This document shows positions 1 through 64,000 of a stretch of DNA of 64,000 bases, piece after piece. Positions within the stretch are counted from its first letter, which is position 1. Each line of letters begins with the position of its first letter. The notes below the pieces were generated by a model. The model made no database searches, was not told where the DNA came from, and worked only from the letters and a program-made list of their open reading frames with translations. Where the stretch lies: assembly GCA_963675595.2 (NCBI GenBank), contig CAXXLZ010000002.1:1440001-1504000 (forward strand), in the 5' to 3' direction. This DNA is from Thermodesulfobacteriota bacterium. GTDB taxonomy: Bacteria; Desulfobacterota; Desulfarculia; JACQYL01. Both the position numbers and the translations under genes were made by a program.

Positions 1-68
1 TTGAAACTTCGGGCCGGCAATCGGGTGAACGGTGTACTTGCCCGAGCCTTTCCGGACTTCATCCGGGT

Positions 69-97
69 TTGGCAGTCGTCTTCCGCTTCTGTATAAT
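69..97 (+). promoter_or_regulatory. putative sigma70 promoter
   Basis: TTGGCA (69-74), 17-bp spacer, perfect TATAAT (92-97), upstream of the ORF at 280. Confidence 0.55.
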
Positions 98-279
98 CCT
101 TGGTGTTATCCTTCGGTCGGCACCCCGGCACCGGGGGCCACGGCCGAGGCGCCGCGTCCATGCTTCGAACGAGTCGGGGTGTGGAGCGTATTCTCAACAG
201 CGCCGCCACGATTGCGTGCTTATGCAAACACCCTCGAAAGACTTGGCTCTTAACTCTTTGTAAGTTGGAGGATCGCGCG

Positions 280-699
280 ATGAAGAAGCTGTTGCTCATG
301 ATCGGCATTGTCTGCCTTACCCTGTCAATGAGCTTGCCGGCCGCCAAAGCCCAGGGAATGGGAAAGGGACAAGGTCCCGGAAAAGGCGCCCCCGCCAAGG
401 GCTGGTACTGCCCCTGGGCTTATGGAGCCTCACAAGATCGCGGCTGGATTTGTCCTTGGGGCGGCACCGGAGACATCAAACCTCCCGAATCCATCCAGCA
501 GGGAAAGCCGTTGACTGAAGGAGAGGCCCGGTCCCTGGTGACGCAAAGTCTCAAGTCCACCAACAACCCGAATTTGAAAGTGGGGAAGATTTCCGATGAA
601 GGCGAGTTCTTTCTCGCGGAAGTGATCACCAAGGAAGGGTCTCTGGTGGACAAGGTCCAGGTGGGCAAAATGACGGGTTGGTTACGCTCCATTTACTAA
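280..699 (+). CDS. secreted hypothetical protein with PepSY-like C-terminal domain
   Basis: ATG at 280 after GGAGG; signal peptide MKKLLLMIGIVCLTLSMSLPAAKA; Gly-rich linker with two GWxCPW motifs; C-terminal LVDKVQVGKMTG pattern reminiscent of PepSY. Confidence 0.75.
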   Translation: MKKLLLMIGIVCLTLSMSLPAAKAQGMGKGQGPGKGAPAKGWYCPWAYGASQDRGWICPWGGTGDIKPPESIQQGKPLTEGEARSLVTQSLKSTNNPNLKVGKISDEGEFFLAEVITKEGSLVDKVQVGKMTGWLRSIY

Positions 700-810
700 G
701 CCCAAACAGGGCGCGCCCGGGGCGGGGTTTCGCCCCGGAGACGCCCGTCCGGGCCGACGCCCCGGCATCGGGCTCGCTGAACGGCCGATCGGGTCCTACC
801 AAAAGGAGAA

Positions 811-1893
811 TCAACCGCCCGTCGGTTCTCGGAGCGTTATCGCTTTCTCCGGGCAGACTTCCTGGCAGCAGAAACAGGTGATGCAGACTTCCGGATCGGC
901 TTCCGGGCACCCGCCGTCCATGGAGAGAGCGGAAACGGGACACTGCTCCACGCAGGTGCCGCAAAGCGTGCACAACTCCGGGTCCACCTTGGGCCGAAGC
1001 AACGTTCGGGAGTGCATCATGTCTTGAATGGCCGGGTTCCCCAGGATCGCCTCCCCGCCCAAAGGGGGAATCTTGAAATCCGGGATGACGGTCAGTTCAC
1101 CGATGATCTCAATGCGATCGGCCTCGAAATCCCCGAGTCCGAGTTCCTTTGCCCTCTGCAGGTAGCGCAGCTTAGCCGGTTCCAGTCCCATCATCCGACA
1201 CACCACGGCGTCCAGGGCCACGGCATTGTCCGAGGCCAGAATCCTGCCGATATGACGCAGGTCCGGAGAGGCGGGCCCGTTGCCTTCCATGCCCACCACC
1301 GCGTCCATGATCACCAGGTCGGGCGGTCGAAGTTTGAACACGTCCGCCACTATTTCATGAAAACGTTCGGGCCCGCCGGCCTTCCGATGCAGCATGGCCT
1401 TTTGTGCGCCCATGAGAATGCCGTAACTGTTCTTCACCGCCCCCGTAACCACCGTAAGGCCGTGAGTCTTGAACTTGGGAAGGGAAATGAAAACGTCGGC
1501 CTCCATGATGGCCTTGGAGACACTCACACGAGAAGCATAGTCGTCTCGAAAAGGCACCTCCGCAGCTTCGTTTCCGATGTTGCGGTAGTATCCTCGGGAG
1601 GCATCCAACAATCCGGTTTGACGGAAACTGGCCTCGTTGGCCCCGTAACTGAAAATACCGGTGTTGTCGCCCACGATGATTTGCGCCGGATTCATGGTTT
1701 CGACTCGTTCCACCACGGCTTCCAGTAAAGCGGGATGAGTGACGATGCCCTCCTGCGCGTTGGATTGCCGCAGCACGTTGGGTTTGATCATGACTTTCCG
1801 GCCTTCCAACGCCGTGGGAAACAGTCGAAAGGCCTCTTCCACCGCCTCCCTGCAGGAATCATATTCCGCGGGGTGGATGAGAACACGTTGCAT
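811..1893 (-). CDS. DUF362 domain protein with C-terminal 2x[4Fe-4S] ferredoxin domain
   Basis: KVMIKPN, THP, SLPKFKTH, TGAVKN, GMEGNGP, AVALDAV motifs; CTLCGTCVEQCP and CITCFCCQEVCP; start set at MQRVLIH behind AGGAG. Confidence 0.9.
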   Translation of the reverse strand: MQRVLIHPAEYDSCREAVEEAFRLFPTALEGRKVMIKPNVLRQSNAQEGIVTHPALLEAVVERVETMNPAQIIVGDNTGIFSYGANEASFRQTGLLDASRGYYRNIGNEAAEVPFRDDYASRVSVSKAIMEADVFISLPKFKTHGLTVVTGAVKNSYGILMGAQKAMLHRKAGGPERFHEIVADVFKLRPPDLVIMDAVVGMEGNGPASPDLRHIGRILASDNAVALDAVVCRMMGLEPAKLRYLQRAKELGLGDFEADRIEIIGELTVIPDFKIPPLGGEAILGNPAIQDMMHSRTLLRPKVDPELCTLCGTCVEQCPVSALSMDGGCPEADPEVCITCFCCQEVCPEKAITLREPTGG

Positions 1894-2096
1894 GAGGTAC
1901 TCCTGTGTGATGGGTATTCCACCGGGAAACGTTCGCCGATCTTCCAACCCGCGGAGTTTCCCGATCAAGCTCCGAAATCGTATCCAATCGCAGCGAGAAC
2001 CGGATTCGCTTCAGACCGGATTGAATCACTGACTCTAAACTCGAGTCCGATGCATTGCCTGTAGATTTTCTCATGGGATATCAAAACGATCAAGGC

Positions 2097-2429
2097 GTCC
2101 CTGTTCCACGCTTTCCCGCCGCGTCCTCCTCGGGGATCGCTGAAAATCCATTAAAACGATGCCGTTTTTCGATGGTTCGCTTCCATCGGCTTCGCGGATA
2201 TCGTGCGTGGCCGCCCGATGATCGGCGCATTACCGGCTCCGCCATTAGCTGGACAAAGCCGAACTTGGGAATATCTTCGCCGATTCGGCGGATGTAGGAA
2301 ACGTTGGGAGTTGGTGAGGAAACCTGATTTCTTCCCCAGGTTCTCCGCCGAAGGCGGTGGGGCCTGTCCAACGTGCTTTGGGAGTACGGGGGAGGACTTT
2401 CCCGAAAGTCCTCCCCCGTGAACGCTTGG
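2097..2429. repeat. degenerate copy of the MITE/REP-like element at 63393-63691
   Basis: left end GTCCCTGTTC vs GTCGCTGTTC; right part CCGCCGAAGGCGGTGGGGCCT...CGGGGGAGGACTTT-cccg-AAAGTCCTCCCCCGTGAACGCTT matches the 63.6 kb copy; no target duplication retained. Confidence 0.6.
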
Positions 2430-2615
2430 AACCATAGAATATCCACGCCGACAGATCCCGGAGTTTTCAAATACCAACGGACGCCTTGCGCGAAATGGAG
2501 GCGATGCGATCATCCGCCCCGAGTGGCAATCGACTTCTCCGGTTATTCAAGGATTGGGTTCCAGTGAAAAACGCGAAAAGGGCGCCGGCTTATCCCCATG
2601 GCCTTGAGGCCGCCG

Positions 2616-4103
2616 TCACTCGCCGCAACAGACTACGCAGTTCCTGCCCTTCCGCTTGGATTGATACAGAGCCTTGTCGGCATCCGCATAGAGGTCCTGG
2701 AGGCTCATCGTGTGATCTCGCCCATCGATGGACGCCACCCCCAGGCTGATGGTTACCTGAAATCTGTCTTCCGATCCGTCCGGATGCCTGTGGCGGATCC
2801 ACTCGGTCTCCAAGGTGCGACGCAGCCGGTCGGCCACCTGTGACGCGTGGGACATGGGGGCTCCCATCAACAAGATGGCGAATTCCTCCCCGCCGATGCG
2901 ACAGAAGATGTCGTCTCGAATCTGTTTCTTAAGCACACGCGCCAGTGTTTCCAGGCAGGTATCGCCGGCTGGGTGACCATACGTGTCGTTGATCCGCTTG
3001 AAGTGATCAATATCGAACAGAATTAGCGACAGAGGCCGTGACTCATTGGTACTATCGGCAGTTTCCCGACAGATGCTCCACAAATCACTCGCCGCCTCGT
3101 TGTACTGCTTGCGGTTACCCAAACCGGTGAGAGAGTCGGTGCGACTCAGAGCACTTTCGGATTCATAAGCCTGCTTCAGTTGTCGTTCCGCCTGCTTTCT
3201 GTGATCGATGTCCGTGACGACCCCGACATATTCCTGAGAACACCCGTCCGGACCGATTATCTGAGTGACGCTGGCCTCCGCCCAGAACACCGTCCCGTCC
3301 TTCCGAACATATCGTTTCTCAATGGTATAGGATTGCACGTCGTTCTTGGCGATCTTGCCCAGATTATCGCTGCTTCGGCCGCGGTCCTCGGCATAGGTGA
3401 TTTCGCCCAAAGTCCTTCCCACCAGTTCGCTTCGCTCGTACCCCATCATATCCGAGAACTTGGTGTTATGGCGGATGATCCTGCCTTCCGAATCCACGAG
3501 CGCCACACCGCTGGCCAGATGCGCGAACATCGCTTCGAGGTAGCCTTTGCTGCGCCGCAAGGCATCCTCCACCTGTTTACGACCGGTGACGTCGATGATC
3601 ACCCCCACAAGCCCTTCAAGTTCACCCGATTCATCGCGCACTCCGGTAACACAAGCCTCCGCCCAGAAGTCGGTCCCATCCTTCCGAACATATCGTTTTT
3701 CCACGGAGTAATGTTCGATTTCTCCCCGCTTGAGTCCTTCGATGCGCTCCATGCTCAAATCCACGTCTTCAGCATGGGTGAATTCCATCAACGGTCTTCC
3801 GATGATCTCTTCCGGTCTTCTCCTCAGCATGTCCGCAAATTTATCGTTCACTTGAGTAACAAGTCCCTGAACGTTAATCATGGCAATTCCTGCGGCCAGA
3901 TTGGATAGAAGTGCTCGAAATTCGGCCCGACTCTGGCGTAAGTCCTTTTCCAGGCGGTACGTGCCGGGGTTTCGGCGCAAACGATCCACTTCCGCTTCCA
4001 GTTCCGCAATCCGCATCCGAAGCTCGTCGACCTCCGCCGCCGTCGGCTGCCCTACTTCAGGTTCCACGCTCCCGCCTCCCAACGTTTCGCTCAAACCACT
4101 CAA
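2616..4103 (-). CDS. PAS-PAS-GGDEF diguanylate cyclase
   Basis: two PAS/PAC repeats (EKRYVRKDG), TDSLTGLGNR, DIDHFKRINDTYGHPAGD, RIGGEEF, ADKALYQSKRKGRN. Confidence 0.93.
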   Translation of the reverse strand: MSGLSETLGGGSVEPEVGQPTAAEVDELRMRIAELEAEVDRLRRNPGTYRLEKDLRQSRAEFRALLSNLAAGIAMINVQGLVTQVNDKFADMLRRRPEEIIGRPLMEFTHAEDVDLSMERIEGLKRGEIEHYSVEKRYVRKDGTDFWAEACVTGVRDESGELEGLVGVIIDVTGRKQVEDALRRSKGYLEAMFAHLASGVALVDSEGRIIRHNTKFSDMMGYERSELVGRTLGEITYAEDRGRSSDNLGKIAKNDVQSYTIEKRYVRKDGTVFWAEASVTQIIGPDGCSQEYVGVVTDIDHRKQAERQLKQAYESESALSRTDSLTGLGNRKQYNEAASDLWSICRETADSTNESRPLSLILFDIDHFKRINDTYGHPAGDTCLETLARVLKKQIRDDIFCRIGGEEFAILLMGAPMSHASQVADRLRRTLETEWIRHRHPDGSEDRFQVTISLGVASIDGRDHTMSLQDLYADADKALYQSKRKGRNCVVCCGE

Positions 4104-4219
4104 TCTTGAACCCTTCCGGGAAAACTCTCTGAAATCATTCGGTCACGAAAAGAAGATCATCTGCATTGGACGCTGTTCAACCTAAGCCGGACCTGCATGC
4201 TCAAACATCCGGCCGATCT

Positions 4220-5089
4220 TTATTGTAAGGGTCGAGCCCCGCCGGCTGCCAAGGGAATATAGCCTTCCTCTCGGATCATCTCCCCACCTCGCGGGCTTTC
4301 CAGGAATTGTAGATACTTGCGAACGGGCTCCGGGGGCGACTCCACGGTGAGCATCAACAACGTTCTCGAAATAGGATATTCCCCCCGAAGCACGTTGTCT
4401 TCCGAAGCTTCCACCCCCCCTACGCTCAGAGGCTTCACCGAATCGTTCACGTAACCCAGACTCACATAGCCCAAAGCGAAAGGGTTCTTTGCCACGAAAT
4501 CCACCATGGCGCCGTTGGAGGCGAGCACCACCGTCCCGGGAAACTGATTTTGACCGTCCAGAACGACTTCACGCCATACGTCATAAGTGCCGGAACTCGA
4601 ATCCCGTCCCGCTGCCGCAATGGCATTGTCAAGGCCTCCCACGGACTTCCAACGAAGCCTCTCTCCACGATAAACGGCACGAAGACCGGGGATATCCAGG
4701 TCTTCAACCGGATTATCGGGATGGACGATGGGAACCACGCTGTCCATGGCCACTCGGTGCACTACAAGGCGCACATTTCGCTCGACCGCAAGGTCTTCCT
4801 CTTTTGAGGTGAGAGCACGCGAAAGCATGGCAATGTCGCAGGTTCCGTCCATAATGGCCTTCACCCCGTTCCTGCTGCCCGCTCCGGATATGCTGATCGC
4901 CACGTCGGTTCCGGTCTTCTGAAAGGCTTCGGCGACCCTCTGGGCAAGCGGCAAAATGCTCGAAGAGCCTTTGATTACGACTCTGGATCCCGCATGAGTC
5001 CCGTGGAACAGATAGACGAGGACGGCAATGACCACTATGGCCGCAAACAGCCAAATGCTCTTGCCGACCTTTGGTTCAGCCGTTTTCAT
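4220..5089 (-). CDS. pstS: phosphate-binding protein, PstS family
   Basis: N-terminal anchor; IKGSSS, GAGSRNG, DIAMLSR, GRDSSSGTY, ALGYVS, YPISRTL motifs. Confidence 0.88.
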   Translation of the reverse strand: MKTAEPKVGKSIWLFAAIVVIAVLVYLFHGTHAGSRVVIKGSSSILPLAQRVAEAFQKTGTDVAISISGAGSRNGVKAIMDGTCDIAMLSRALTSKEEDLAVERNVRLVVHRVAMDSVVPIVHPDNPVEDLDIPGLRAVYRGERLRWKSVGGLDNAIAAAGRDSSSGTYDVWREVVLDGQNQFPGTVVLASNGAMVDFVAKNPFALGYVSLGYVNDSVKPLSVGGVEASEDNVLRGEYPISRTLLMLTVESPPEPVRKYLQFLESPRGGEMIREEGYIPLAAGGARPLQ

Positions 5090-5195
5090 ACCGCTCTCCG
5101 GTACCGAGAGTCACAGCTCACGATTCCTCGATGGTCCGCCCGGAACCCCCTACGTCCCGTCCGAGACAACCGAACGAAACCATCCTCAATGATCC

Positions 5196-6863
5196 CTACT
5201 TCACTCCGGCCAGCCCTTGGGCGACATTGTAGCAATAATCTCCGATTTTCTCCAGGTTGGACAACAAATCGGTGAAGACCAATCCCGGATCTACCGCGCA
5301 GACCCCCCGACGCAACCGATCGATATGCCCCGCCCTCATTTGTTCGCGAAGCAAATCGATCTCGTCTTCGAGCTCTTTGGCCCGTTGGAGCATATCTCCC
5401 TCATACTCCAAAATCGAGTCCACCACCAGTGACAATATTTCCTCCGCTTTGCTGCGAATGAAGGCATAGTCGTCCAATGCTTCCCGCGATAGCTGAATAT
5501 TGTTCTCGATGACTTCCTCGACCAACTCGGCAATGTTCTGCACGGCATCGCCGGCTCGCTCCAAGTTGTTCGTCACCCGCATGAGAGAGGAGATTTCTCG
5601 GCTCTGTTCAGGAGTGATCGACGCTTGGCTCGCTCGAACCAGAAAAGCGAGTACTTCCTTCTGGTCGAGATCGATAGCCCGTTCCCTTTCACGCCATTTT
5701 CCAAGCTCTCTCTCGTCCAGAACCTCAAGTAGACTGGTCACACTCATGAAGGTCTTCCGAACTTCCAAGCCCATGCGATGAATTTCCTCTCGGGCCTGCT
5801 GAAGCGCAACCTCGGGTACTTCCACATACCTGAAGTCCAGGTATTTGAAATGGCCAGGGGCTTCGTCCTTCGGCGGCACCACACGCATCGCCATACGGAT
5901 AAGCACGGGCAACAGAGCCAAAAAGACAAGAGAATTCAACACATTAAATAAGGTATGCGCATTGGCGATGTAACGCGGCATCGAGGTATACAATCCCTCA
6001 TGCATCACTCCCGGGGCCTCCGCACCCAGCCAAGTGGAAGTCACATAAACGACCAGTTTGAGGAACAAGGGAAAAACCAAAACGATAAAAGCGGCACCGA
6101 ATACATTGAAAAAAGTGTGAACCCAGGCAACCCGCCGTGCGTTTCGGTTGGTCGTACCGATGGTGGCGAGCTGAGCCGTGACCGTGGTTCCGATGTTGTC
6201 TCCCAGAATTAGAGCAACGGAGCCCGACAGCCCGATCAGGCCTTGGCTCGCGAGAGCGATGGTTATACCCACCGTTGCGCTGGAACTCTGAATGACCACC
6301 GTCATGACGGTGCCCACCAGAACGCACAAGAGAATGCCTTTGAGATTTTCGGCATCGAACATGGTGAAAAATGAGATGAAGTCGGGATCGTGCTTGATGG
6401 GAGCGAATCCTCCCTTCATTGTGGACATGCCGTAAAATAAAAGCCCGAATCCGAGCAATACGTCGCCTACGGAACGCCAACGGACTTCCTTGGCGAAAAA
6501 CTTGAGCCCCGTCCCCAGTGCAACGGCGGGCAACGCATAGTCTGAGATATTAAATGCAATAAGCTGGGCGGTAATGGTGGTGCCCACGTTGGCCCCCAGG
6601 ACGACGCCGGCGGCTTGGGTCAGATTCATCAAACCGGCGTTTACAAAACCGACCAGCATCACCGTGGTGGCGCTCGAACTTTGAATGATCGCGGTCACCA
6701 ACGCCCCGACCGAAAAGGCAAGGCAACGATTATTGGATACAGCGGCCAGAATGCTTCGTAAGCGTTTCCCGGCAACTCTCTGAAGGCCCTCGCTCAACAT
6801 TTTCATGCCCAGCAGGAAGAGCCCCAGCCCCCCAAGTCCCTGGAACAAAATGATCTTCACCAT
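5196..6863 (-). CDS. Na+/Pi cotransporter family protein with C-terminal PhoU-like domains
   Basis: GGLGLFLLGM, two IQSSSAT repeats, GANVGTT/GDNIGTT, C-terminal NLERAGD/NLEKIGDYC. Confidence 0.93.
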   Translation of the reverse strand: MVKIILFQGLGGLGLFLLGMKMLSEGLQRVAGKRLRSILAAVSNNRCLAFSVGALVTAIIQSSSATTVMLVGFVNAGLMNLTQAAGVVLGANVGTTITAQLIAFNISDYALPAVALGTGLKFFAKEVRWRSVGDVLLGFGLLFYGMSTMKGGFAPIKHDPDFISFFTMFDAENLKGILLCVLVGTVMTVVIQSSSATVGITIALASQGLIGLSGSVALILGDNIGTTVTAQLATIGTTNRNARRVAWVHTFFNVFGAAFIVLVFPLFLKLVVYVTSTWLGAEAPGVMHEGLYTSMPRYIANAHTLFNVLNSLVFLALLPVLIRMAMRVVPPKDEAPGHFKYLDFRYVEVPEVALQQAREEIHRMGLEVRKTFMSVTSLLEVLDERELGKWRERERAIDLDQKEVLAFLVRASQASITPEQSREISSLMRVTNNLERAGDAVQNIAELVEEVIENNIQLSREALDDYAFIRSKAEEILSLVVDSILEYEGDMLQRAKELEDEIDLLREQMRAGHIDRLRRGVCAVDPGLVFTDLLSNLEKIGDYCYNVAQGLAGVK

Positions 6864-7123
6864 TTGGCTTCACCGGAAGAAAGAAGTTGGATTTTGCGGG
6901 AACGTTAGATCCGAAAAAAAGCTCGCGCCCCCTGCAGGCCGCTGGATCAGGCTTTCGGGGAAACCCGCAGGTTTCCAGCAGAGGTCGGGAGACTCCCGAG
7001 ATTGAAGAGGCCGCCGAAATCCGGATCGTAACCTCAGCCCGTCGGCGTGCTTCCGGGCTCCGTTGGAGGCAAACCCTACGAGCCCGGAGACGGAGAAAGA
7101 ACGGCTCCCACCTGTTAGCGGCT

Positions 7124-7141
7124 GTTGCGGATTTATGACGA
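7124..7141 (-). promoter_or_regulatory. possible Pho box
   Basis: minus strand TCGTCAT-AAAT-CCGCAAC resembles the CTGTCAT-A(A/T)A(T/A)-CTGTCAC consensus; about 260 bp upstream of the phosphate transporter genes. Confidence 0.35.
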
Positions 7142-7939
7142 AAGTATTGAAAGTCGTAACTTACTTGCCATCACTCGGCCCAAGTTTCAACCCCGAATGA
7201 GGTTTCGTGTCGGAAAGGTTTCGCCGGAAGGAGCGGGAAGAGCACGAAAAGCCGCACGAGGAACCTTGTGACGCACATTTTGAGTTGACGCCCCATAGGG
7301 GGGTTTGGAAATACACCGGCGCTTTTTCGACTAGTCGTAAGCCGTGAGCAATTTGATTGCGCGCATAGTGAAGGAATACGGCCGGCAGTCCGACCCTACC
7401 GGACCGGGGAAATGGAAGCGCGGTGGGGGAAAGGGGGGGATATTCACGAAATCCGATGAATCGAGCCTTTTGGACCACAGAGAGAAAAATCGTGGACGGG
7501 TAAGGAAGGAATGAAGATCAGTGGAATCGTGCTGCGTTTCCCTCGCCCGAAACCCATGATAACCCCGACAGATCACTTCTCTAAGCCCGGAAAAGCCGAA
7601 TGACGTCCTCGAATATCCTGCCCGGGAACCGGATTTGTAGGCTTCAATTCTTTTCTTCCATTAACAATCACGGAGGTTAAAGATGATTTTGAATTCAAAG
7701 TTTCGATACTTGATTCCCGCCGTTGATTCGCCGGTTCCGTTACCTTGCGAAAATGGTCTCACCAATCGTCTTCTCAAGAAGACCGGAAAATGGCAAAATG
7801 GTTACAAAACATGAAAAGCAAGTACGCCGCCGCTCCCCGCCCGGGAAGGGCCCGACGTGCCCGACCGATCGTCCGGGTGCCGCGCTCCTCACTTCTCTGA
7901 GGCGCGGCCGAAACTCTCACCTATTTCCGGAGACCCGAC

Positions 7940-10006
7940 ATGACAAAACGAATTTGTTGTCTCGCCCTGACCCTTGGATTATTGGCCGTATCGATAGGTT
8001 CGCATGCTTTTGAAACCATCCGGGGGACCACGGAGCTCAGGTACTGGGATTCGGCCAACACGTACAACGGGTGCACCTTGTTCGCGGGAGAGGAAACCAC
8101 CTACCTCATCGACATGCAGGGGAATCTTGTAAACCTATGGCCCATCGGCACGAACCCTCGTTTTCTGGAAAACGGGCATCTTCTTGACCGGGCGAGGGAT
8201 GAACAAGGCAGGCTGCGAGGAATGCAGGAACTGGATTGGGAAGGAACACCCGTCTGGTCGTTCTATGAAACGCGCGAGGACTACGTTCCTCATCACGACT
8301 TCGTCCGTATCTACAACAAGAAGCTGGGTGCCTACACCACCCTGTACATCGCCAACAAGCGTATTTCCAACGAAGAGGCCTTGGCGGCGGGGGCGAATCC
8401 TGAAGACGGACCCTATGACGGCTCCTCCATGGACGCCGTCGTGGAGATCGACATGGCGGGCAATGTGGTCTGGGAATGGTGGTTTTTCGACCACATGGTG
8501 CAGGATATCGACCCAACCAAGCCCAATTACGTGGGAGAAGGCCGTTCCATTTCCGATTATCCGAACCGCCTCAACCTGAACCTGCCGGGAAGACCGCTGC
8601 GCTGGGACTGGCTGCACTGCAATTCCCTCGATTACAATCCCCAACTGGACCAAATCGTCATCAACTCCGTATTCGGCGAGTTCTACGTCATCGACCACGG
8701 CGCGACGTTCATCCCCGACGATCCTGCGGGAAGCATCGCGGCCGCCGCAGGTCCGGGCGGTGACTTTCTCTATCGATTCGGAGATCCGGCAAAGTACGAG
8801 CAGGGGGATCCGCCCCACATCTTGGAGGACTGGTCCCAATCTTCCGCCGGCAACAAACAAATCGGCGGCTCCCACGATATCCAGTGGATTCGTCCCGGAT
8901 TACAGGGAGAGGGACACTTTCTCGTCTTTAATAATGGGCAACTGCTTTTCGAACGGCTCGCGCAATCTTCCATCCTCGAAATCAATCCCTACTTGAACGC
9001 TTCGGGCATTGACACCGGAACCTATGTGAACCCTCCCCAGTCCGGCTACCATGAGTGGCCGCCGGAGGAAGAACGTACCACCCAAACCCAGGTGAAGCTG
9101 CTGTCCAATCAAGTTGTCTGGATTTACGCCTCCCGCAGCAACCAGAGTTTCGCAAGCCATATCGGATCCGGTTGCCAACGTCTTCCCAACGGGAACACGC
9201 TCATCTGCGCCATGACCGAGGGACACATCTTTGAGATTACGAGCGAAGGCAAACCGGTATGGGAATACGTGAGCCCCGTGACGACCGACGGAATCCTCAA
9301 AATAATCACGGATAATCCACCCAACTACAATGCGATGTTCAGGGCCTATCGTTATGGACCGGATCACCCGGCCTTGGCGGGTCGCGACTTGACCGGCGCG
9401 GCACCTATCACGGACTTATTGAGCGGGCATTCCACCGACGGCGCTTGGTCATGTGCCGACGGAGACACGATGTACTTCCAGTCCTATGCGCCCGAAGGCG
9501 CCGTCTGTCTTATCACCGCCGCCGATGGAGGACTCGCCGCGTTTTCGGGATCGGTGCAGCCGGGCCCTGTGTTTCAAGGAATCGAAGCGGCAGGGGACGG
9601 AGAAGCCTCCATACGAATTTCATTCACCTCTTCCGGGGAAGCGGTCTACACCTTCCTCGACGGCTCCGGTGAGCCCGGCCAATCATTCCAGGCCTCCAAA
9701 AAGGCCCAATCCAGGTCCGCGGCCGCCATGGACGGGATATGGAAGAGCGACACCCAACCCTTAGGTAATTTTCTATTTCAGAGCTACATGGACGGCAGTG
9801 CCGTGCTGATTCACAGCTTGGACGGAACGACTCAAACGGTTTTTTTTGACTCAGCCGCTTATTCCGGGGGCTTCCAAGGGCATGCCGTAACAGGGGAATC
9901 TTCTTCCCGGGCGGAATTCCAAACAAACGAGGAGACGGGAGTCATCGTTATCAAGAACGATGACGGCGAGGAGACTTCCTACGAAGTGGAACGGTTCTTC
10001 CGATAA
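7940..10006 (+). CDS. secreted aryl-sulfate sulfotransferase (ASST)-like protein with two C-terminal ~98-aa repeats
   Basis: signal peptide; PHHDF, EIDMAGNVVWEW, DWLHCNSLDYNP, HDIQW, QRLPNGNTLI, VWEY and FRAYRY motifs typical of ASST beta-propellers. Confidence 0.8.
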   Translation: MTKRICCLALTLGLLAVSIGSHAFETIRGTTELRYWDSANTYNGCTLFAGEETTYLIDMQGNLVNLWPIGTNPRFLENGHLLDRARDEQGRLRGMQELDWEGTPVWSFYETREDYVPHHDFVRIYNKKLGAYTTLYIANKRISNEEALAAGANPEDGPYDGSSMDAVVEIDMAGNVVWEWWFFDHMVQDIDPTKPNYVGEGRSISDYPNRLNLNLPGRPLRWDWLHCNSLDYNPQLDQIVINSVFGEFYVIDHGATFIPDDPAGSIAAAAGPGGDFLYRFGDPAKYEQGDPPHILEDWSQSSAGNKQIGGSHDIQWIRPGLQGEGHFLVFNNGQLLFERLAQSSILEINPYLNASGIDTGTYVNPPQSGYHEWPPEEERTTQTQVKLLSNQVVWIYASRSNQSFASHIGSGCQRLPNGNTLICAMTEGHIFEITSEGKPVWEYVSPVTTDGILKIITDNPPNYNAMFRAYRYGPDHPALAGRDLTGAAPITDLLSGHSTDGAWSCADGDTMYFQSYAPEGAVCLITAADGGLAAFSGSVQPGPVFQGIEAAGDGEASIRISFTSSGEAVYTFLDGSGEPGQSFQASKKAQSRSAAAMDGIWKSDTQPLGNFLFQSYMDGSAVLIHSLDGTTQTVFFDSAAYSGGFQGHAVTGESSSRAEFQTNEETGVIVIKNDDGEETSYEVERFFR

Positions 10007-10059
10007 AGGCCGATTAGTGAACGAAACCGACCCGACGGCAAGTTCCGGGAGCACCGCCT

Positions 10060-10845
10060 TTATGCCCTGTAATCGAAATAAAGCGTCTCCAGACCGCGTT
10101 CTTCGTCGACCGCATAGGTATCCACCACGGTCCCGAACCGTTCTTGGTAGGCCCGAATGATTTCTCCCGAAGTGGAACTAAACCCTTCGAGTCGTTTCCT
10201 ATGCGATGCGGAAGTGTTGTTGAACTGCACCACGCGTCGATGTTCGGAACAGAGAACGGCGGCGTCTCGCATTTCGCCGTGCCGATGAAACACATATACT
10301 TTTTCCTCGGCTCGGGCCTTTCCTTGGAAGGAAAAGGAGAGGATCCCCTTTTTGGACAAAGCTGAACCGTTTTCGTTGATGAGCGCGGCGTACTTTCCAC
10401 GCAATGCGGAAATGTCCTCCACGAAAAAGTACGCCTTATCCACACTGTTTTCCACGTCCCATCCCAGGCCGTAGAACCGCAGATTGGGGTCGAAAAAGAG
10501 TTCCTGCTCCAAAGGCACCTCTTTTTCCGACAAGACCCTCTCCGCAACCGCGGCCGGCTCCGAAGCACCGCACAGGGTGCCGTAGGCCAGACGGCTGGAA
10601 TTGGCTATCCCTCTGAGAGTGTCCACCTTATGGCTGTAAGAAAAAAGGCTGAACTGGTCTGACAGCAGCCGGGTGTCCGCCGAATGCCGAATGCAGCAGT
10701 CAATGTATTCCAGTTCGGTCGAGGTGAGGGCGCTCCCAAAATCGAAAAATCGTTCACAGTGCCAATCGAACAACCGCCTTTGATAGTCCAACCACTCGTT
10801 CTTGTTGAAAACAAAGTCTCTGCCCATGAAGTGAACGACTTTCAT
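10060..10845 (-). CDS. hypothetical protein, possible LynF/TruF/PatF-like (ABBA-fold) prenyltransferase
   Basis: 261-aa ORF with GGGAG RBS, 22 bp downstream of the ABC gene; the CDS is well supported, the function rests on motif resemblance only. Confidence 0.7.
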   Translation of the reverse strand: MKVVHFMGRDFVFNKNEWLDYQRRLFDWHCERFFDFGSALTSTELEYIDCCIRHSADTRLLSDQFSLFSYSHKVDTLRGIANSSRLAYGTLCGASEPAAVAERVLSEKEVPLEQELFFDPNLRFYGLGWDVENSVDKAYFFVEDISALRGKYAALINENGSALSKKGILSFSFQGKARAEEKVYVFHRHGEMRDAAVLCSEHRRVVQFNNTSASHRKRLEGFSSTSGEIIRAYQERFGTVVDTYAVDEERGLETLYFDYRA

Positions 10846-10867
10846 TAATTCTCCCGCTCGGGAAAGA

Positions 10868-12526
10868 TCACAATTCGATGATCCGGTCGAAGCGCTTGGC
10901 CACCGCGTAGGAATGAGTGATGCAGAGGATGGTCACAGGCTTGAACAGCTCCAGTATTTCCTCGACGATAAACCGTTCCGTCTCCGGGTCCAGCGACGAG
11001 GTAAATTCATCCAATACCAGAACCTGCGGCTCGCGGATAAGGGCTCGGGCCAGGGCCAGTCTCTGGGCCTGGCCGCCCGATAGGTTGAAACCGTCCTCTC
11101 CCACCACCGTGTCCAAACCCTCGGGAAGAGTCTGAACCAAAGACTCCAGGCGCACCAGCCGCACGGCCTCCAGGACCTTGTCCATGGGCACGTCGCCCCA
11201 TCCGAAAGAGATGTTGTCTTTCAAGGGCATTTTGAAGATGTAGGATTGCTGACGAACATAGGAGATGGAGTATAGATACAACGGCAGAGGAATGGCGCTG
11301 ATGTCCCTGCCTCCCATCAAGATGACGCCTTCCGTGGGTGTCAGGTATCTAAGAAGCAGGTTGACCAGGGTCGTTTTCCCCCTGCCGCTGGCACCCATGA
11401 TTGCCGCCTTCTCACCCGGATGGACTGAAAATGAGAGATTGGACAGGATGGGCGTACCCGGCTTGTATGCAAAACACACGTTCCTGAACTCGATCGAATT
11501 CTCGTCGGGAAGATCAAGGACGTCACGGACCTCGGCCACAGATTCCTCGGGATAGTCGTGTATCTCCGTGAGGCGCGCCAAGGAAGGCTCGATGCGCAGG
11601 AATTCATTATATCCCACGGAAAGCTCCTGCAGCATGTCCGCAAAGAGCATGAGGTAAATATTGTAGGCCACGATCATACCGATGGTGATGCCGCCCACGT
11701 CCAGGGCGTAGAGAAATCCACCGATGATGAAGGGCAGGAAAAGAATCAGGCTGCCGAGATTCTCGGACAAATACTCCGTGAGATAGAACACATTCAGGAA
11801 TCGAAGGTTAGCCTCCTTGTAACCCCCAACCCGCTCGCCCAGAAGCCCGAAGATCTTCTTGAACTGCTGATAAAAGCGAATCTCGCCGTATCCCTGAAAT
11901 ACGTCCAGGAGCAGGTTGTTCTGGCTGGTAAGGGTCTCCTTGGCGCGCCGCCCTCGCGCCAGGGTCAGCGGTTCCAGCAAAGCCAGTAGAAGCAGCAAAA
12001 CGGGTATGCCCACCAGAGCCAGCAAAGCCAACAACCAATTCCAGGCAAACATGAAGGCCATGATTACGGCGGCCAGGGCCGCATTGGTCAGGCATTTGGC
12101 GAAGTACTTATGGAAAAACGTAGCAATGAGGTCCAGATCCAGACTCATCCGAGTGATCAGGTCGCTCGCGTCGAAGGCGGTGAAGACATGAACCGCTTTG
12201 CGGCGCATGAGATCGTCCAGCAACCTCATCTTGTACTCGGCGAAAACCGTCTCGTTGGCCTTCAGGTAGACACGCAGCGCCAGGATTAGAACCAAGTACG
12301 CCGCCAGGATCAGGCCTACGATGAGGGCCGTGTATTGGAAAAGCAAAGAGATGGATTTCCGAGGAATGATGTCGTCCACGAAGGCCGACAATACTTGGGG
12401 GATGAGTCCCGATAGAACCGCCGCGGGTGCGACCAGAACGAAGAAAAGGACAAAGGCCCGCCGCCGGCGGGCGATTTCAGGGCCGAACAATTGTCTGATT
12501 TGGCCGATCGTCTGGGAGAGGCGCAT
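10868..12526 (-). CDS. ABC exporter, fused permease/ATP-binding protein
   Basis: multi-TM N-terminus; Walker A GASGRGKT, signature LSGGQ, Walker B VLVLDE, H-loop ITH; no N-terminal C39 peptidase. Confidence 0.93.
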   Translation of the reverse strand: MRLSQTIGQIRQLFGPEIARRRRAFVLFFVLVAPAAVLSGLIPQVLSAFVDDIIPRKSISLLFQYTALIVGLILAAYLVLILALRVYLKANETVFAEYKMRLLDDLMRRKAVHVFTAFDASDLITRMSLDLDLIATFFHKYFAKCLTNAALAAVIMAFMFAWNWLLALLALVGIPVLLLLLALLEPLTLARGRRAKETLTSQNNLLLDVFQGYGEIRFYQQFKKIFGLLGERVGGYKEANLRFLNVFYLTEYLSENLGSLILFLPFIIGGFLYALDVGGITIGMIVAYNIYLMLFADMLQELSVGYNEFLRIEPSLARLTEIHDYPEESVAEVRDVLDLPDENSIEFRNVCFAYKPGTPILSNLSFSVHPGEKAAIMGASGRGKTTLVNLLLRYLTPTEGVILMGGRDISAIPLPLYLYSISYVRQQSYIFKMPLKDNISFGWGDVPMDKVLEAVRLVRLESLVQTLPEGLDTVVGEDGFNLSGGQAQRLALARALIREPQVLVLDEFTSSLDPETERFIVEEILELFKPVTILCITHSYAVAKRFDRIIEL

Positions 12527-12608
12527 GAGAGTGCCCGATCAGTAACATGAACCGGCGTTGTCGATGTGCGATCGCTTCAGCGGAATAGGAGCCGTGTTTT
12601 CAAACCCG

Positions 12609-12638
12609 AACATGCCTCTAAGAGCCGTTTCTTGTCAA
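12609..12638 (-). promoter_or_regulatory. putative sigma70 promoter for the ABC exporter operon
   Basis: TTGACA (12638-12633), 18-bp spacer, weak -10 CATGTT. Confidence 0.35.
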
Positions 12639-12708
12639 GTGAGGAAGTTCCGACCATCTTCAATTCGTCGAATCGTCACACACCGCCATCCGTCCGAGTG
12701 CCGGAGAA

Positions 12709-15700
12709 TCAAGCCTCCGCCCGGTTCCGAATCGATTCACTTGTTCGGGATAAAACGGACCTCACCGTCGCCCCCAAGTCCCGCATGGTGAAGGGCTTCT
12801 GAAGAAAATGAACTCCCTCGTCCAGCACCCCGTGCCGAGCGATGGCATCGGCCGTATAGCCTGAAATGAACACGCTTCTGAGATCCGAGTATCGCGCTGA
12901 AATCCGGTCGGTCAACTCCCTGCCGTTCATTTCGGGCATGACCACGTCCGTCATGAGCAGATGGATGTCTCCATCGTGTGCCTCCGCCATGCGGATGGCC
13001 TCACTCGGAGTGCCGGCGGACAACACCCGATACCCCAACCTTTCAAGCATGGCCCTCACCATCTTCAGCATGGCCGCCTCATCCTCCACCAGAAGTATGG
13101 TCTCCCTGCCCGTGGCCGGCGCTGCGGTCTCTGTTTTGTTCCGAGTCTCCTCCGAGGCGGCGGTTTCGTGCCTGGGGAAATAGATTCGGAACATCGCTCC
13201 GTTGCCCGGCTCGCTGTGAACATTGATCATACCGTTATTCTGTTTGACGATGCCGTAGACCGTGGCCAGACCGAGCCCCGTGCCTTTGCCCACTCCCTTG
13301 GTGGTGAAGAAAGGCTCGAAGAGATTGCGTCGTGTTTCCTCGTCCATGCCGCATCCGCTGTCACGCACGGACAACAGCACGTATCCGCCGGAAATGTGGG
13401 CCTCATGGTTCGAATAGTAATCGTCGTCCACGACCACGTTCCTGGTCTCGATGACGACCTTCCCCACACCCGCAATGGCGTCTCGCGCGTTGACGCACAG
13501 ATTGGCCAGAACCTGATCGATCTGACCGGGATCCACCTTTACAGGCCACAAGTTCTTGCCCGGAAGCCAAGCCAGGTCGATGTCTTCACCGATGAGCCGT
13601 CGCAACATCTTGAGCATACCTTCCACGGTCTCGTTGAGATCGAGCACCTCCGGACTGATGGTCTGCTTACGTGCAAAGGCGAGAAGCTGGCGTGTCAAAT
13701 CGGCGGAACGCCGGGCGGCTTTCAGGATTTCCTGAAGGTCGGCGAAGAGCGGCTCTGCGCGATCCGTTTGTGCGATGGCCAATTCCGTGTGACCCAGAAT
13801 CACGCCCAACATGTTGTTGAAGTCGTGAGCCACTCCTCCGGCCAAACGGCCCACGGATTCCATCTTCTGAGCCTGGGTCAACTGAGCCTGCAACTGCTCT
13901 CGTTCTTCTTCGGCCCTCTTGCGTTCGGTAATATCCGTCGCCACCGCGAGAAGCCGATCGCAAGAACCATCTTCCTCGACCAAGGGCAGTTTTGCGATGG
14001 ACAGGCAATGGACGGAGCCGTCGGCAAAGGTGAGCTTCTGTTCCGGAACCCGAAGTATCCGTCTCTCCTGAACGACTTGAAGATCATCCTTTCTGCACTC
14101 TTCGATTTCTTCCGAAGAAGGACTGAATTCGGAATCCGCGTGCCCCTCAAGCCCCGTTTTGGTTGTTCCATAGGCCGCACAAAGCGCGCTGTTGGCCAAT
14201 GAATAGACCCCTTGAACGTCTTTTACGCCGATAAGCGCCGGCACCGCGTCGATGACCCGACGCAGGAAATCCCTGTGGTTCTGCAGCGCCCGTTCCACCC
14301 GTTTACTTTCCGTGATGTCGGTGCCGATTCCACACAAAGCCACGGGACGCCCATTCTCGTCGTTGATGGTGTGCGTTCGGCAATCCAATAAGATGGGGGT
14401 TCCATCAAAGCGGTAGTCGACCACCTCACCCCGCCATTCACCGTGCTTCAAGGTTTCGCGGATGATCATGTCCTGGATCCTGCCGACAGCGGGATTCTCA
14501 CTGGGAATGACGATACGCCGGCCGATGAGTTGATCCCGGGTCAGGCCTATCATTCGACACTCGGCATCGTTCACGTAGGTAACACGCCCGTCCAGGTCGG
14601 TCACGGTAACTATATCCCGAATCTGGTTGAGTACGCGTGACTGGAATCTCAGTTGTTCCTCGTTTTGTTTGCGTTCGGTGATGTCGATGGCCGTTGCGGA
14701 GATATAGGCGGGATTGCCGGAAGCGTCTCGGATCAACATGGCGTTCATGAGCGAAGGGAAAACAGACCCGTCCCGCCGTTTATGCCACACCTCCTCGGCA
14801 TGGAAACCGCCCTCCCCCAAGATACGATCGAGAAGCGCGCTGACCCCGGGCATCTGCTCATCGCAGTGAAAAACGGAGAGATGCCGGCCGAGCAGTTCCT
14901 GAGGGTCCCAGCCGTGTAGGCGTCCAAAGGCCTCGTTCACATACAGTATGACACCTTCCGTGGATGCGATGGCGGTACCGTAGTTGGCTTTGTCCGCGAT
15001 TGTTCTAAATTTCCGCAGCTCTTCGAGAACCGTGGTTCTCTCCGAGAGAGCCCGCGATAGTCGAATCGAGCTGTAACTGAGGGAAGCGATCAAGGCGGCC
15101 AGGCCCGCATAAAACGAAATAGCCGCATCCACCTTTTCCCGGCTCCAGCGGGGCACGCGCTCGAAGGCTGCGATATACTCTTCCTCATCGAACCCATACT
15201 CACGCGCCTGGCTCCGGAAGGTTTCCACGTCCGGAGTCTCGTCTTCGTAAAAATATTGTCCCAAAAAGATGTTGCCCACATGCCGGCCTCCCACTTCGAT
15301 GGGAGTGACGATGTCCCAAAGGTTGTTCTTGCAGCGATAGGCCTTGAAGGTTCCGGCCGGCACGCCTCCGGACAACATCGTGTCGCTTTCCAGGCAATTC
15401 CGACAACTGTCCGGGTGAATTCTATGAAACTTCGTACAGATGTCCTGCCATCCTACCGCCACCAGCACTTCGCCGGAAACGTCAAGCAAAGCGCTGCTGA
15501 TATCGGTCAGCCGATGGAAGTCCTCCATGATGGTCTGCAGCGACCGGGAGTCGATGATATCGGCAAGGCTCAAGGAGCCGAGGTCCCCTTCCGGTTCAAG
15601 GATGGCCTGCAGTTTCTTCCGGACTTCACTTTCCCGATCCCGAAGCGCCTCCTCCGCCTTCCTGCGTTCCGTAATATCACTGAGAAAATTGAGGGTAGCC

Positions 15701-17283
15701 GCTTTTCCCTGCCATTGAATGGAAACGACATTGAGTTCCACCCATCGCACGTCGCCCGGACGACGTATGATCCTGAAGGCGTACCGGGATGGAAGCGCCA
15801 CTCCCTCCAATCGTTGCCGGTGTCGGTCCAGCACAAAGGCCACATCGTCCGGGTGCATGAATTCAACGAAAGGTCTGGAGAGGAGCTCTTCCCGTGAGTA
15901 TCCGGTGACCTCTTCCGCATTGGCATTGACAAATTTCAGCCTTCCGTCTTGAGCCACAAAGATCGCCTCTCCGGCGTGTTCCACCAGAATCCGGTATTTC
16001 TCCTCGCTCTCGCGCAGGGCTTTCTCGGCGCCGCGCATACGGCCGATCATGGTGCCGAGCAAAATCGACAACCCGGCCAACACCATGATCACAACCAGGG
16101 TGGGCACCAGGACGTTGCCGTGCTTCCCCCAAATGGAGACGGGCCGATTGATCACTTTCGCCTCGGGAGGCCAAGCGCTTTCGGGAATATCAAAGCGGGA
16201 CAACACCCGGTAGTCCAAGACCGGATGGGATACGCTGGGCTCAACGGCAATACGGGAAGGCGCTTCGCCGGCCAGCACTCTAAGTGCCAATCCACCGGCC
16301 TGTTTACCGTGTTCTTGACCCTCCAACAACATGCCCCCGACGATGCCGTACCCCAACCTTGTTTCATGCATGGCGTAGACCGGCACCGGACTCAGAGAAG
16401 AAATCAGGCGAGTACTCTCTTCCCGAGTGTAGGTGCGGCCGGTCCGGTCCGTTACGTACGTCAGGATCATCACCACACCATCGCTCGGCATCGCTTTCAA
16501 CTCCCGAGTCAGGCCTTCCAAGGAGTCGTCCGAAGAGTATACCACCTCCACTTTTCCGTCGAATTGAGGCAGGACTTTCTCCATTTCCCTGCGAACCGCC
16601 AGTCCGCTCGCCATATGGTCATGAATCGCCAAAACGGTTCTCACGCCGGGTTGCATCCTCATCGCCATTTGGAGGGTGCCCGCCATATCCTCCCTTTCGG
16701 CCACCCCCGTGATGTTGGCCCGGCCTGCGATCATTTCGGGCCGGAATCCGTTGACCCCGGCGAAGACCACCGGAACATCGGGAAAGAGCTCACTTCCGTG
16801 TTGGAGCATCAAGTCGAAGGCCGGGTTGTCGAGAACCATGACCAGGTCCGGAGAATGGTCACGATATTTTTCGGAAAGACGTCTTTCCATCCGATCCAAA
16901 TCATCAGGCGAATGAAAACGTTTGGCGTCCAGGTGTTCAATGTACGGAACCAAATTTGGATATCGCGCCCGGAGCACGCTCAGGACACCCGATATTTCGT
17001 GGTCCGACCAGGCCTCGCCCTGATGGTAGGAGTTCAGGATCAGGACCGAAGGGATGTCCGAACCGGCGCATAGCCCCCCCCCGACCGCGATGATCGCCGA
17101 GAATACGAAAACGAGCGTCGCCGCGAGGCATACGACCGCAAAAGACGTTCTCCGCGACACCTGCCGCCACACCGTCTCCGAAAAGACTTCCGAACCGGCA
17201 GGTCCGAGGAGACACGCCGCTCTTTCGAAGGCCGGTTTACGGCCCTTCCGCACGATGAACCGCAAGGAGTTCTTCCTCATCAT
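12709..17283 (-). CDS. membrane hybrid sensor kinase (periplasmic ABC-SBP-like domain, PAS, PocR, 3xPAS, HisKA, HATPase, REC)
   Basis: [10 protein letters not shown] periplasmic domain; Poc[12 protein letters not shown]...YRCKNNL; [12 protein letters not shown]; [15 protein letters not shown]; ILLVEDE...LLMTDVVMP; true start may lie downstream. Confidence 0.92.
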
Positions 17284-17504
17284 AGTCCTCCTTCCGGCGA
17301 ACTCACAGCCGTTCTAAGCGCTTCAACACGGTTCTCAAACGTCTTCGATCATTCATCCCCGAAAATGCACCCTAGGACGGCGATTCGCATGAGAGTTCAA
17401 AGCGGGAAATTACTCATGGTCCCCGTCCAAGCCTTATCTAATTCACTTCCGATCAATATTTGCTGCAAAGGAACGGCTTGGGACTCCTCCGCGCGAAGCC
17501 CTTT

Positions 17505-19508
17505 TCATGCCCGTTCGCAGTCTCCCATGTCCCGCAGACACGCGACCAACCGGGTTCCTTCCATGGGACGATGTCGGACGTTGACATAGACGGCAAAGAG
17601 GCTTCCGTCCTTGCGTCGGTGACGGGAAATGAACCGATCCCCACCCTGATCAAGAACCCTTCTGATGCGCGCTTCCGTGTCCCGGGGCGTATGGGCCACG
17701 TCCAATTCCCCGAAATACATTCCCACCAGTTCTTCCTCGCTGTAACCGCTCATTCGGCAGTAGCTCTCGTTGGCTTCCAGCACGAAGCCACGGTCGTCAA
17801 GAATAAGAAATCCGTCCATGACGGGTGCCGGCTCCGTCCGATACCGCTCTTCCTTTCCCCTGAGCCCTCCTCCGGCCCGACTCTTCTGCAAGGCCAGCGC
17901 CGCCAGTCGTCCGAAAGACTCGGCCATGCGCAGATCGTCCTCTGTGAATCCGTCGGGCTTATTGGCAAACCCCATGACACCCGCAGTCTTGTTCTGAATC
18001 CGCATGGGCACGAACATCACGTTCTTCAGGTTCACATGTCCGGATGGCAGGTAAGCGGCCCACGTTCCGTTCATGAAATCGTTGTCCAAGACCGGACATC
18101 CCGTCTCGGAGGCTTCTCTTTCAAGGCCCTGGACCGGCATGGGGAAGCTCGGGTCAACACTGCAGGGAAGGCCCCCGGACTCGAGCAGCAGCATTTCATT
18201 CTCTTCGCCGCCTGCACGAAGCAGGGAGAAGTAGCCCGACTGAGCCCCGATCAGGTCCCGGGCTTTGTTGAAGATACGTCCGGCCGCACGATTGAAGTCC
18301 TCCTCATCGAGCACGCTCCCGGCACCCGCGAGGAGAAATTCCAGTTCTCTCTCTCTACGGTTCAAATCACGCCTCATCCGATCCCGCTCCATCTCGCCCC
18401 GTTTGTATCGGGTGATATCGGAGAAGATGCAACCGAATTGTCTGCGCCCGGGTCGAAAAGCCCGCACTTTGAAATGCCTGTCCAATTCGGCGCAATAGTT
18501 CTCAAAGCTGATCGGCTTGCCGGTCACCACTACACTGCCGTAAGCCTGGACCCAATGGGGCTCCACACCGGGCAGGACTTCCAGTACCGTCTTTCCCAAG
18601 ATATCGTGGGCCTTCAGCCCCGTCAGTCTCTCAAAGGCCGGATTGACGGACAAAAAGCGATAGTCGGACGGTTGCTCCCGTGCGTCGAAAATGATTTCGT
18701 GCAGTGCCAAGCCGTCCGGCATTTCATGAAACAGGATTTCGTAGTCTTTCTCCAAACGACGAAGTTCGGTTACGTCCCGCCCTATCGACAAGACGGACTC
18801 TACCGCACCGTCCGAATCGAACTCCGGAAGAAACCGCCACTCGAAAATGATCCAACCCTGTTTTCCCTCCAGAGAAAACTCCGTGTCGAAATAGGCACCG
18901 TTCTCGCATACTCGGCGAATCGCATCGTCCACTTGGGCACAAACGGGTTCGGGAAAACCAAGCTCTCGTTGCGTTCTTCCCATCATATGGGAGGAAGAGA
19001 TTCCAGTGGCCACTTCCGCATCACGGGATACGAAGAGATGTCTTCCCTCTCGGTCATACCGAATCACCACTCCCGGCATGCTCTGAAGAAGCGACCTATG
19101 TGCCTCCTCCTTTTGCTTCAGTAAGTTCTCGGCCTGTACCCGCTCATTGTCCAATATGCGGTTGCGGCGGATCATTTGGCTGATATTCAGAGCCAGAAGT
19201 CCGATTTCATCCCCACGGCGGCATAAGTGCTCCGGTAAAGGATCGAGACGGTTTTCCGCAGGTCGCAGGTGTACCGACAGCTCCTCGAGAGGACCAACGA
19301 TTCCGCGTTGCAGAAGACACCAGACGGCGGCAATCAAAACGAAGTCGAAAGCGGCGATGGAAAACGGGAGCGAGAACAGTGTCCGGGATTGGAAGCCCGT
19401 TTCAGGGACCACCAGAGTCAAAGCAATGTGCGTCACCGCAAGAACGATCGAAATCAGAACAACTCGCAATGTAAGAGACATAGTGGAACCCGAAAATCTG
19501 CGTATCAA
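17505..19508 (-). CDS. 2TM-HAMP-PAS-PAS-GAF-PAS sensor protein without output domain (possibly truncated kinase)
   Basis: two TM helices, HAMP (RGDEIGLLA), PAS/GAF motifs; stops right after the last PAC (LRDMGDCERA*); alternative start ATG 19481. Confidence 0.75.
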   Translation of the reverse strand: MIRRFSGSTMSLTLRVVLISIVLAVTHIALTLVVPETGFQSRTLFSLPFSIAAFDFVLIAAVWCLLQRGIVGPLEELSVHLRPAENRLDPLPEHLCRRGDEIGLLALNISQMIRRNRILDNERVQAENLLKQKEEAHRSLLQSMPGVVIRYDREGRHLFVSRDAEVATGISSSHMMGRTQRELGFPEPVCAQVDDAIRRVCENGAYFDTEFSLEGKQGWIIFEWRFLPEFDSDGAVESVLSIGRDVTELRRLEKDYEILFHEMPDGLALHEIIFDAREQPSDYRFLSVNPAFERLTGLKAHDILGKTVLEVLPGVEPHWVQAYGSVVVTGKPISFENYCAELDRHFKVRAFRPGRRQFGCIFSDITRYKRGEMERDRMRRDLNRRERELEFLLAGAGSVLDEEDFNRAAGRIFNKARDLIGAQSGYFSLLRAGGEENEMLLLESGGLPCSVDPSFPMPVQGLEREASETGCPVLDNDFMNGTWAAYLPSGHVNLKNVMFVPMRIQNKTAGVMGFANKPDGFTEDDLRMAESFGRLAALALQKSRAGGGLRGKEERYRTEPAPVMDGFLILDDRGFVLEANESYCRMSGYSEEELVGMYFGELDVAHTPRDTEARIRRVLDQGGDRFISRHRRKDGSLFAVYVNVRHRPMEGTRLVACLRDMGDCERA

Positions 19509-19782
19509 GAATGAAGGCCATCCGTTCGTCGTCGAACGAAAACATGAAGAGATCGGACTTCATCGAAACGCTTGTCGGCCTCCCTTGGTGTGAGGGGCCG
19601 AGAAAGCGTTTCGAAAAACGATGGTATCGTGGTCAACCGGTTTTCCATTGGGCTGAAAAGGTGCCTGTAGAGATTCCGACCCGCGTCGGAAGCGCTGTAA
19701 ACCTTTCTCGTCGTCCAACGTGAGAACCTGCTCCGGGCGAATCTCCTCAAATCGAGCCGCGTTGTTTCCGGAGCGGTGCCCA

Positions 19783-20298
19783 TCAGTGCATCAGCTGTGA
19801 GGTATCGAACTCCTTTTCCGCGAGTACCCGATCAATATCGAGCAGGACCTTGATGCTTCCCGCGGCCTTGGCGATTCCCAGTATGTATTCATTGTCGAGT
19901 TCGGCTCCAAAGGAAGGAGTGTCCTCGATTTCGCCCTCTCTGATGTTCAGCACTTCCGATACGGAATCCACCACGAGTCCCATTTCCAGTCGTCCGCGTT
20001 CGCTTTCCGTTTCCACCACCACAATACAGGTGCGGCTAGTGAATTCCTTCGCCTCCATTCCGAACCGTAACCTGAGATCCAGCACCGGAATGACCTTACC
20101 CCTCAAATTGATGACCCCCTTCACATACTCGGGGGTTCTCGGAATCGGAGTAATGGACATCACGCCGATAATCTCTCTGATTTTCATAATCCCGATGCCA
20201 AATTCCTCGCCGGCCAGGGAGAAAGTGAGATATTTTCCGGTCTTGTCGTCCGGATGTCCCTGATCATGAAACTCCCCGCCCCTCGGTCTCGCTTCCAT
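19783..20298 (-). CDS. cheW: chemotaxis adaptor CheW
   Basis: KYLTFSLAGEEFGI, PEYVKGVINLRGKVIPVLDLR, GLVVDSVSEV; AGGAGG RBS. Confidence 0.95.
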   Translation of the reverse strand: MEARPRGGEFHDQGHPDDKTGKYLTFSLAGEEFGIGIMKIREIIGVMSITPIPRTPEYVKGVINLRGKVIPVLDLRLRFGMEAKEFTSRTCIVVVETESERGRLEMGLVVDSVSEVLNIREGEIEDTPSFGAELDNEYILGIAKAAGSIKVLLDIDRVLAEKEFDTSQLMH

Positions 20299-20512
20299 TC
20301 ACATTCCTCCTTTTGATTCTCCGGATGTTCGCCTTCCGACGCCCATTCGGCGCCATAGGCCCCCGCCGCCTCATGCAGTTCCTTCGGAACCTCTTTTCCG
20401 GTAAAGACCCGGAGAAGGCCCGTTTGCGATTTTAGTACTCGCGGGTAAGGTTCGGGCATTCCCAACAATATCCCACCGGACGGTTCCGCACTCCTCGCCG
20501 GCCGTTCAAGTG

Positions 20513-20528
20513 TGCAAGCATCAGGCCG
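20513..20528 (-). promoter_or_regulatory. putative sigma54 (-24/-12) promoter upstream of cheW
   Basis: minus strand CGGCCTGATGCTTGCA = GG-N10-GC with TTGCA. Confidence 0.4.
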
Positions 20529-20985
20529 GCTCCAGCGTCTCGCCTCGCGAATCACTCGGCTCGCCCGAAAGTACGAAGCCGATGCAAAGCCGTGGCGGGT
20601 CTTAAAGCTTAATGAAGAAAAGGTTCGGACATAGATGACAATAAGACTGAAAATAAAGTCCCACGGCGGGCAGTCGTTGTTGTTACTTGCGGCATGGGCG
20701 AATTATGGTCGATACGCTTCGCTTTTCGTGAATTCCCGATTCAAGAGGTAGGAAATGGTCTTACCGCAGACAGATGAAGAAATGCGCGCGCGAGGTCTTT
20801 GGAAGAGGACTTCCGGTATACCGCAGTGGGTTATGCCTCTCCCGACTGTCCTGCAAATCGGACCCCGGGAATTGAAGCACGCTGATATACTCGGGTAACC
20901 TATTAATCTTAAATCAGAACCTTGAGAGTCTCTCAAACCGGACATGTCCAGTTTATTGGACACCGGCATTCGCTGGGCGGTTCGT

Positions 20986-22190
20986 TCACGCCTCCTGCCG
21001 GGTGAATTTCTTGCATAGTTCAAGCCGGTAAGGAACCCGATCCTCGAGCCCGGCCTCCTGGAGATAAATCAAATCAAGTTGAGGCCGACGGGATTCATCT
21101 CCCGTGTCGTTCAGATGCCGTTCCAACACATCGGCCGCGTGCAGCGCGGTCAGGACACTGAAACCGCTGTCCGATGCGTCTCCCGGGTTATGATGATACG
21201 CGATCGCTTGAACAACATCGCTCCGAAGTCCCCAGATCGCGGTCAGATAGGCTCCGAGGGTTGCGTGGGTCGTATCGAAAACCCTTTGCTCGGCAGCGCC
21301 CTCCGAAAGATCGTCCGATTCGCAGACTTGATTTACCGCCTCGTACCCGCCGGGAGAATTCATAGCCAAAATCAGCTTGCCGATATCATGCAGTAATCCC
21401 GACAAGAACGCGCGATCTCCAAGCCCGGCGTCGTGCGACTCGGCCATGGCGATGGCTTTGGCCATGGAAGCGACGGCAAGACCGTGATCCCACAGCCGAT
21501 TCGCGGACAGCCCTTTAACGCGTTTCGGGTCGAATTGCTCGAATACCTGGACGGCAAGAGCCGGCGACTTGACCGTATCCAGACCGAGCAAATTGACCGC
21601 TTGGCCGGCGCTCGAAACATGAGTGTAGAGACCGAAGAAAGCCGAATTGACGAGTTGGAGTATTTTCGCCGTCATACCCAGCTCTCTTGAGATCACCTCA
21701 CCAACCTTCGAGATCGACGGATCCGTCGACTGCAGCACCTCCATGATCTCCCGGTACAGGCTGGGTAGGCAGGGCAGTGTTTGCAGTTTCGAAGCCATTT
21801 CGATCAAGCTTTCGTCGGTCGGCATGTCTCGGACCGTACAGGCTTGCCGGACGGTATTGATCAACGTATCCGGATCGCACGGTTTTGCGAGAAACTGGTG
21901 AGCGCATTTTGTGACTTTCAAGTTCAGATCCGTATTCGACTGACCCGAAAGAACGATGCGAACCACGGCGGGCCGGCGTCTCGCCACTTCCGCCAAGAGC
22001 TCCGGTCCACTCATGCCCGGCATACGCATATCGGTCACAAGCACATCGATCTCTTCCGCCCCCAGTTTTTCCAGAGCTTCGGCGCCACTTAAGGCGAACG
22101 TCATCTCCCAGCCGGGTTTTCGCGAAGAAGGTTCCGACGTAGCCCACGAATCAACTCCTTGTCGTCGTCCACAAACAGTACTTTTTTCAC
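20986..22190 (-). pseudogene. REC-HDOD response regulator with a 1-nt frameshift near 22117-22120
   Basis: GTG 22190 overlaps the upstream TGA and reads MKKVLFVDDDKELIRGLRRNLLRE; the continuation GWEMTFALSG... is in another frame; colinear with intact paralog 35785-36987; may be a sequencing error. Confidence 0.8.
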
Positions 22191-25100
22191 GCTTCCAACC
22201 TTTCCAGCCCTTTCATGTCCGACTCATAGGGCAGCCGAATTCGAAAGGTGGTTCCCACGCCGGACTCGGTTTCGCACCAGATCTTCCCTTGGTGCCGTTC
22301 GACGATCACCGCGTGCGCCAGAGAGAGGCCCTGCCCGGTGCCTTTGCCGACTTCCTTGGTCGTGAAAAACGGATCGAAAATCCGGTCTTTGATCCCTTCC
22401 GGAATGCCTCCGCCGTTGTCCGTTACGCTGATCTCACATTCCCCGCCCAGGTTCTCCGTCTTGATCCTGATGAGACCCTTGTAGCCTTTGTACTTGTTGC
22501 CCATCTCACCGATGGCCTGGGACGCATTGACGATCAGGTTGAGAATCACCTGATTCAGCTCGCCCACGTAACATGGAACCAGGGGTATGGTGACGTCGGG
22601 ATCGGTTTCCATGTCCGCGACGTATTTCCACTCGTTTCTGGACACGGTAATCGTATTGGAGATACTCGCGTTAATATCCGACAAGGTCTTTTCGTCCGTG
22701 CCCGGATGAGAAAAATTCTTCATGGCGAGAACAATGCTCGACACCCGCTTCAGCCCATCCAAGGTTTCTTCGAGACTGGACGGAACTTCCTCCATCAGGA
22801 ACTCCAAATCAATATCCCGGGCGACGTCATCCACTTGATCCAGTGCCGTTCTCATAGCCTCTCGATCGTCAAGATTGTCCCGCAGTTCTTGATACTTATC
22901 CAGCAGCAGGGTAAGCCCTGAGAACGCCTCCTGGAGGAAACTCATGTTGTGGGTGACGAATTGCGTCGGCGTGTTGATTTCATGGGCGATGCCGGCGGCC
23001 AGTTGGCCTATGGATTCCAGCTTTTGGGCCTGCGCCAGTTGACGCTCCAGTCGAATCTGGTCCGTAATGTCGTTCCCCATGATGAGGATTCCCTTGAAAA
23101 GCCCTCCCCCTCCCCCCATCTCAACCGGGGTGACCACAATACTCAGGACTCCTTGTTTCCCTTGGGGATTGGTAAAGTTCACCTGTTCATTCCGGACCGG
23201 GCCCCCGTCCCGTCCGCACCGCAACAGGTTCTTTTCCATAACGTCCAGATCCAGGGCGATCGGACACTCGGAAAAGGGTTTTCCCAACACATCCTTTTCT
23301 TCAACGCCGAAGGCCTCCTCCGCGGCCCTGTTCCATCTGAAAACAAGGTTCTCCGACGTCAACCCGATAAGAATGGATGGAATGGCGGCCAGCAACTGCT
23401 GTATTTCGGCGTGAGCTTCGCGTAGGGAGCGCTCAGCGGATTTCCTCTCCGAAATATCCTGCATCACGCCCACGATGCCGGCGGCCCGGCCGCGTCGATC
23501 TCGGTAAAGCGCTTTGTTGAGGAGAATTTCGTGTTCCTTTCCATCCCGCATACGCATTTGAGTCTCGAATATCTGAACGCCCTCTTCATGCAGCAACTTC
23601 CGGTCCCAATCCCGAAACAGGAGCCCCGTCTCTTCGGACGAAAAATCCGTGAAGTTCCGGCCGATGATGTCATTTCGCTCTTTTCCGATCATGCTTTCGA
23701 ACGCTTTGTTGCATCCCTGGAAGATCAGGTCCTTGTTCTTGTAATAGATCGGGTTGGGGATGGCGTCCATCAAAGCCTGAAGGAAGTGAAGATTTTCTTT
23801 GTTCTGGTCTTCGGCCCGTTTTCTTTCCGTCGTGTTGTTGGCGAGGATGAGAAGCTCGGAACGACCGCCCTCTGAACTGAATACCGGGTTGAGAATGACG
23901 TCGTAATATTCCGCTTCCCCCTGACGGCTGAAGACGGCGAAATCATGCAGTTGAACGGGTGTTCCTTGCTTGCGAACGTCCGATAGACAGAGCCTCAATT
24001 GTTCCCATCCGGCTCCAAGGAGGGCGTCGTCGATCCTGCGGCCGACCACTTCGCTCTCCACCAGGCCCACGGCCTTCTCAGCGGCTTTGTTCCAGCGAGT
24101 GATGCGCCCCTCGCCGTCGAGGCCGATCAGCATGGAAGGTATCGACTCGAGAAGAAGACAGATATCTCGGTGGGTTTCGTACCGATCCCTCTCGGCCTCC
24201 TTGAGCCGAGTGATGTCCCTGTACATGAGGATTCTACCCAACCACCCCCCCTCACTGTCGAAATACGGAGTCTCGGTAACCAGAAAATCCCCGCCAAGCC
24301 GTTCATCATGCATTTCGTTCGTAATACTCTGCTCGGCGGTATCCGGACGAATTTGAGGGCAATCGACACATAGGTCTTCAAATCCCTTGACGATCTCATA
24401 GCAGGGGGCTCCGACACACTCGTCCGCCGGGCGATCTATGCGCTCGGCCATGGAACGATTGATCCGCTTGATCCGAAAATCCCCGCCGATCAGGGCAATC
24501 AGGTCCGGCACGGCATCGAACGTACGTTCCCATTCGTCTTTCGCCGCCAGCAATTGTCGTTCCAGTGTTTTCGTGGAAGTCACGTCGAAGAGCACCCCAT
24601 CGACGTGATGAAATCGGCCCTCATCCGAAAAGACCGGAGCGCCCCGATCCTGCACCCAAACAACTTCACCGTCTCTTCGCCGAATTCGGTATTCAACGAT
24701 GAATCCCTGCCTGCCGAGAATCGCTTGGCCGAACACCCGCTTGACCATATCGACGTCTTCTTCCACCATCGCCTGACGCCACCGCATTCCTCCACTGCTG
24801 AGTTCTTCGGCCGTATACCCGGTGAGAGGCTCGATCTTGGAGTCGAGAAATTGGAGTTCGCCGTTGGCGCCGCGCGTGTACACCACTCCCGGCAGGTTGG
24901 CCACCAAATTGCGATAGGTCTCTTCCTTCAGTCTCAGCTCGGCTTCTCGGGTGCGCAGGTCATCAACCGTGCTCAACAGCTGGATGGTACGATTGGAGAG
25001 TTGCTCCTCCAACAGGTGCGTTCTCTCTCGGCTTTCGAGTTCAAGTTCTCGACGTCTTAAGCCGTTGGCCACGGCGATGGAGAGCTCCGTCCTGGAAAAC

Positions 25101-25408
25101 GGCTTTGTCAGGTATCCATAGGCACCGAGATCCAGCACCCGCGCGGTGATATCTTCGTCCTGAACCCCGCTGGCCATGACCACCGCGATATCCGGCGCCT
25201 TTCCCCCTATTTCCTCCAACAGTTCCATTCCGGAACCGCCGGGCATCCTTATGTCCATGAGGACCAATTCCGGAACATCGGCCGCAATCTTTTCCCGTGC
25301 TTCCGCAACGCTTGCGGCGCCGTCGCAGGTATGCCCCTGTTGGTTGAGCTGTGCCCGCATCCTCTTCCGGATGAGTTCCTCATCGTCCACGATCAATATC
25401 TTGGCCAT
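22187..25408 (-). CDS. REC-5xPAS histidine kinase (NtrB-like H-box)
   Basis: MAKILIVDDE receiver; PAS repeats; QLAAGIAHEINTPTQF; FFTTKEVGKGTGQGL. Confidence 0.92.
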   Translation of the reverse strand: MAKILIVDDEELIRKRMRAQLNQQGHTCDGAASVAEAREKIAADVPELVLMDIRMPGGSGMELLEEIGGKAPDIAVVMASGVQDEDITARVLDLGAYGYLTKPFSRTELSIAVANGLRRRELELESRERTHLLEEQLSNRTIQLLSTVDDLRTREAELRLKEETYRNLVANLPGVVYTRGANGELQFLDSKIEPLTGYTAEELSSGGMRWRQAMVEEDVDMVKRVFGQAILGRQGFIVEYRIRRRDGEVVWVQDRGAPVFSDEGRFHHVDGVLFDVTSTKTLERQLLAAKDEWERTFDAVPDLIALIGGDFRIKRINRSMAERIDRPADECVGAPCYEIVKGFEDLCVDCPQIRPDTAEQSITNEMHDERLGGDFLVTETPYFDSEGGWLGRILMYRDITRLKEAERDRYETHRDICLLLESIPSMLIGLDGEGRITRWNKAAEKAVGLVESEVVGRRIDDALLGAGWEQLRLCLSDVRKQGTPVQLHDFAVFSRQGEAEYYDVILNPVFSSEGGRSELLILANNTTERKRAEDQNKENLHFLQALMDAIPNPIYYKNKDLIFQGCNKAFESMIGKERNDIIGRNFTDFSSEETGLLFRDWDRKLLHEEGVQIFETQMRMRDGKEHEILLNKALYRDRRGRAAGIVGVMQDISERKSAERSLREAHAEIQQLLAAIPSILIGLTSENLVFRWNRAAEEAFGVEEKDVLGKPFSECPIALDLDVMEKNLLRCGRDGGPVRNEQVNFTNPQGKQGVLSIVVTPVEMGGGGGLFKGILIMGNDITDQIRLERQLAQAQKLESIGQLAAGIAHEINTPTQFVTHNMSFLQEAFSGLTLLLDKYQELRDNLDDREAMRTALDQVDDVARDIDLEFLMEEVPSSLEETLDGLKRVSSIVLAMKNFSHPGTDEKTLSDINASISNTITVSRNEWKYVADMETDPDVTIPLVPCYVGELNQVILNLIVNASQAIGEMGNKYKGYKGLIRIKTENLGGECEISVTDNGGGIPEGIKDRIFDPFFTTKEVGKGTGQGLSLAHAVIVERHQGKIWCETESGVGTTFRIRLPYESDMKGLERLEA

Positions 25409-25525
25409 GCCGGCGCCTCGCCTTCTCTCCATCAAGCCGATCGATGTCTGAAATGCCGTCTCCTCTAAAGGACGCATCCACGACCCGGGCCTCTGTTGCA
25501 TTGACATACTGATTCGGTTACCCGA

Positions 25526-28500
25526 TCAGGCCTCGCTAGAGTGCTTCCCGCGGAGCCTCGATTCTTCCCCCTCCCCGTCACTCAACAGGAGGTCGATCTT
25601 TTCCGCGAGTCTGCGAACATTGAAAGGTTTCTGCAGAAAAGGCATGCCCGGCTCTCGAACGATATGCTCGGCAACGGCCTCATCCGTGTATCCCGACATG
25701 TAGATCACCTTCAGATCGGGTAGAATTCTCATGAGTCGGTCCACGAGGACCTTTCCACTCATTCCCGGCATGACCACGTCTGTGATGATCAGGTCCGGAT
25801 GCAAACCTTTTTCCTCGACCAACAGCAACGCCTCCCCTGCATTGGCCGCAGTGGTCGCTCGGTACTTCATGCTCGTAAGGGTCCGCCCAATCAGTTTTCG
25901 AAGCGACGCCTCATCTTCGACCACCAAAATGCTCGCCTCCCCGCGCATGGTTCTCGGTATCACGCTCGCCCCCGGCTTTTTCTCTGAAACATCGCAAGCC
26001 TGCGGCAAGTAGATTGCAAACGAAGAACCTTGGCCGGGTCGGCTGGTAACCCTTATGCCGCCGCCGGACTGCTTCACGATTCCATACACGGTCGAGAGGC
26101 CCAGCCCGGTTCCTTTCCCCGCCTCTTTGGTGGTAAAGAACGGCTCGAACAATTTCTTCTTCGTTTCCTCATCCATGCCGGCCCCCGTGTCGCTGACGGT
26201 CATCAAGACATAGGCTCCCGGAACGACTTCGAGATATTTTTCCGCATAGGCCTCGTCCAATTCGACCAGTGCGGTCTCAATGGTCAACGTTCCGCCTTGC
26301 GGCATGGCATCCCGGGCGTTCACCGCCAGGTTCATGATCACTTGTTCGATCTGGCCGGCATCAACCTCCACCGGGCTCAGTTCTTCATCCAGTTCGGTAA
26401 CCAGTTCGACATCCTCACCAATGAGCCGTTGAAGCATCTTCTCCAGATTCCGCACGATGTCGTTGAGATTCAGTACTTCGGGACGGAGAGTCTGTTTGCG
26501 GCTGAATGCCAGAAGCTGTCTGGTCAAGGAGGCCGATCGGTTTCCGGCTTCGACGATCGCGGTCGCGCATTCCTTCAGCGGGTCGGAGTCGTGGAGACTG
26601 TTAATGAGCTCCTCGCCGTATCCAATGATCACACTGAGCATATTGTTGAAGTCATGCGCCACACCTCCCGCGAGCCGACCAATGGATTCGAGCTTCTGAG
26701 TCTGACGCATCTGCTCCTCGATCTCGGATTTTTCCCTCGTAATCTTAAGATGTTCGGTCACGTCGTTCTTGACGGCCACATAGTTGATGATGGTTCCCGA
26801 AGCGTCTCTGACCGGAGAGATGGTGCTGTCCTCGGTGAACAGAGATCCGTCTTTGCGTCGGTTGACCATGCGCCCGCGCCAAGTCTCGCCGCAAGATATG
26901 GTGGCCCACAAATCTTGATAGAAAGCCTCGTCCTGTGTTCCGCTTCCGAGCAAACGTGTATTCTTCCCTTGAATCTCATCACGTGAGTACCCGGTGATGC
27001 GTTCGAAGACGGGATTGACGTATTCAATGTCCCCTTTCCGGTCCGTGACCACAACCATCTCCCCTGCTTGGTCGATGGCCGCCGCCAAGCGCGCTCTTTG
27101 GGCTTCGATCCGCTTGTTCTCGGCGGTCACCCAACAGACGTCGGCCAGGTACGAAACAACCTCACAATCCTCCTCGGTGTAGTCACTCCCTTTGTTTCCA
27201 ACGCCGAGAACGGCAACGATACGATCGCCGCGCACAACCGGCACCACCAGTTCGCGCACCACGCGGGCATGTCCTTCGGGAAGGCCTTTCCGTTGCGGAA
27301 GAGAGAAGTAGTCATTGTGAATGACCGGCCGTCGCAGACGAATGCAATCCGCCCACACGCCGGCATCATCAAGGCTGTAATGAATCTCCTTTCCTTCCGC
27401 GGTGCAGAACTCTTCCAAGGTTCGGCTGGACCACGCCTGAAGAGACAGTGTTTTCTGATCCGCCTCGACGAAGTGACAAAAGCCGATGGCGCTGTGGCTC
27501 ATCTCACAAACAATGTCCAAAGCATATTGCAGAAATTCCTCCGTGCCGCGTAATTCGGCAAATTCGAGCATTTGCATTCGGGCGCGAAGCAGGTTCTCCA
27601 CTTTCCTACGGTCCGTGACGTCCTGCACCATGCCGACGGATCGAACGACCTTGCCCGACGCATCGTACTCATGAAAACATTTCTCATGAACGTATCGGAC
27701 CTCTCTGGTCGTCTTCCCGATGATGCGATACTCAATCTCGAATCCTTCTTCTCCGCCGCTTACGGACTCGAGATAACCTTCATCCACAGCCGAACGGTCA
27801 TCCGGGTGAATACATTCAATGAACGCCTCCCGGGTTCCGTCGAACTCCTCGGGCCGCAGACCGAAAATGGCGTAGACTTGGTCGCACCAGGTCAATCGAT
27901 TGGAAACCAAGTCCAACTCCCAAGCGCCCAGATGCGCCATCTCCTGGGCGTTGCGCAGCATGGCCTCGACCTTCCGCGCCTGGCATTCCACCGATTTTCT
28001 CTGGCTGACGTCCTGGAATGTGCCTCGCATACCCGTGCAAGAACCGTTCTCATAAACGGGTTCTCCATGGACTCGACACCAGAGGGTCTTCTTTCCGGCG
28101 GTTCGGACCTGCAGCTCCAAGTCAAACGGAACGCCCTCGTCACGGGCTAAATCGTAAGCTTTCTTCAGTGTGAGCCGGTCTTGGGCGGGATAGTAGGCGT
28201 AGTGCTCACGCACACCAGGCGGTTCCTCGTCATAAGGAATCCCCATGATCTCATGGAGTGCTTTGGTCCACACCGCCTTGCCCGTCGCAAAGTCATGCTT
28301 CCATCCCCCGACTTTGGCCATTCGGCCCGTATCGTCCAGCATCCGCTGACGTTCACGCAGCGAAGCCTCCGCGTGCATCAAGTCCGTAATATCCAAGAAG
28401 ACGGCGATGCCGGCGACGACATTGCCTTGGTCGTCACGGAGAGGCGCGGCGCTTACCGACAGCCATTGATCCTTCCCGTCCCGTGGAAGGATCAGCTCAC

Positions 28501-29488
28501 GATTGCTCGTGGTGACCCCTTCCCGCACGGCCCGGGTCAAAGGAAGGTCTTCAAGTCGATATGCGGTACCGTCCTGATGAACAGCCGGCCAGTAGGTGCA
28601 ATGATCATCAAGCGCTATGCTTCCCATATCTCGGGGTTTCACCGCCATTGTGTCCACCAGCGCCCGGTTGTATCTTGATATCCTGCCCTCCGGTGCATCG
28701 GTGACAACAACGGGCACGGGCATCTGTTCGATGGCGAAGGTCAACAGCCTCTCGCTCTGCGCCAAGGATTTTTCGGCCGCCCTGCGTTCCGTGATATCAC
28801 GCAGCGTCACGACTCTCGCGGCTTCACCGTTCCAGACCGTCTCCCCGACGCGCATCTCCAACGCGGCTTTCGTTCCGTCGGCCCGCGACGCCTCGAACTC
28901 TTGCGAGCATTCGCCCGAAGGAATCACGGCGAACGTTCTTCCCTCTGCGGCGCCTTCACCGAAGAGCCTGCGTGCCGCGTTGTTGGCGAACTTGACCGTG
29001 TCGTCCTGACCCAGCACAATGATGGCGTCTTGAGTATCCGACAGCATGCGTTTCAGGTTTTCTTGAACTTCGGCCAAAGCCTTCTGAGCGGCCGCCCTGG
29101 CCACCGTGTTGTGAACGGCTTGCGCAATGAAACCCTCGACTTTGCCTTTGATCAGGTAATCATGAGCGCCGTGTTCGATACATTTTTCCGCCACCGTAAG
29201 GTCATTCTGACCCGTCAATACAATCAACGGCGTCTCCGGGGCGGCCTGATGCATTCTTTCGAAAGTGGCGAACCCAAGGCTGTCCGGGAGACCGAGGTCG
29301 AGCACGATGACATCCGGGGCCGTCTTGTTCAGAGTCTCAATCGCATCCGCCAGCGTTGCGCACACGTCAATGGACAGGGCTCGTCTCTCGTCCTCTTCGG
29401 CTCTTTCCCGGATGAGATCCGCGTCACCCGGATTATCCTCCACAAGGAGAACGCGCAGCGCCTTAATGCCGTAGTTCTCAGCGGTCAT
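25526..29488 (-). CDS. REC-multiPAS-GAF-PAS hybrid histidine kinase with C-terminal REC
   Basis: VLLVEDNPGD receiver; PAS/PAC; GAF (IGFCHFV...VRELVVP); [12 protein letters not shown]; HATPase; REC; start MTAENY behind AGGAGG. Confidence 0.92.
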   Translation of the reverse strand: MTAENYGIKALRVLLVEDNPGDADLIRERAEEDERRALSIDVCATLADAIETLNKTAPDVIVLDLGLPDSLGFATFERMHQAAPETPLIVLTGQNDLTVAEKCIEHGAHDYLIKGKVEGFIAQAVHNTVARAAAQKALAEVQENLKRMLSDTQDAIIVLGQDDTVKFANNAARRLFGEGAAEGRTFAVIPSGECSQEFEASRADGTKAALEMRVGETVWNGEAARVVTLRDITERRAAEKSLAQSERLLTFAIEQMPVPVVVTDAPEGRISRYNRALVDTMAVKPRDMGSIALDDHCTYWPAVHQDGTAYRLEDLPLTRAVREGVTTSNRELILPRDGKDQWLSVSAAPLRDDQGNVVAGIAVFLDITDLMHAEASLRERQRMLDDTGRMAKVGGWKHDFATGKAVWTKALHEIMGIPYDEEPPGVREHYAYYPAQDRLTLKKAYDLARDEGVPFDLELQVRTAGKKTLWCRVHGEPVYENGSCTGMRGTFQDVSQRKSVECQARKVEAMLRNAQEMAHLGAWELDLVSNRLTWCDQVYAIFGLRPEEFDGTREAFIECIHPDDRSAVDEGYLESVSGGEEGFEIEYRIIGKTTREVRYVHEKCFHEYDASGKVVRSVGMVQDVTDRRKVENLLRARMQMLEFAELRGTEEFLQYALDIVCEMSHSAIGFCHFVEADQKTLSLQAWSSRTLEEFCTAEGKEIHYSLDDAGVWADCIRLRRPVIHNDYFSLPQRKGLPEGHARVVRELVVPVVRGDRIVAVLGVGNKGSDYTEEDCEVVSYLADVCWVTAENKRIEAQRARLAAAIDQAGEMVVVTDRKGDIEYVNPVFERITGYSRDEIQGKNTRLLGSGTQDEAFYQDLWATISCGETWRGRMVNRRKDGSLFTEDSTISPVRDASGTIINYVAVKNDVTEHLKITREKSEIEEQMRQTQKLESIGRLAGGVAHDFNNMLSVIIGYGEELINSLHDSDPLKECATAIVEAGNRSASLTRQLLAFSRKQTLRPEVLNLNDIVRNLEKMLQRLIGEDVELVTELDEELSPVEVDAGQIEQVIMNLAVNARDAMPQGGTLTIETALVELDEAYAEKYLEVVPGAYVLMTVSDTGAGMDEETKKKLFEPFFTTKEAGKGTGLGLSTVYGIVKQSGGGIRVTSRPGQGSSFAIYLPQACDVSEKKPGASVIPRTMRGEASILVVEDEASLRKLIGRTLTSMKYRATTAANAGEALLLVEEKGLHPDLIITDVVMPGMSGKVLVDRLMRILPDLKVIYMSGYTDEAVAEHIVREPGMPFLQKPFNVRRLAEKIDLLLSDGEGEESRLRGKHSSEA

Positions 29489-29671
29489 GAACCGCCTCCT
29501 CATGCATGCCGGTCAAGTGAGCCTCGCCTCCGCGACGGGCCCCTGCCGAAAATGCCGATACGCCTCTTCCCAATCCCCGGCAGAGGCGACGTTCCTTCAT
29601 CGAAAACCCTCATCAGTCGGCTCGCGCGCCATACGCGCACGATCCGTTCGCCCTTCGCGGTCTTCCCTCGC

Positions 29672-30121
29672 TCAGTCTTTTTCCGCATCCGGCTTTGGTG
29701 GAAATCGGACGACTGAAAACCAGAAATCCTCCAAGGCCTTTACGATCTTTCCGAATCCCTTAAGATCCAACGGCTTGGTCACGTACGCGCTGGCCTGCAG
29801 ATCGTAGGATTTCAGCACATCCTCCTCCGCCTCGGAAGAAGTCAGCACCACAACGGGAATCAGCCGGAGAGATTTGTCGGCTTTCATTTCGGCCAGCAAT
29901 TCCCTGCCGTCCTTACGAGGCAAATTCAGGTCCAGCAAAACCAGATCGGGACGAGGCGCCTTTTCGTGCGGTCCTTCCCCACGCAGGAACTCCATGGCGT
30001 CCACGCCGTCAAAGGCCACGTGCAACGTATGAAGAATCTTGCAGGTTTCGAGGTTCTCCCTGGTCAGATCCACATCCGCGGGATTATCTTCCACCAGGAG
30101 AATATTGATTCTCTCAGCCAT
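29672..30121 (-). CDS. single-domain response regulator, Rcp1-like
   Basis: [36 protein letters not shown]-terminal DFWFSVV typical of Rcp1-type receivers. Confidence 0.92.
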
Positions 30122-32084
30122 CTTCGGCTCCTTCCCCGCTTCCTACAGCGGGTATGGTGAACAGGAAACGAGTGCCGCGGCCGGCGGCGGATTCGACTCG
30201 GACCTTGCCTCCGTGCCTCTCCACAATCTTCTTCACAATGGTAAGGCCGATCCCCGTGCCGGGGTATTTGCCTCTTTCGTGAAGCCGCTGAAAAATGATG
30301 AAAACACGCTCCTGAAAATGCGGATCAATGCCGATGCCATTGTCCGCAACACAGAACTCCCAGTCGGGCCCGGCTCGGCGCGCGCTGATTTCCACGCGCG
30401 GGACGTCGTCGCTCCGGAACTTCACGGCATTGGAGATCAGATTCTGAAACACCTGTCCGAGTTGCGTACGATCGGCCGGCACTCGAGGCAGTTCCCCCAC
30501 CGTGACTTCCGCCTCGGCTTCCTCGATCACCTTGCCGAGACTCCGGATCACTTCCCGTACCAGGACTCCGCAGTCCACCACTTTGAAGGCTTTTCCGCGG
30601 GTTCCCACGCGTGAAAACGCAAGCAGGTCATTGATCAGCCCCTGCATGCGTCTGGCACCATCCACCGCATAGCCGATATACTTATCCGCTTTTTCATCCA
30701 GCTTTCCCTCATAACGCTCTGCCAGGAGTTGCGTATAACTCGCCACCATGCGCAATGGTTCCTGGAGGTCGTGCGAGGCCACATACGCGAACTGTTCCAG
30801 TTCCTTGTTGGATCGCTCCAAGGCCACGGCATTGATCCGGAGCCTATCTTCAGCTTGCTTCCTTAGATATTCGATCTGTTCCCGTAGAAGCCGCCCGTGA
30901 AGCACGGGCGCAATCATATGGGTCAGAGTGCCGGTCAGTTTCAGATCCCATTCGTCGTAGTCCGTCTCTTTGTTGGCAACGTGAAGCAGTCCGATGACCT
31001 CCTCCCCATGAATGATCGGCGCGGCAATGTTGCGATTAACGGGGATATGGCCCTCAGGCGTGAGGCTCGACCGTTCATTGGAATATAGAATCCGCTTTTG
31101 ACGGATGGCCCTGGGCCAGATGCTTGCGCCCCATTGGTCTCTTGGAAAGACCAACGCCTTCTCGGGGACTCGACACTGATCCCAAATATGGTACGTCATA
31201 GTGGGCACCACCAAAGCTCCGGCTTCGTCGATGTAGCCGAACACGCCGTACTTGCTTTTCAGGGCTTCCAGCACGACTTCCAGGATCCCGGAGTACATCT
31301 CCTCGCCCTGTGCCGAGAGAAAGACCCCGGCGATTCGGTTCCGTATTTCGAGCTCGTGCTTTGTTTCTCGGAGCGCCCGCTCATCCGCTCTCGCAGCGGT
31401 AACATCCCGGATGAAGACGACCAGCATTTCGTAGGGAGCGGCCAGATACTGGGCGCTGACCTCCACATCGATCAAACGACCGTCCTTGCACCGGTGTCTG
31501 CTATCGAACCGGTCTTTTCCCTTTCGGAGTACCTGATCAATGTGACGGGAAGTCTCGTCTACGGTTTCAGAGACCTGGAGATCCGAGATGGCCATGTTGA
31601 GGAGTTCATCTCTGGAATAGCCCGTCATCCCGCAGTAGTTCTCATTCACTTCCAGGAGACGCGCGCTCTTAACGTCCACAGTCCAAAAGCCGTCCTGGGT
31701 GGTCTGGATGATGGAGCGATATCGTTCGTTCCTGCGTTTCTGCTCCGTGATGTCGGCGGCCAGCTCGAAGCGGACCCATCGGCCGTCCACCCACCGAATC
31801 GCCTTGTCCGAGCAGCGATACCAGCGCTTGGTGATCTCGTTTTGGAATTCCCAGACATAGGATTCACCCAGGTGTTCACCGAATATTTTGTCGTTCGTGC
31901 AAAAAGGGCACGGTTCCTTTCTCCCCTGAAGAACCTCGTAGCACTCCCTGCCGATCACAACGTCGCCCCAGGATTTCCGGAAAGCGGCATTCACGTGCAG
32001 CAGCTCGTAGGTCTTCGGGTCCGCCACATAAATCACGTCTTCGATACCGTCGAAAACCGCTCTCAGAGTCTCGTGTTCCATCAC
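30114..32084 (-). CDS. PAS-PAS-GAF histidine kinase with Cph1-type kinase core
   Basis: [51 protein letters not shown]. Confidence 0.92.
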
Positions 32085-32938
32085 TTACGCCACCTCGCTC
32101 TTGTGCTCGAGAGTGTTTGCTTCCGGGAACCCGGCATCTGCCCATCGGGTCGATTCCAAATATCGAAAACACGGCGTCGCCGTTGTTGACCGGGATCGCT
32201 CCGGCGACGTGCGCTCAAAGCTATATGGCGGAGTTTCGTGCCGTATCCGTTTGTTATGCAATAATCGGGCCGGCGCTCCACGCCCGCGCACAAAGGTACC
32301 CGCAATTCAAAGGCCCGGAGACAATCCTGAAGACTCAATGGAATGGAGGATGTTTATGGAAAGGACGGGGAGTTGAGGGATACAAGCGAAGCAACAAGGA
32401 AGAAGATCCGCACAGAATGCACGCTGCAAGCCGGAAGGAATTCGGGATGATCCATCAACGGCATCATTTGGGCGATGTTGGAAATATGGACGGAAGGCCC
32501 TTGAGCCTACGCAAATGCCGACGCCTTCCATTCGCCGGCCGAAATCCATGGCAAGGACCTCCTGAAGTGAAGTCTGCGTGTCCGGTTTCCGTCGGATCGG
32601 AACCGGCCTGTCAAAACGGCCGTGAACCAAGACACAACCATTTGAAATAACATAATAAATCTGCGTTTCCTCGAAATCGAACATGTCTGATATAATGGAC
32701 GCTACCCTTCGCTGAGCCGCCCGTTCCGGAAGACGATCGGCACATTTGCGGCAAACGGAGCGCCCGGAGCCGGGTCGCAAACGTCGGAAGGATCGGCGGC
32801 GGGAACATGACCTATGGTGTACGACAAGCGGTTCCCGCCTTCATCGTGGCTTCCAATAAAAGAAAGCCCACACACGGTGGACTTATCGAGAAAGATCAGT
32901 GGATTTGCGCTTAACTTGGAAACCGGCCCACAACCGAA

Positions 32939-33245
32939 GATGCCGTGGTCGAGAATAACATCATCGGCATATCCCGACATATAGATGACCCTCAACCGCT
33001 CGGACCACTCGGGCACCTCTTGTCCGCCCCGCCGGAACCGGCCGATGCTTTCTCCGGACTTACGCCGCAAAAAAACCGAAACGATTCCGATCAAGGTTAT
33101 GTTACACTGCGGGGTACTCAAACCGTAGTGCCGTGCTCGTGGTCCACCGGAAGACTTCCAGCGCCTCTCAGCACCTCCGTACTCCCGCTAACAAGAGATT
33201 TTTCCACCATACGGCACGGTCGAACCGGGGCTTCCGTTCGCAATC
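32939..33245 (-). pseudogene. decayed receiver-domain remnant
   Basis: isolated LRVIYMSGYADDVILDHGI (matches the C-terminal REC of neighbouring hybrid kinases) and an out-of-frame RMVEKSL fragment. Confidence 0.5.
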
Positions 33246-33330
33246 CGGCCCGACGTCGGGCGACAGGTCTTCGATAGGCATACGCCGACAACCGGATACG
33301 CCTTATCAACCACTCCGAAAGGAACATCAG

Positions 33331-35775
33331 ATGCCCAGAGTCTTGATTGTCGACGACGAAGAGATCATCTGTCGTCTCCTCGCTCGGACCCTTACCGCCA
33401 ACGGGTACGACTGCACTACGGCCACCTCCGCCCGGGGAGGTCGGGCCGCTCTGAAAAAGCAGACTTATGAAGTGGTCCTCTCGGACATCCGAATGCCGGG
33501 GGAATCAGGACTTGATTTCATCGAATTCGTTCTTTCCGAATACCCGGAAACCGCGGCCATCATGGTATCCGTGATGGGCGACCAGGAAATCACGGATAGA
33601 GCGGTGGAAATGGGAGTGTATGGATATATCGTCAAACCGTTCAATTCCGACCAGGTACTGATCAGCGTGGCCAGCGCCCTGCACCGAAGGCGGCTGTTCA
33701 TGGAAAACCGCGCCTATCGAGAAAAGCTTGAAAACTTGGTACTGGAACGCACATCAGCTCTCGAAGCGGCGGTGAAACGCTTGGAACTGATCGAAGACGA
33801 ACTCAGGCAGAGTGAAGAGAAGTACCGCAAGCTCGTGGACAACCTGCCGGCCGTGGTCTACACCAGCCATGCCGACGGTACGATCGACCTGGTGGATAAG
33901 CGAATTGAAGTGTTGACGGGTTATGACCCCGGGCTGTTCCTATCCCATAGGCGGGCATGGTCCAAGATTGTGCACCCCGACGATATTGCCGCATTACGCA
34001 ACGCTTTTCATAACGCCGTGTCTTCCTCGAAAAATTTTGTTCTGGAGTATCGAATTAAGAGGCAGGACGGAACCATTCTTTGGATTCAGGACAGGGGGAG
34101 TATCGTCTGCCGACCGGACGGCGGAATCGACTACGTCAGCGGTGTATTGTTCGATATAACCGACGCAAAGACGGCAAAGGAAGCGCTTGAAAAGGAGAAG
34201 GAGAAATTCCAGTCTCTTGTGGAGAATTTCCCGGTCGGCGTCTCCTTGGTTGGATCCGAGGGATGGTTTCAATACGCAAACCCGAAATTTCATGCCTTGT
34301 TCGGCTATGGGGCGGAAGAAACGGCAAATGAGCAAGCTTGGTTCGAAAACGCCTTTCCCGATTCGAAATGCCGTGAGGCGGCTTTGAAGGCCTGGAACGA
34401 TCGACCGGAGGGAACCGGCACGGAGTGCCCCATCTTGAATACACTGCTTGTAACGAGTGCGGACGGTACGGAAAAGGAGATTCAGTTCAACCGGGTGCCG
34501 CTGGACGACGGAAGTCGCATCGTCATCTATACCGATGTGACCGAACAAAAACGTGCCGAAAACGAATTACGAGAGGCCCACCGGGATGTAGAGCAGTTGC
34601 TTTCCGCGTTCTCGTCGGTACTCATCGGCATCGACGGAGAACAACGCGTCACACGCTGGAACCGGATTGCGGAAGAAGTCCTCGGCGTGCCCGCCGCCGA
34701 GGTGCTCGGAATCCCGTTGCGGGATTGTCCGGTCAACTGGCCCGGGGAAACGATTATGGACGCCGTGTCCAAATGCCGGGACAGAGGGATCCTTATAACT
34801 TTGGACGAAGTCCGATTCACCACCTCGCGCGACGAAGAAAGGTTCCTGAACGTGAGCATCGACCCCATTATGGGGGGAGGCCGTGCTCCCATGGGCGTTC
34901 TTATCGTGGCATCCGATATTACCGAGAAAAAGGTGCTGCAGGCGCAACTGGGTCAAGCCCAGAAACTCGAATCCATCGGACTGCTGGCTGCCGGCATAGC
35001 GCACGAGATCAATACACCCACCCAATATGTGGGGGACAACACCCGATTCCTCCAGGACGCGTTTGACGATCTAATCAAAATCTTGGAGAGTTATCGGGAC
35101 TATATCGCGGCCGTCAAGGCCGGCGGGTCGGAAGAAATCTCCCTGACCGAGATCGAAGATTTGGTGAAAGAGCTCGACCTGGAATACCTCATGGAGGAGG
35201 TGCCCAAGTCCATAGAGGAAAGTCTGCAAGGACTGAGCAGAGTCGCCAAGATCGTCTTGGCTATGAAGGAATTTTCCCATCCGGGGACAAAGGAGAAATC
35301 CCTCGTAGACATCAACAGAGCCATAGAAAGCACGATTACCGTCGCCCGGAACGAATGGAAGTACGTTGCCGATATGGTGACGGATTTCGACACTTCTTTG
35401 CCGCAAGTGCTCTGCCACCCCGGAGATGTCAATCAGGTTATTTTGAATATTATCATCAACGCCGCACACGCCATCAAGGAGATCCTGGGGGAACAGCCTG
35501 AAACCAAAGGGACCATAACGGTGAGAACAAGAAAAGACTCGAACCGCTGTGAAATACGCATTTCGGACACCGGACCGGGAATACCGGAGTCGATCCGAAG
35601 TAAGGTGTTTGATCCTTTCTTCACCACCAAGGATGTGGGAAAAGGAACGGGGCAAGGTCTGGCCTTGTCGCACGACGTGATCGTGGAGAAACATGGAGGA
35701 AGTATCTCTTTTGATACGAGCGAAAAGGGTACAACCTTCATTATCAGACTTCCCATAGAAGACGAGGCAAGGTAG
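33331..35775 (+). CDS. REC-3xPAS histidine kinase (paralog of 22187-25408)
   Basis: MPRVLIVDDE behind AAGGA; LAAGIAHEINTPTQY; FFTTKDVGKGTGQGL. Confidence 0.92.
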   Translation: MPRVLIVDDEEIICRLLARTLTANGYDCTTATSARGGRAALKKQTYEVVLSDIRMPGESGLDFIEFVLSEYPETAAIMVSVMGDQEITDRAVEMGVYGYIVKPFNSDQVLISVASALHRRRLFMENRAYREKLENLVLERTSALEAAVKRLELIEDELRQSEEKYRKLVDNLPAVVYTSHADGTIDLVDKRIEVLTGYDPGLFLSHRRAWSKIVHPDDIAALRNAFHNAVSSSKNFVLEYRIKRQDGTILWIQDRGSIVCRPDGGIDYVSGVLFDITDAKTAKEALEKEKEKFQSLVENFPVGVSLVGSEGWFQYANPKFHALFGYGAEETANEQAWFENAFPDSKCREAALKAWNDRPEGTGTECPILNTLLVTSADGTEKEIQFNRVPLDDGSRIVIYTDVTEQKRAENELREAHRDVEQLLSAFSSVLIGIDGEQRVTRWNRIAEEVLGVPAAEVLGIPLRDCPVNWPGETIMDAVSKCRDRGILITLDEVRFTTSRDEERFLNVSIDPIMGGGRAPMGVLIVASDITEKKVLQAQLGQAQKLESIGLLAAGIAHEINTPTQYVGDNTRFLQDAFDDLIKILESYRDYIAAVKAGGSEEISLTEIEDLVKELDLEYLMEEVPKSIEESLQGLSRVAKIVLAMKEFSHPGTKEKSLVDINRAIESTITVARNEWKYVADMVTDFDTSLPQVLCHPGDVNQVILNIIINAAHAIKEILGEQPETKGTITVRTRKDSNRCEIRISDTGPGIPESIRSKVFDPFFTTKDVGKGTGQGLALSHDVIVEKHGGSISFDTSEKGTTFIIRLPIEDEAR

Positions 35776-35784
35776 GGTACCTTT

Positions 35785-36987
35785 ATGAAGAAGCGGATTC
35801 TCTTTGTCGACGACGAAGTCAACATTCTCCGAGGTCTCCAAAGGATGTTGCGGACTATGCGAAATCAGTGGGATATGACTTTCGCAACCAGCGGCCGAGA
35901 AGCATTGGATATCCTCGACCAGGAGCCCTTCGACGTGGTGATCTCAGACATGCGCATGCCGGGGATGGACGGCGCCGAATTCCTGCAAGAGGTCATGCAA
36001 CGGCATTCACAGATGGTTCGGATCGTGCTCTCGGGCCATGCGGAACGCGAAATGGTGTTGAAAAGTGTGAAGGTGGCCCATCAATATCTGGCCAAACCGT
36101 GTGACGCCCGTACGGTGATCTCCACGGTGGAACGTGCCTGCGCACTCCAGGAAATGCTTACCGATGATCGACTGAAACGGGTGATTTCCAAGGTCGATTC
36201 ACTGCCGAGCCTGCCCTCTCTCTACACCGAAATCGTTCAGGAACTCCGGTCCGACAATGCCTCCATTGGTCGAGTCGGAGAAATCATCTCCAAAGATATT
36301 GGAATGACGGCCAAAATTCTCCAACTCGTCAATTCCGCCTTCTTCGGACTCAGCCGCCATGTGTCCAGTCCCGCTCAAGCGGTGAACCTGCTCGGCATTG
36401 AAACCGTCAAAACACTCGTGCTGGCCGTCCAGGTATTTTCCCGGTTTGACGAGAAAAAACTCGCCGGTTTTTCTCTGGATGCCTTGTGGAGCCACAGCAT
36501 GAGCGTGGGGACCTTTGCCAAGACCGTCGTACGCGAAAGGAAAGAGGAGCAGAGTATGGCCGACCACGCGTTCGTTGCCGGGGTGCTCCATGACGTGGGC
36601 AAGCTGATACTGGCGGCAAACTCCGATAAGTACGGACAGTTCGTAAAGAACGCTCACGAATCCGGTGTTGCCGTGTGGCGGGCCGAGCAGTCGGTTCTCG
36701 GAATCACACACGCCGAAGTGGGCGCCTACCTGTTGGGAATCTGGGGGTTGCCGAATCCGGTCATTGAGGCCGTGGCCTTCCACCATCTTCCACAATGCTC
36801 CATGTGCGATCATTTCAATGCCTTGACCGCCGTGCACGTTGCCGATGCGATCGAAAACGAACTCAACGACACCGACGAGCCCGACCCCGGGGACCGTATG
36901 GACTTGTCCTACCTGGCCGAGATCGGACTAGCGGACGCTGTGCCCGGCTGGAGGATCGTTTGCGAAAACTCCCTCGAGCGTGATTAA
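35785..36987 (+). CDS. REC-HDOD response regulator
   Basis: KRILFVDDE receiver; LPSLP, AKILQLVNSAFFG, LHDVGKL, HAEVGAYLLGIWGLP. Confidence 0.93.
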   Translation: MKKRILFVDDEVNILRGLQRMLRTMRNQWDMTFATSGREALDILDQEPFDVVISDMRMPGMDGAEFLQEVMQRHSQMVRIVLSGHAEREMVLKSVKVAHQYLAKPCDARTVISTVERACALQEMLTDDRLKRVISKVDSLPSLPSLYTEIVQELRSDNASIGRVGEIISKDIGMTAKILQLVNSAFFGLSRHVSSPAQAVNLLGIETVKTLVLAVQVFSRFDEKKLAGFSLDALWSHSMSVGTFAKTVVRERKEEQSMADHAFVAGVLHDVGKLILAANSDKYGQFVKNAHESGVAVWRAEQSVLGITHAEVGAYLLGIWGLPNPVIEAVAFHHLPQCSMCDHFNALTAVHVADAIENELNDTDEPDPGDRMDLSYLAEIGLADAVPGWRIVCENSLERD

Positions 36988-37023
36988 CTTCGCGGCAACG
37001 GTTTGTCGTGTGGAGGAGTCGAC

Positions 37024-38175
37024 GTGGCCTACAAGATGTTGCTCGTGGATGACGACGAAAACCTGCTTTCCTCATACCGCCGTCAGCTTCGGAAGAAATT
37101 CGAAACGGACACAGCCTTAAGCGGCCCCAAAGGACTCGAGTACATTGCCGAGGGCGGGCCGTATTGCATCGTCATTTCCGATTTCCGTATGCCCGGCATG
37201 GACGGTATCCAGTTCCTGAACCGCGTCCGGGAGGCATCCCCCGACTCCATACGAATCCTGCTCACCGGGTATGCCGACATCGAAACCGCCACCAGGGCCG
37301 TCAACGAAAACAACGTTTTCCGACTACTGACCAAGCCGTGCTCTCCGGATGTATTCTCCAAAGCCCTTCTTGACGGGATTCGTCAATACCGACTCATAAC
37401 GGGCGAACGCGAGCTCCTCGAGAAAACCTTGAACGGCTGCATCAAGATGCTGACGGAAATATTGGCCATGGCCAGACCTGAGGCGTTCAGCCGAGCCTCC
37501 CGTATCACCCGATACGTGAACCTCATGTCGCGTGTCTTGGACGATCCCGCGCCTTGGCAAACGGATATGGCGGCCCGGCTTTCACAGATTGGATTGATCA
37601 TGGTGCCGGACGTCGCCTGGGACAAACTGAATCGAGGCAAGCCGCTGACACCGGAGGAAAAACGGATCCAGAACGAACATCCGGCCCTTGCGTCCAACCT
37701 GTTGGCGAACATACCACGCATGGAAGAAATCGCCGAGATCGTCGCATATCAGAAGAAAAATTATGATGGTACGGGAATTCCAAACGATGGCCGCGCCGGC
37801 GAGATGATTCCCCTCGGGTCACGCATCTTGCGCGTGGCTGTGGATTTCGACTATCTGACAGCGGCCGGAGGATCCAAAGGCGAAGCCTACATCAAGCTCA
37901 AACGCAACGCGAAGAGTTACGACCCAAAGGTGATCCGAGCCCTCGCCTTGGTCTTGGGCGACGAAATCAAGTACAACGTAAAGAGTCTGCCCATTCGAGA
38001 CCTTCGTGAAAGGATGATCCTGGCCGAGGACGTGTTCTTGCGCGACGGCGGGAAACTGGTACTGGCGAGAGGTCACGAGTTGACCGAGCCCATTGTCGAT
38101 CGGTTCCGCAAATATCACAAAACTCTCGGCATCAGGGAACCCGTCAAGGTGCTGTTACCCATCGAGATTGTCTGA
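37024..38175 (+). CDS. response regulator with degenerate HD-GYP-like domain
   Basis: GTG behind GGAGG; REC (LLVDDD, SDFRMP); HD replaced (ARLSQIG); YQKKNYDGTGIP; GEMIPLGSRILRVAVDFD. Confidence 0.85.
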   Translation: MAYKMLLVDDDENLLSSYRRQLRKKFETDTALSGPKGLEYIAEGGPYCIVISDFRMPGMDGIQFLNRVREASPDSIRILLTGYADIETATRAVNENNVFRLLTKPCSPDVFSKALLDGIRQYRLITGERELLEKTLNGCIKMLTEILAMARPEAFSRASRITRYVNLMSRVLDDPAPWQTDMAARLSQIGLIMVPDVAWDKLNRGKPLTPEEKRIQNEHPALASNLLANIPRMEEIAEIVAYQKKNYDGTGIPNDGRAGEMIPLGSRILRVAVDFDYLTAAGGSKGEAYIKLKRNAKSYDPKVIRALALVLGDEIKYNVKSLPIRDLRERMILAEDVFLRDGGKLVLARGHELTEPIVDRFRKYHKTLGIREPVKVLLPIEIV

Positions 38176-39120
38176 CTCGGTCGGGAGTGGAGTGGAAGAG
38201 ATCGTCTGCGTGCTCAGCACCTCCCTCACCGAAGCGGCCAACCCTTTGAAGGTAAAAGGCTTCTGAATGAATTTCGTACCCACATCCAACACACCGTGGT
38301 GTGCGATGACGTCCGCGGTATAGCCGGACGTGAACAAGATTTTCAGGTTCGGATACAGAAGTTGGAGCCGATCCGCCAACTCCCGGCCGTTCATTTCGGG
38401 CATCACCACGTCGGTGATGAGAAGATGCAGCTCACCGGAGTGTTTCTCCGCCGCTTGGACGGCGTCTCGGGGTGTGGCGGAGGCCAGGACTCCGTATCCC
38501 AGCCTCTGCAGCATGGTTTTGGCCATATTCAAAATGGCTTCCTCGTCTTCGACCAGGAGAATGGTTTCATGGCCCCGAAGAACCGGCTCCGTCGTCTTTT
38601 CCTTTCGGACTTCTTGGCCCGCGGGCATGTGCCTGGGTAAATGAATACGGAACACGGTTCCTCGACCGGGTTCGCTGTGCACACCGATATACCCGTTATT
38701 CTGCTTCACGATGCCGTAAACCGTGGCCAACCCGAGGCCGGTGCCTTTGCCGGCGCCCTTGGTGGTGAAGAACGGTTCAAAAAGATTGCCCAGCGTCTCT
38801 TGATCCATGCCGCAACCGTTGTCGCTCACCGACAGCAAAACGTATTCTCCCGGCATGAGTCCCGCACGGGTCGAACAATAGTCATCCCCGAAAACGACGT
38901 TCTCCGTCCGAATGGTCACCTTACCTTTATCCGCTATGGCGTCACGCGCGTTGACGCATAGATTGGCCAAAATCTGATCAATCTGAGTGGGGTCCATTTT
39001 GACTCATCTTTGACAGTTGGAGGGTGAAAAAGTGGGCCTCTCCCGCCTAACTTACCGAAATGATTAGGCTGGCCTTTTTCCGAGGCTCCAAACGTAGTGC
39101 CAATATGTCCGATTTTTTCC

Positions 39121-39150
39121 TTGACTCCGCCGACCTGTATTCCGTACAAT
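39121..39150 (+). promoter_or_regulatory. putative sigma70 promoter of the transposase (probably leaderless)
   Basis: TTGACT-18 bp-TACAAT, ATG only 7 nt downstream, no Shine-Dalgarno. Confidence 0.55.
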
Positions 39151-39157
39151 TTGTTTC

Positions 39158-40768
39158 ATGTTTGCACGCGTCAAAAAGGTCAAAAGCGGCGGATCCGAGC
39201 ATGAATATCTTCAGATCGTGGAGAACTATCGCCAGGATAAGAAGGTAAAACAGAAAGTTATATGTACACTGGGTCGTCTCGACAAGCTCCGTGAATCGGG
39301 TGCCTTGGACGGGGTTCTTACCAGTCTCGCCAAGTTCTCCACCCGGAATCAAGTCATCAATCTTTATAAGGAAGGTAGTGTCAAGGCAGACTGGGCCAAG
39401 TCCTGGGGAACCGTTCTGGTGATCGAGAAACTCTGGAAGACCTTGGGGCTCGATGTGGTACTCCGATCTCTCGCTTCTCGCTCCGATTATCGCTTCGATC
39501 TGGAGCGCGCGGTCTTTGCCTGTGTCTGCCAACGCTTGGTCCGTCCGGGATCCGATCTCGCCGCGAGCCGTTGGATTCAGAACGTCCACGGTGAAGGCTT
39601 CGACGACCTGGAACTTCAGCACCTCTATCGATCCATGGATTTCCTGGCCGAATATCAGCCCGAAATCGAGAAGGAACTTTTCCGTCGGGGGCGCGACCTC
39701 TTCGATTACGGGGTGGATCTCGTTTTCTTCGACACCACCTCGGTCTACTTCGAGGGCCGGGGGCCTGCCGAGTTGGCTCGGTACGGGTTCTCCAAGGACC
39801 ATCGTCCAGACCGCAAACAGGTGTTGGTGGGTGTGGTCATGTCCCGAAAAGGATATCCCCTTTCCTGTCAGTTCTGGGAAGGGAACACGGCGGACGTCAC
39901 CACCATCAAACGCATCATCGCCCTGGTCAAGCGTCGGTTCTCCCTGAACAACGTGGTCCTGGTCTCGGACCGCGGCATGGTCGGCGTCGACAATCTGGTG
40001 GAACTGGAGCGTGCCGGTATCGACTACATCGTGGGCATCCCCATGCGCCGTTACCAGGATGTCCGAGGCCAAGTGGTGGACACTCCGGGCTACTACCAAG
40101 CGCTCACTCCCACCTTGTGGTTCAAGGAGATTCATCTGAACGGATGCCGTTACGTCCTCTGTTACAACCAAGACCAAGCGGCCAAAGACGAGGCCACCCG
40201 ATCGGCCCTTGTGGAAAAACTGAAAACCACCCTGAAAAAACAGGGGCCCCAGTCTCTGGTGGGAAACAAGGGCTTCAGGAAATTCATCAAGCTCGACCGG
40301 GAAACCGTGCGCATCGATCCCGCCAAGGTCAAGGACGACGCCCGCTTCGACGGCAAGTATGTTCTCCTCACCAGTACCGACATTCCCGCCGATGAAGTCG
40401 CGGTCACCTACAAACGCCTGTGGCAGGTGGAAAGAGCCTTCCGGGACCTCAAATCGGCCCTGGAAGTCAGGCCCGTGTTCCACCAACGGTGTCAACGCGT
40501 TCAAGGTCACATCTTCTGCAATTTCCTGGCCCTATACCTGAAGATCGCGCTGCAGAAACAGCTCAAGACCAAAGAAATCGACATCCCCTGGGACCAAGTT
40601 CTCCTGGACCTCGAAGCCTTCAAAGCCATCCATCTACAGGTCACGGAGAAGTCCTACCTCCTCAGAACGGAATTCCAGGGCCGCGCCTACCACATCTTCC
40701 AAGCCGTCGGCCTCAAACCGCCGCCCACTTTGCAGACTCTCCAGGAGCACCAAAACGTAGTGCCATAA
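39158..40768 (+). CDS. IS1634-family DDE transposase
   Basis: YLQIVENYR N-terminus, FFDTTSVYFEG, YGFSKDHRPD, VSDRGM, FDGKYVL, YKRLWQVERAFRDLK. Confidence 0.93.
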   Translation: MFARVKKVKSGGSEHEYLQIVENYRQDKKVKQKVICTLGRLDKLRESGALDGVLTSLAKFSTRNQVINLYKEGSVKADWAKSWGTVLVIEKLWKTLGLDVVLRSLASRSDYRFDLERAVFACVCQRLVRPGSDLAASRWIQNVHGEGFDDLELQHLYRSMDFLAEYQPEIEKELFRRGRDLFDYGVDLVFFDTTSVYFEGRGPAELARYGFSKDHRPDRKQVLVGVVMSRKGYPLSCQFWEGNTADVTTIKRIIALVKRRFSLNNVVLVSDRGMVGVDNLVELERAGIDYIVGIPMRRYQDVRGQVVDTPGYYQALTPTLWFKEIHLNGCRYVLCYNQDQAAKDEATRSALVEKLKTTLKKQGPQSLVGNKGFRKFIKLDRETVRIDPAKVKDDARFDGKYVLLTSTDIPADEVAVTYKRLWQVERAFRDLKSALEVRPVFHQRCQRVQGHIFCNFLALYLKIALQKQLKTKEIDIPWDQVLLDLEAFKAIHLQVTEKSYLLRTEFQGRAYHIFQAVGLKPPPTLQTLQEHQNVVP

Positions 40769-43700
40769 ACCTTTCCTTTTCGTCTAAGCAGCTGAAATTA
40801 CTGCATTAGTTTTTTTGAACTGTCAAAGATCAGTTTGACGGACCACAGGTTCTTGCCCGGCAACCATGCCAAGTCAATGTTTTCCCCCATGAGGCGCCGA
40901 AGCATTTTGAGAATCCCTTCCACGGTCCCGTTCAAGTCGAGTACTTTCGGACTGATGGTCTGTTTCCTGGCGAAAGCCAGAAGTTGCCGTGTAAGGTCCG
41001 CGGAGCGCTGGGCCGCTTTTTGGATTTCCTCCAAATCGGCGAAAAGCGCTTCACCCGGCTCCGTCTGTTCGAGGGCCAATTCCGTATGTCCCAAGATGAC
41101 ACCCAGCATGTTGTTGAAATCGTGCGCCACGCCGCCGGCCAAACGACCCACGGATTCCATCTTCTGCGCCTGGTTCAACTGCGCGCGCAGGTTCTCCCGC
41201 TCCTCCTCCGCCAACTTGCGGTCCGTGATGTCGGTGAAGATACACGCAAACCGACCAGGCATCGGCCTGAAAGCCATTACCTCGAAATGCTTTCCCAATT
41301 CCTGCGTGTAACTCTCGAAGAAGGCCGGTTTCCCGGTCAGCGCCACCCGGCCGTAAGTTTCGATCCAATAAGGCTCGATTTCCGGAAAGATTTCCAACAC
41401 GGTTCCACCCACCGCTTGGTCCGCCGTCAATCCGGTCATGCGTTCGAAAGCGGGGTTCACAGCCAAAAAGCGGTAATCGACGGGCGTTCCCGACTTGTCG
41501 CAAATGATTTCATGCAGCGCGAACCCATTGAGCATCTCCCGAAACAGAATTTCGTAATCCTGCTTCAAGCGGCGTTCTTCGGTGATGTCGCGGCTGACGG
41601 CGAGAACCGACCGCACGGTTCCTTGTGCGTCGGTTTCCGGAATCAACCGCCTGTTGAAAACGGTCGGACCCCGCTTGGTCTCGACGGTGCATTCCGCTTC
41701 GAAAGGCGTTGCTCTATCGAAAACCTTCCGGACTGATTCCTCCCAGAAACGACGGTCTTCTTCCGGGAGGCCCGCCTCGCCGTGGGTTTTACCCACCAAC
41801 CCCTCCGCCTTGAACGCGTACCAATCGTCGATGTTTTCCGAAACAAACAGCCGGCGCCCGTCCCGGTCGAAGCGCATCACAATATCCGGCAGTCCCGACA
41901 CCAACGCCCGATACGTCTCTTCCCGCTCCCGGAGGATTTCAGCGGTTTGCCTCTGCACCAAACCGATGGACAGATTCGATGCCAGACGCTCGAACAATCC
42001 GATCTTCGCCTCATCGAAGCGATTCCTACGGGAATCGTTGATTTGCAGCAGACCCAGGCTGCGGGACCCATGACGGAGGGGGATCAAAGCCACGGATTCA
42101 TACCCCTCCCCATGGCAGCGGTTGCGGGTTCTGGCCTGCCGATCCTCCTCAGTGGTGGAAGCCAGGAGTTCGGTTGTGCTGTTGGTCCAGAAGCTTCCGT
42201 TTTCGGTGAAGAAGGGAAGTCCGGCATCGAAACGCCCGCGGATCACGTTACCGCACATACACTCAAGCACCGGATTTCCCTGGGCGTCGCGAATCGGTTC
42301 TCCATGCGAGTCCAGCGCACACAGTCGCGACTCCGCTCGAACGAACTCGGCTGGAAAACCCGAGGTCAAGTAGTAGGGATAGTCTTCACCCTCCAGGAGT
42401 CGAATGCCCACCGCTTCACACCCCGACCAACTCCGCAGCAGGCTCGTCACGTCTCGCATGAGACTCTGCATTCCGTTGGGTTGTGCCAGCAACCGAAGCA
42501 AATTCAAGGTGATCTCACGTTCAGCCTCCACCCTTCTTCGTTCCGTGACGTCTTCTCCCACGGACTGAAAGGCGACGATGTTTCCTCGTTCATCGAACAA
42601 TGCCCGGTCCGTCCGGCGCTGACGGCGAACCTCACTTCCGGGCGCAATCACCGAGTGCTCGGTGGTACGTGTGGGAGATTCGGGGGTCAGAGCCGTCAGA
42701 CTCGCCATGACCCTTTCGCGCTCCTCTCCCGGGATGAGCAGAAGAAAGGAAGAACCGACCAACTCCATGGATGTCTTCCCGAAATAACTGCAATACGCTT
42801 CGTTTACATAGGTGATCTCGCAATCGTGAAGAAACCTGCAGATCATGATGGGTGCATCCTCCGCGATGGCCCGATACCGCTCTTCACTCTCATGCAATGC
42901 TTCGTCGGCCCATCTGCGCTCCAAAGCATTGGTGAAGGTTTCACCCACAAGGCGCAGCAAGGAGAGGTCCTGGTTCGTCCAGACTCGTGGCTTACGCACC
43001 GCATCAAAGCCCAGAAAGCCCACCAGTTGCTCACCCGAGGTCATGGGCACCGCAACCAATGAGCGGATGCCCTGGGCCTCAAAGTGCTCCCGTTCGAGCC
43101 GGGCTTCGTGCGGCATCGCGGATACGTCCGGTTGGTAGAAGACCTCGTGCCTTCTGATACGCTCGGCAAACCACGGCAATTCCTCATCCAGCGGGATGCT
43201 CTTAAGGTTCTCCTTCTCCGGTTCAACGCCTTCGGCGCACCATTCGTGGGTATTGTCCGCCAGTGTTCCATCCTTGTGCATCAAGAAGACGTAGGCACGA
43301 TCCGCCCCGGTAAAAGCACCGATGGAAGCCAGGGCACGCTCGATGGCGACGTCGAGATCATCCACCCCGAGTCCCACGAATTCGGACGAAATTTCACTCA
43401 CCAACCGCTCGAATTCCACTCGACGAGATAGATCTCTTTCCGCACGCCTGCGTTCGGTGATGTCCATATGGGAGCCGAGAACTCGAAACGGGCGGCCGGC
43501 CTCGTCGCGCATAACCGTCCCACGGGCCAAAATATACCGGTACGAACCGTTTTTATGTTTGAAACGAAATTCCGACTCATATTGATTGGAGGACGACTCC
43601 AGCAGCAAACGCAGGGTTTCGAGCGCTTGCGCCGAATCGTCGGGATGGACCCGGTTCTCCCATTCCGAAAAATCGTTCCCGATCTCGTTTTCCTCGTATC

Positions 43701-44482
43701 CGATCTGCCGTTTCCACTCGGAAGAGTAATAGACCTTGCCGGTGGCCAGGTCCCAATCCCACAAGCCGACATTTCCCGCTCCAACCGCGGCCTCTTGCTT
43801 CACGAGAGCTTCTCGGAGCGCCTCCTCCGCCCGCTTGCGATCGGACACATCACTCACGGTGAGGAACAAAGCGGGTTGCGTGTCCGAAGCTTGAGAGTTC
43901 AGCTCCTCCCCCGGGGACGCGTCCAGTTGCGCCCAAAGGGGTCGGCCGTCGGAGAGAAGCTCCGCCTCGAGTCGTCGTCCCATTGGTTTGGCGAAGAGTC
44001 TGTCGTAATCCGTCTGAAAAGAGACTCGATGGGCTTCCCCGAGAAAGGCGAGGAAGGAGTGACCTCGCACGCGATCGATGGATTGTCGGACTAGTTTGCA
44101 GAAGGTTTCATTGGCCTCTTGAATCACACAGGCCCGGTCGAGAACCACATACCCCACGGGGGCGCGATTAAACAAAGCGGCGAAGCGGTCCCGCGACTCT
44201 TTCAGGTCGTCCCGGACACGTCGCAGCTCCTCGTTTCGAAGTTCCAACACGGTCCGGTGCACCTTGAGCTCGTTAAGCAGCTTGTCGGCGTCGATGGAAT
44301 AGTCCTCAGGCCTTACTCCGCGGTCCCTCTCCCGGGTCATGCCGTTGTCCTTGTCATCGTCAAAGTGGAAAACACGTCATTCCTTTGCGAATTTGTCGAG
44401 GAAGCATGTCGCCCTTGAGCCTTGCGGCTAAGGACAGGCCCTGGTGCGGTGTTTGGCCGAGGACGTTCCAAGTGCGGTGCGT

Positions 44483-47400
44483 TCAGTCCGCCTCCAACAC
44501 CTCCCTGACCTTGGCGGCCAGCGCACGGACGGAAAAGGGTTTCTGGATAAAGTTCAGGCTTTCGTCGAACATGCCCCCTTCACCATCCGCATTCTCCGAG
44601 TAACCCGACATGTAGAGCACCTTGATGCCGGGATAACGACTTAGAATCCGCGCAGATAGATCTCTTCCGCTCATCTCGGGCATGACCACGTCCGTGAGAA
44701 GTAGGTGAATTCGTCCTTCGTGACGCTCCGGAATCGTCAATGCCTCCATACCGTTGCTCGCCGTGAGCACCTCGTAGCCTTGACGATCGAGAATGGCGCG
44801 AGCGAGATTTCTCATCTGTTCGTTGTCTTCCACAAGCAGAATCGTCTCGGAGCCTTTGGCATCCGCAGACCCGGAAGAATGGCTTATCGGCTGTTCATCG
44901 TTGGTGTGAGATGCCGGCAGGCAAACTCTGAATGTTGATCCCTCTCCGGGCTTGCTCTCAACTCGGATATAGCCGCCATGCTGTTTGACGATGCCGTAGC
45001 AGATCGCCAATCCCAGTCCCGTGCCTTTGCCCACCTCTTTGGTGGTGAAAAACGGTTCAAAAAGGCGCTCCATCACGTCGGCATCCATTCCGGACCCCGT
45101 GTCGACCACGTTCAGCCCGACATAGCCTCCCGGCTCGACCTTCTCCCGAGACTCATCACGGCCTTCCTCCGAACGGCATACCACGGTCTCCACGGTCAGC
45201 ACTCCCCCGTCGGGCATGGCGTCCTGAGCATTGACCGCAAGGTTCATGATGACCTGTTCGAGTCGGCCGACATCTCCTCGAATGAAGGGTACGGACGGAG
45301 CCAATTGGAAATGGATGGCAATGTCTTCCCGAATCGTACGCCTGAGCAGTTTTTCGAACCCTTTGACCACCCTGTTTAAATCCACGGGTTTGAATTCAAG
45401 GGTCTGTTTTCGGCTGAAGGCTAGAAGGCGTTGCACCAAATCCCTGGCCCTCAGCCCGGCATTCAATATCTCTTGGGTGAACCCTCGGTTCTTGTCTTCC
45501 CCGCCCAAATCATCGAGAAGCATCTCCGCATACCCGATAATCGGAGCCAACAGATTGTTCAAATCGTGGGCCACGCCGCCGGCCAGTCTGCCCACTGATT
45601 CCATCTTCTGCGCCTGGCTCAACTGCAATTGAAGTCTCTCCCGTTCCTCCTCCGCCCGCCTTTTCTCCGTGATGTCCGTTATGAATCCTTCCAGAAACAA
45701 TAATTGACCTGCTTCCGAGAATACACCTTGCCCTCGTTCCCAAACCCAGCGGGTTTCCCCGTCTTTCGTGACGATAATATATTCATCCTGAAACAACCCT
45801 TTTTCTTCCAGAACTCTTTGCCATTGAGTCCACTTCGTCCGTGACCACATGAGTCCGGCAATCCAGCAGGACGGGGCTCCCATCCGACTGGAAATTGACG
45901 ACTTCGCCCCTCCATTCACCGTTCCGCAGGGTCTCTTGGATGATCATTTCCTGCGTGGCGCCCACTTCGGGGTCATCCCCGTAGACCGAGACGTGTTGCC
46001 CGATGATCTTGTCGCGAGGAACGCCCTGTATCCGACACCCGGCGTCGTTCACGTAGGTAATGCGCCCCTGAAGATCGGTTACCGTGACCAAGTCCTGAAT
46101 CTGGTCGAGCACGCGGGCCTGGAAGCGCAGCCGCTCTTCCGCCCGTTTCCGTTCGGAAATGTCCCGTGTAATGGCGATGATGTGAGGTACGTTCTTTATG
46201 TGGATAATCCTGGCCGACATCAGTGCATTGGACGGGCTGCCGTCCTTTCTGCGAAACAACGCCTCGAAATTCTGGCAGACGCCGTCTTCCTTTAATCTCC
46301 GAATCAGCTCTTCCCGATCGGCAAGATTATCCCAGATATGGATTTCCGGGGCACTTTTTCCGATCACTTCTTCACGCGTGAAACCGGTTGAACGTGTGAA
46401 GCCGTCGTTGATTTCCTGGAAAATCCCATTGTCCAGGCGATTGATGCTGATAGCGTCGGGACCGGCGTCGAAGGTCAGCCTGAATCTTTCCTCACTTTCC
46501 TTCAGCGCCTCTTCCGTCAGCTTTTGATCGGTCACGTCCCGGGCAATCCCCACATAGGCGATCCGGCCGGATTCGTCACGAAGCGGTGAGCCGGTGGATA
46601 CGTGAAAACGCCAAGAACCGTCTACCCGTCGCACACGATATTCGGCGTTGACTTGCCTTTCACCAGTGCTCAGAACCTTTTCCAAGAACCCGCGACATAC
46701 CGGAACGTCTTCAGGATGGACGTAGGCCTCAAAGGAACGGCCCATGGCCTTTTCGGCGGGCTCGCCCATGAAATCGAGCCACTTGGGCGAGACATAGGTA
46801 AAAACCCCGTCGGAGTTCAGTGCGTAGACGATTTCACCGGCGTTCTCCACAAAGGACCGAAAACGATGTTCGTTCTCCCGAAGCTTCGCCTCCGCTCGCC
46901 TGCGTTCCGTGATATCCCTGGAAAAGGCCACGATTTTGCCTTGATCCGATAGGTAGTTTGCACAGACCTCCACGTCGAGGATATCACCGTCTTTGCGACG
47001 GTGACGAGTTTCGAATCGACAGTAGCCGGGACGCACCACCTCCAGTATATGCCGGATCGTTTGTCCCTCTCCTTCGGGCGCCTCAATATCCTCTATCCTC
47101 ATGCCGAACATTTCTTCCCGGGAATAACCCAGCATGTCGGCAAAGGCCTGGTTGACCTCCAGGAAGCGGCCCTCCTGATCCATCACCCAGAATCCGTCCG
47201 CCGTGGTCCGGATGATCGAACGACATTCCGCCTCGCGTTCCGCACGGGCCGCCGCCTCAATCTCAAGCCGCTCGTTCAGTCTGCGCAGTTCCATCAGGTC
47301 CAGAAAACGCGCCCGGGCAACGGTAATCGCCCGGTCCAACTCGCGCACATCGGGAGGCTTAACCAAGAAGGCTCCAACACCGGCCCGCGTTGCATCGTCC

Positions 47401-47678
47401 ACGAACTCCGGAGAATCGTAGGCCGTAAGCACGACAACGGGAGTCGGCCGCACGTTCTGGATGGCACGCGCCGCGTCGAAGCCGTTCATAATCGGTAACT
47501 GCAGATCGAGAAGCACAACGTCCGGAGTCAGGCTTTCCACCATGGCCACGGCCTCTTTTCCGTCTCGGGCAATGCCGGCCACGGCATATCCGCGCGCCTC
47601 CAGCATCTTCCGGACCATCCCCGCCGTCAGGACCTCGTCCTCAACGATCAGAACACGTACTTTCTCGTTGCCGGGCAT
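44483..47678 (-). pseudogene. REC-multiPAS hybrid histidine kinase broken by an internal deletion/frameshift near 45830
   Basis: frame 1 stops mid-PAS after CRTHVVTDE; frame 2 resumes mid-way in a different PAS (WTQWQRVLEEKGLFQDEY) and continues to AHDLNNLL, HATPase and REC. Confidence 0.82.
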
Positions 47679-47962
47679 TGCGTCCTTTCACTGTATCCGG
47701 TTAGTCGTCATATCCGATCAGCCCGAAGCGAACCGCGCCACGACGTCATCTTCCGTCTCGTTCCCGCGCTCCGGTCCGTTCATATCAGCTATAGGGCGAT
47801 CCTGGGGTAAGACCGGCACGGAGCGTCATTCCTCGGTATACGACTCAATCGCCGGCCGATCGACCGTTTTCCCGAAACATTTCATCTCCCGAAAACAAAG
47901 AAGTACCCGCCGGTTTCATCTTCACGATCCGCGATTCCACACGTCCCTGCCCGTCCGCGAAG

Positions 47963-50900
47963 TCATCGAGCACCCGCCTTGGATTCCATCATTTCCTTCA
48001 AATCGGCGAATTGACCTTCCAGCTCGGTCAAACGGGCAGCAGCAGCGTCCAGGTTGCCGGACTTGGCGTCCCGCTCCATGTCGAAGGCCACTTTTCGAAG
48101 TCTTTCACCCCCCACGCCGGCGGACGCCCCCTTGATGCTGTGAGCCTGACGTTCGGACGTGGAGGCGTCTCCACGCTCGAGGGACTCCCTCAGAGCTTTT
48201 ATGAGCCCGGGAATGTCTTCCAAGAAAGCCTCACTCACGGTCTTGAAAAGGTCCTCGTCGCCCATTAACCGCTTCAGCGCACCATCGCGATCGAAAATGG
48301 GCTCGCCTTCTTCAACCGTTTTGATCTCTTCGGTCTTCTCTTCCTCTCCTTTCTCGAGTTCCTTTCCGAGCCATTTCCGGAGCTTGCGTGCCAGCTCCTC
48401 CGAGGTAATCGGTTTGGCGAGATAATCGTCCATGCCCGCCTCCAGACACCTTTCCCGGTCGCCTTTCAACGCCCGAGCGGTCATGGCGATAATCGGGATA
48501 GCGTGATTGGGAATCGCGGACCGGGGATCACGGATTTTGCCGGTGGCCTCGAATCCGTCCATCACGGGCATTTGCACATCCATCAACACAAGGTCGTATT
48601 CCTTGCTTTGCAGGGCTCGAAGCGCTTCGGCGCCATCGCCGACGGCGTCCGCGCGGATCCCGAACTTCTTCAGAATGCCCAAGGCCACCTGTTGATTGGT
48701 CTTATTATCTTCAGCAAGCAGAATCCGCTTGTCCCCGCCGATTAAGAAACGGTCCGTTTCTCGTCCCGAGCGGACCGACCCAACATGATCACGTTGCATC
48801 TCCACGGCACCCCGGTCCGCCAGGACCTGGGACAGAACGGTGAGCAATTCCGCGTGCCTGGCGGGTTTGGTCAGACAAGCGGCAAACTTCGATTTCCCCG
48901 AACCGGACCTACTTCTCCGAGTTCCCAGAGAAGTGAGCATTATCATGCGCGTACCGGACAATCGGTCATCCCTTTTCACGATACCGGCCAACTCCTCGCC
49001 GTCCATACCGGGCATCTCCATGTCCACGACGGCGAGCTTGAAAGGATTTCCTTCGCTCGCAGCCCGCGCCAGAGCCTCGAGCGCCGACGGACCGTTTTCC
49101 GCAGCTGTCGGATGCATTCCCCAAGAGGTCAGTTTCGTGGACAGGATTTCCCTGTTGGCGGCATTGTCGTCCACGACGAGCACTCTCACGTTCTTGAGAT
49201 CCGCGGGTGGATGAGATTCCTCATGCATCCCTTCGGGCTGCTTGATCAAACGGGCGGTGAAGCGAAACTCGGACCCCCGACCTTCTCGGCTCGTAACGTT
49301 GATCTCCCCCCCCATCATTTGAGTCAGTTGTTTGGAAATGGCCAAACCCAGCCCCGTGCCTTCAAAGCGCCGGGTCGTGGAGGAATCTATCTGAGAGAAC
49401 TTGGTGAAAAGCAGGTCGAGCTTGTTCTTGGGAATACCGATACCCGTATCACGGACCGAAAATCGCAGTAAGGCCCCGTCGTAGTCTTGGGATTCCACCG
49501 AAACGCGTACGGACACTTCGCCGCTTTGGGTAAACTTCACGGCGTTCCCGGCCAGATTGGTCAGAATCTGTCGAAGCCTGCCGGGATCGCCTCGTAAGTA
49601 CAAAGGAACATCGGGGTCCACCTTGTTCAGCCACTCCAGCCCCTTTTCCTGAGCACGTAAGGCCATGCCGGCGGAGAAGTCCTCCAACAGATCCCGTAAA
49701 TTGAAATCCACCACTTCCAGGTTCAGTTTTCCGGCCTCGATTTTGGAGAAGTCCAAAATGTCGTTGATCACGGCGAGCAGCGACTCCCCACTGGTCCGAA
49801 CGGCCTCGGCGTAACGCCGTTGTTCCGGGGTCAACTCCGTGTCCAACAGCAGGTCCGTCATACCGATGACTCCGTTCATGGGAGTACGGATCTCGTGGCT
49901 CATGTTCGCGAGGAATTCACTTTTAGCGGCGGAGGCCAATTCCGCCTGAAACGCCATTTCATTGGTTTGTGCGATGGCCTGCTCAAGAGCCAGATTGGTG
50001 TTCTCCAACTCCTCCTTCGAACGAACCAGTTCCAGCTCATTGAGTTTGCGCGCTGTAATATCCGTAACAGCCATCAGCACCTGCCTGGAATCGTCAAGTT
50101 CCACAGGCGTCGCGCTGAGTGAAAAATGCAACTCCTTCTCTTCGCCGTCGACCAGAACATGCATGGGGGCCTCGACGCCGCAGATCGTCTCACCGGTGTC
50201 CAAAACACGTGCAAAAGTCCGTCGAACGGGGCACTCGAGGCACGCCTTCGAATAGCCGCATCCTTCGGGGACTCTCTCGGCATTGATGCAGCTCAGTATG
50301 TGTCCGGGTGGACGATGAAGCAGTTGGGCCGTCTCCTTTCCGATAATTTGGACAACCACTTGGTTGACCCGTGTCACTTTGGCATCGGCGTCGATCAGGA
50401 GCATCCCGACTTGGGCCGCCTCGAAAATGGCCTGAAGATTCGACCGTTCCTTCAATAGTGACTCACGCTGAGCCAGGAGCTCGGCTTCGGCCTTCTTACG
50501 ACTGGTGATATCGGAGACCACGCCTATAATACCCATTATATTACCATAATCATCCAGGACCGTTGCTTTGTTCAAAATAACGTTCTTATGCGTCCCATCC
50601 TTGGAAATAATTTCAGTTTCGTATTGTTGCCTTCCAGGCTCTCCTACAATCGCCTCATCCATCTTGAAATATTCATCGGCGATAGCCTTAACATTCAAGT
50701 CATATACCGTCTTACCTATGATTTCGGTTCGACGTCGACCTGTAAGCTCCTCGAATGACTTGTTACATCCGACATATTTGCCTTGTTTATCCTTATAGAA
50801 TACCGGACTTGGTATGGTTTCCATCAGCGTCTGAAGGACATCCAACTGGTCGCGCAACGCTTCCTCGGAACGCTTTCGTTCTATGATTTCCCACGTTACA

Positions 50901-51904
50901 TCAGCGAGATACGAAACCAGGGACGCATCTTCCGGGCCGTAGTCCGTCCGTTTGTTGCCGACGGCCAGGACCGCAACCACCTTTTCCTTCCGTATGACGG
51001 GCACGACCAGCTCACGAAGAATTTCGGGATGATCACCGGGATTTCCCCATTTGCTCCCCGGAGCTCGATAGTCATTTCGAATCACCGGCTTGCGCTCATG
51101 CACACACTCAGCCCGCAGGCCCGCTTGGTCGATATCATAGTGCAACCCTCTTTCTTCCGTCCTACACATCCGTTCAGGGGTCGCGGTGGACCACTGCTGC
51201 AAGGAGAGGGTCTTTTCGTCAACGGCCACGAAGTGAAAAAAACCGATGGGGCTTTCCACCAGCTCACAGGTACGGTCCAATGCTTCGGTCAGCAGTTCTT
51301 CGGCCGAGTGACCATCGGCGAACTCGATCAAATCGAGGCGCATTTGGTGCATGCGCTCGCACCGTGGGCTTTCGCTGAAATCGTGGATTGCCAGTATCAA
51401 AGCGAACAGAGGTTCCTGATCCGTCGTTACGGTTTGCCTCGACGAGACGACCTCCAAGCGAACCCGCCGCAGATGCTCCCCGGATACGAGCTCCACCTCC
51501 CAACACTTGCCGGGAGGTTGCGTAAGAGGAGACCGGCATTCGTTTCGGAATATCTCTTGCTGTTGTTCTTTTAGGAACGAGGAGAAGGGTCGGCCCTCCA
51601 CCCTTTCCATGGGAAGCCCGACCATTTTGACGAAGGCTGCATTGGTTTCCAGGATCAGACCGGCTTGATCGAGAATCACGTACCCCACCGGGGTGTGGTG
51701 AAAAACGACGTAAAACGGATCCCGCGATTCCATGAGGATTTCGCGGACGCGGCGCGATGCCTCTTTCCGGACCTCAAGTTCATCCCCACAAACTCGAAAT
51801 CCGTGAAGAGATCGTTCGGAATCCCGCTCGTCCGGATGGACACGGTCTTCCTTGCCCGTGTCGCCCCGGTTGTTCTTAAAACCCTCTTCAGATATCTTCT
51901 TCAC
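47963..51904 (-). CDS. unorthodox hybrid kinase (PAS-GAF-PAS-PAS-HisKA-HATPase-REC-REC-Hpt), BarA/GacS-like core
   Basis: [40 protein letters not shown], two RECs, Hpt AHSIKGAS. Confidence 0.93.
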
Positions 51905-52117
51905 GCCGCCCCCTTTGTCGGTCCCGGACGAACCCGGATCCTGGACGAGCCGTCGGCATACGGCATTTTACGGACCGGCAGTCTTTTCGGCCTTCTTTGG
52001 CCACAATCTGCTTCCCCGTACGAACAACCCGCGGCCATCGCAGCCGAACGGGTGTGAGACGGTTCGTGCGCCGCGAACGGCACGCCGGTTCCGGCATTCC
52101 TTTCCAAATAGCATAGG

Positions 52118-52134
52118 TGCAAACCTTGGGCCAA
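52118..52134 (-). promoter_or_regulatory. putative sigma54 promoter for the 51.9-38.2 kb kinase cluster
   Basis: minus strand TTGGCCCAAGGTTTGCA (TGGC-N-TTGCA, GG-N10-GC), about 215 bp upstream of the start at 51904. Confidence 0.55.
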
Positions 52135-52612
52135 CTAGTGACTGCTTCTTCATTTGCCGTTTTCAGCCGCGCGGGCACACTCAACCGCTTACATGTCGAA
52201 GAACCGGCGACATATCACCTCGGACGATAACGGCCATCCGACGGATTCATCACTTCGTTCAGGCGGTTTCCGATGGAAGCACACATGAAGCGGTGAGTGT
52301 CTCGCCTCAGTGCGGCATCTTTCCGCGCAGGATCGCCGATCCGGTCGGATCCGTCCAATACCCGGTCCCCAAGACGACCGGTGTGTCTTTTCCCTGATCC
52401 GATTCGGTTCTTTTCGACCTCTCCTTCTAATTCACCTCTTTCGGGAAGATCAGGGCGATCTGAAGTCCCTCCTTCCCCTCATGCTTGCCGGAAGGCGTCT
52501 TCCTCGTCCGCTCATCAGCCCACTTCACACGTTGACACCGTTGGGCTCGTCGGATTAGCCGGTTCGGATACGCGGCGTCCTTTCCGCAGCCGGTTGTGTG
52601 AGCTATTTTTTC

Positions 52613-52640
52613 GGTCACAAAAAGAATCTGCATTCGTCTA
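52613..52640 (+). promoter_or_regulatory. putative ECF-type (autoregulatory) promoter
   Basis: GGTCACA-N15-CGTCTA just upstream of the ECF sigma gene. Confidence 0.45.
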
Positions 52641-52673
52641 AATAGGAAACTGCAACCGCAAACGTCACCAAAG

Positions 52674-53528
52674 ATGGAGAAATCAAACATGGGTTCCGAC
52701 CTCAACCAATTCGTACGAGCGGCCAAGAACGGCGACAGGCGGGCATTGGAGACCATCGTCGCTCAGGTCCAGGACAGAGTCTTCGGCATGGCTCTGCGTA
52801 TGTTGGGACAACCGGCCGATGCGGAGGATGAAACCCAGGAGATTCTCATTAAAATGATCACCCACTTGAGCGACTTCCGAGAAGAAAGCGCTTTCACCTC
52901 ATGGGTCTACCGAATCGCCTGCAATCATCTTCTGAGCACACGGAGAAGAAACACCGAAAGGATGGGCGTGACCTTTGAACTCCTGGAAGAGCTGATCGCC
53001 GAAGCACCCACGGATGACCGTCTTTCTTCCTGTTCGGAGCCCGAGCGAGCGTTCTTTATGGAGGAAACCAAGCTCGACTGCCTCCAGGGCATGTTGACCT
53101 GTCTGGAGAAAGACCTTCGTATCGCGTTTATCCTGGGGGTTGTATTCGGCGTTACGAGTGAAGAAGGGGCCTATATCCTGGACATTAGTTCCGACGCGTT
53201 CCGAAAGAGGGTTTCCCGAGCCAGAGCGTCCCTACAGACATTCATGCTGAAAAACTGTGGGCTGGTCAATGAAAACAATGCCTGCCGGTGTGAGAAAAGA
53301 GCCGGCCGACATCCGAAACCGGGTGCGCATCAACTGAAACGCGCGGCGAGCAGGGAGGGAGGTGCGAAGAAAAGGAAGGAAGCCATGGTGCAACTCAAGG
53401 AGCTGAACGACATTGAACGCATCGCCGTGATGTTCCGAAGCTACCAAGATTATCGGTCGCCGGATTCGTTCGCGTATATTGTGAAAGATCTGATTGATTC
53501 AGGCAAATACGGAATCTTTATGAGGTAG
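52674..53528 (+). CDS. ECF RNA polymerase sigma factor with Cys-rich C-terminal extension
   Basis: region 2 DAEDETQE...FTSWVYRIACN; region 4 ...FRKRVSRAR; extension CGLVNENNACRC; alternative start 52689. Confidence 0.9.
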   Translation: MEKSNMGSDLNQFVRAAKNGDRRALETIVAQVQDRVFGMALRMLGQPADAEDETQEILIKMITHLSDFREESAFTSWVYRIACNHLLSTRRRNTERMGVTFELLEELIAEAPTDDRLSSCSEPERAFFMEETKLDCLQGMLTCLEKDLRIAFILGVVFGVTSEEGAYILDISSDAFRKRVSRARASLQTFMLKNCGLVNENNACRCEKRAGRHPKPGAHQLKRAASREGGAKKRKEAMVQLKELNDIERIAVMFRSYQDYRSPDSFAYIVKDLIDSGKYGIFMR

Positions 53529-53593
53529 TCGTTCAAAATCGCCGAATCGAGCTTTCTCGATTCCAATCTCACTTGCAGATAAGGAGAAGTCTA

Positions 53594-53878
53594 ATGGCCG
53601 ACGTCACGTATCCCAAAATTGGTCACAAAGTAACCGCAAAAGTACTCGACATGCAGAACAACTGCACCATCGGCATGAAACCCGGCGACGAGTTCGACCT
53701 CAGCATTCATCAGTGCGGCTCTTTTTGCGGATTGTTCTATCACAACATCCAGGGATGGATTTCGACGCTGCAATTCGGAGGCACATTTCCCATGGGCGAC
53801 AATCCCGACGTCCAAGTTTGGGACTGTCCAAATCCCATGAATCGCGTGAGAGTCGAACTACGCAGAACCAAAGAATAG
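53594..53878 (+). CDS. small Cys-containing protein, TIGR04076-like
   Basis: AAGGAG RBS; C-x2-G-x3-GDEF...FC...LQFGG.F...CPNP.NRV.VELRR pattern. Confidence 0.75.
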   Translation: MADVTYPKIGHKVTAKVLDMQNNCTIGMKPGDEFDLSIHQCGSFCGLFYHNIQGWISTLQFGGTFPMGDNPDVQVWDCPNPMNRVRVELRRTKE

Positions 53879-54610
53879 ACGCGCTCCGCGGCGCGAATTC
53901 CACCAACCGAATAGGGCCGACGATAGGGAAATCGGCCGCATTCAAAGGCCGTTAAGGGAAAGAGCCGGCAAGGGGCCAAGCCTCCCTCGATACCGGCGCT
54001 TTTCCCGGAGCGGCCTTTCTTCGCGCAGGATATCTCGATACGCAGTGCCGCTGCACACCTCCGACCTCCGTCTTCCGACGATGATTGTTGTTACTTTGAA
54101 GAGCGGCCCGAGCCCACTCTTTGCGATTCTTCGGAGGGCACTTCGAAAGCCCCACCTTTTTCCATAGGATCCGATACCCCCGCCCCCCTGAAAACGCAGT
54201 CGCCCCTACTTCTCTTCCCATGCGGCTCTCAACCATCCAAACCTTCGCCGGTAGGAGATATTGCGTCCCTAAGTTCGCTCTTCCACCGACACCGCGTCGT
54301 ATCCACTCCAAATGCGTCGCGGCGATAGAAGGTCGATAGGGAAACCTCCAGACATGAAGTGTAACCGCATCCGGCTTTGTGATATCTTTTGAGTCTACAC
54401 GGATTCTTCACATTGGGAAAAACGGATAGCGAAACAACGAAGTCTGAAGGGCCTACCCTTTCGGAAGCATCCTTCGTATTTCAATACCGTTTAATGGCGG
54501 TAAGCCGCGATGGATCATCAAAGATATCCATCGGATTGTCGAATATCCACTTTTTTTAATTGTAGATTCGTTTTCCGCAAACAGGTCCCTTCGTATCGGG
54601 AGCACGGTTG

Positions 54611-57600
54611 ATGACTCATGAAGTGCGAGACAAAGATTTTTGTGATTTCCAAAGATTAATAGACCAATCCCCGGACGGGATATTTCATTACGATATCGCA
54701 TCACGCAAGTTCTCGTTCTGCAACAAAGCATTCCGGAAGATCTTCGGATCGGATGATCCTCACCAAGTCCTGAGCTCAAAAACGGTAGCGTCGCGCATAC
54801 ACCCGGAAGATATCGCAGGCGTCAGGAAAGCACAGCATGAATCCCTCAAGGCCGGCCTCACCACGGGAGAGGTTGAATATAGGCTGCTGAACGACGATGG
54901 TTCCATTCAATGGGTGCATGACAGATGGGTGGTCCTACGCGACGAGTCCGAGCGCCCCATTGCCGTGGAAGGAATCGTTCGCGATTTCACGCGCCAAAAA
55001 GAAACCGAACTGGCCCTGAAGCAAAGCGAGGAGAAGTACCGCCAGACCTTTCACACCATGCCGGACGCCATTGTCATAACGGAATTGGAAACGAGCCGTT
55101 ACGTCGAGGTGAACGAAGCCTTCTGCAGGATGATCGGGTGTTCCCGCGAACAAGTATTGGGACGAACCTTTTCCGATCTCGGAATATTGATCAATCCCGA
55201 AATCCGCCGTTCGATACAGGAAATGCTGGAAAAACAAGGCGAAGTCCAGGGGCTGGAAGTCGAATTCCGCATGATGGACGGCAGGCGCATGCATACGATT
55301 CTTGCCGTGAGACCCATCCACTATGAAGGAAAAGACTGCGTCATTTCCGTGCTGAAGGACATTAACCGCCTCAAACAGGTGGAGCGATCGCTCAGGAAAA
55401 GTGAGGAGCGGCTCAAGCTGGCCCTCGATGGGGCGGAAGGAGGTCTTTGGGATTGGGACATCGAGACCAACGACCTCTATTTCAGCTCGGAGTGGCTCAA
55501 GGTTCTGGGCTATGAAGTCGACGAGGTCCGATCCCGCATGAGCTTCTGGGAAGGCTTGGTTCATTCCCACGATCGTCCGATCGTCAAAAAGGCCTTGATC
55601 GATCTCCTCACCGGGAGAGCCGAATTCTATCAAAACGAGCATCGAGTAAAGACAAAAAGCGGTGAATGGAAGTGGGTGTTGGACCGTGGAAAAGTAGTCA
55701 AAAGAAACGAACAGGGAAGAGCGCTGCGCGCAACGGGAACTCAGATAGACATTACCGAACGCAAACACGCTCAGGAAGCACTCGAGCTGAGTGAGGCCCA
55801 TTTGCGGACCCTCATCGACACGATTCCCGATCTGGTCTGGTGGAAGGACACGGAGGGCGTATATCTGCACTGCAACAAGCGATTCGAAGGGTTCTTCGGC
55901 GCCAAGGAGGAAGACATTGTAGGGAGGACGGACTACGATTTCCTGAGCGACGAGCTGGCCGACTTTTTCCGGAAGCATGACAACATCGCCATGATCGCCG
56001 GAAAACCCACGATGAACGAGGAACGAATCACTTTCGCCGACGACGGCCATGAAGAGTTTCTGGAGACCATTAAAACGCCCGTGCGTGGAGGCGATGGTCG
56101 ACTCATCGGGGTCCTGGGCGTCGGCCGAGACATCACCGAACGGAAGCGCGCGGAGGAAGCGCTTCGGGAAAGCGAAGGTCGTGTGCGTGCCAAGCTCGAA
56201 GCCGTTCTCTCTCCCGAGGGAGGCATCGGAGAGCTGGAACTCGCCGACATTATCGATGTTCAGGCAATTCAGGCCATCATGGACGATTTCTATAGAATCA
56301 CTCACCTCGGTGCCGGGCTTGTAGACACAAAAGGCAATATGCTCGTTTCCACAGGCTGGCAGGACATATGCGCGTATTTCCATCGAACAAATCCGGAAAC
56401 TCTCAAAAACTGTCTGGAAAGCGATGTCACACTGTCTTCCGGTGTCGAACCGGGCTCCTTCAAACTCTATAAATGCAAGAACAACATGTGGGATGTAGTG
56501 ACTCCGATCACCCTGGGCGGAAGCCACAAAGGCAACCTGTTTCTCGGCCAATTTTTCTTCGAAGACGAAGAACCGGACTATGCCGCTTTCCGAACCGCGG
56601 CTGAAAAGCACGGCTTCGATGTGAAGGCATACCTTGCCTCGCTGGATCGCGTGCCTCGTTTAGGCCGTGAGTCGGTCGAGGCGGTCATGTCCTTCTACAG
56701 CCGGTTCGCCGATCTGGTGGCAAGGCTCAGCTACGGCAGTTTGAAGCTCGCCCGCGCTTTGGAGGATCGTAAACGTGCGGAGGAGGAGCGAGAAAAACTC
56801 ACGGCGCAGCTTATCCAAGCCCAGAAGATGGAATCCGTGGGTCGTTTGGCCGGAGGCGTGGCCCACGATTTCAACAACATGCTCGGCGTAATCCTCGGCC
56901 GCACCGAGATGGCCTTGGAGCAGGTGAACTCAGGGCAGCCGTTGTTCGCCGGATTACTGGAAATCCGTGCGGCCGCGGAGCGTTCCGCGGAGCTGACGCG
57001 CCAATTGCTCGGTTTCGCACGCCGGCAAACCATCAAGCCCAGAGTGCTCGATTTGAACGACACGGTGGAAAGCATGCTCAAGATGCTGCGACGTCTCATA
57101 GGCGAAGATATTGAGTTGGATTGGCTGCCCTACGAGAAACTTTGCCCGGTCAAGATAGACCCGAGCCAGATCAATCAGATTCTGGCCAACCTGTGCGTCA
57201 ACGCCCGCGATGCCATTGAGGGAGTGGGCAAGGTCACCCTGGAAACGGGACACGCAAGTCTGGACCAAATTTACCGTGACGCACATCCGGGTTTCGCGCC
57301 CGGCGATTTCGTGCTGCTGGCGATCAGCGATAACGGCTGCGGCATGGACAAAGAAACCATGGACAAGATTTTCGAGCCGTTCTTCACCACCAAGGGCATG
57401 GCCGAGGGAACCGGCTTGGGGCTCGCCACGGTCTACGGCATCGTCAAACAGAACAACGGCTTCATCAACGTCTACAGCGAACCGAAGCGGGGAACGACTT
57501 TCAAAATCTACCTGCCCAAACACGGAACCAACGCGGACCAGGTTCAACAAGAGGTCAAAGCCACGACCCTTCAAACAGGCGACGAAACCATCCTCCTGGT

Positions 57601-57941
57601 GGAGGACGAACGCGCCACGCTGAACGTCACCAATGCGATGCTCGACAGGCTCGGATACCGGGTCCTGGCCGCCGCCACGCCTCAGGAAGCCATCCCTGGT
57701 CATGCCCGGAATGAACGGTCGACAATTGGCTGAAAAGCTCCTGGGCCTGGTTCCCGAACTGAAGATACTTTTCACTTCCGGCTACACGGCCAACGTCATC
57801 GTGCACCACGGCGTTCTCGACGAAGGCCTGAACTTCATTCCAAAGCCCTTCTCCCTGCAGGACCTGGCCGCGAAGATACGAGAAGCGCTGTCTTCAAACA
57901 ACTCATCATCCTCGGCGCTCAGAGCGCAGGTGACCCCCTGA
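54611..57941 (+). pseudogene. 4xPAS-PocR hybrid histidine kinase with a frameshifting deletion in the C-terminal receiver (near 57695)
   Basis: intact to AATPQEAI, then VMPGMNGRQLA... in another frame; the RxAExxxxxIHLLxTD segment seen in paralogs is absent; the kinase portion (54611-57733) may still be expressed. Confidence 0.82.
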
Positions 57942-58167
57942 AAGCGGATACAAGCCGGAACCTCGGCACCGCCAAAGGCCGTGTGATGTAATCGGACGGA
58001 GGACCGTCGGATCGACAGGGGAGCCTCGAGAGGAACCGGACATCTCTTCTCGAATCCCGGTTTCAGTCTCCGCTTGAGGCCCACTGTATTCACTCCACCG
58101 GATATTTCCCGGTCGTCGGTTCAAGCTCCCGCCTGAGCCGCGCCCCCATCAGGCATTTCGCGCCCTC

Positions 58168-60804
58168 TCATTTGTCGCCGTCCTGTTTCTTATCCTGCTC
58201 GGAGGCCGGAAAACGGCTCTGCGCCCTCTGCTCCATTTCTTTCGCGCGCGCTCTCAGCCCCGCATAAGCCGCTTCGAGGGATTTGTCCATGACCGCGACG
58301 TGGCCTTCGGTCATCACCACGCGTTGCAGCTCCGGTATGGTTCGACGCGTCTTCGCCTCAAGGAAGATGGGTTGGATGTAAATCACCGTGTTGTTGACCG
58401 GTAGAATCACCATTTTGCCGCGCTGGATCCTCGATCCGGACATATCCCAAAGGTTGAACTGCTCGGCGATGGTGGGCTCGGCGTTGATGATGGCCGCCAT
58501 CTGAACGGGACTGTAAACCACCTCTCCTTTGGGAAAAGAATAGATGATGATCTTCCCGTAGTTTTCACCGTCGCAACCGCCCACCGCCAGAGCCCGCAAA
58601 TTGTCCACCCCCAGCGGAGTCATAGGTTGCATGATCAGGAATTCAAGTGTTCCGGGTTCGAACAGATCGAGGGTCAGGTAATACGGCTGGACCCTCAGAG
58701 AGTTCTTTCCCTGCAGTGTCTTGGCGAATTCCCAAACGTCCTCCTGCTCGAAAAATGTGACGGGATCGGTCTGGTGATATTTCCGATACATGCTCATTTG
58801 AATCTCAAAAAAGTCCTTCGGATAGCGGACGTGCTTCTTCAAAGCGTCGGGCATTTCGTCCCTGTCCTTGAACAGGCCCGGATAGATCCTGTTGTAGGCC
58901 CGGACGATGGGGTCCTTGGGATCGAAGATGTAGAAATCGACGCTGCCGTCATAAGCGTCCACAACGATTTTGACGGAGTTGCGGATGTAGTTGAAGTGGT
59001 GTCCCTGAAAATCCATCGGCTGAGAGGCGGGATAACGATCAGAGATGGTATAGGCGTCCTGAATCCAATAGAGCCCGTCCGGCGTTATCACCGGATAGAT
59101 TTTCCCGTCCGGAAGCAGATACGGAGCCAGGGTCCGTATGCGCTCAAGGACGTTGCGGCGGAACAGAATTCGACTTTCATCCGTCAACAACGTGGATACG
59201 AGGATGTTCTTGTCCTTGAAATGATAGGCGAAAACGGCACGCGTCGGAAGCGACGACAATTTCACTCCGCCGTGTCCTCCGTAATGCGAGGTGACGAATT
59301 GGTCTTCCCGGGCATAATCGAACTCACCGGATTCATTGGGAGCGATCACAAATTGATTGAATTGACCCACACCAAAGTAGATTTCAGGACGGTTGGTTAA
59401 GATCCCGAATTGGGATTCCAAAGGAATTCCGTGCACGAACCAGACAAAAGGGTCGGCGCCGGTCTGACTCGCCGGACTCATGACGAGCCCGTATCCGTGG
59501 GTATAGTCGAGGTGTTTATTGACCCAGGTCCGGGCGGTTCCCGGAAGGAGGTCATAATTGAGCTCACGGGCGGCCAAGAACACCTGCTGGTAATCCCGTT
59601 CCACCGTATAGCGTCCCACGCCGATGTCCGGAAAATCATAGTACGTACGAAGTACCTGCAGTTCATCATAAACCGCCTTCAATTCACCTTCTTCCCATAA
59701 CGGGACGTTTCGCAACACCTTCCCAACCGACGGCGCATCAATACCCGCGGAAAGAAGTCCCGGCCTGAAATCCCGCACCTCCACTCGATCGAGACCATAA
59801 CCGTGTAACGTGGCCCGGACGTTCTTATCGATGTACGGTTTCTCCCTCACAAGGCGGTCGGGATCGACCCAGTATCGAGCGATTTCCTTTCCCACGAAAT
59901 CGACGTGCCGCAATCCCACCACCAGGAGGAAACAGGCAACCAGAATCCCCCCGATCACAAATCCCCGCCGCCGAATGACGGCCACCATGGCGAGGATGCC
60001 GATTCCGGCCAAGAGCAGCATTTGAGCCCAAATCAGAACGAGCTCATATTTCACTTCCAGGTACCCCGGTCCGAAAAAGAGCGGTTCATGCTTGGTCACA
60101 TACACGAGGCCGTATCGTTGGAGGCTGAAATTCCATATCGCCGCAAGCGTGATAAGTCCCGCCATCACGGCGAGATGCCACGCCGCCAGTCTTCGAAACC
60201 CTTTCTTCTCCTTGACTCGAGTGTAATGCTCCAATCCGTAGAGAATCGCCAGGCCGACAAACAAGATCAACAATGCAATAAACACACGACTCTGTACCAA
60301 AGTGTATACGGGGTAGGAGAACAGGTAATAGGAGATGTCTCTACCAAAAACCGTGTCCGGTATTCCGGATGACGGCCCAAAAATATAGAATATAAACTCT
60401 TCCCAATGTTGAAACAAAGGAATGGCGACAATGATAGATAAGAACATCGACAATGGAATATAAACAAATCGCGATCCTGTCTTAAGGGATCTGCCCAATC
60501 TGCCTAATCGAAACTTACTCTCGGAAGGAGTGGTTGTCTTTCTTAGATATCTGGTAGCAAGGCGAAAGTTCAAGAAGAATATACTGAAGAATACTATCGT
60601 CACTATAGTGAATACGGCGTATCGGTAGAGAAGCCTTAGCCAGAAATATAATGAGTATCCAACCGAGTCGAACCACCACATATCAATAAGAAAATTCGAC
60701 ATGTACAAAGCCGATATCAAAATAATCACCGCAATACCGATCATGCTTCCGAAGACGACCCAAGATATCCTCTTCCAAGATCGGCGTTGCTCATTATCGT
60801 GCAT
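58168..60804 (-). CDS. UPF0182 family membrane protein
   Basis: WWFDSVGY, DISYYLFSYP, YTHGYG, WIQDAYT, NYIRNSVKIVVDAYDG, RYPKDFF motifs. Confidence 0.92.
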   Translation of the reverse strand: MHDNEQRRSWKRISWVVFGSMIGIAVIILISALYMSNFLIDMWWFDSVGYSLYFWLRLLYRYAVFTIVTIVFFSIFFLNFRLATRYLRKTTTPSESKFRLGRLGRSLKTGSRFVYIPLSMFLSIIVAIPLFQHWEEFIFYIFGPSSGIPDTVFGRDISYYLFSYPVYTLVQSRVFIALLILFVGLAILYGLEHYTRVKEKKGFRRLAAWHLAVMAGLITLAAIWNFSLQRYGLVYVTKHEPLFFGPGYLEVKYELVLIWAQMLLLAGIGILAMVAVIRRRGFVIGGILVACFLLVVGLRHVDFVGKEIARYWVDPDRLVREKPYIDKNVRATLHGYGLDRVEVRDFRPGLLSAGIDAPSVGKVLRNVPLWEEGELKAVYDELQVLRTYYDFPDIGVGRYTVERDYQQVFLAARELNYDLLPGTARTWVNKHLDYTHGYGLVMSPASQTGADPFVWFVHGIPLESQFGILTNRPEIYFGVGQFNQFVIAPNESGEFDYAREDQFVTSHYGGHGGVKLSSLPTRAVFAYHFKDKNILVSTLLTDESRILFRRNVLERIRTLAPYLLPDGKIYPVITPDGLYWIQDAYTISDRYPASQPMDFQGHHFNYIRNSVKIVVDAYDGSVDFYIFDPKDPIVRAYNRIYPGLFKDRDEMPDALKKHVRYPKDFFEIQMSMYRKYHQTDPVTFFEQEDVWEFAKTLQGKNSLRVQPYYLTLDLFEPGTLEFLIMQPMTPLGVDNLRALAVGGCDGENYGKIIIYSFPKGEVVYSPVQMAAIINAEPTIAEQFNLWDMSGSRIQRGKMVILPVNNTVIYIQPIFLEAKTRRTIPELQRVVMTEGHVAVMDKSLEAAYAGLRARAKEMEQRAQSRFPASEQDKKQDGDK

Positions 60805-61444
60805 TGGCTTCTCCTCTTCCCACGATCTGTAAATGATGATCCTTCTTCTCCCGCCGCTCTGAAAAAATCAGGGCCGAGGCGGAATTATTCCTGAAATTCA
60901 CGAATAGGGTGAATAGTCTGTGTTATGTATTTTCTCACGGATTGAAATGTATACGTCGCCGCCTGCCGCGGCCGCGAATCGGATATTTCGGGGAGCCCGG
61001 CATCGGCGACGGTGTTTACGTTGAAAAGGAATTACGTGGACGGAGAATTCCGGGTATCGCCTTTCCGCTCTCCCGGCGAACAGGTGTCGACAAATGCTCC
61101 GGCCCACAATAGGGGCTTTCGTGGGGAAAATCTGAAGTGCGTTCCGGACGACCTGGAGGAGAGTTCGCCGCGTCATAGGGGTTGGGTTCTTCGGAACGCC
61201 CCTTCCGGCTCCGGGAACGGATCGCAGCCGTCTTGAAAGAAAAAATGAGCTTCGAAAAAGCTCCGTTTCGACGAAAGGTGATCGAAATCTCTTGCAGCCG
61301 CACAACCCGGGAACACCGAGACGGCGTTTCGGGATTTCCTTCCCCGACATGCCGGAGCCGACGCCTTCCACAAGGTCCCCGCAGGGAAGACCGGGAGAGG
61401 CTCTCTTTAAACGGACCGACGCCGCAGCCCCTTAGTCGGAAGCC

Positions 61445-61687
61445 CTATTCCACGGGAATTTCTTCGCCCTTTGCCCTGTCGGGCCATTCTATTTCCAACA
61501 AGCCTTTCTCCACAAACCGGACCTTGATATCGCTTTTTTCAACCCCTTTGCCGATATAGAGTCGTAATAGGTGAGAATCGGCAGTTCGGGTATGTTTCAC
61601 CTTAAAAGGTCTTGGTCCCAGAAATGCTCCCACTCCGAAAGGACCTATTCTGATATCAAACAAATCGTCCCAGTCATCATATTTCAT
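61445..61687 (-). CDS. small Hsp20/alpha-crystallin-like protein (80 aa)
   Basis: ATG 61687 behind GGGAG; GVEKSDIKVRF..GLLEIE and C-terminal EIPVE (IxI/V motif). Confidence 0.6.
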   Translation of the reverse strand: MKYDDWDDLFDIRIGPFGVGAFLGPRPFKVKHTRTADSHLLRLYIGKGVEKSDIKVRFVEKGLLEIEWPDRAKGEEIPVE

Positions 61688-61740
61688 GCGATCTCTCCCA
61701 AGAAATAGCTTAAACATATATCGGTTACCTCTTTCCACGC

Positions 61741-61769
61741 AGTCTGCCATTACTATATAAACAAGTCAA
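61741..61769 (-). promoter_or_regulatory. putative sigma70 promoter of the Hsp20-like gene
   Basis: TTGACT-17 bp-CAGACT with extended TGn; overlaps the alternative ATG at 61750, favouring the 61687 start. Confidence 0.45.
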
Positions 61770-62016
61770 TTTATTCCTAATTAAGAGACTATTGGGCGTT
61801 TCCGGAACTTCTTTCTCCGTTTTCAACATGACTCAAACCGAATAGATGAGCAGGATGGTTTATTGGATGCCTGAAAGGACGTATACAGAGCTCACTTTGC
61901 TTCCTCTGCGTCAATACGTGGAGCCCCTCGTTGACTCCGAAGGGAAAAATTGCTAACCCGTGCGTGCGGACGGCCCGAAACCGCTTACCATTTCGAAATG
62001 CGAAGGAGATTCGGCT

Positions 62017-62718
62017 GTGAAGGACTTTCAGGTCAAAAAGATGTTCGAAAACATAGCCTTCTCCTACGATCTCCAGAACAGTGTCCTATCTCTGGGCCGG
62101 GACATTCACTGGAGGCGGGTTCTGTCGAAATCAACGCACCTCGGAAGAGGTGGGAGGATACTCGATCTGGCCACAGGGACCTGCGAGGTGGCCATGGACA
62201 TTTGTAGGCGCCATCCGCGGGCACGGGTCGTGGGGGTGGATTTTTCACCCGGCATGTTGGCCATCGGCAGGAAAAAGGTGGAGTCCGGGGGCCTGCAAGC
62301 GAGGATTCTTCTGCTGCTCGGTGACGGACGCCGACTGCCGCTCCGGGATGCCTCATTCGATTGCGTGACCATGGCCTTCGGCATTCGCAACATCGAAAAC
62401 CGCCGCTCCGTGCTCGACGAGATGCATCGCGTCCTGAAGGAGAACGGCCGGCTCCTCATCATGGAGTTCGATTATCCCGAACCCTCCTTCCTGAAGCGTC
62501 TCTACAGCCTGTACTTTCATCATGTTCTGCCTCCGCTGGGGAATTGGCTTTCGCGGACCGACTACGCTTATACTTATCTCGTCGAATCCATCCGCGGCTT
62601 TCCCTCGGAAGAGGGATTTCGGAATGAAATCGCCGAGGCCGGCTTTGAACGCGTTGAAAGTCGGAGCTTGACCTTCGGTATTGCCAAAATTTACAGCGCA
62701 ACCAAGAAATCGGTGTAG
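62017..62718 (+). CDS. ubiE: UbiE/MenG family demethylmenaquinone methyltransferase
   Basis: GTG behind AAGGAG; MFENIA..YD..N..LS.G....WR, LDLATGT, AFGIRN, AYTYLVESI, LTFGIA. Confidence 0.88.
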   Translation: MKDFQVKKMFENIAFSYDLQNSVLSLGRDIHWRRVLSKSTHLGRGGRILDLATGTCEVAMDICRRHPRARVVGVDFSPGMLAIGRKKVESGGLQARILLLLGDGRRLPLRDASFDCVTMAFGIRNIENRRSVLDEMHRVLKENGRLLIMEFDYPEPSFLKRLYSLYFHHVLPPLGNWLSRTDYAYTYLVESIRGFPSEEGFRNEIAEAGFERVESRSLTFGIAKIYSATKKSV

Positions 62719-62724
62719 AAGCTT

Positions 62725-63318
62725 ATGGAAGTCAACTGGCCGGAACGAGTTTGGGTGAACAGCCCGGTACGCAAATTCGTGCAGATGAGGGAGGTAGCCT
62801 GGTTCAAAAGGACGCGCCCTCTGAAGCCGGGCGGTACGGTTCTGGAAATCGGATGCGGATGCGGCACGGGTGCCCGCATGGTTTGGACGACTTTTGCTCC
62901 TAAACGGATCGAAGCCATCGATATCGATCCGGAAATGATCAAACTGGCCCTGCGAAAGTATCCCCCCTCAGACAGGAACCCCATCCGTTTCTCGGTGGCC
63001 GACGCGCAGGAACTCCCTCACGAAAACGCCTCTTTCCAAGCCGTTTTCAATTTCGGAATCATACATCATCTGGAGGACTGGAGGCGTGGAATCGGAGAAA
63101 TCGCCCGCGTCCTGGTCAAGGGCGGCGCCTTCTATTTCGAAGAAATCTACCCTCCCCTTTACGCCAATCGCCTGTTCCGACGCCTGCTGGCGCACCCCAC
63201 GAAAGACCGCTTCCACGGCCCCGAGTTCCGTGCCGCCTTGGCGAATGTGGGATTGAGGCTCATTCCTTCGTACAGGGAAAGCCGTTTCGGCATTCTAGGG
63301 ATCGCGGAAAAGGAATAA
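62725..63318 (+). CDS. class I SAM-dependent methyltransferase
   Basis: VLEIGCGCG, IDID, FGIIHH, EIARVLVKGG. Confidence 0.88.
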   Translation: MEVNWPERVWVNSPVRKFVQMREVAWFKRTRPLKPGGTVLEIGCGCGTGARMVWTTFAPKRIEAIDIDPEMIKLALRKYPPSDRNPIRFSVADAQELPHENASFQAVFNFGIIHHLEDWRRGIGEIARVLVKGGAFYFEEIYPPLYANRLFRRLLAHPTKDRFHGPEFRAALANVGLRLIPSYRESRFGILGIAEKE

Positions 63319-63392
63319 ACGTTCAACAGGCTGGTACGGAGCGCGATCCGCGGCGTACTCCACGCACACCTCATTCCTTGCGACCGGATTTT

Positions 63393-63691
63393 GTCGCTGT
63401 TCACAGGGTAGGTGGTGAAACCTTTTGGAAAAGGTTTCACCAGCCCCCTTCCAAAACTTCCTGAGCTGGTTGCTCGCTTCCGCGTCGCAACCGGGGTGAG
63501 GGGTTCTTGGGAGACCGATTGCCGGACGTATTAGGGTATTAGGAACGGAGCCTTCGACAAAGGCGTCCGAGTCCGGAAATCCACTCACCGCATGGAGCCC
63601 TTCCGCCGGAGGCGGTGAGGCCTAGTTGAAATTTTTGAGGGGGGGTACCGGGGGGGAACTTTTTAAAAAGTTCCCCCCCGTGAATGCTTAC
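63393..63691. mobile_element. 299-bp non-coding MITE with 8-bp target-site duplication
   Basis: CGGATTTT directly repeated at 63385-63392 and 63692-63699; imperfect IRs GTCGCTGTTCACAGGG / CCCCGTGAATGCTTAC; long subterminal hairpins at both ends. Confidence 0.75.
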
Positions 63692-63756
63692 CGGATTTTT
63701 TCACGGGCCGGCGGGGAAAGACGGACAAGGGGCATCTTCGAGGACGGTGTAGGGGT

Positions 63757-64000
63757 TCAGAGCCGACCCCGGCGAAAGATGGAAAGAATCAACCAAAGTC
63801 CCAGGACCGAAGCGATGACGTACCCGGCAACGCCCAGGACGGAGGTTAGAGACAGCGTTTGATCGCCCAAAAAACCGACTTTGAATTCAAGGACCTTTTC
63901 GGAGGAATTCAGAATCAGAGCGCCCCCGATTACGGAAGCGCAAATAATCATGCCCACCGTGAGTCGATTGACCCCTTTTTCGATCTGCGCGTCCAGACCG
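63757..64000 (-). CDS. 3' end of an AarF/ABC1/UbiB kinase family protein (partial, runs off window)
   Basis: ...IEKGVNRLTVGMIICASVIGGALI...LGVAGYVIASVLGLWLILSIFRRGRL two-TM tail typical of this family; near ubiE. Confidence 0.6.
   Translation of the reverse strand, partial: GLDAQIEKGVNRLTVGMIICASVIGGALILNSSEKVLEFKVGFLGDQTLSLTSVLGVAGYVIASVLGLWLILSIFRRGRL

Follow-up and report, generated by a model that had tools for sequence, protein, structure and literature searches.

A compact predicted ABBA-barrel protein of an undescribed family encoded beside an ABC exporter in a Thermodesulfobacteriota bacterium

Introduction

ABBA prenyltransferases are widely used for the late-stage lipidation of drugs and peptides, and the known ABBA families are few, their sources being mostly actinomycetes, fungi, and cyanobacteria. 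The described enzymes closest to the protein reported here are those of the cyanobactin F type (KgpF, LimF, PagF, PirF, PatF, and DciF), which are soluble, single-domain proteins with an alpha-beta-beta-alpha PT barrel. The aromatic ABBA enzymes (CymD, PriB, IptA, NphB, EpzP, and CloQ) share the same fold but are proteins of 290–430 aa with a complete helical shell, and their genes are usually found in secondary-metabolite clusters. As stated in a paper on PagF, ABBA enzymes neutralise the diphosphate by basic residues together with hydrogen bonds from tyrosines, and PagF has 10 helices (PMC7973389). The F-type enzymes are described as more open, with enclosing elements missing (PMC13290415). 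With regard to transport, the exporters to be compared are CydDC, MsbA, and the NHLP-bacteriocin exporters, which have in common the TMD-NBD half-transporter architecture with intact ATPase motifs.

Here we report the analysis of a two-gene cassette in a window of 64,000 nucleotides (the whole stretch of DNA that was analysed) from a Thermodesulfobacteriota bacterium. The cassette encodes a 261-aa orphan with a predicted ABBA barrel and a 552-aa ABC exporter. The orphan shares with the F-type enzymes the barrel, the solubility, the single-domain organization, and the small size, being about 30–40 residues shorter still, and differs from them in being partnered with an ABC exporter, with neither PatA/PatG-type proteases nor a precursor nearby. 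The search of the locus for a cyanobactin cluster, including PatA/PatG-type proteases and a PatE-type precursor, yielded no subtilase and no credible precursor, in agreement with the initial annotation, which had seen no clear precursor gene. Because the models of the F family were also unmatched, as described below, the cassette is not a cyanobactin system. Unlike the genes for the aromatic ABBA enzymes, the orphan gene is not situated in a secondary-metabolite cluster. The exporter has the half-transporter architecture and intact ATPase motifs of the three exporter kinds named above, but it is a single gene, in contrast to the CydD/CydC pair, and is without a C39 peptidase domain.

Results

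Organization of the two-gene cassette

The two ORFs and the short gap between them, which the initial annotation had read as a two-gene unit, were confirmed (Table 1), and the Shine-Dalgarno-like element in the gap was located about 8 nt ahead of the ATG. The promoter that had been proposed for the unit itself was not recovered, as a sigma-70 scan of the spacer ahead of the ABC gene gave no site. The only site in the region was within the upstream kinase gene, with 1.4 expected by chance, and nothing in the promoter and terminator scan of the region exceeded chance. The cassette is neighboured by genes for sensor kinases, an ASST-like protein, a Na/Pi cotransporter, a binding protein, and a GGDEF protein. 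The sole relative with an ASST-like neighbour (genome G401) is without the ABC and orphan genes and has no other flank in common.

Table 1. Features of the cassette and its spacers, with positions in the window.
Feature	Position	Strand	Basis
Putative prenyl/alkyl transferase (261 aa, soluble, predicted ABBA/PT barrel; family without annotation)	10060..10845	-	ORF list and AF2 model
Intergenic spacer, 22 bp, with GGGAG ribosome-binding-like element	10846..10867	-	Sequence read directly
552-aa type-I ABC exporter half-transporter (TMD-NBD), no C39 peptidase domain	10868..12526	-	Pfam domains
Spacer, 182 bp, between the hybrid sensor kinase (upstream) and the ABC gene	12527..12708	-	

The exporter

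The 552-aa protein was found by Pfam to have an ABC_membrane domain at residues 26–295 and an ABC_tran domain at residues 361–509. It has five strongly hydrophobic segments, and its Walker A, LSGGQ, Walker B, and H-loop motifs are all intact; the order of TMD and NBD and this set of motifs are those of a type-I ABC exporter. Its earlier description as peptidase-less proved accurate, since Peptidase_C39 was not found in it by Pfam or NCBIfam and the TMD begins right from the protein start; the N-terminal C39 peptidase domain that is a feature of PCATs is absent. The top NCBIfam matches were to CydD, TAP2, the NHLP exporter, and MsbA, all of them under the curated cut-offs (262 bits for CydD, where the cut-off is 435), so that the protein belongs to no named equivalog. 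It presumably works as a homodimer.

Sequence and family of the orphan

The 261-aa protein is devoid of hydrophobic segments, and its sequence gave no significant match in Pfam or NCBIfam, no match in the PDB by phmmer or by the family profile at E up to 10, and nothing in PADLOC or PHROGs. It is therefore, by sequence, the soluble orphan that it had been taken for. Weak Pfam matches to PqqD and Flu_M1_C (E about 0.2) were rejected as noise.

Its proposed kinship with the LynF/TruF/PatF enzymes at the level of sequence family was not upheld. No NCBIfam family was matched at E up to 1, including TIGR04445, which we take to be the model for the LynF/TruF/PatF cyanobactin prenyltransferases, and PF19156 (DUF5838), PF11468 (PTase_Orf2), and PF11991 (Trp_DMAT) were likewise unmatched at E up to 1. 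No prenyltransferase model matched any of 56 aligned family members at E up to 0.1, and the search for PF19156 in five and then six genomes gave no match. The family itself is unannotated and has about 100 representatives, and the source names seen for its members are all "hypothetical protein". The family-profile search at E up to 10 retrieved 45 proteins, all unannotated or "hypothetical", none of which carries a prenyltransferase Pfam domain. In protein-language-model features the orphan is near clusters with PF11468 or PF19156, an observation to be used as a lead only.

Predicted fold

The AF2 model of the orphan (pLDDT 93.7; pTM 0.91) has 10 strands and seven helices of 4 or more residues, arranged as a 10-stranded antiparallel beta-barrel of alpha-alpha-beta-beta repeats wrapped by helices, as is characteristic of the ABBA/PT fold. 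The top Foldseek match of this model was LimF (E 3.5e-6; probability 1.00). In an unbiased structure search of 48,161 chains, ranks 1–19 were all ABBA prenyltransferases, with Z values of 16.2–11.3, followed by a Z of 6.1 at rank 20; accordingly, all 19 chains with a Z of at least 8 are enzymes of this fold. A second structure comparison ranked KgpF (Z 18.7), LimF (17.3), PagF (16.8), and PatF (16.5) highest, and the top 10 entries, which were KgpF, LimF, PagF, PatF, DciF, and PirF, covered Z values of 18.7–14.7 with 228–234 residues aligned, an rmsd of 3.2–4.2, and identities of 10–15% in the structural alignments. Beyond the F type, the best enzyme was CymD (Z 14.5), and Orf2/NphB gave a Z of 12.4; for CymD, PriB, IptA, NphB, EpzP, and CloQ together the range was 14.5–11.3. 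Because all chains at or above a Z of 8 were ABBA prenyltransferases, with those of the F type closest, the assignment of an ABBA/PT barrel in the initial annotation, for which AlphaFold and Foldseek had been named as the check, holds for the predicted structure. The model shares with the F-type enzymes a reduced helical shell, its seven helices comparing with the 10 reported for PagF (PMC7973389). Taken together, the model indicates that the orphan is a compact ABBA barrel nearest to the F-type enzymes by structure, yet it belongs to a separate, undescribed family.

Conserved residues

Across the 56 aligned family sequences, R85 and Y139 are invariant, and conservation reaches at least 90% at K137, E180, K182, Y184, R203, D242, Y256, S71, H72, and D130. 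The conserved polar residues are on strands with i/i+2 spacing, the same residues are retained in all four clades of the family, and the orphan of the window has every family-invariant residue. The five segments that had been likened to motifs of the F-family enzymes fall on the strands that are best conserved within the family of the orphan itself; the conserved positions are W28-H29 in the first, S71-H72 with S83/R85/G89 in the second, G126/G128/W129/D130 with K137/Y139 in the third, and S170 with E180/K182/Y184 and Y256-F257 in the fourth and fifth. This polar, active-site-like constellation is unusually invariant, and the strand periodicity suggests that its Arg/Lys/Tyr set could be the diphosphate site. 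In having strand-borne Lys/Arg/Tyr residues of the kind that binds diphosphate without a DDxxD motif (PMC7973389), the orphan is like the aromatic ABBA enzymes, although PF11991 and PF11468 are unmatched and the protein is smaller.

Pairing with the exporter in other genomes

The pairing of the ABC and orphan genes was found in three genomes, two of which are near-identical strains. In the related strain (97% identical), a single contig of 3333 nt spans positions 9941–12800 of the window with 77 substitutions and no gaps. In the third genome (locus L002), the family protein is 55% identical and the ABC protein 66% identical, and the stop codon of the ABC gene overlaps the start codon of the family gene by 4 nt (ATGA). 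At a further locus (L004), the family gene is downstream of an HlyD-MacB-ABC efflux operon; L028 is most closely related to L004 and lacks an exporter. On contigs equal in length to those of the 52%, 48%, and 45% homologues of the orphan (P0003–P0005), no ABC homologue was found. The search of genome contigs with the close-subfamily alignment found no locus, and loci were obtained with broader and other alignments. The expected linkage to an exporter was thus borne out for the closest homologues, in the 97% strain and L002, which keep the ABC gene directly upstream, but not as a family-wide trait, because only L002 and L004 have an adjacent exporter among 31 other distinct bacterial loci. The ABC pairing is restricted to a small subclade.

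The wider family

The wider family differs from the F-type enzymes in having links to aminopropyltransferase-like genes as well as Tat-exported and giant-virus forms. Of 32 distinct loci, counting that of the window, 13 have BpsA_C or spermidine-synthase-like genes no more than 7 kb away, and in L003, L017, and L024 BpsA_C-like genes are directly ahead of the family gene or overlap it. Furthermore, a spermidine-synthase domain is joined to the family protein in two representatives, both with a GGGDG motif, which we take as bearing on the amine link. The host makes polyamines; its contig 3 carries two genes each of the AdoMet_dc and Spermine_synth types, remote from the cassette, and it has no BpsA_C gene. 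In the clades, which were taken from a quick tree with SH-aLRT support, one group of 18 tree rows has mostly twin-arginine-type signals and another of 13 rows has N-terminal membrane anchors, and both keep the conserved residues. Family copies are also carried by giant viruses, at six distinct loci.

Discussion

The predicted fold and the conserved residues lead us to favour, at a little under even confidence, the reading that the orphan is an isoprenoid-diphosphate-dependent alkyl transferase, the product of which is exported by the ABC partner. The 261-aa enzyme would be cytosolic and co-expressed with a type-I ABC exporter working as a homodimer. Its barrel would bind an isoprenoid diphosphate via the strand residues R85, K137, Y139, K182, Y184, R203, and Y256, and the resulting allylic cation would be transferred to a nucleophile held by a Ser-His pair and acidic residues (S71, H72, D130, E180, and D242), giving a more lipophilic product for export by the transporter. 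The acceptor is not a cyanobactin. Because the cassette has no other biosynthetic gene, it is probably a common cellular metabolite, and the links of the family to aminopropyltransferases make an amine or polyamine the leading candidate. A broader version of this idea, which we consider doubtful, is that polyamines or related amines are the native acceptors throughout, so that a widespread, undescribed ABBA family would make N-prenylated polyamines, exported here by a dedicated ABC pump and produced elsewhere by the same core in SpeE-fused, Tat-directed periplasmic, or giant-virus-encoded form. Such N-prenylated polyamines would be a lipidated polyamine class for which, to our knowledge, no bacterial biosynthetic enzyme is known.

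The alternative that fares best, although we regard it as unlikely, is that the barrel is not a prenyltransferase at all but an ABBA scaffold with some other anionic or lipid ligand, for instance a head group of polyprenyl-diphosphate-linked or phospholipid type, or with another chemistry. In this cassette it would load or modify the substrate of an ABC flippase from the cytosolic side. The Tat-exported and membrane-anchored clades share the conserved residues in settings where soluble prenyl diphosphates would be unexpected, and as the exported forms would be cut off from cytosolic DMAPP/GPP, the common ligand of the family may differ. This alternative is also consistent with the best scores of the exporter, albeit below cut-off, against CydD, MsbA, and PglK-type exporters of lipids or thiols, and with lipid-related neighbours of family genes, namely PI-PLC-like genes (L008 and L009), choline/ethanolamine kinase and ICMT/PEMT-like methyltransferase genes (L003 and L017), MAPEG (L017), and GT2 genes in four of the six giant-virus loci. 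However, these lipid-related genes occur sporadically, and not one of them is kept as a neighbour from clade to clade. Moreover, the solved structures with the ABBA fold in both searches are all prenyltransferases, and the Arg/Lys/Tyr pattern is the classical one for diphosphate (PMC7973389).

A RiPP-type system, in which the barrel prenylates a ribosomal peptide that the ABC exporter secretes, is improbable in our estimation. In its favour, the nearest structures are those of peptide-modifying F-type enzymes, and the small helix number and the openness described for that type (PMC7973389 and PMC13290415) are compatible with it; TPR repeats are present in two family members, both of them long. 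Small Gly/Gln/Phe-rich proteins (137–174 aa) are encoded directly after the family gene in L015, L016, and L020, which belong to other clades. In the window, the minus-strand ORFs of the spacer ahead of the ABC gene are all short (23–28 codons), and one ATG ORF of 24 codons (12539–12613) stops 12 nt short of the ABC start; its ribosome-binding site, however, is poorly spaced. The exporter is without a C39 peptidase, and a protease, a cyclase, and a leader-recognition gene are all absent nearby, in addition to the lack of matches to F-family HMMs. Furthermore, nearly all polar residues of the barrel are invariant across distant lineages, unlike those of enzymes tuned to variable peptides.

Still less probable is that the ABC and orphan genes are functionally unrelated neighbours or that the orphan gene is in decay, for which the small number of genomes with the pair, and the near identity of two of them, could be invoked. 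Co-translation is favoured by the 22-bp spacing in the window and by the 4-nt overlap at the locus of the 55%-identical homologue. Neither gene is disrupted, the related strain shows no indels in them, and the family-invariant residues are all present in the orphan. In addition, neither a sample of 400 further genomes of the phylum nor the 40 nearest relatives yielded the orphan gene. Finally, we considered a non-homologous S-adenosylmethionine decarboxylase feeding aminopropyltransferases, an idea prompted by the invariant Ser-His pair, in which S71 is nearly invariant, and by the fusion or adjacency to aminopropyltransferase-like genes, which resembles known SpeD-SpeE arrangements. It was rejected as scarcely credible. 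The host already has its two canonical AdoMet_dc genes (with no adjacent aminopropyltransferase), two of five other genomes bearing the family also have canonical AdoMet_dc, no AdoMetDC structure was among the best 50 fold matches listed, down to a Z of 3.3, Pfam gave no match, and an exporter partner would be senseless for this role.

The preferred reading of an alkyl transferase with a dedicated exporter concerns a compact ABBA family (about 250 aa) that is unmatched by any Pfam or NCBIfam model and occurs in diverse settings, including the enzyme-plus-exporter cassette, genes fused to or overlapping aminopropyltransferase-like partners, proteins exported by Tat, and copies in giant viruses. 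If its members are prenyltransferases, the acceptors known for the fold would be widened, perhaps to polyamines, and the cassette would provide a two-gene system that is easily expressed and could be screened by exometabolomics. If they are not, they would be the first known case of an ABBA barrel serving another function.

Predicted fold and family of the orphan

The 261-aa orphan gave no significant match in Pfam, NCBIfam, PADLOC or PHROG, and none among PDB sequences with the family profile included. An exhaustive HMMER search recovered 102 cluster representatives of its family at E <= 1e-3, 43 of them at <= 1e-10; all members bearing a source name are termed "hypothetical protein", and none has precomputed Pfam domains. 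In a 56-member alignment, R85 and Y139 (orphan numbering) were invariant, and S66, S71, H72, S83, G89, G126, G128, W129, D130, K137, E180, K182, Y184, R203, D242, T243, Y256 and F257 were at least 90% conserved. With this alignment as input, the AlphaFold2 model of the orphan consisted of ten beta-strands and seven helices, with a mean pLDDT of 93.7 and a pTM of 0.91.

The top PDB matches to the model in Foldseek were LimF, KgpF, PagF and DciF (E 3.5e-6 to 3e-5, probability 1.00), which are cyanobactin peptide prenyltransferases (F-type). In a Foldseek-independent search of 48,161 representative chains, all 19 chains with Z >= 8 were ABBA prenyltransferases (PatF 16.2, DciF 15.6, PagF 15.5, CymD 14.3, down to CloQ 11.3), and rank 20 was an unrelated designed barrel with a Z of 6.1. 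Re-alignment of the top 998 Foldseek chains was led by ten cyanobactin-type entries, including KgpF (Z 18.7, rmsd 3.2, 233 aligned), LimF (17.3), PagF (16.8), PatF (16.5), DciF (15.6) and PirF (14.7), followed by the bacterial DMATS-like CymD (14.5) and PriB (14.1) and then by Orf2/NphB (12.4). Protein-language-model features placed the orphan near clusters with PF11468 or PF19156, a lead only, with a low recognition value. The predicted structure thus indicates that the orphan belongs to a real family with the ABBA fold. The initial annotation had proposed a likeness to LynF/TruF/PatF enzymes, and both the fold and the nearest subfamily held at the structural level; by its NCBIfam and Pfam results, the orphan falls outside the LynF/TruF/PatF family itself.

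The conserved polar residues lie on barrel strands with i/i+2 spacing (S83/R85/A87/G89, G126/G128/D130, K137/Y139 and E180/K182/Y184), and R203 comes just ahead of strand 8, while strands 9 and 10 carry D242 and Y256, respectively. ABBA enzymes neutralise the prenyl diphosphate by basic residues and tyrosine hydrogen bonds (PMC7973389); F-type enzymes also employ Mg2+, and their pocket is more open owing to the absence of enclosing elements (PMC7973389, PMC13290415). The Arg/Lys/Tyr set of the orphan would fit this diphosphate-neutralising pattern, and for the conserved Ser-His pair, together with the acidic E44, D130, E180 and D242, a cationic or protic acceptor would be a suitable partner.

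The two-gene unit and its surroundings

Features of the window, of its genome and of related loci
Feature	Location	Strand	Remark
ABC half-transporter gene, 552 aa	10868-12526	-	ORF
Orphan (PT) gene, 261 aa	10060-10845	-	ORF
24-codon ATG ORF	12539-12613	-	ends 12 nt ahead of ABC start; badly spaced ribosome-binding site
PAS/PocR hybrid histidine kinase, 1524 aa	upstream of ABC, beyond 182-bp spacer	-	domains
Dense signalling-gene block	12709-25507	-	
ASST-like protein, 688 aa	downstream of orphan, convergent		further sensor genes beyond
Two AdoMet_dc and two spermidine-synthase genes	own genome, contig 3, ~69,186-73,331		inside ~4 kb
Small low-complexity proteins, 137-174 aa	L015:8815-9228, L016:1422-1946, L020:5821-6264		directly downstream of PT-like gene

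The ABC and orphan genes are separated by 22 bp, and a GGGAG element precedes the orphan start. The ABC protein is a type-I half-transporter with ABC_membrane (residues 26-295) and ABC_tran (361-509) Pfam domains, intact ATPase motifs and five strongly hydrophobic segments; no C39 peptidase domain was found on it, and no hydrophobic segment was found in the orphan. Its top NCBIfam scores (CydD, 262 bits, then TAP2, NHLP exporter and MsbA) were each far under the curated cut-off, and it was therefore assigned to no named equivalog. These results agree with the two-gene unit of a peptidase-less exporter and a soluble orphan described in the initial annotation. The promoter proposed there for the unit was not recovered, since the promoter scan returned no sigma-70-like site in the 182-bp upstream spacer and none above chance in the region.

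Short ORFs in this spacer have only 23-28 codons and poor ribosome-binding sites, and the 24-codon ORF is the only one of them that might be precursor-like. Within the signalling-gene block, the hybrid kinase combines PAS repeats and a PocR domain with an N-terminus that resembles periplasmic binding proteins, and the other genes encode a PAS/GAF protein, CheW, an HDOD response regulator and a second PAS hybrid kinase.

Conservation and origin of the pairing

From a related strain, a public run yielded one contig of 3333 nt that was colinear with 9941-12800, with 77 substitutions, no gaps and both genes intact. In the metagenome locus L002, the last 68 codons of a gene for a similar type of ABC protein lie ahead of a 55%-identical orphan homologue, with the ABC stop and PT start overlapping as ATGA; a full-length ABC orthologue (66% identical) was found on a 14,052-nt contig, and the L002 homologue likewise lies on a 14,052-nt contig. 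The rows of these sequences formed a supported group in a quick tree (SH-aLRT 95) within a clade of nine rows (SH-aLRT 99). Contigs sized as those holding the representatives P0003, P0004 and P0005 gave no ABC homologue. At the distant locus L004 (33% identical), the PT gene follows an HlyD-MacB-ABC efflux operon, and no such operon was found ahead of the PT gene in its nearest relative, L028. The exporter link is real yet narrow: the pairing with the ABC gene is conserved in the related strain and L002, but an exporter is adjacent in only 3 of the 32 distinct bacterial loci counted after duplicate removal, window included.

The 6.8-Mb genome has one copy of the orphan gene, and none was found in 400 other genomes sampled in the phylum or in the 40 nearest relatives, so the ABC and PT cassette was probably acquired horizontally; base composition did not set it apart. 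Among Vulcanimicrobiota-type genomes, 13 of the 401 sampled carried a PT-like gene. The MAGs holding L013, L014, L015 and L025 are labelled uncultured Burkholderiales. The phylum set from which the genome of L015 (G430) was sampled also includes the Vulcanimicrobiota MAG G429, and the loci of that sample overlap L013, L014 and L025; the record titles and GTDB placement of these MAGs seem to disagree.

Neighbours, fusions and clades of the wider family

Genes with BpsA_C (branched-chain polyamine synthase) or spermidine-synthase domains occurred within 7 kb of the PT gene in 13 of 32 distinct loci, and lay directly ahead of or overlapping it in L003 and L024 as well as in L017, where three paralogues are consecutive. 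Furthermore, in P0031 and P0065 an N-terminal spermidine-synthase domain that carries a GGGDG motif is fused to the ABBA barrel, and P0055 joins TPR repeats and a DOT1-like methyltransferase region to the barrel. A recurrent Vulcanimicrobiota-type neighbourhood contained genes for a GNAT, a ~400-aa TPR protein, a ~560-aa zinc-ribbon protein and a BpsA_C-like protein, and at three such loci a gene for a small Gly/Gln/Phe-rich protein comes right after the PT gene. The small proteins of L015, L016 and L020 are Gly/Gln/Asn/Phe-rich and share a common N-terminus, with a GNAT gene next; their role may be that of substrates or of structural proteins.

A tree clade of 18 rows mostly carries twin-arginine-type signals. 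Such signal peptides, some with lipobox-like ends, were seen in about one-fifth of representatives (a subset of P0034-P0106). Because all conserved residues are kept in this clade, its signals imply that the same protein has a putative periplasmic form. A further clade, with 13 rows, stems from giant-virus contigs (11 IMG/VR loci, 6 distinct) and carries an N-terminal membrane anchor. These loci (L051-L061) are on low G+C contigs, several named GVMAG, with GT2 glycosyltransferases nearby in 4 of the 6 distinct loci and Ulp1-like proteases in 3; at one, an Rce1-like CAAX protease lies directly upstream of the PT-like gene. Judged from sequence, the wider family context points away from cyanobactins.

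Proposed function

The most likely mechanism, which we favour tentatively and at somewhat less than even confidence, is that the orphan would act as an isoprenoid-diphosphate-dependent alkyl transferase whose acceptor is a common nucleophile of the cell, an amine or polyamine being the leading candidate, and that the ABC exporter, probably co-translated with it, would expel the product. Some weight is given to modification of a ribosomal peptide by the barrel, for which the closest structures being peptide-modifying enzymes, the reduced helical shell of the model and the candidate small proteins in other clades all speak, although the window yielded no verified precursor. A non-prenyl or lipid-handling role of the barrel also keeps weight, in view of the exported clades and of lipid-related genes scattered among the neighbours (PI-PLC, choline kinase, ICMT/PEMT-like, MAPEG and GT2); a cytosolic DMAPP or GPP donor is difficult to square with exported forms, and this is the chief argument against the simple alkyl-transfer reading. 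A non-homologous AdoMet decarboxylase was among the ALTERNATIVES weighed, on account of the likeness of the SpeE fusions to SpeD-SpeE fusions, and was rejected: no AdoMet decarboxylase was among the fold matches listed for the model, and canonical AdoMet_dc genes are present in the host outside the window (two, with two spermidine-synthase genes) and in 2 of 5 other PT-bearing genomes. A cyanobactin system was rejected, as the surroundings of the pair showed neither a subtilisin-type protease nor a cyclase or precursor gene. The host genes on contig 3 form a duplicated polyamine biosynthesis cluster distant from the window, and no BpsA_C gene was found in the host genome.

Neither this family nor any bacterial prenyltransferase of polyamines was found described in the literature searched, whose coverage lay outside subscription journals, and the matches listed for prenylated polyamines were only plant N-prenylagmatine and a prenyl-agmatine-containing aeruginosin. 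Natural-product prenyltransferases act on diverse acceptors, whereas the key residues of the orphan's family are near-uniform, being kept almost without exception in all four clades. This uniformity suggests that a single chemistry, and perhaps also a single class of substrates, is conserved across the family.
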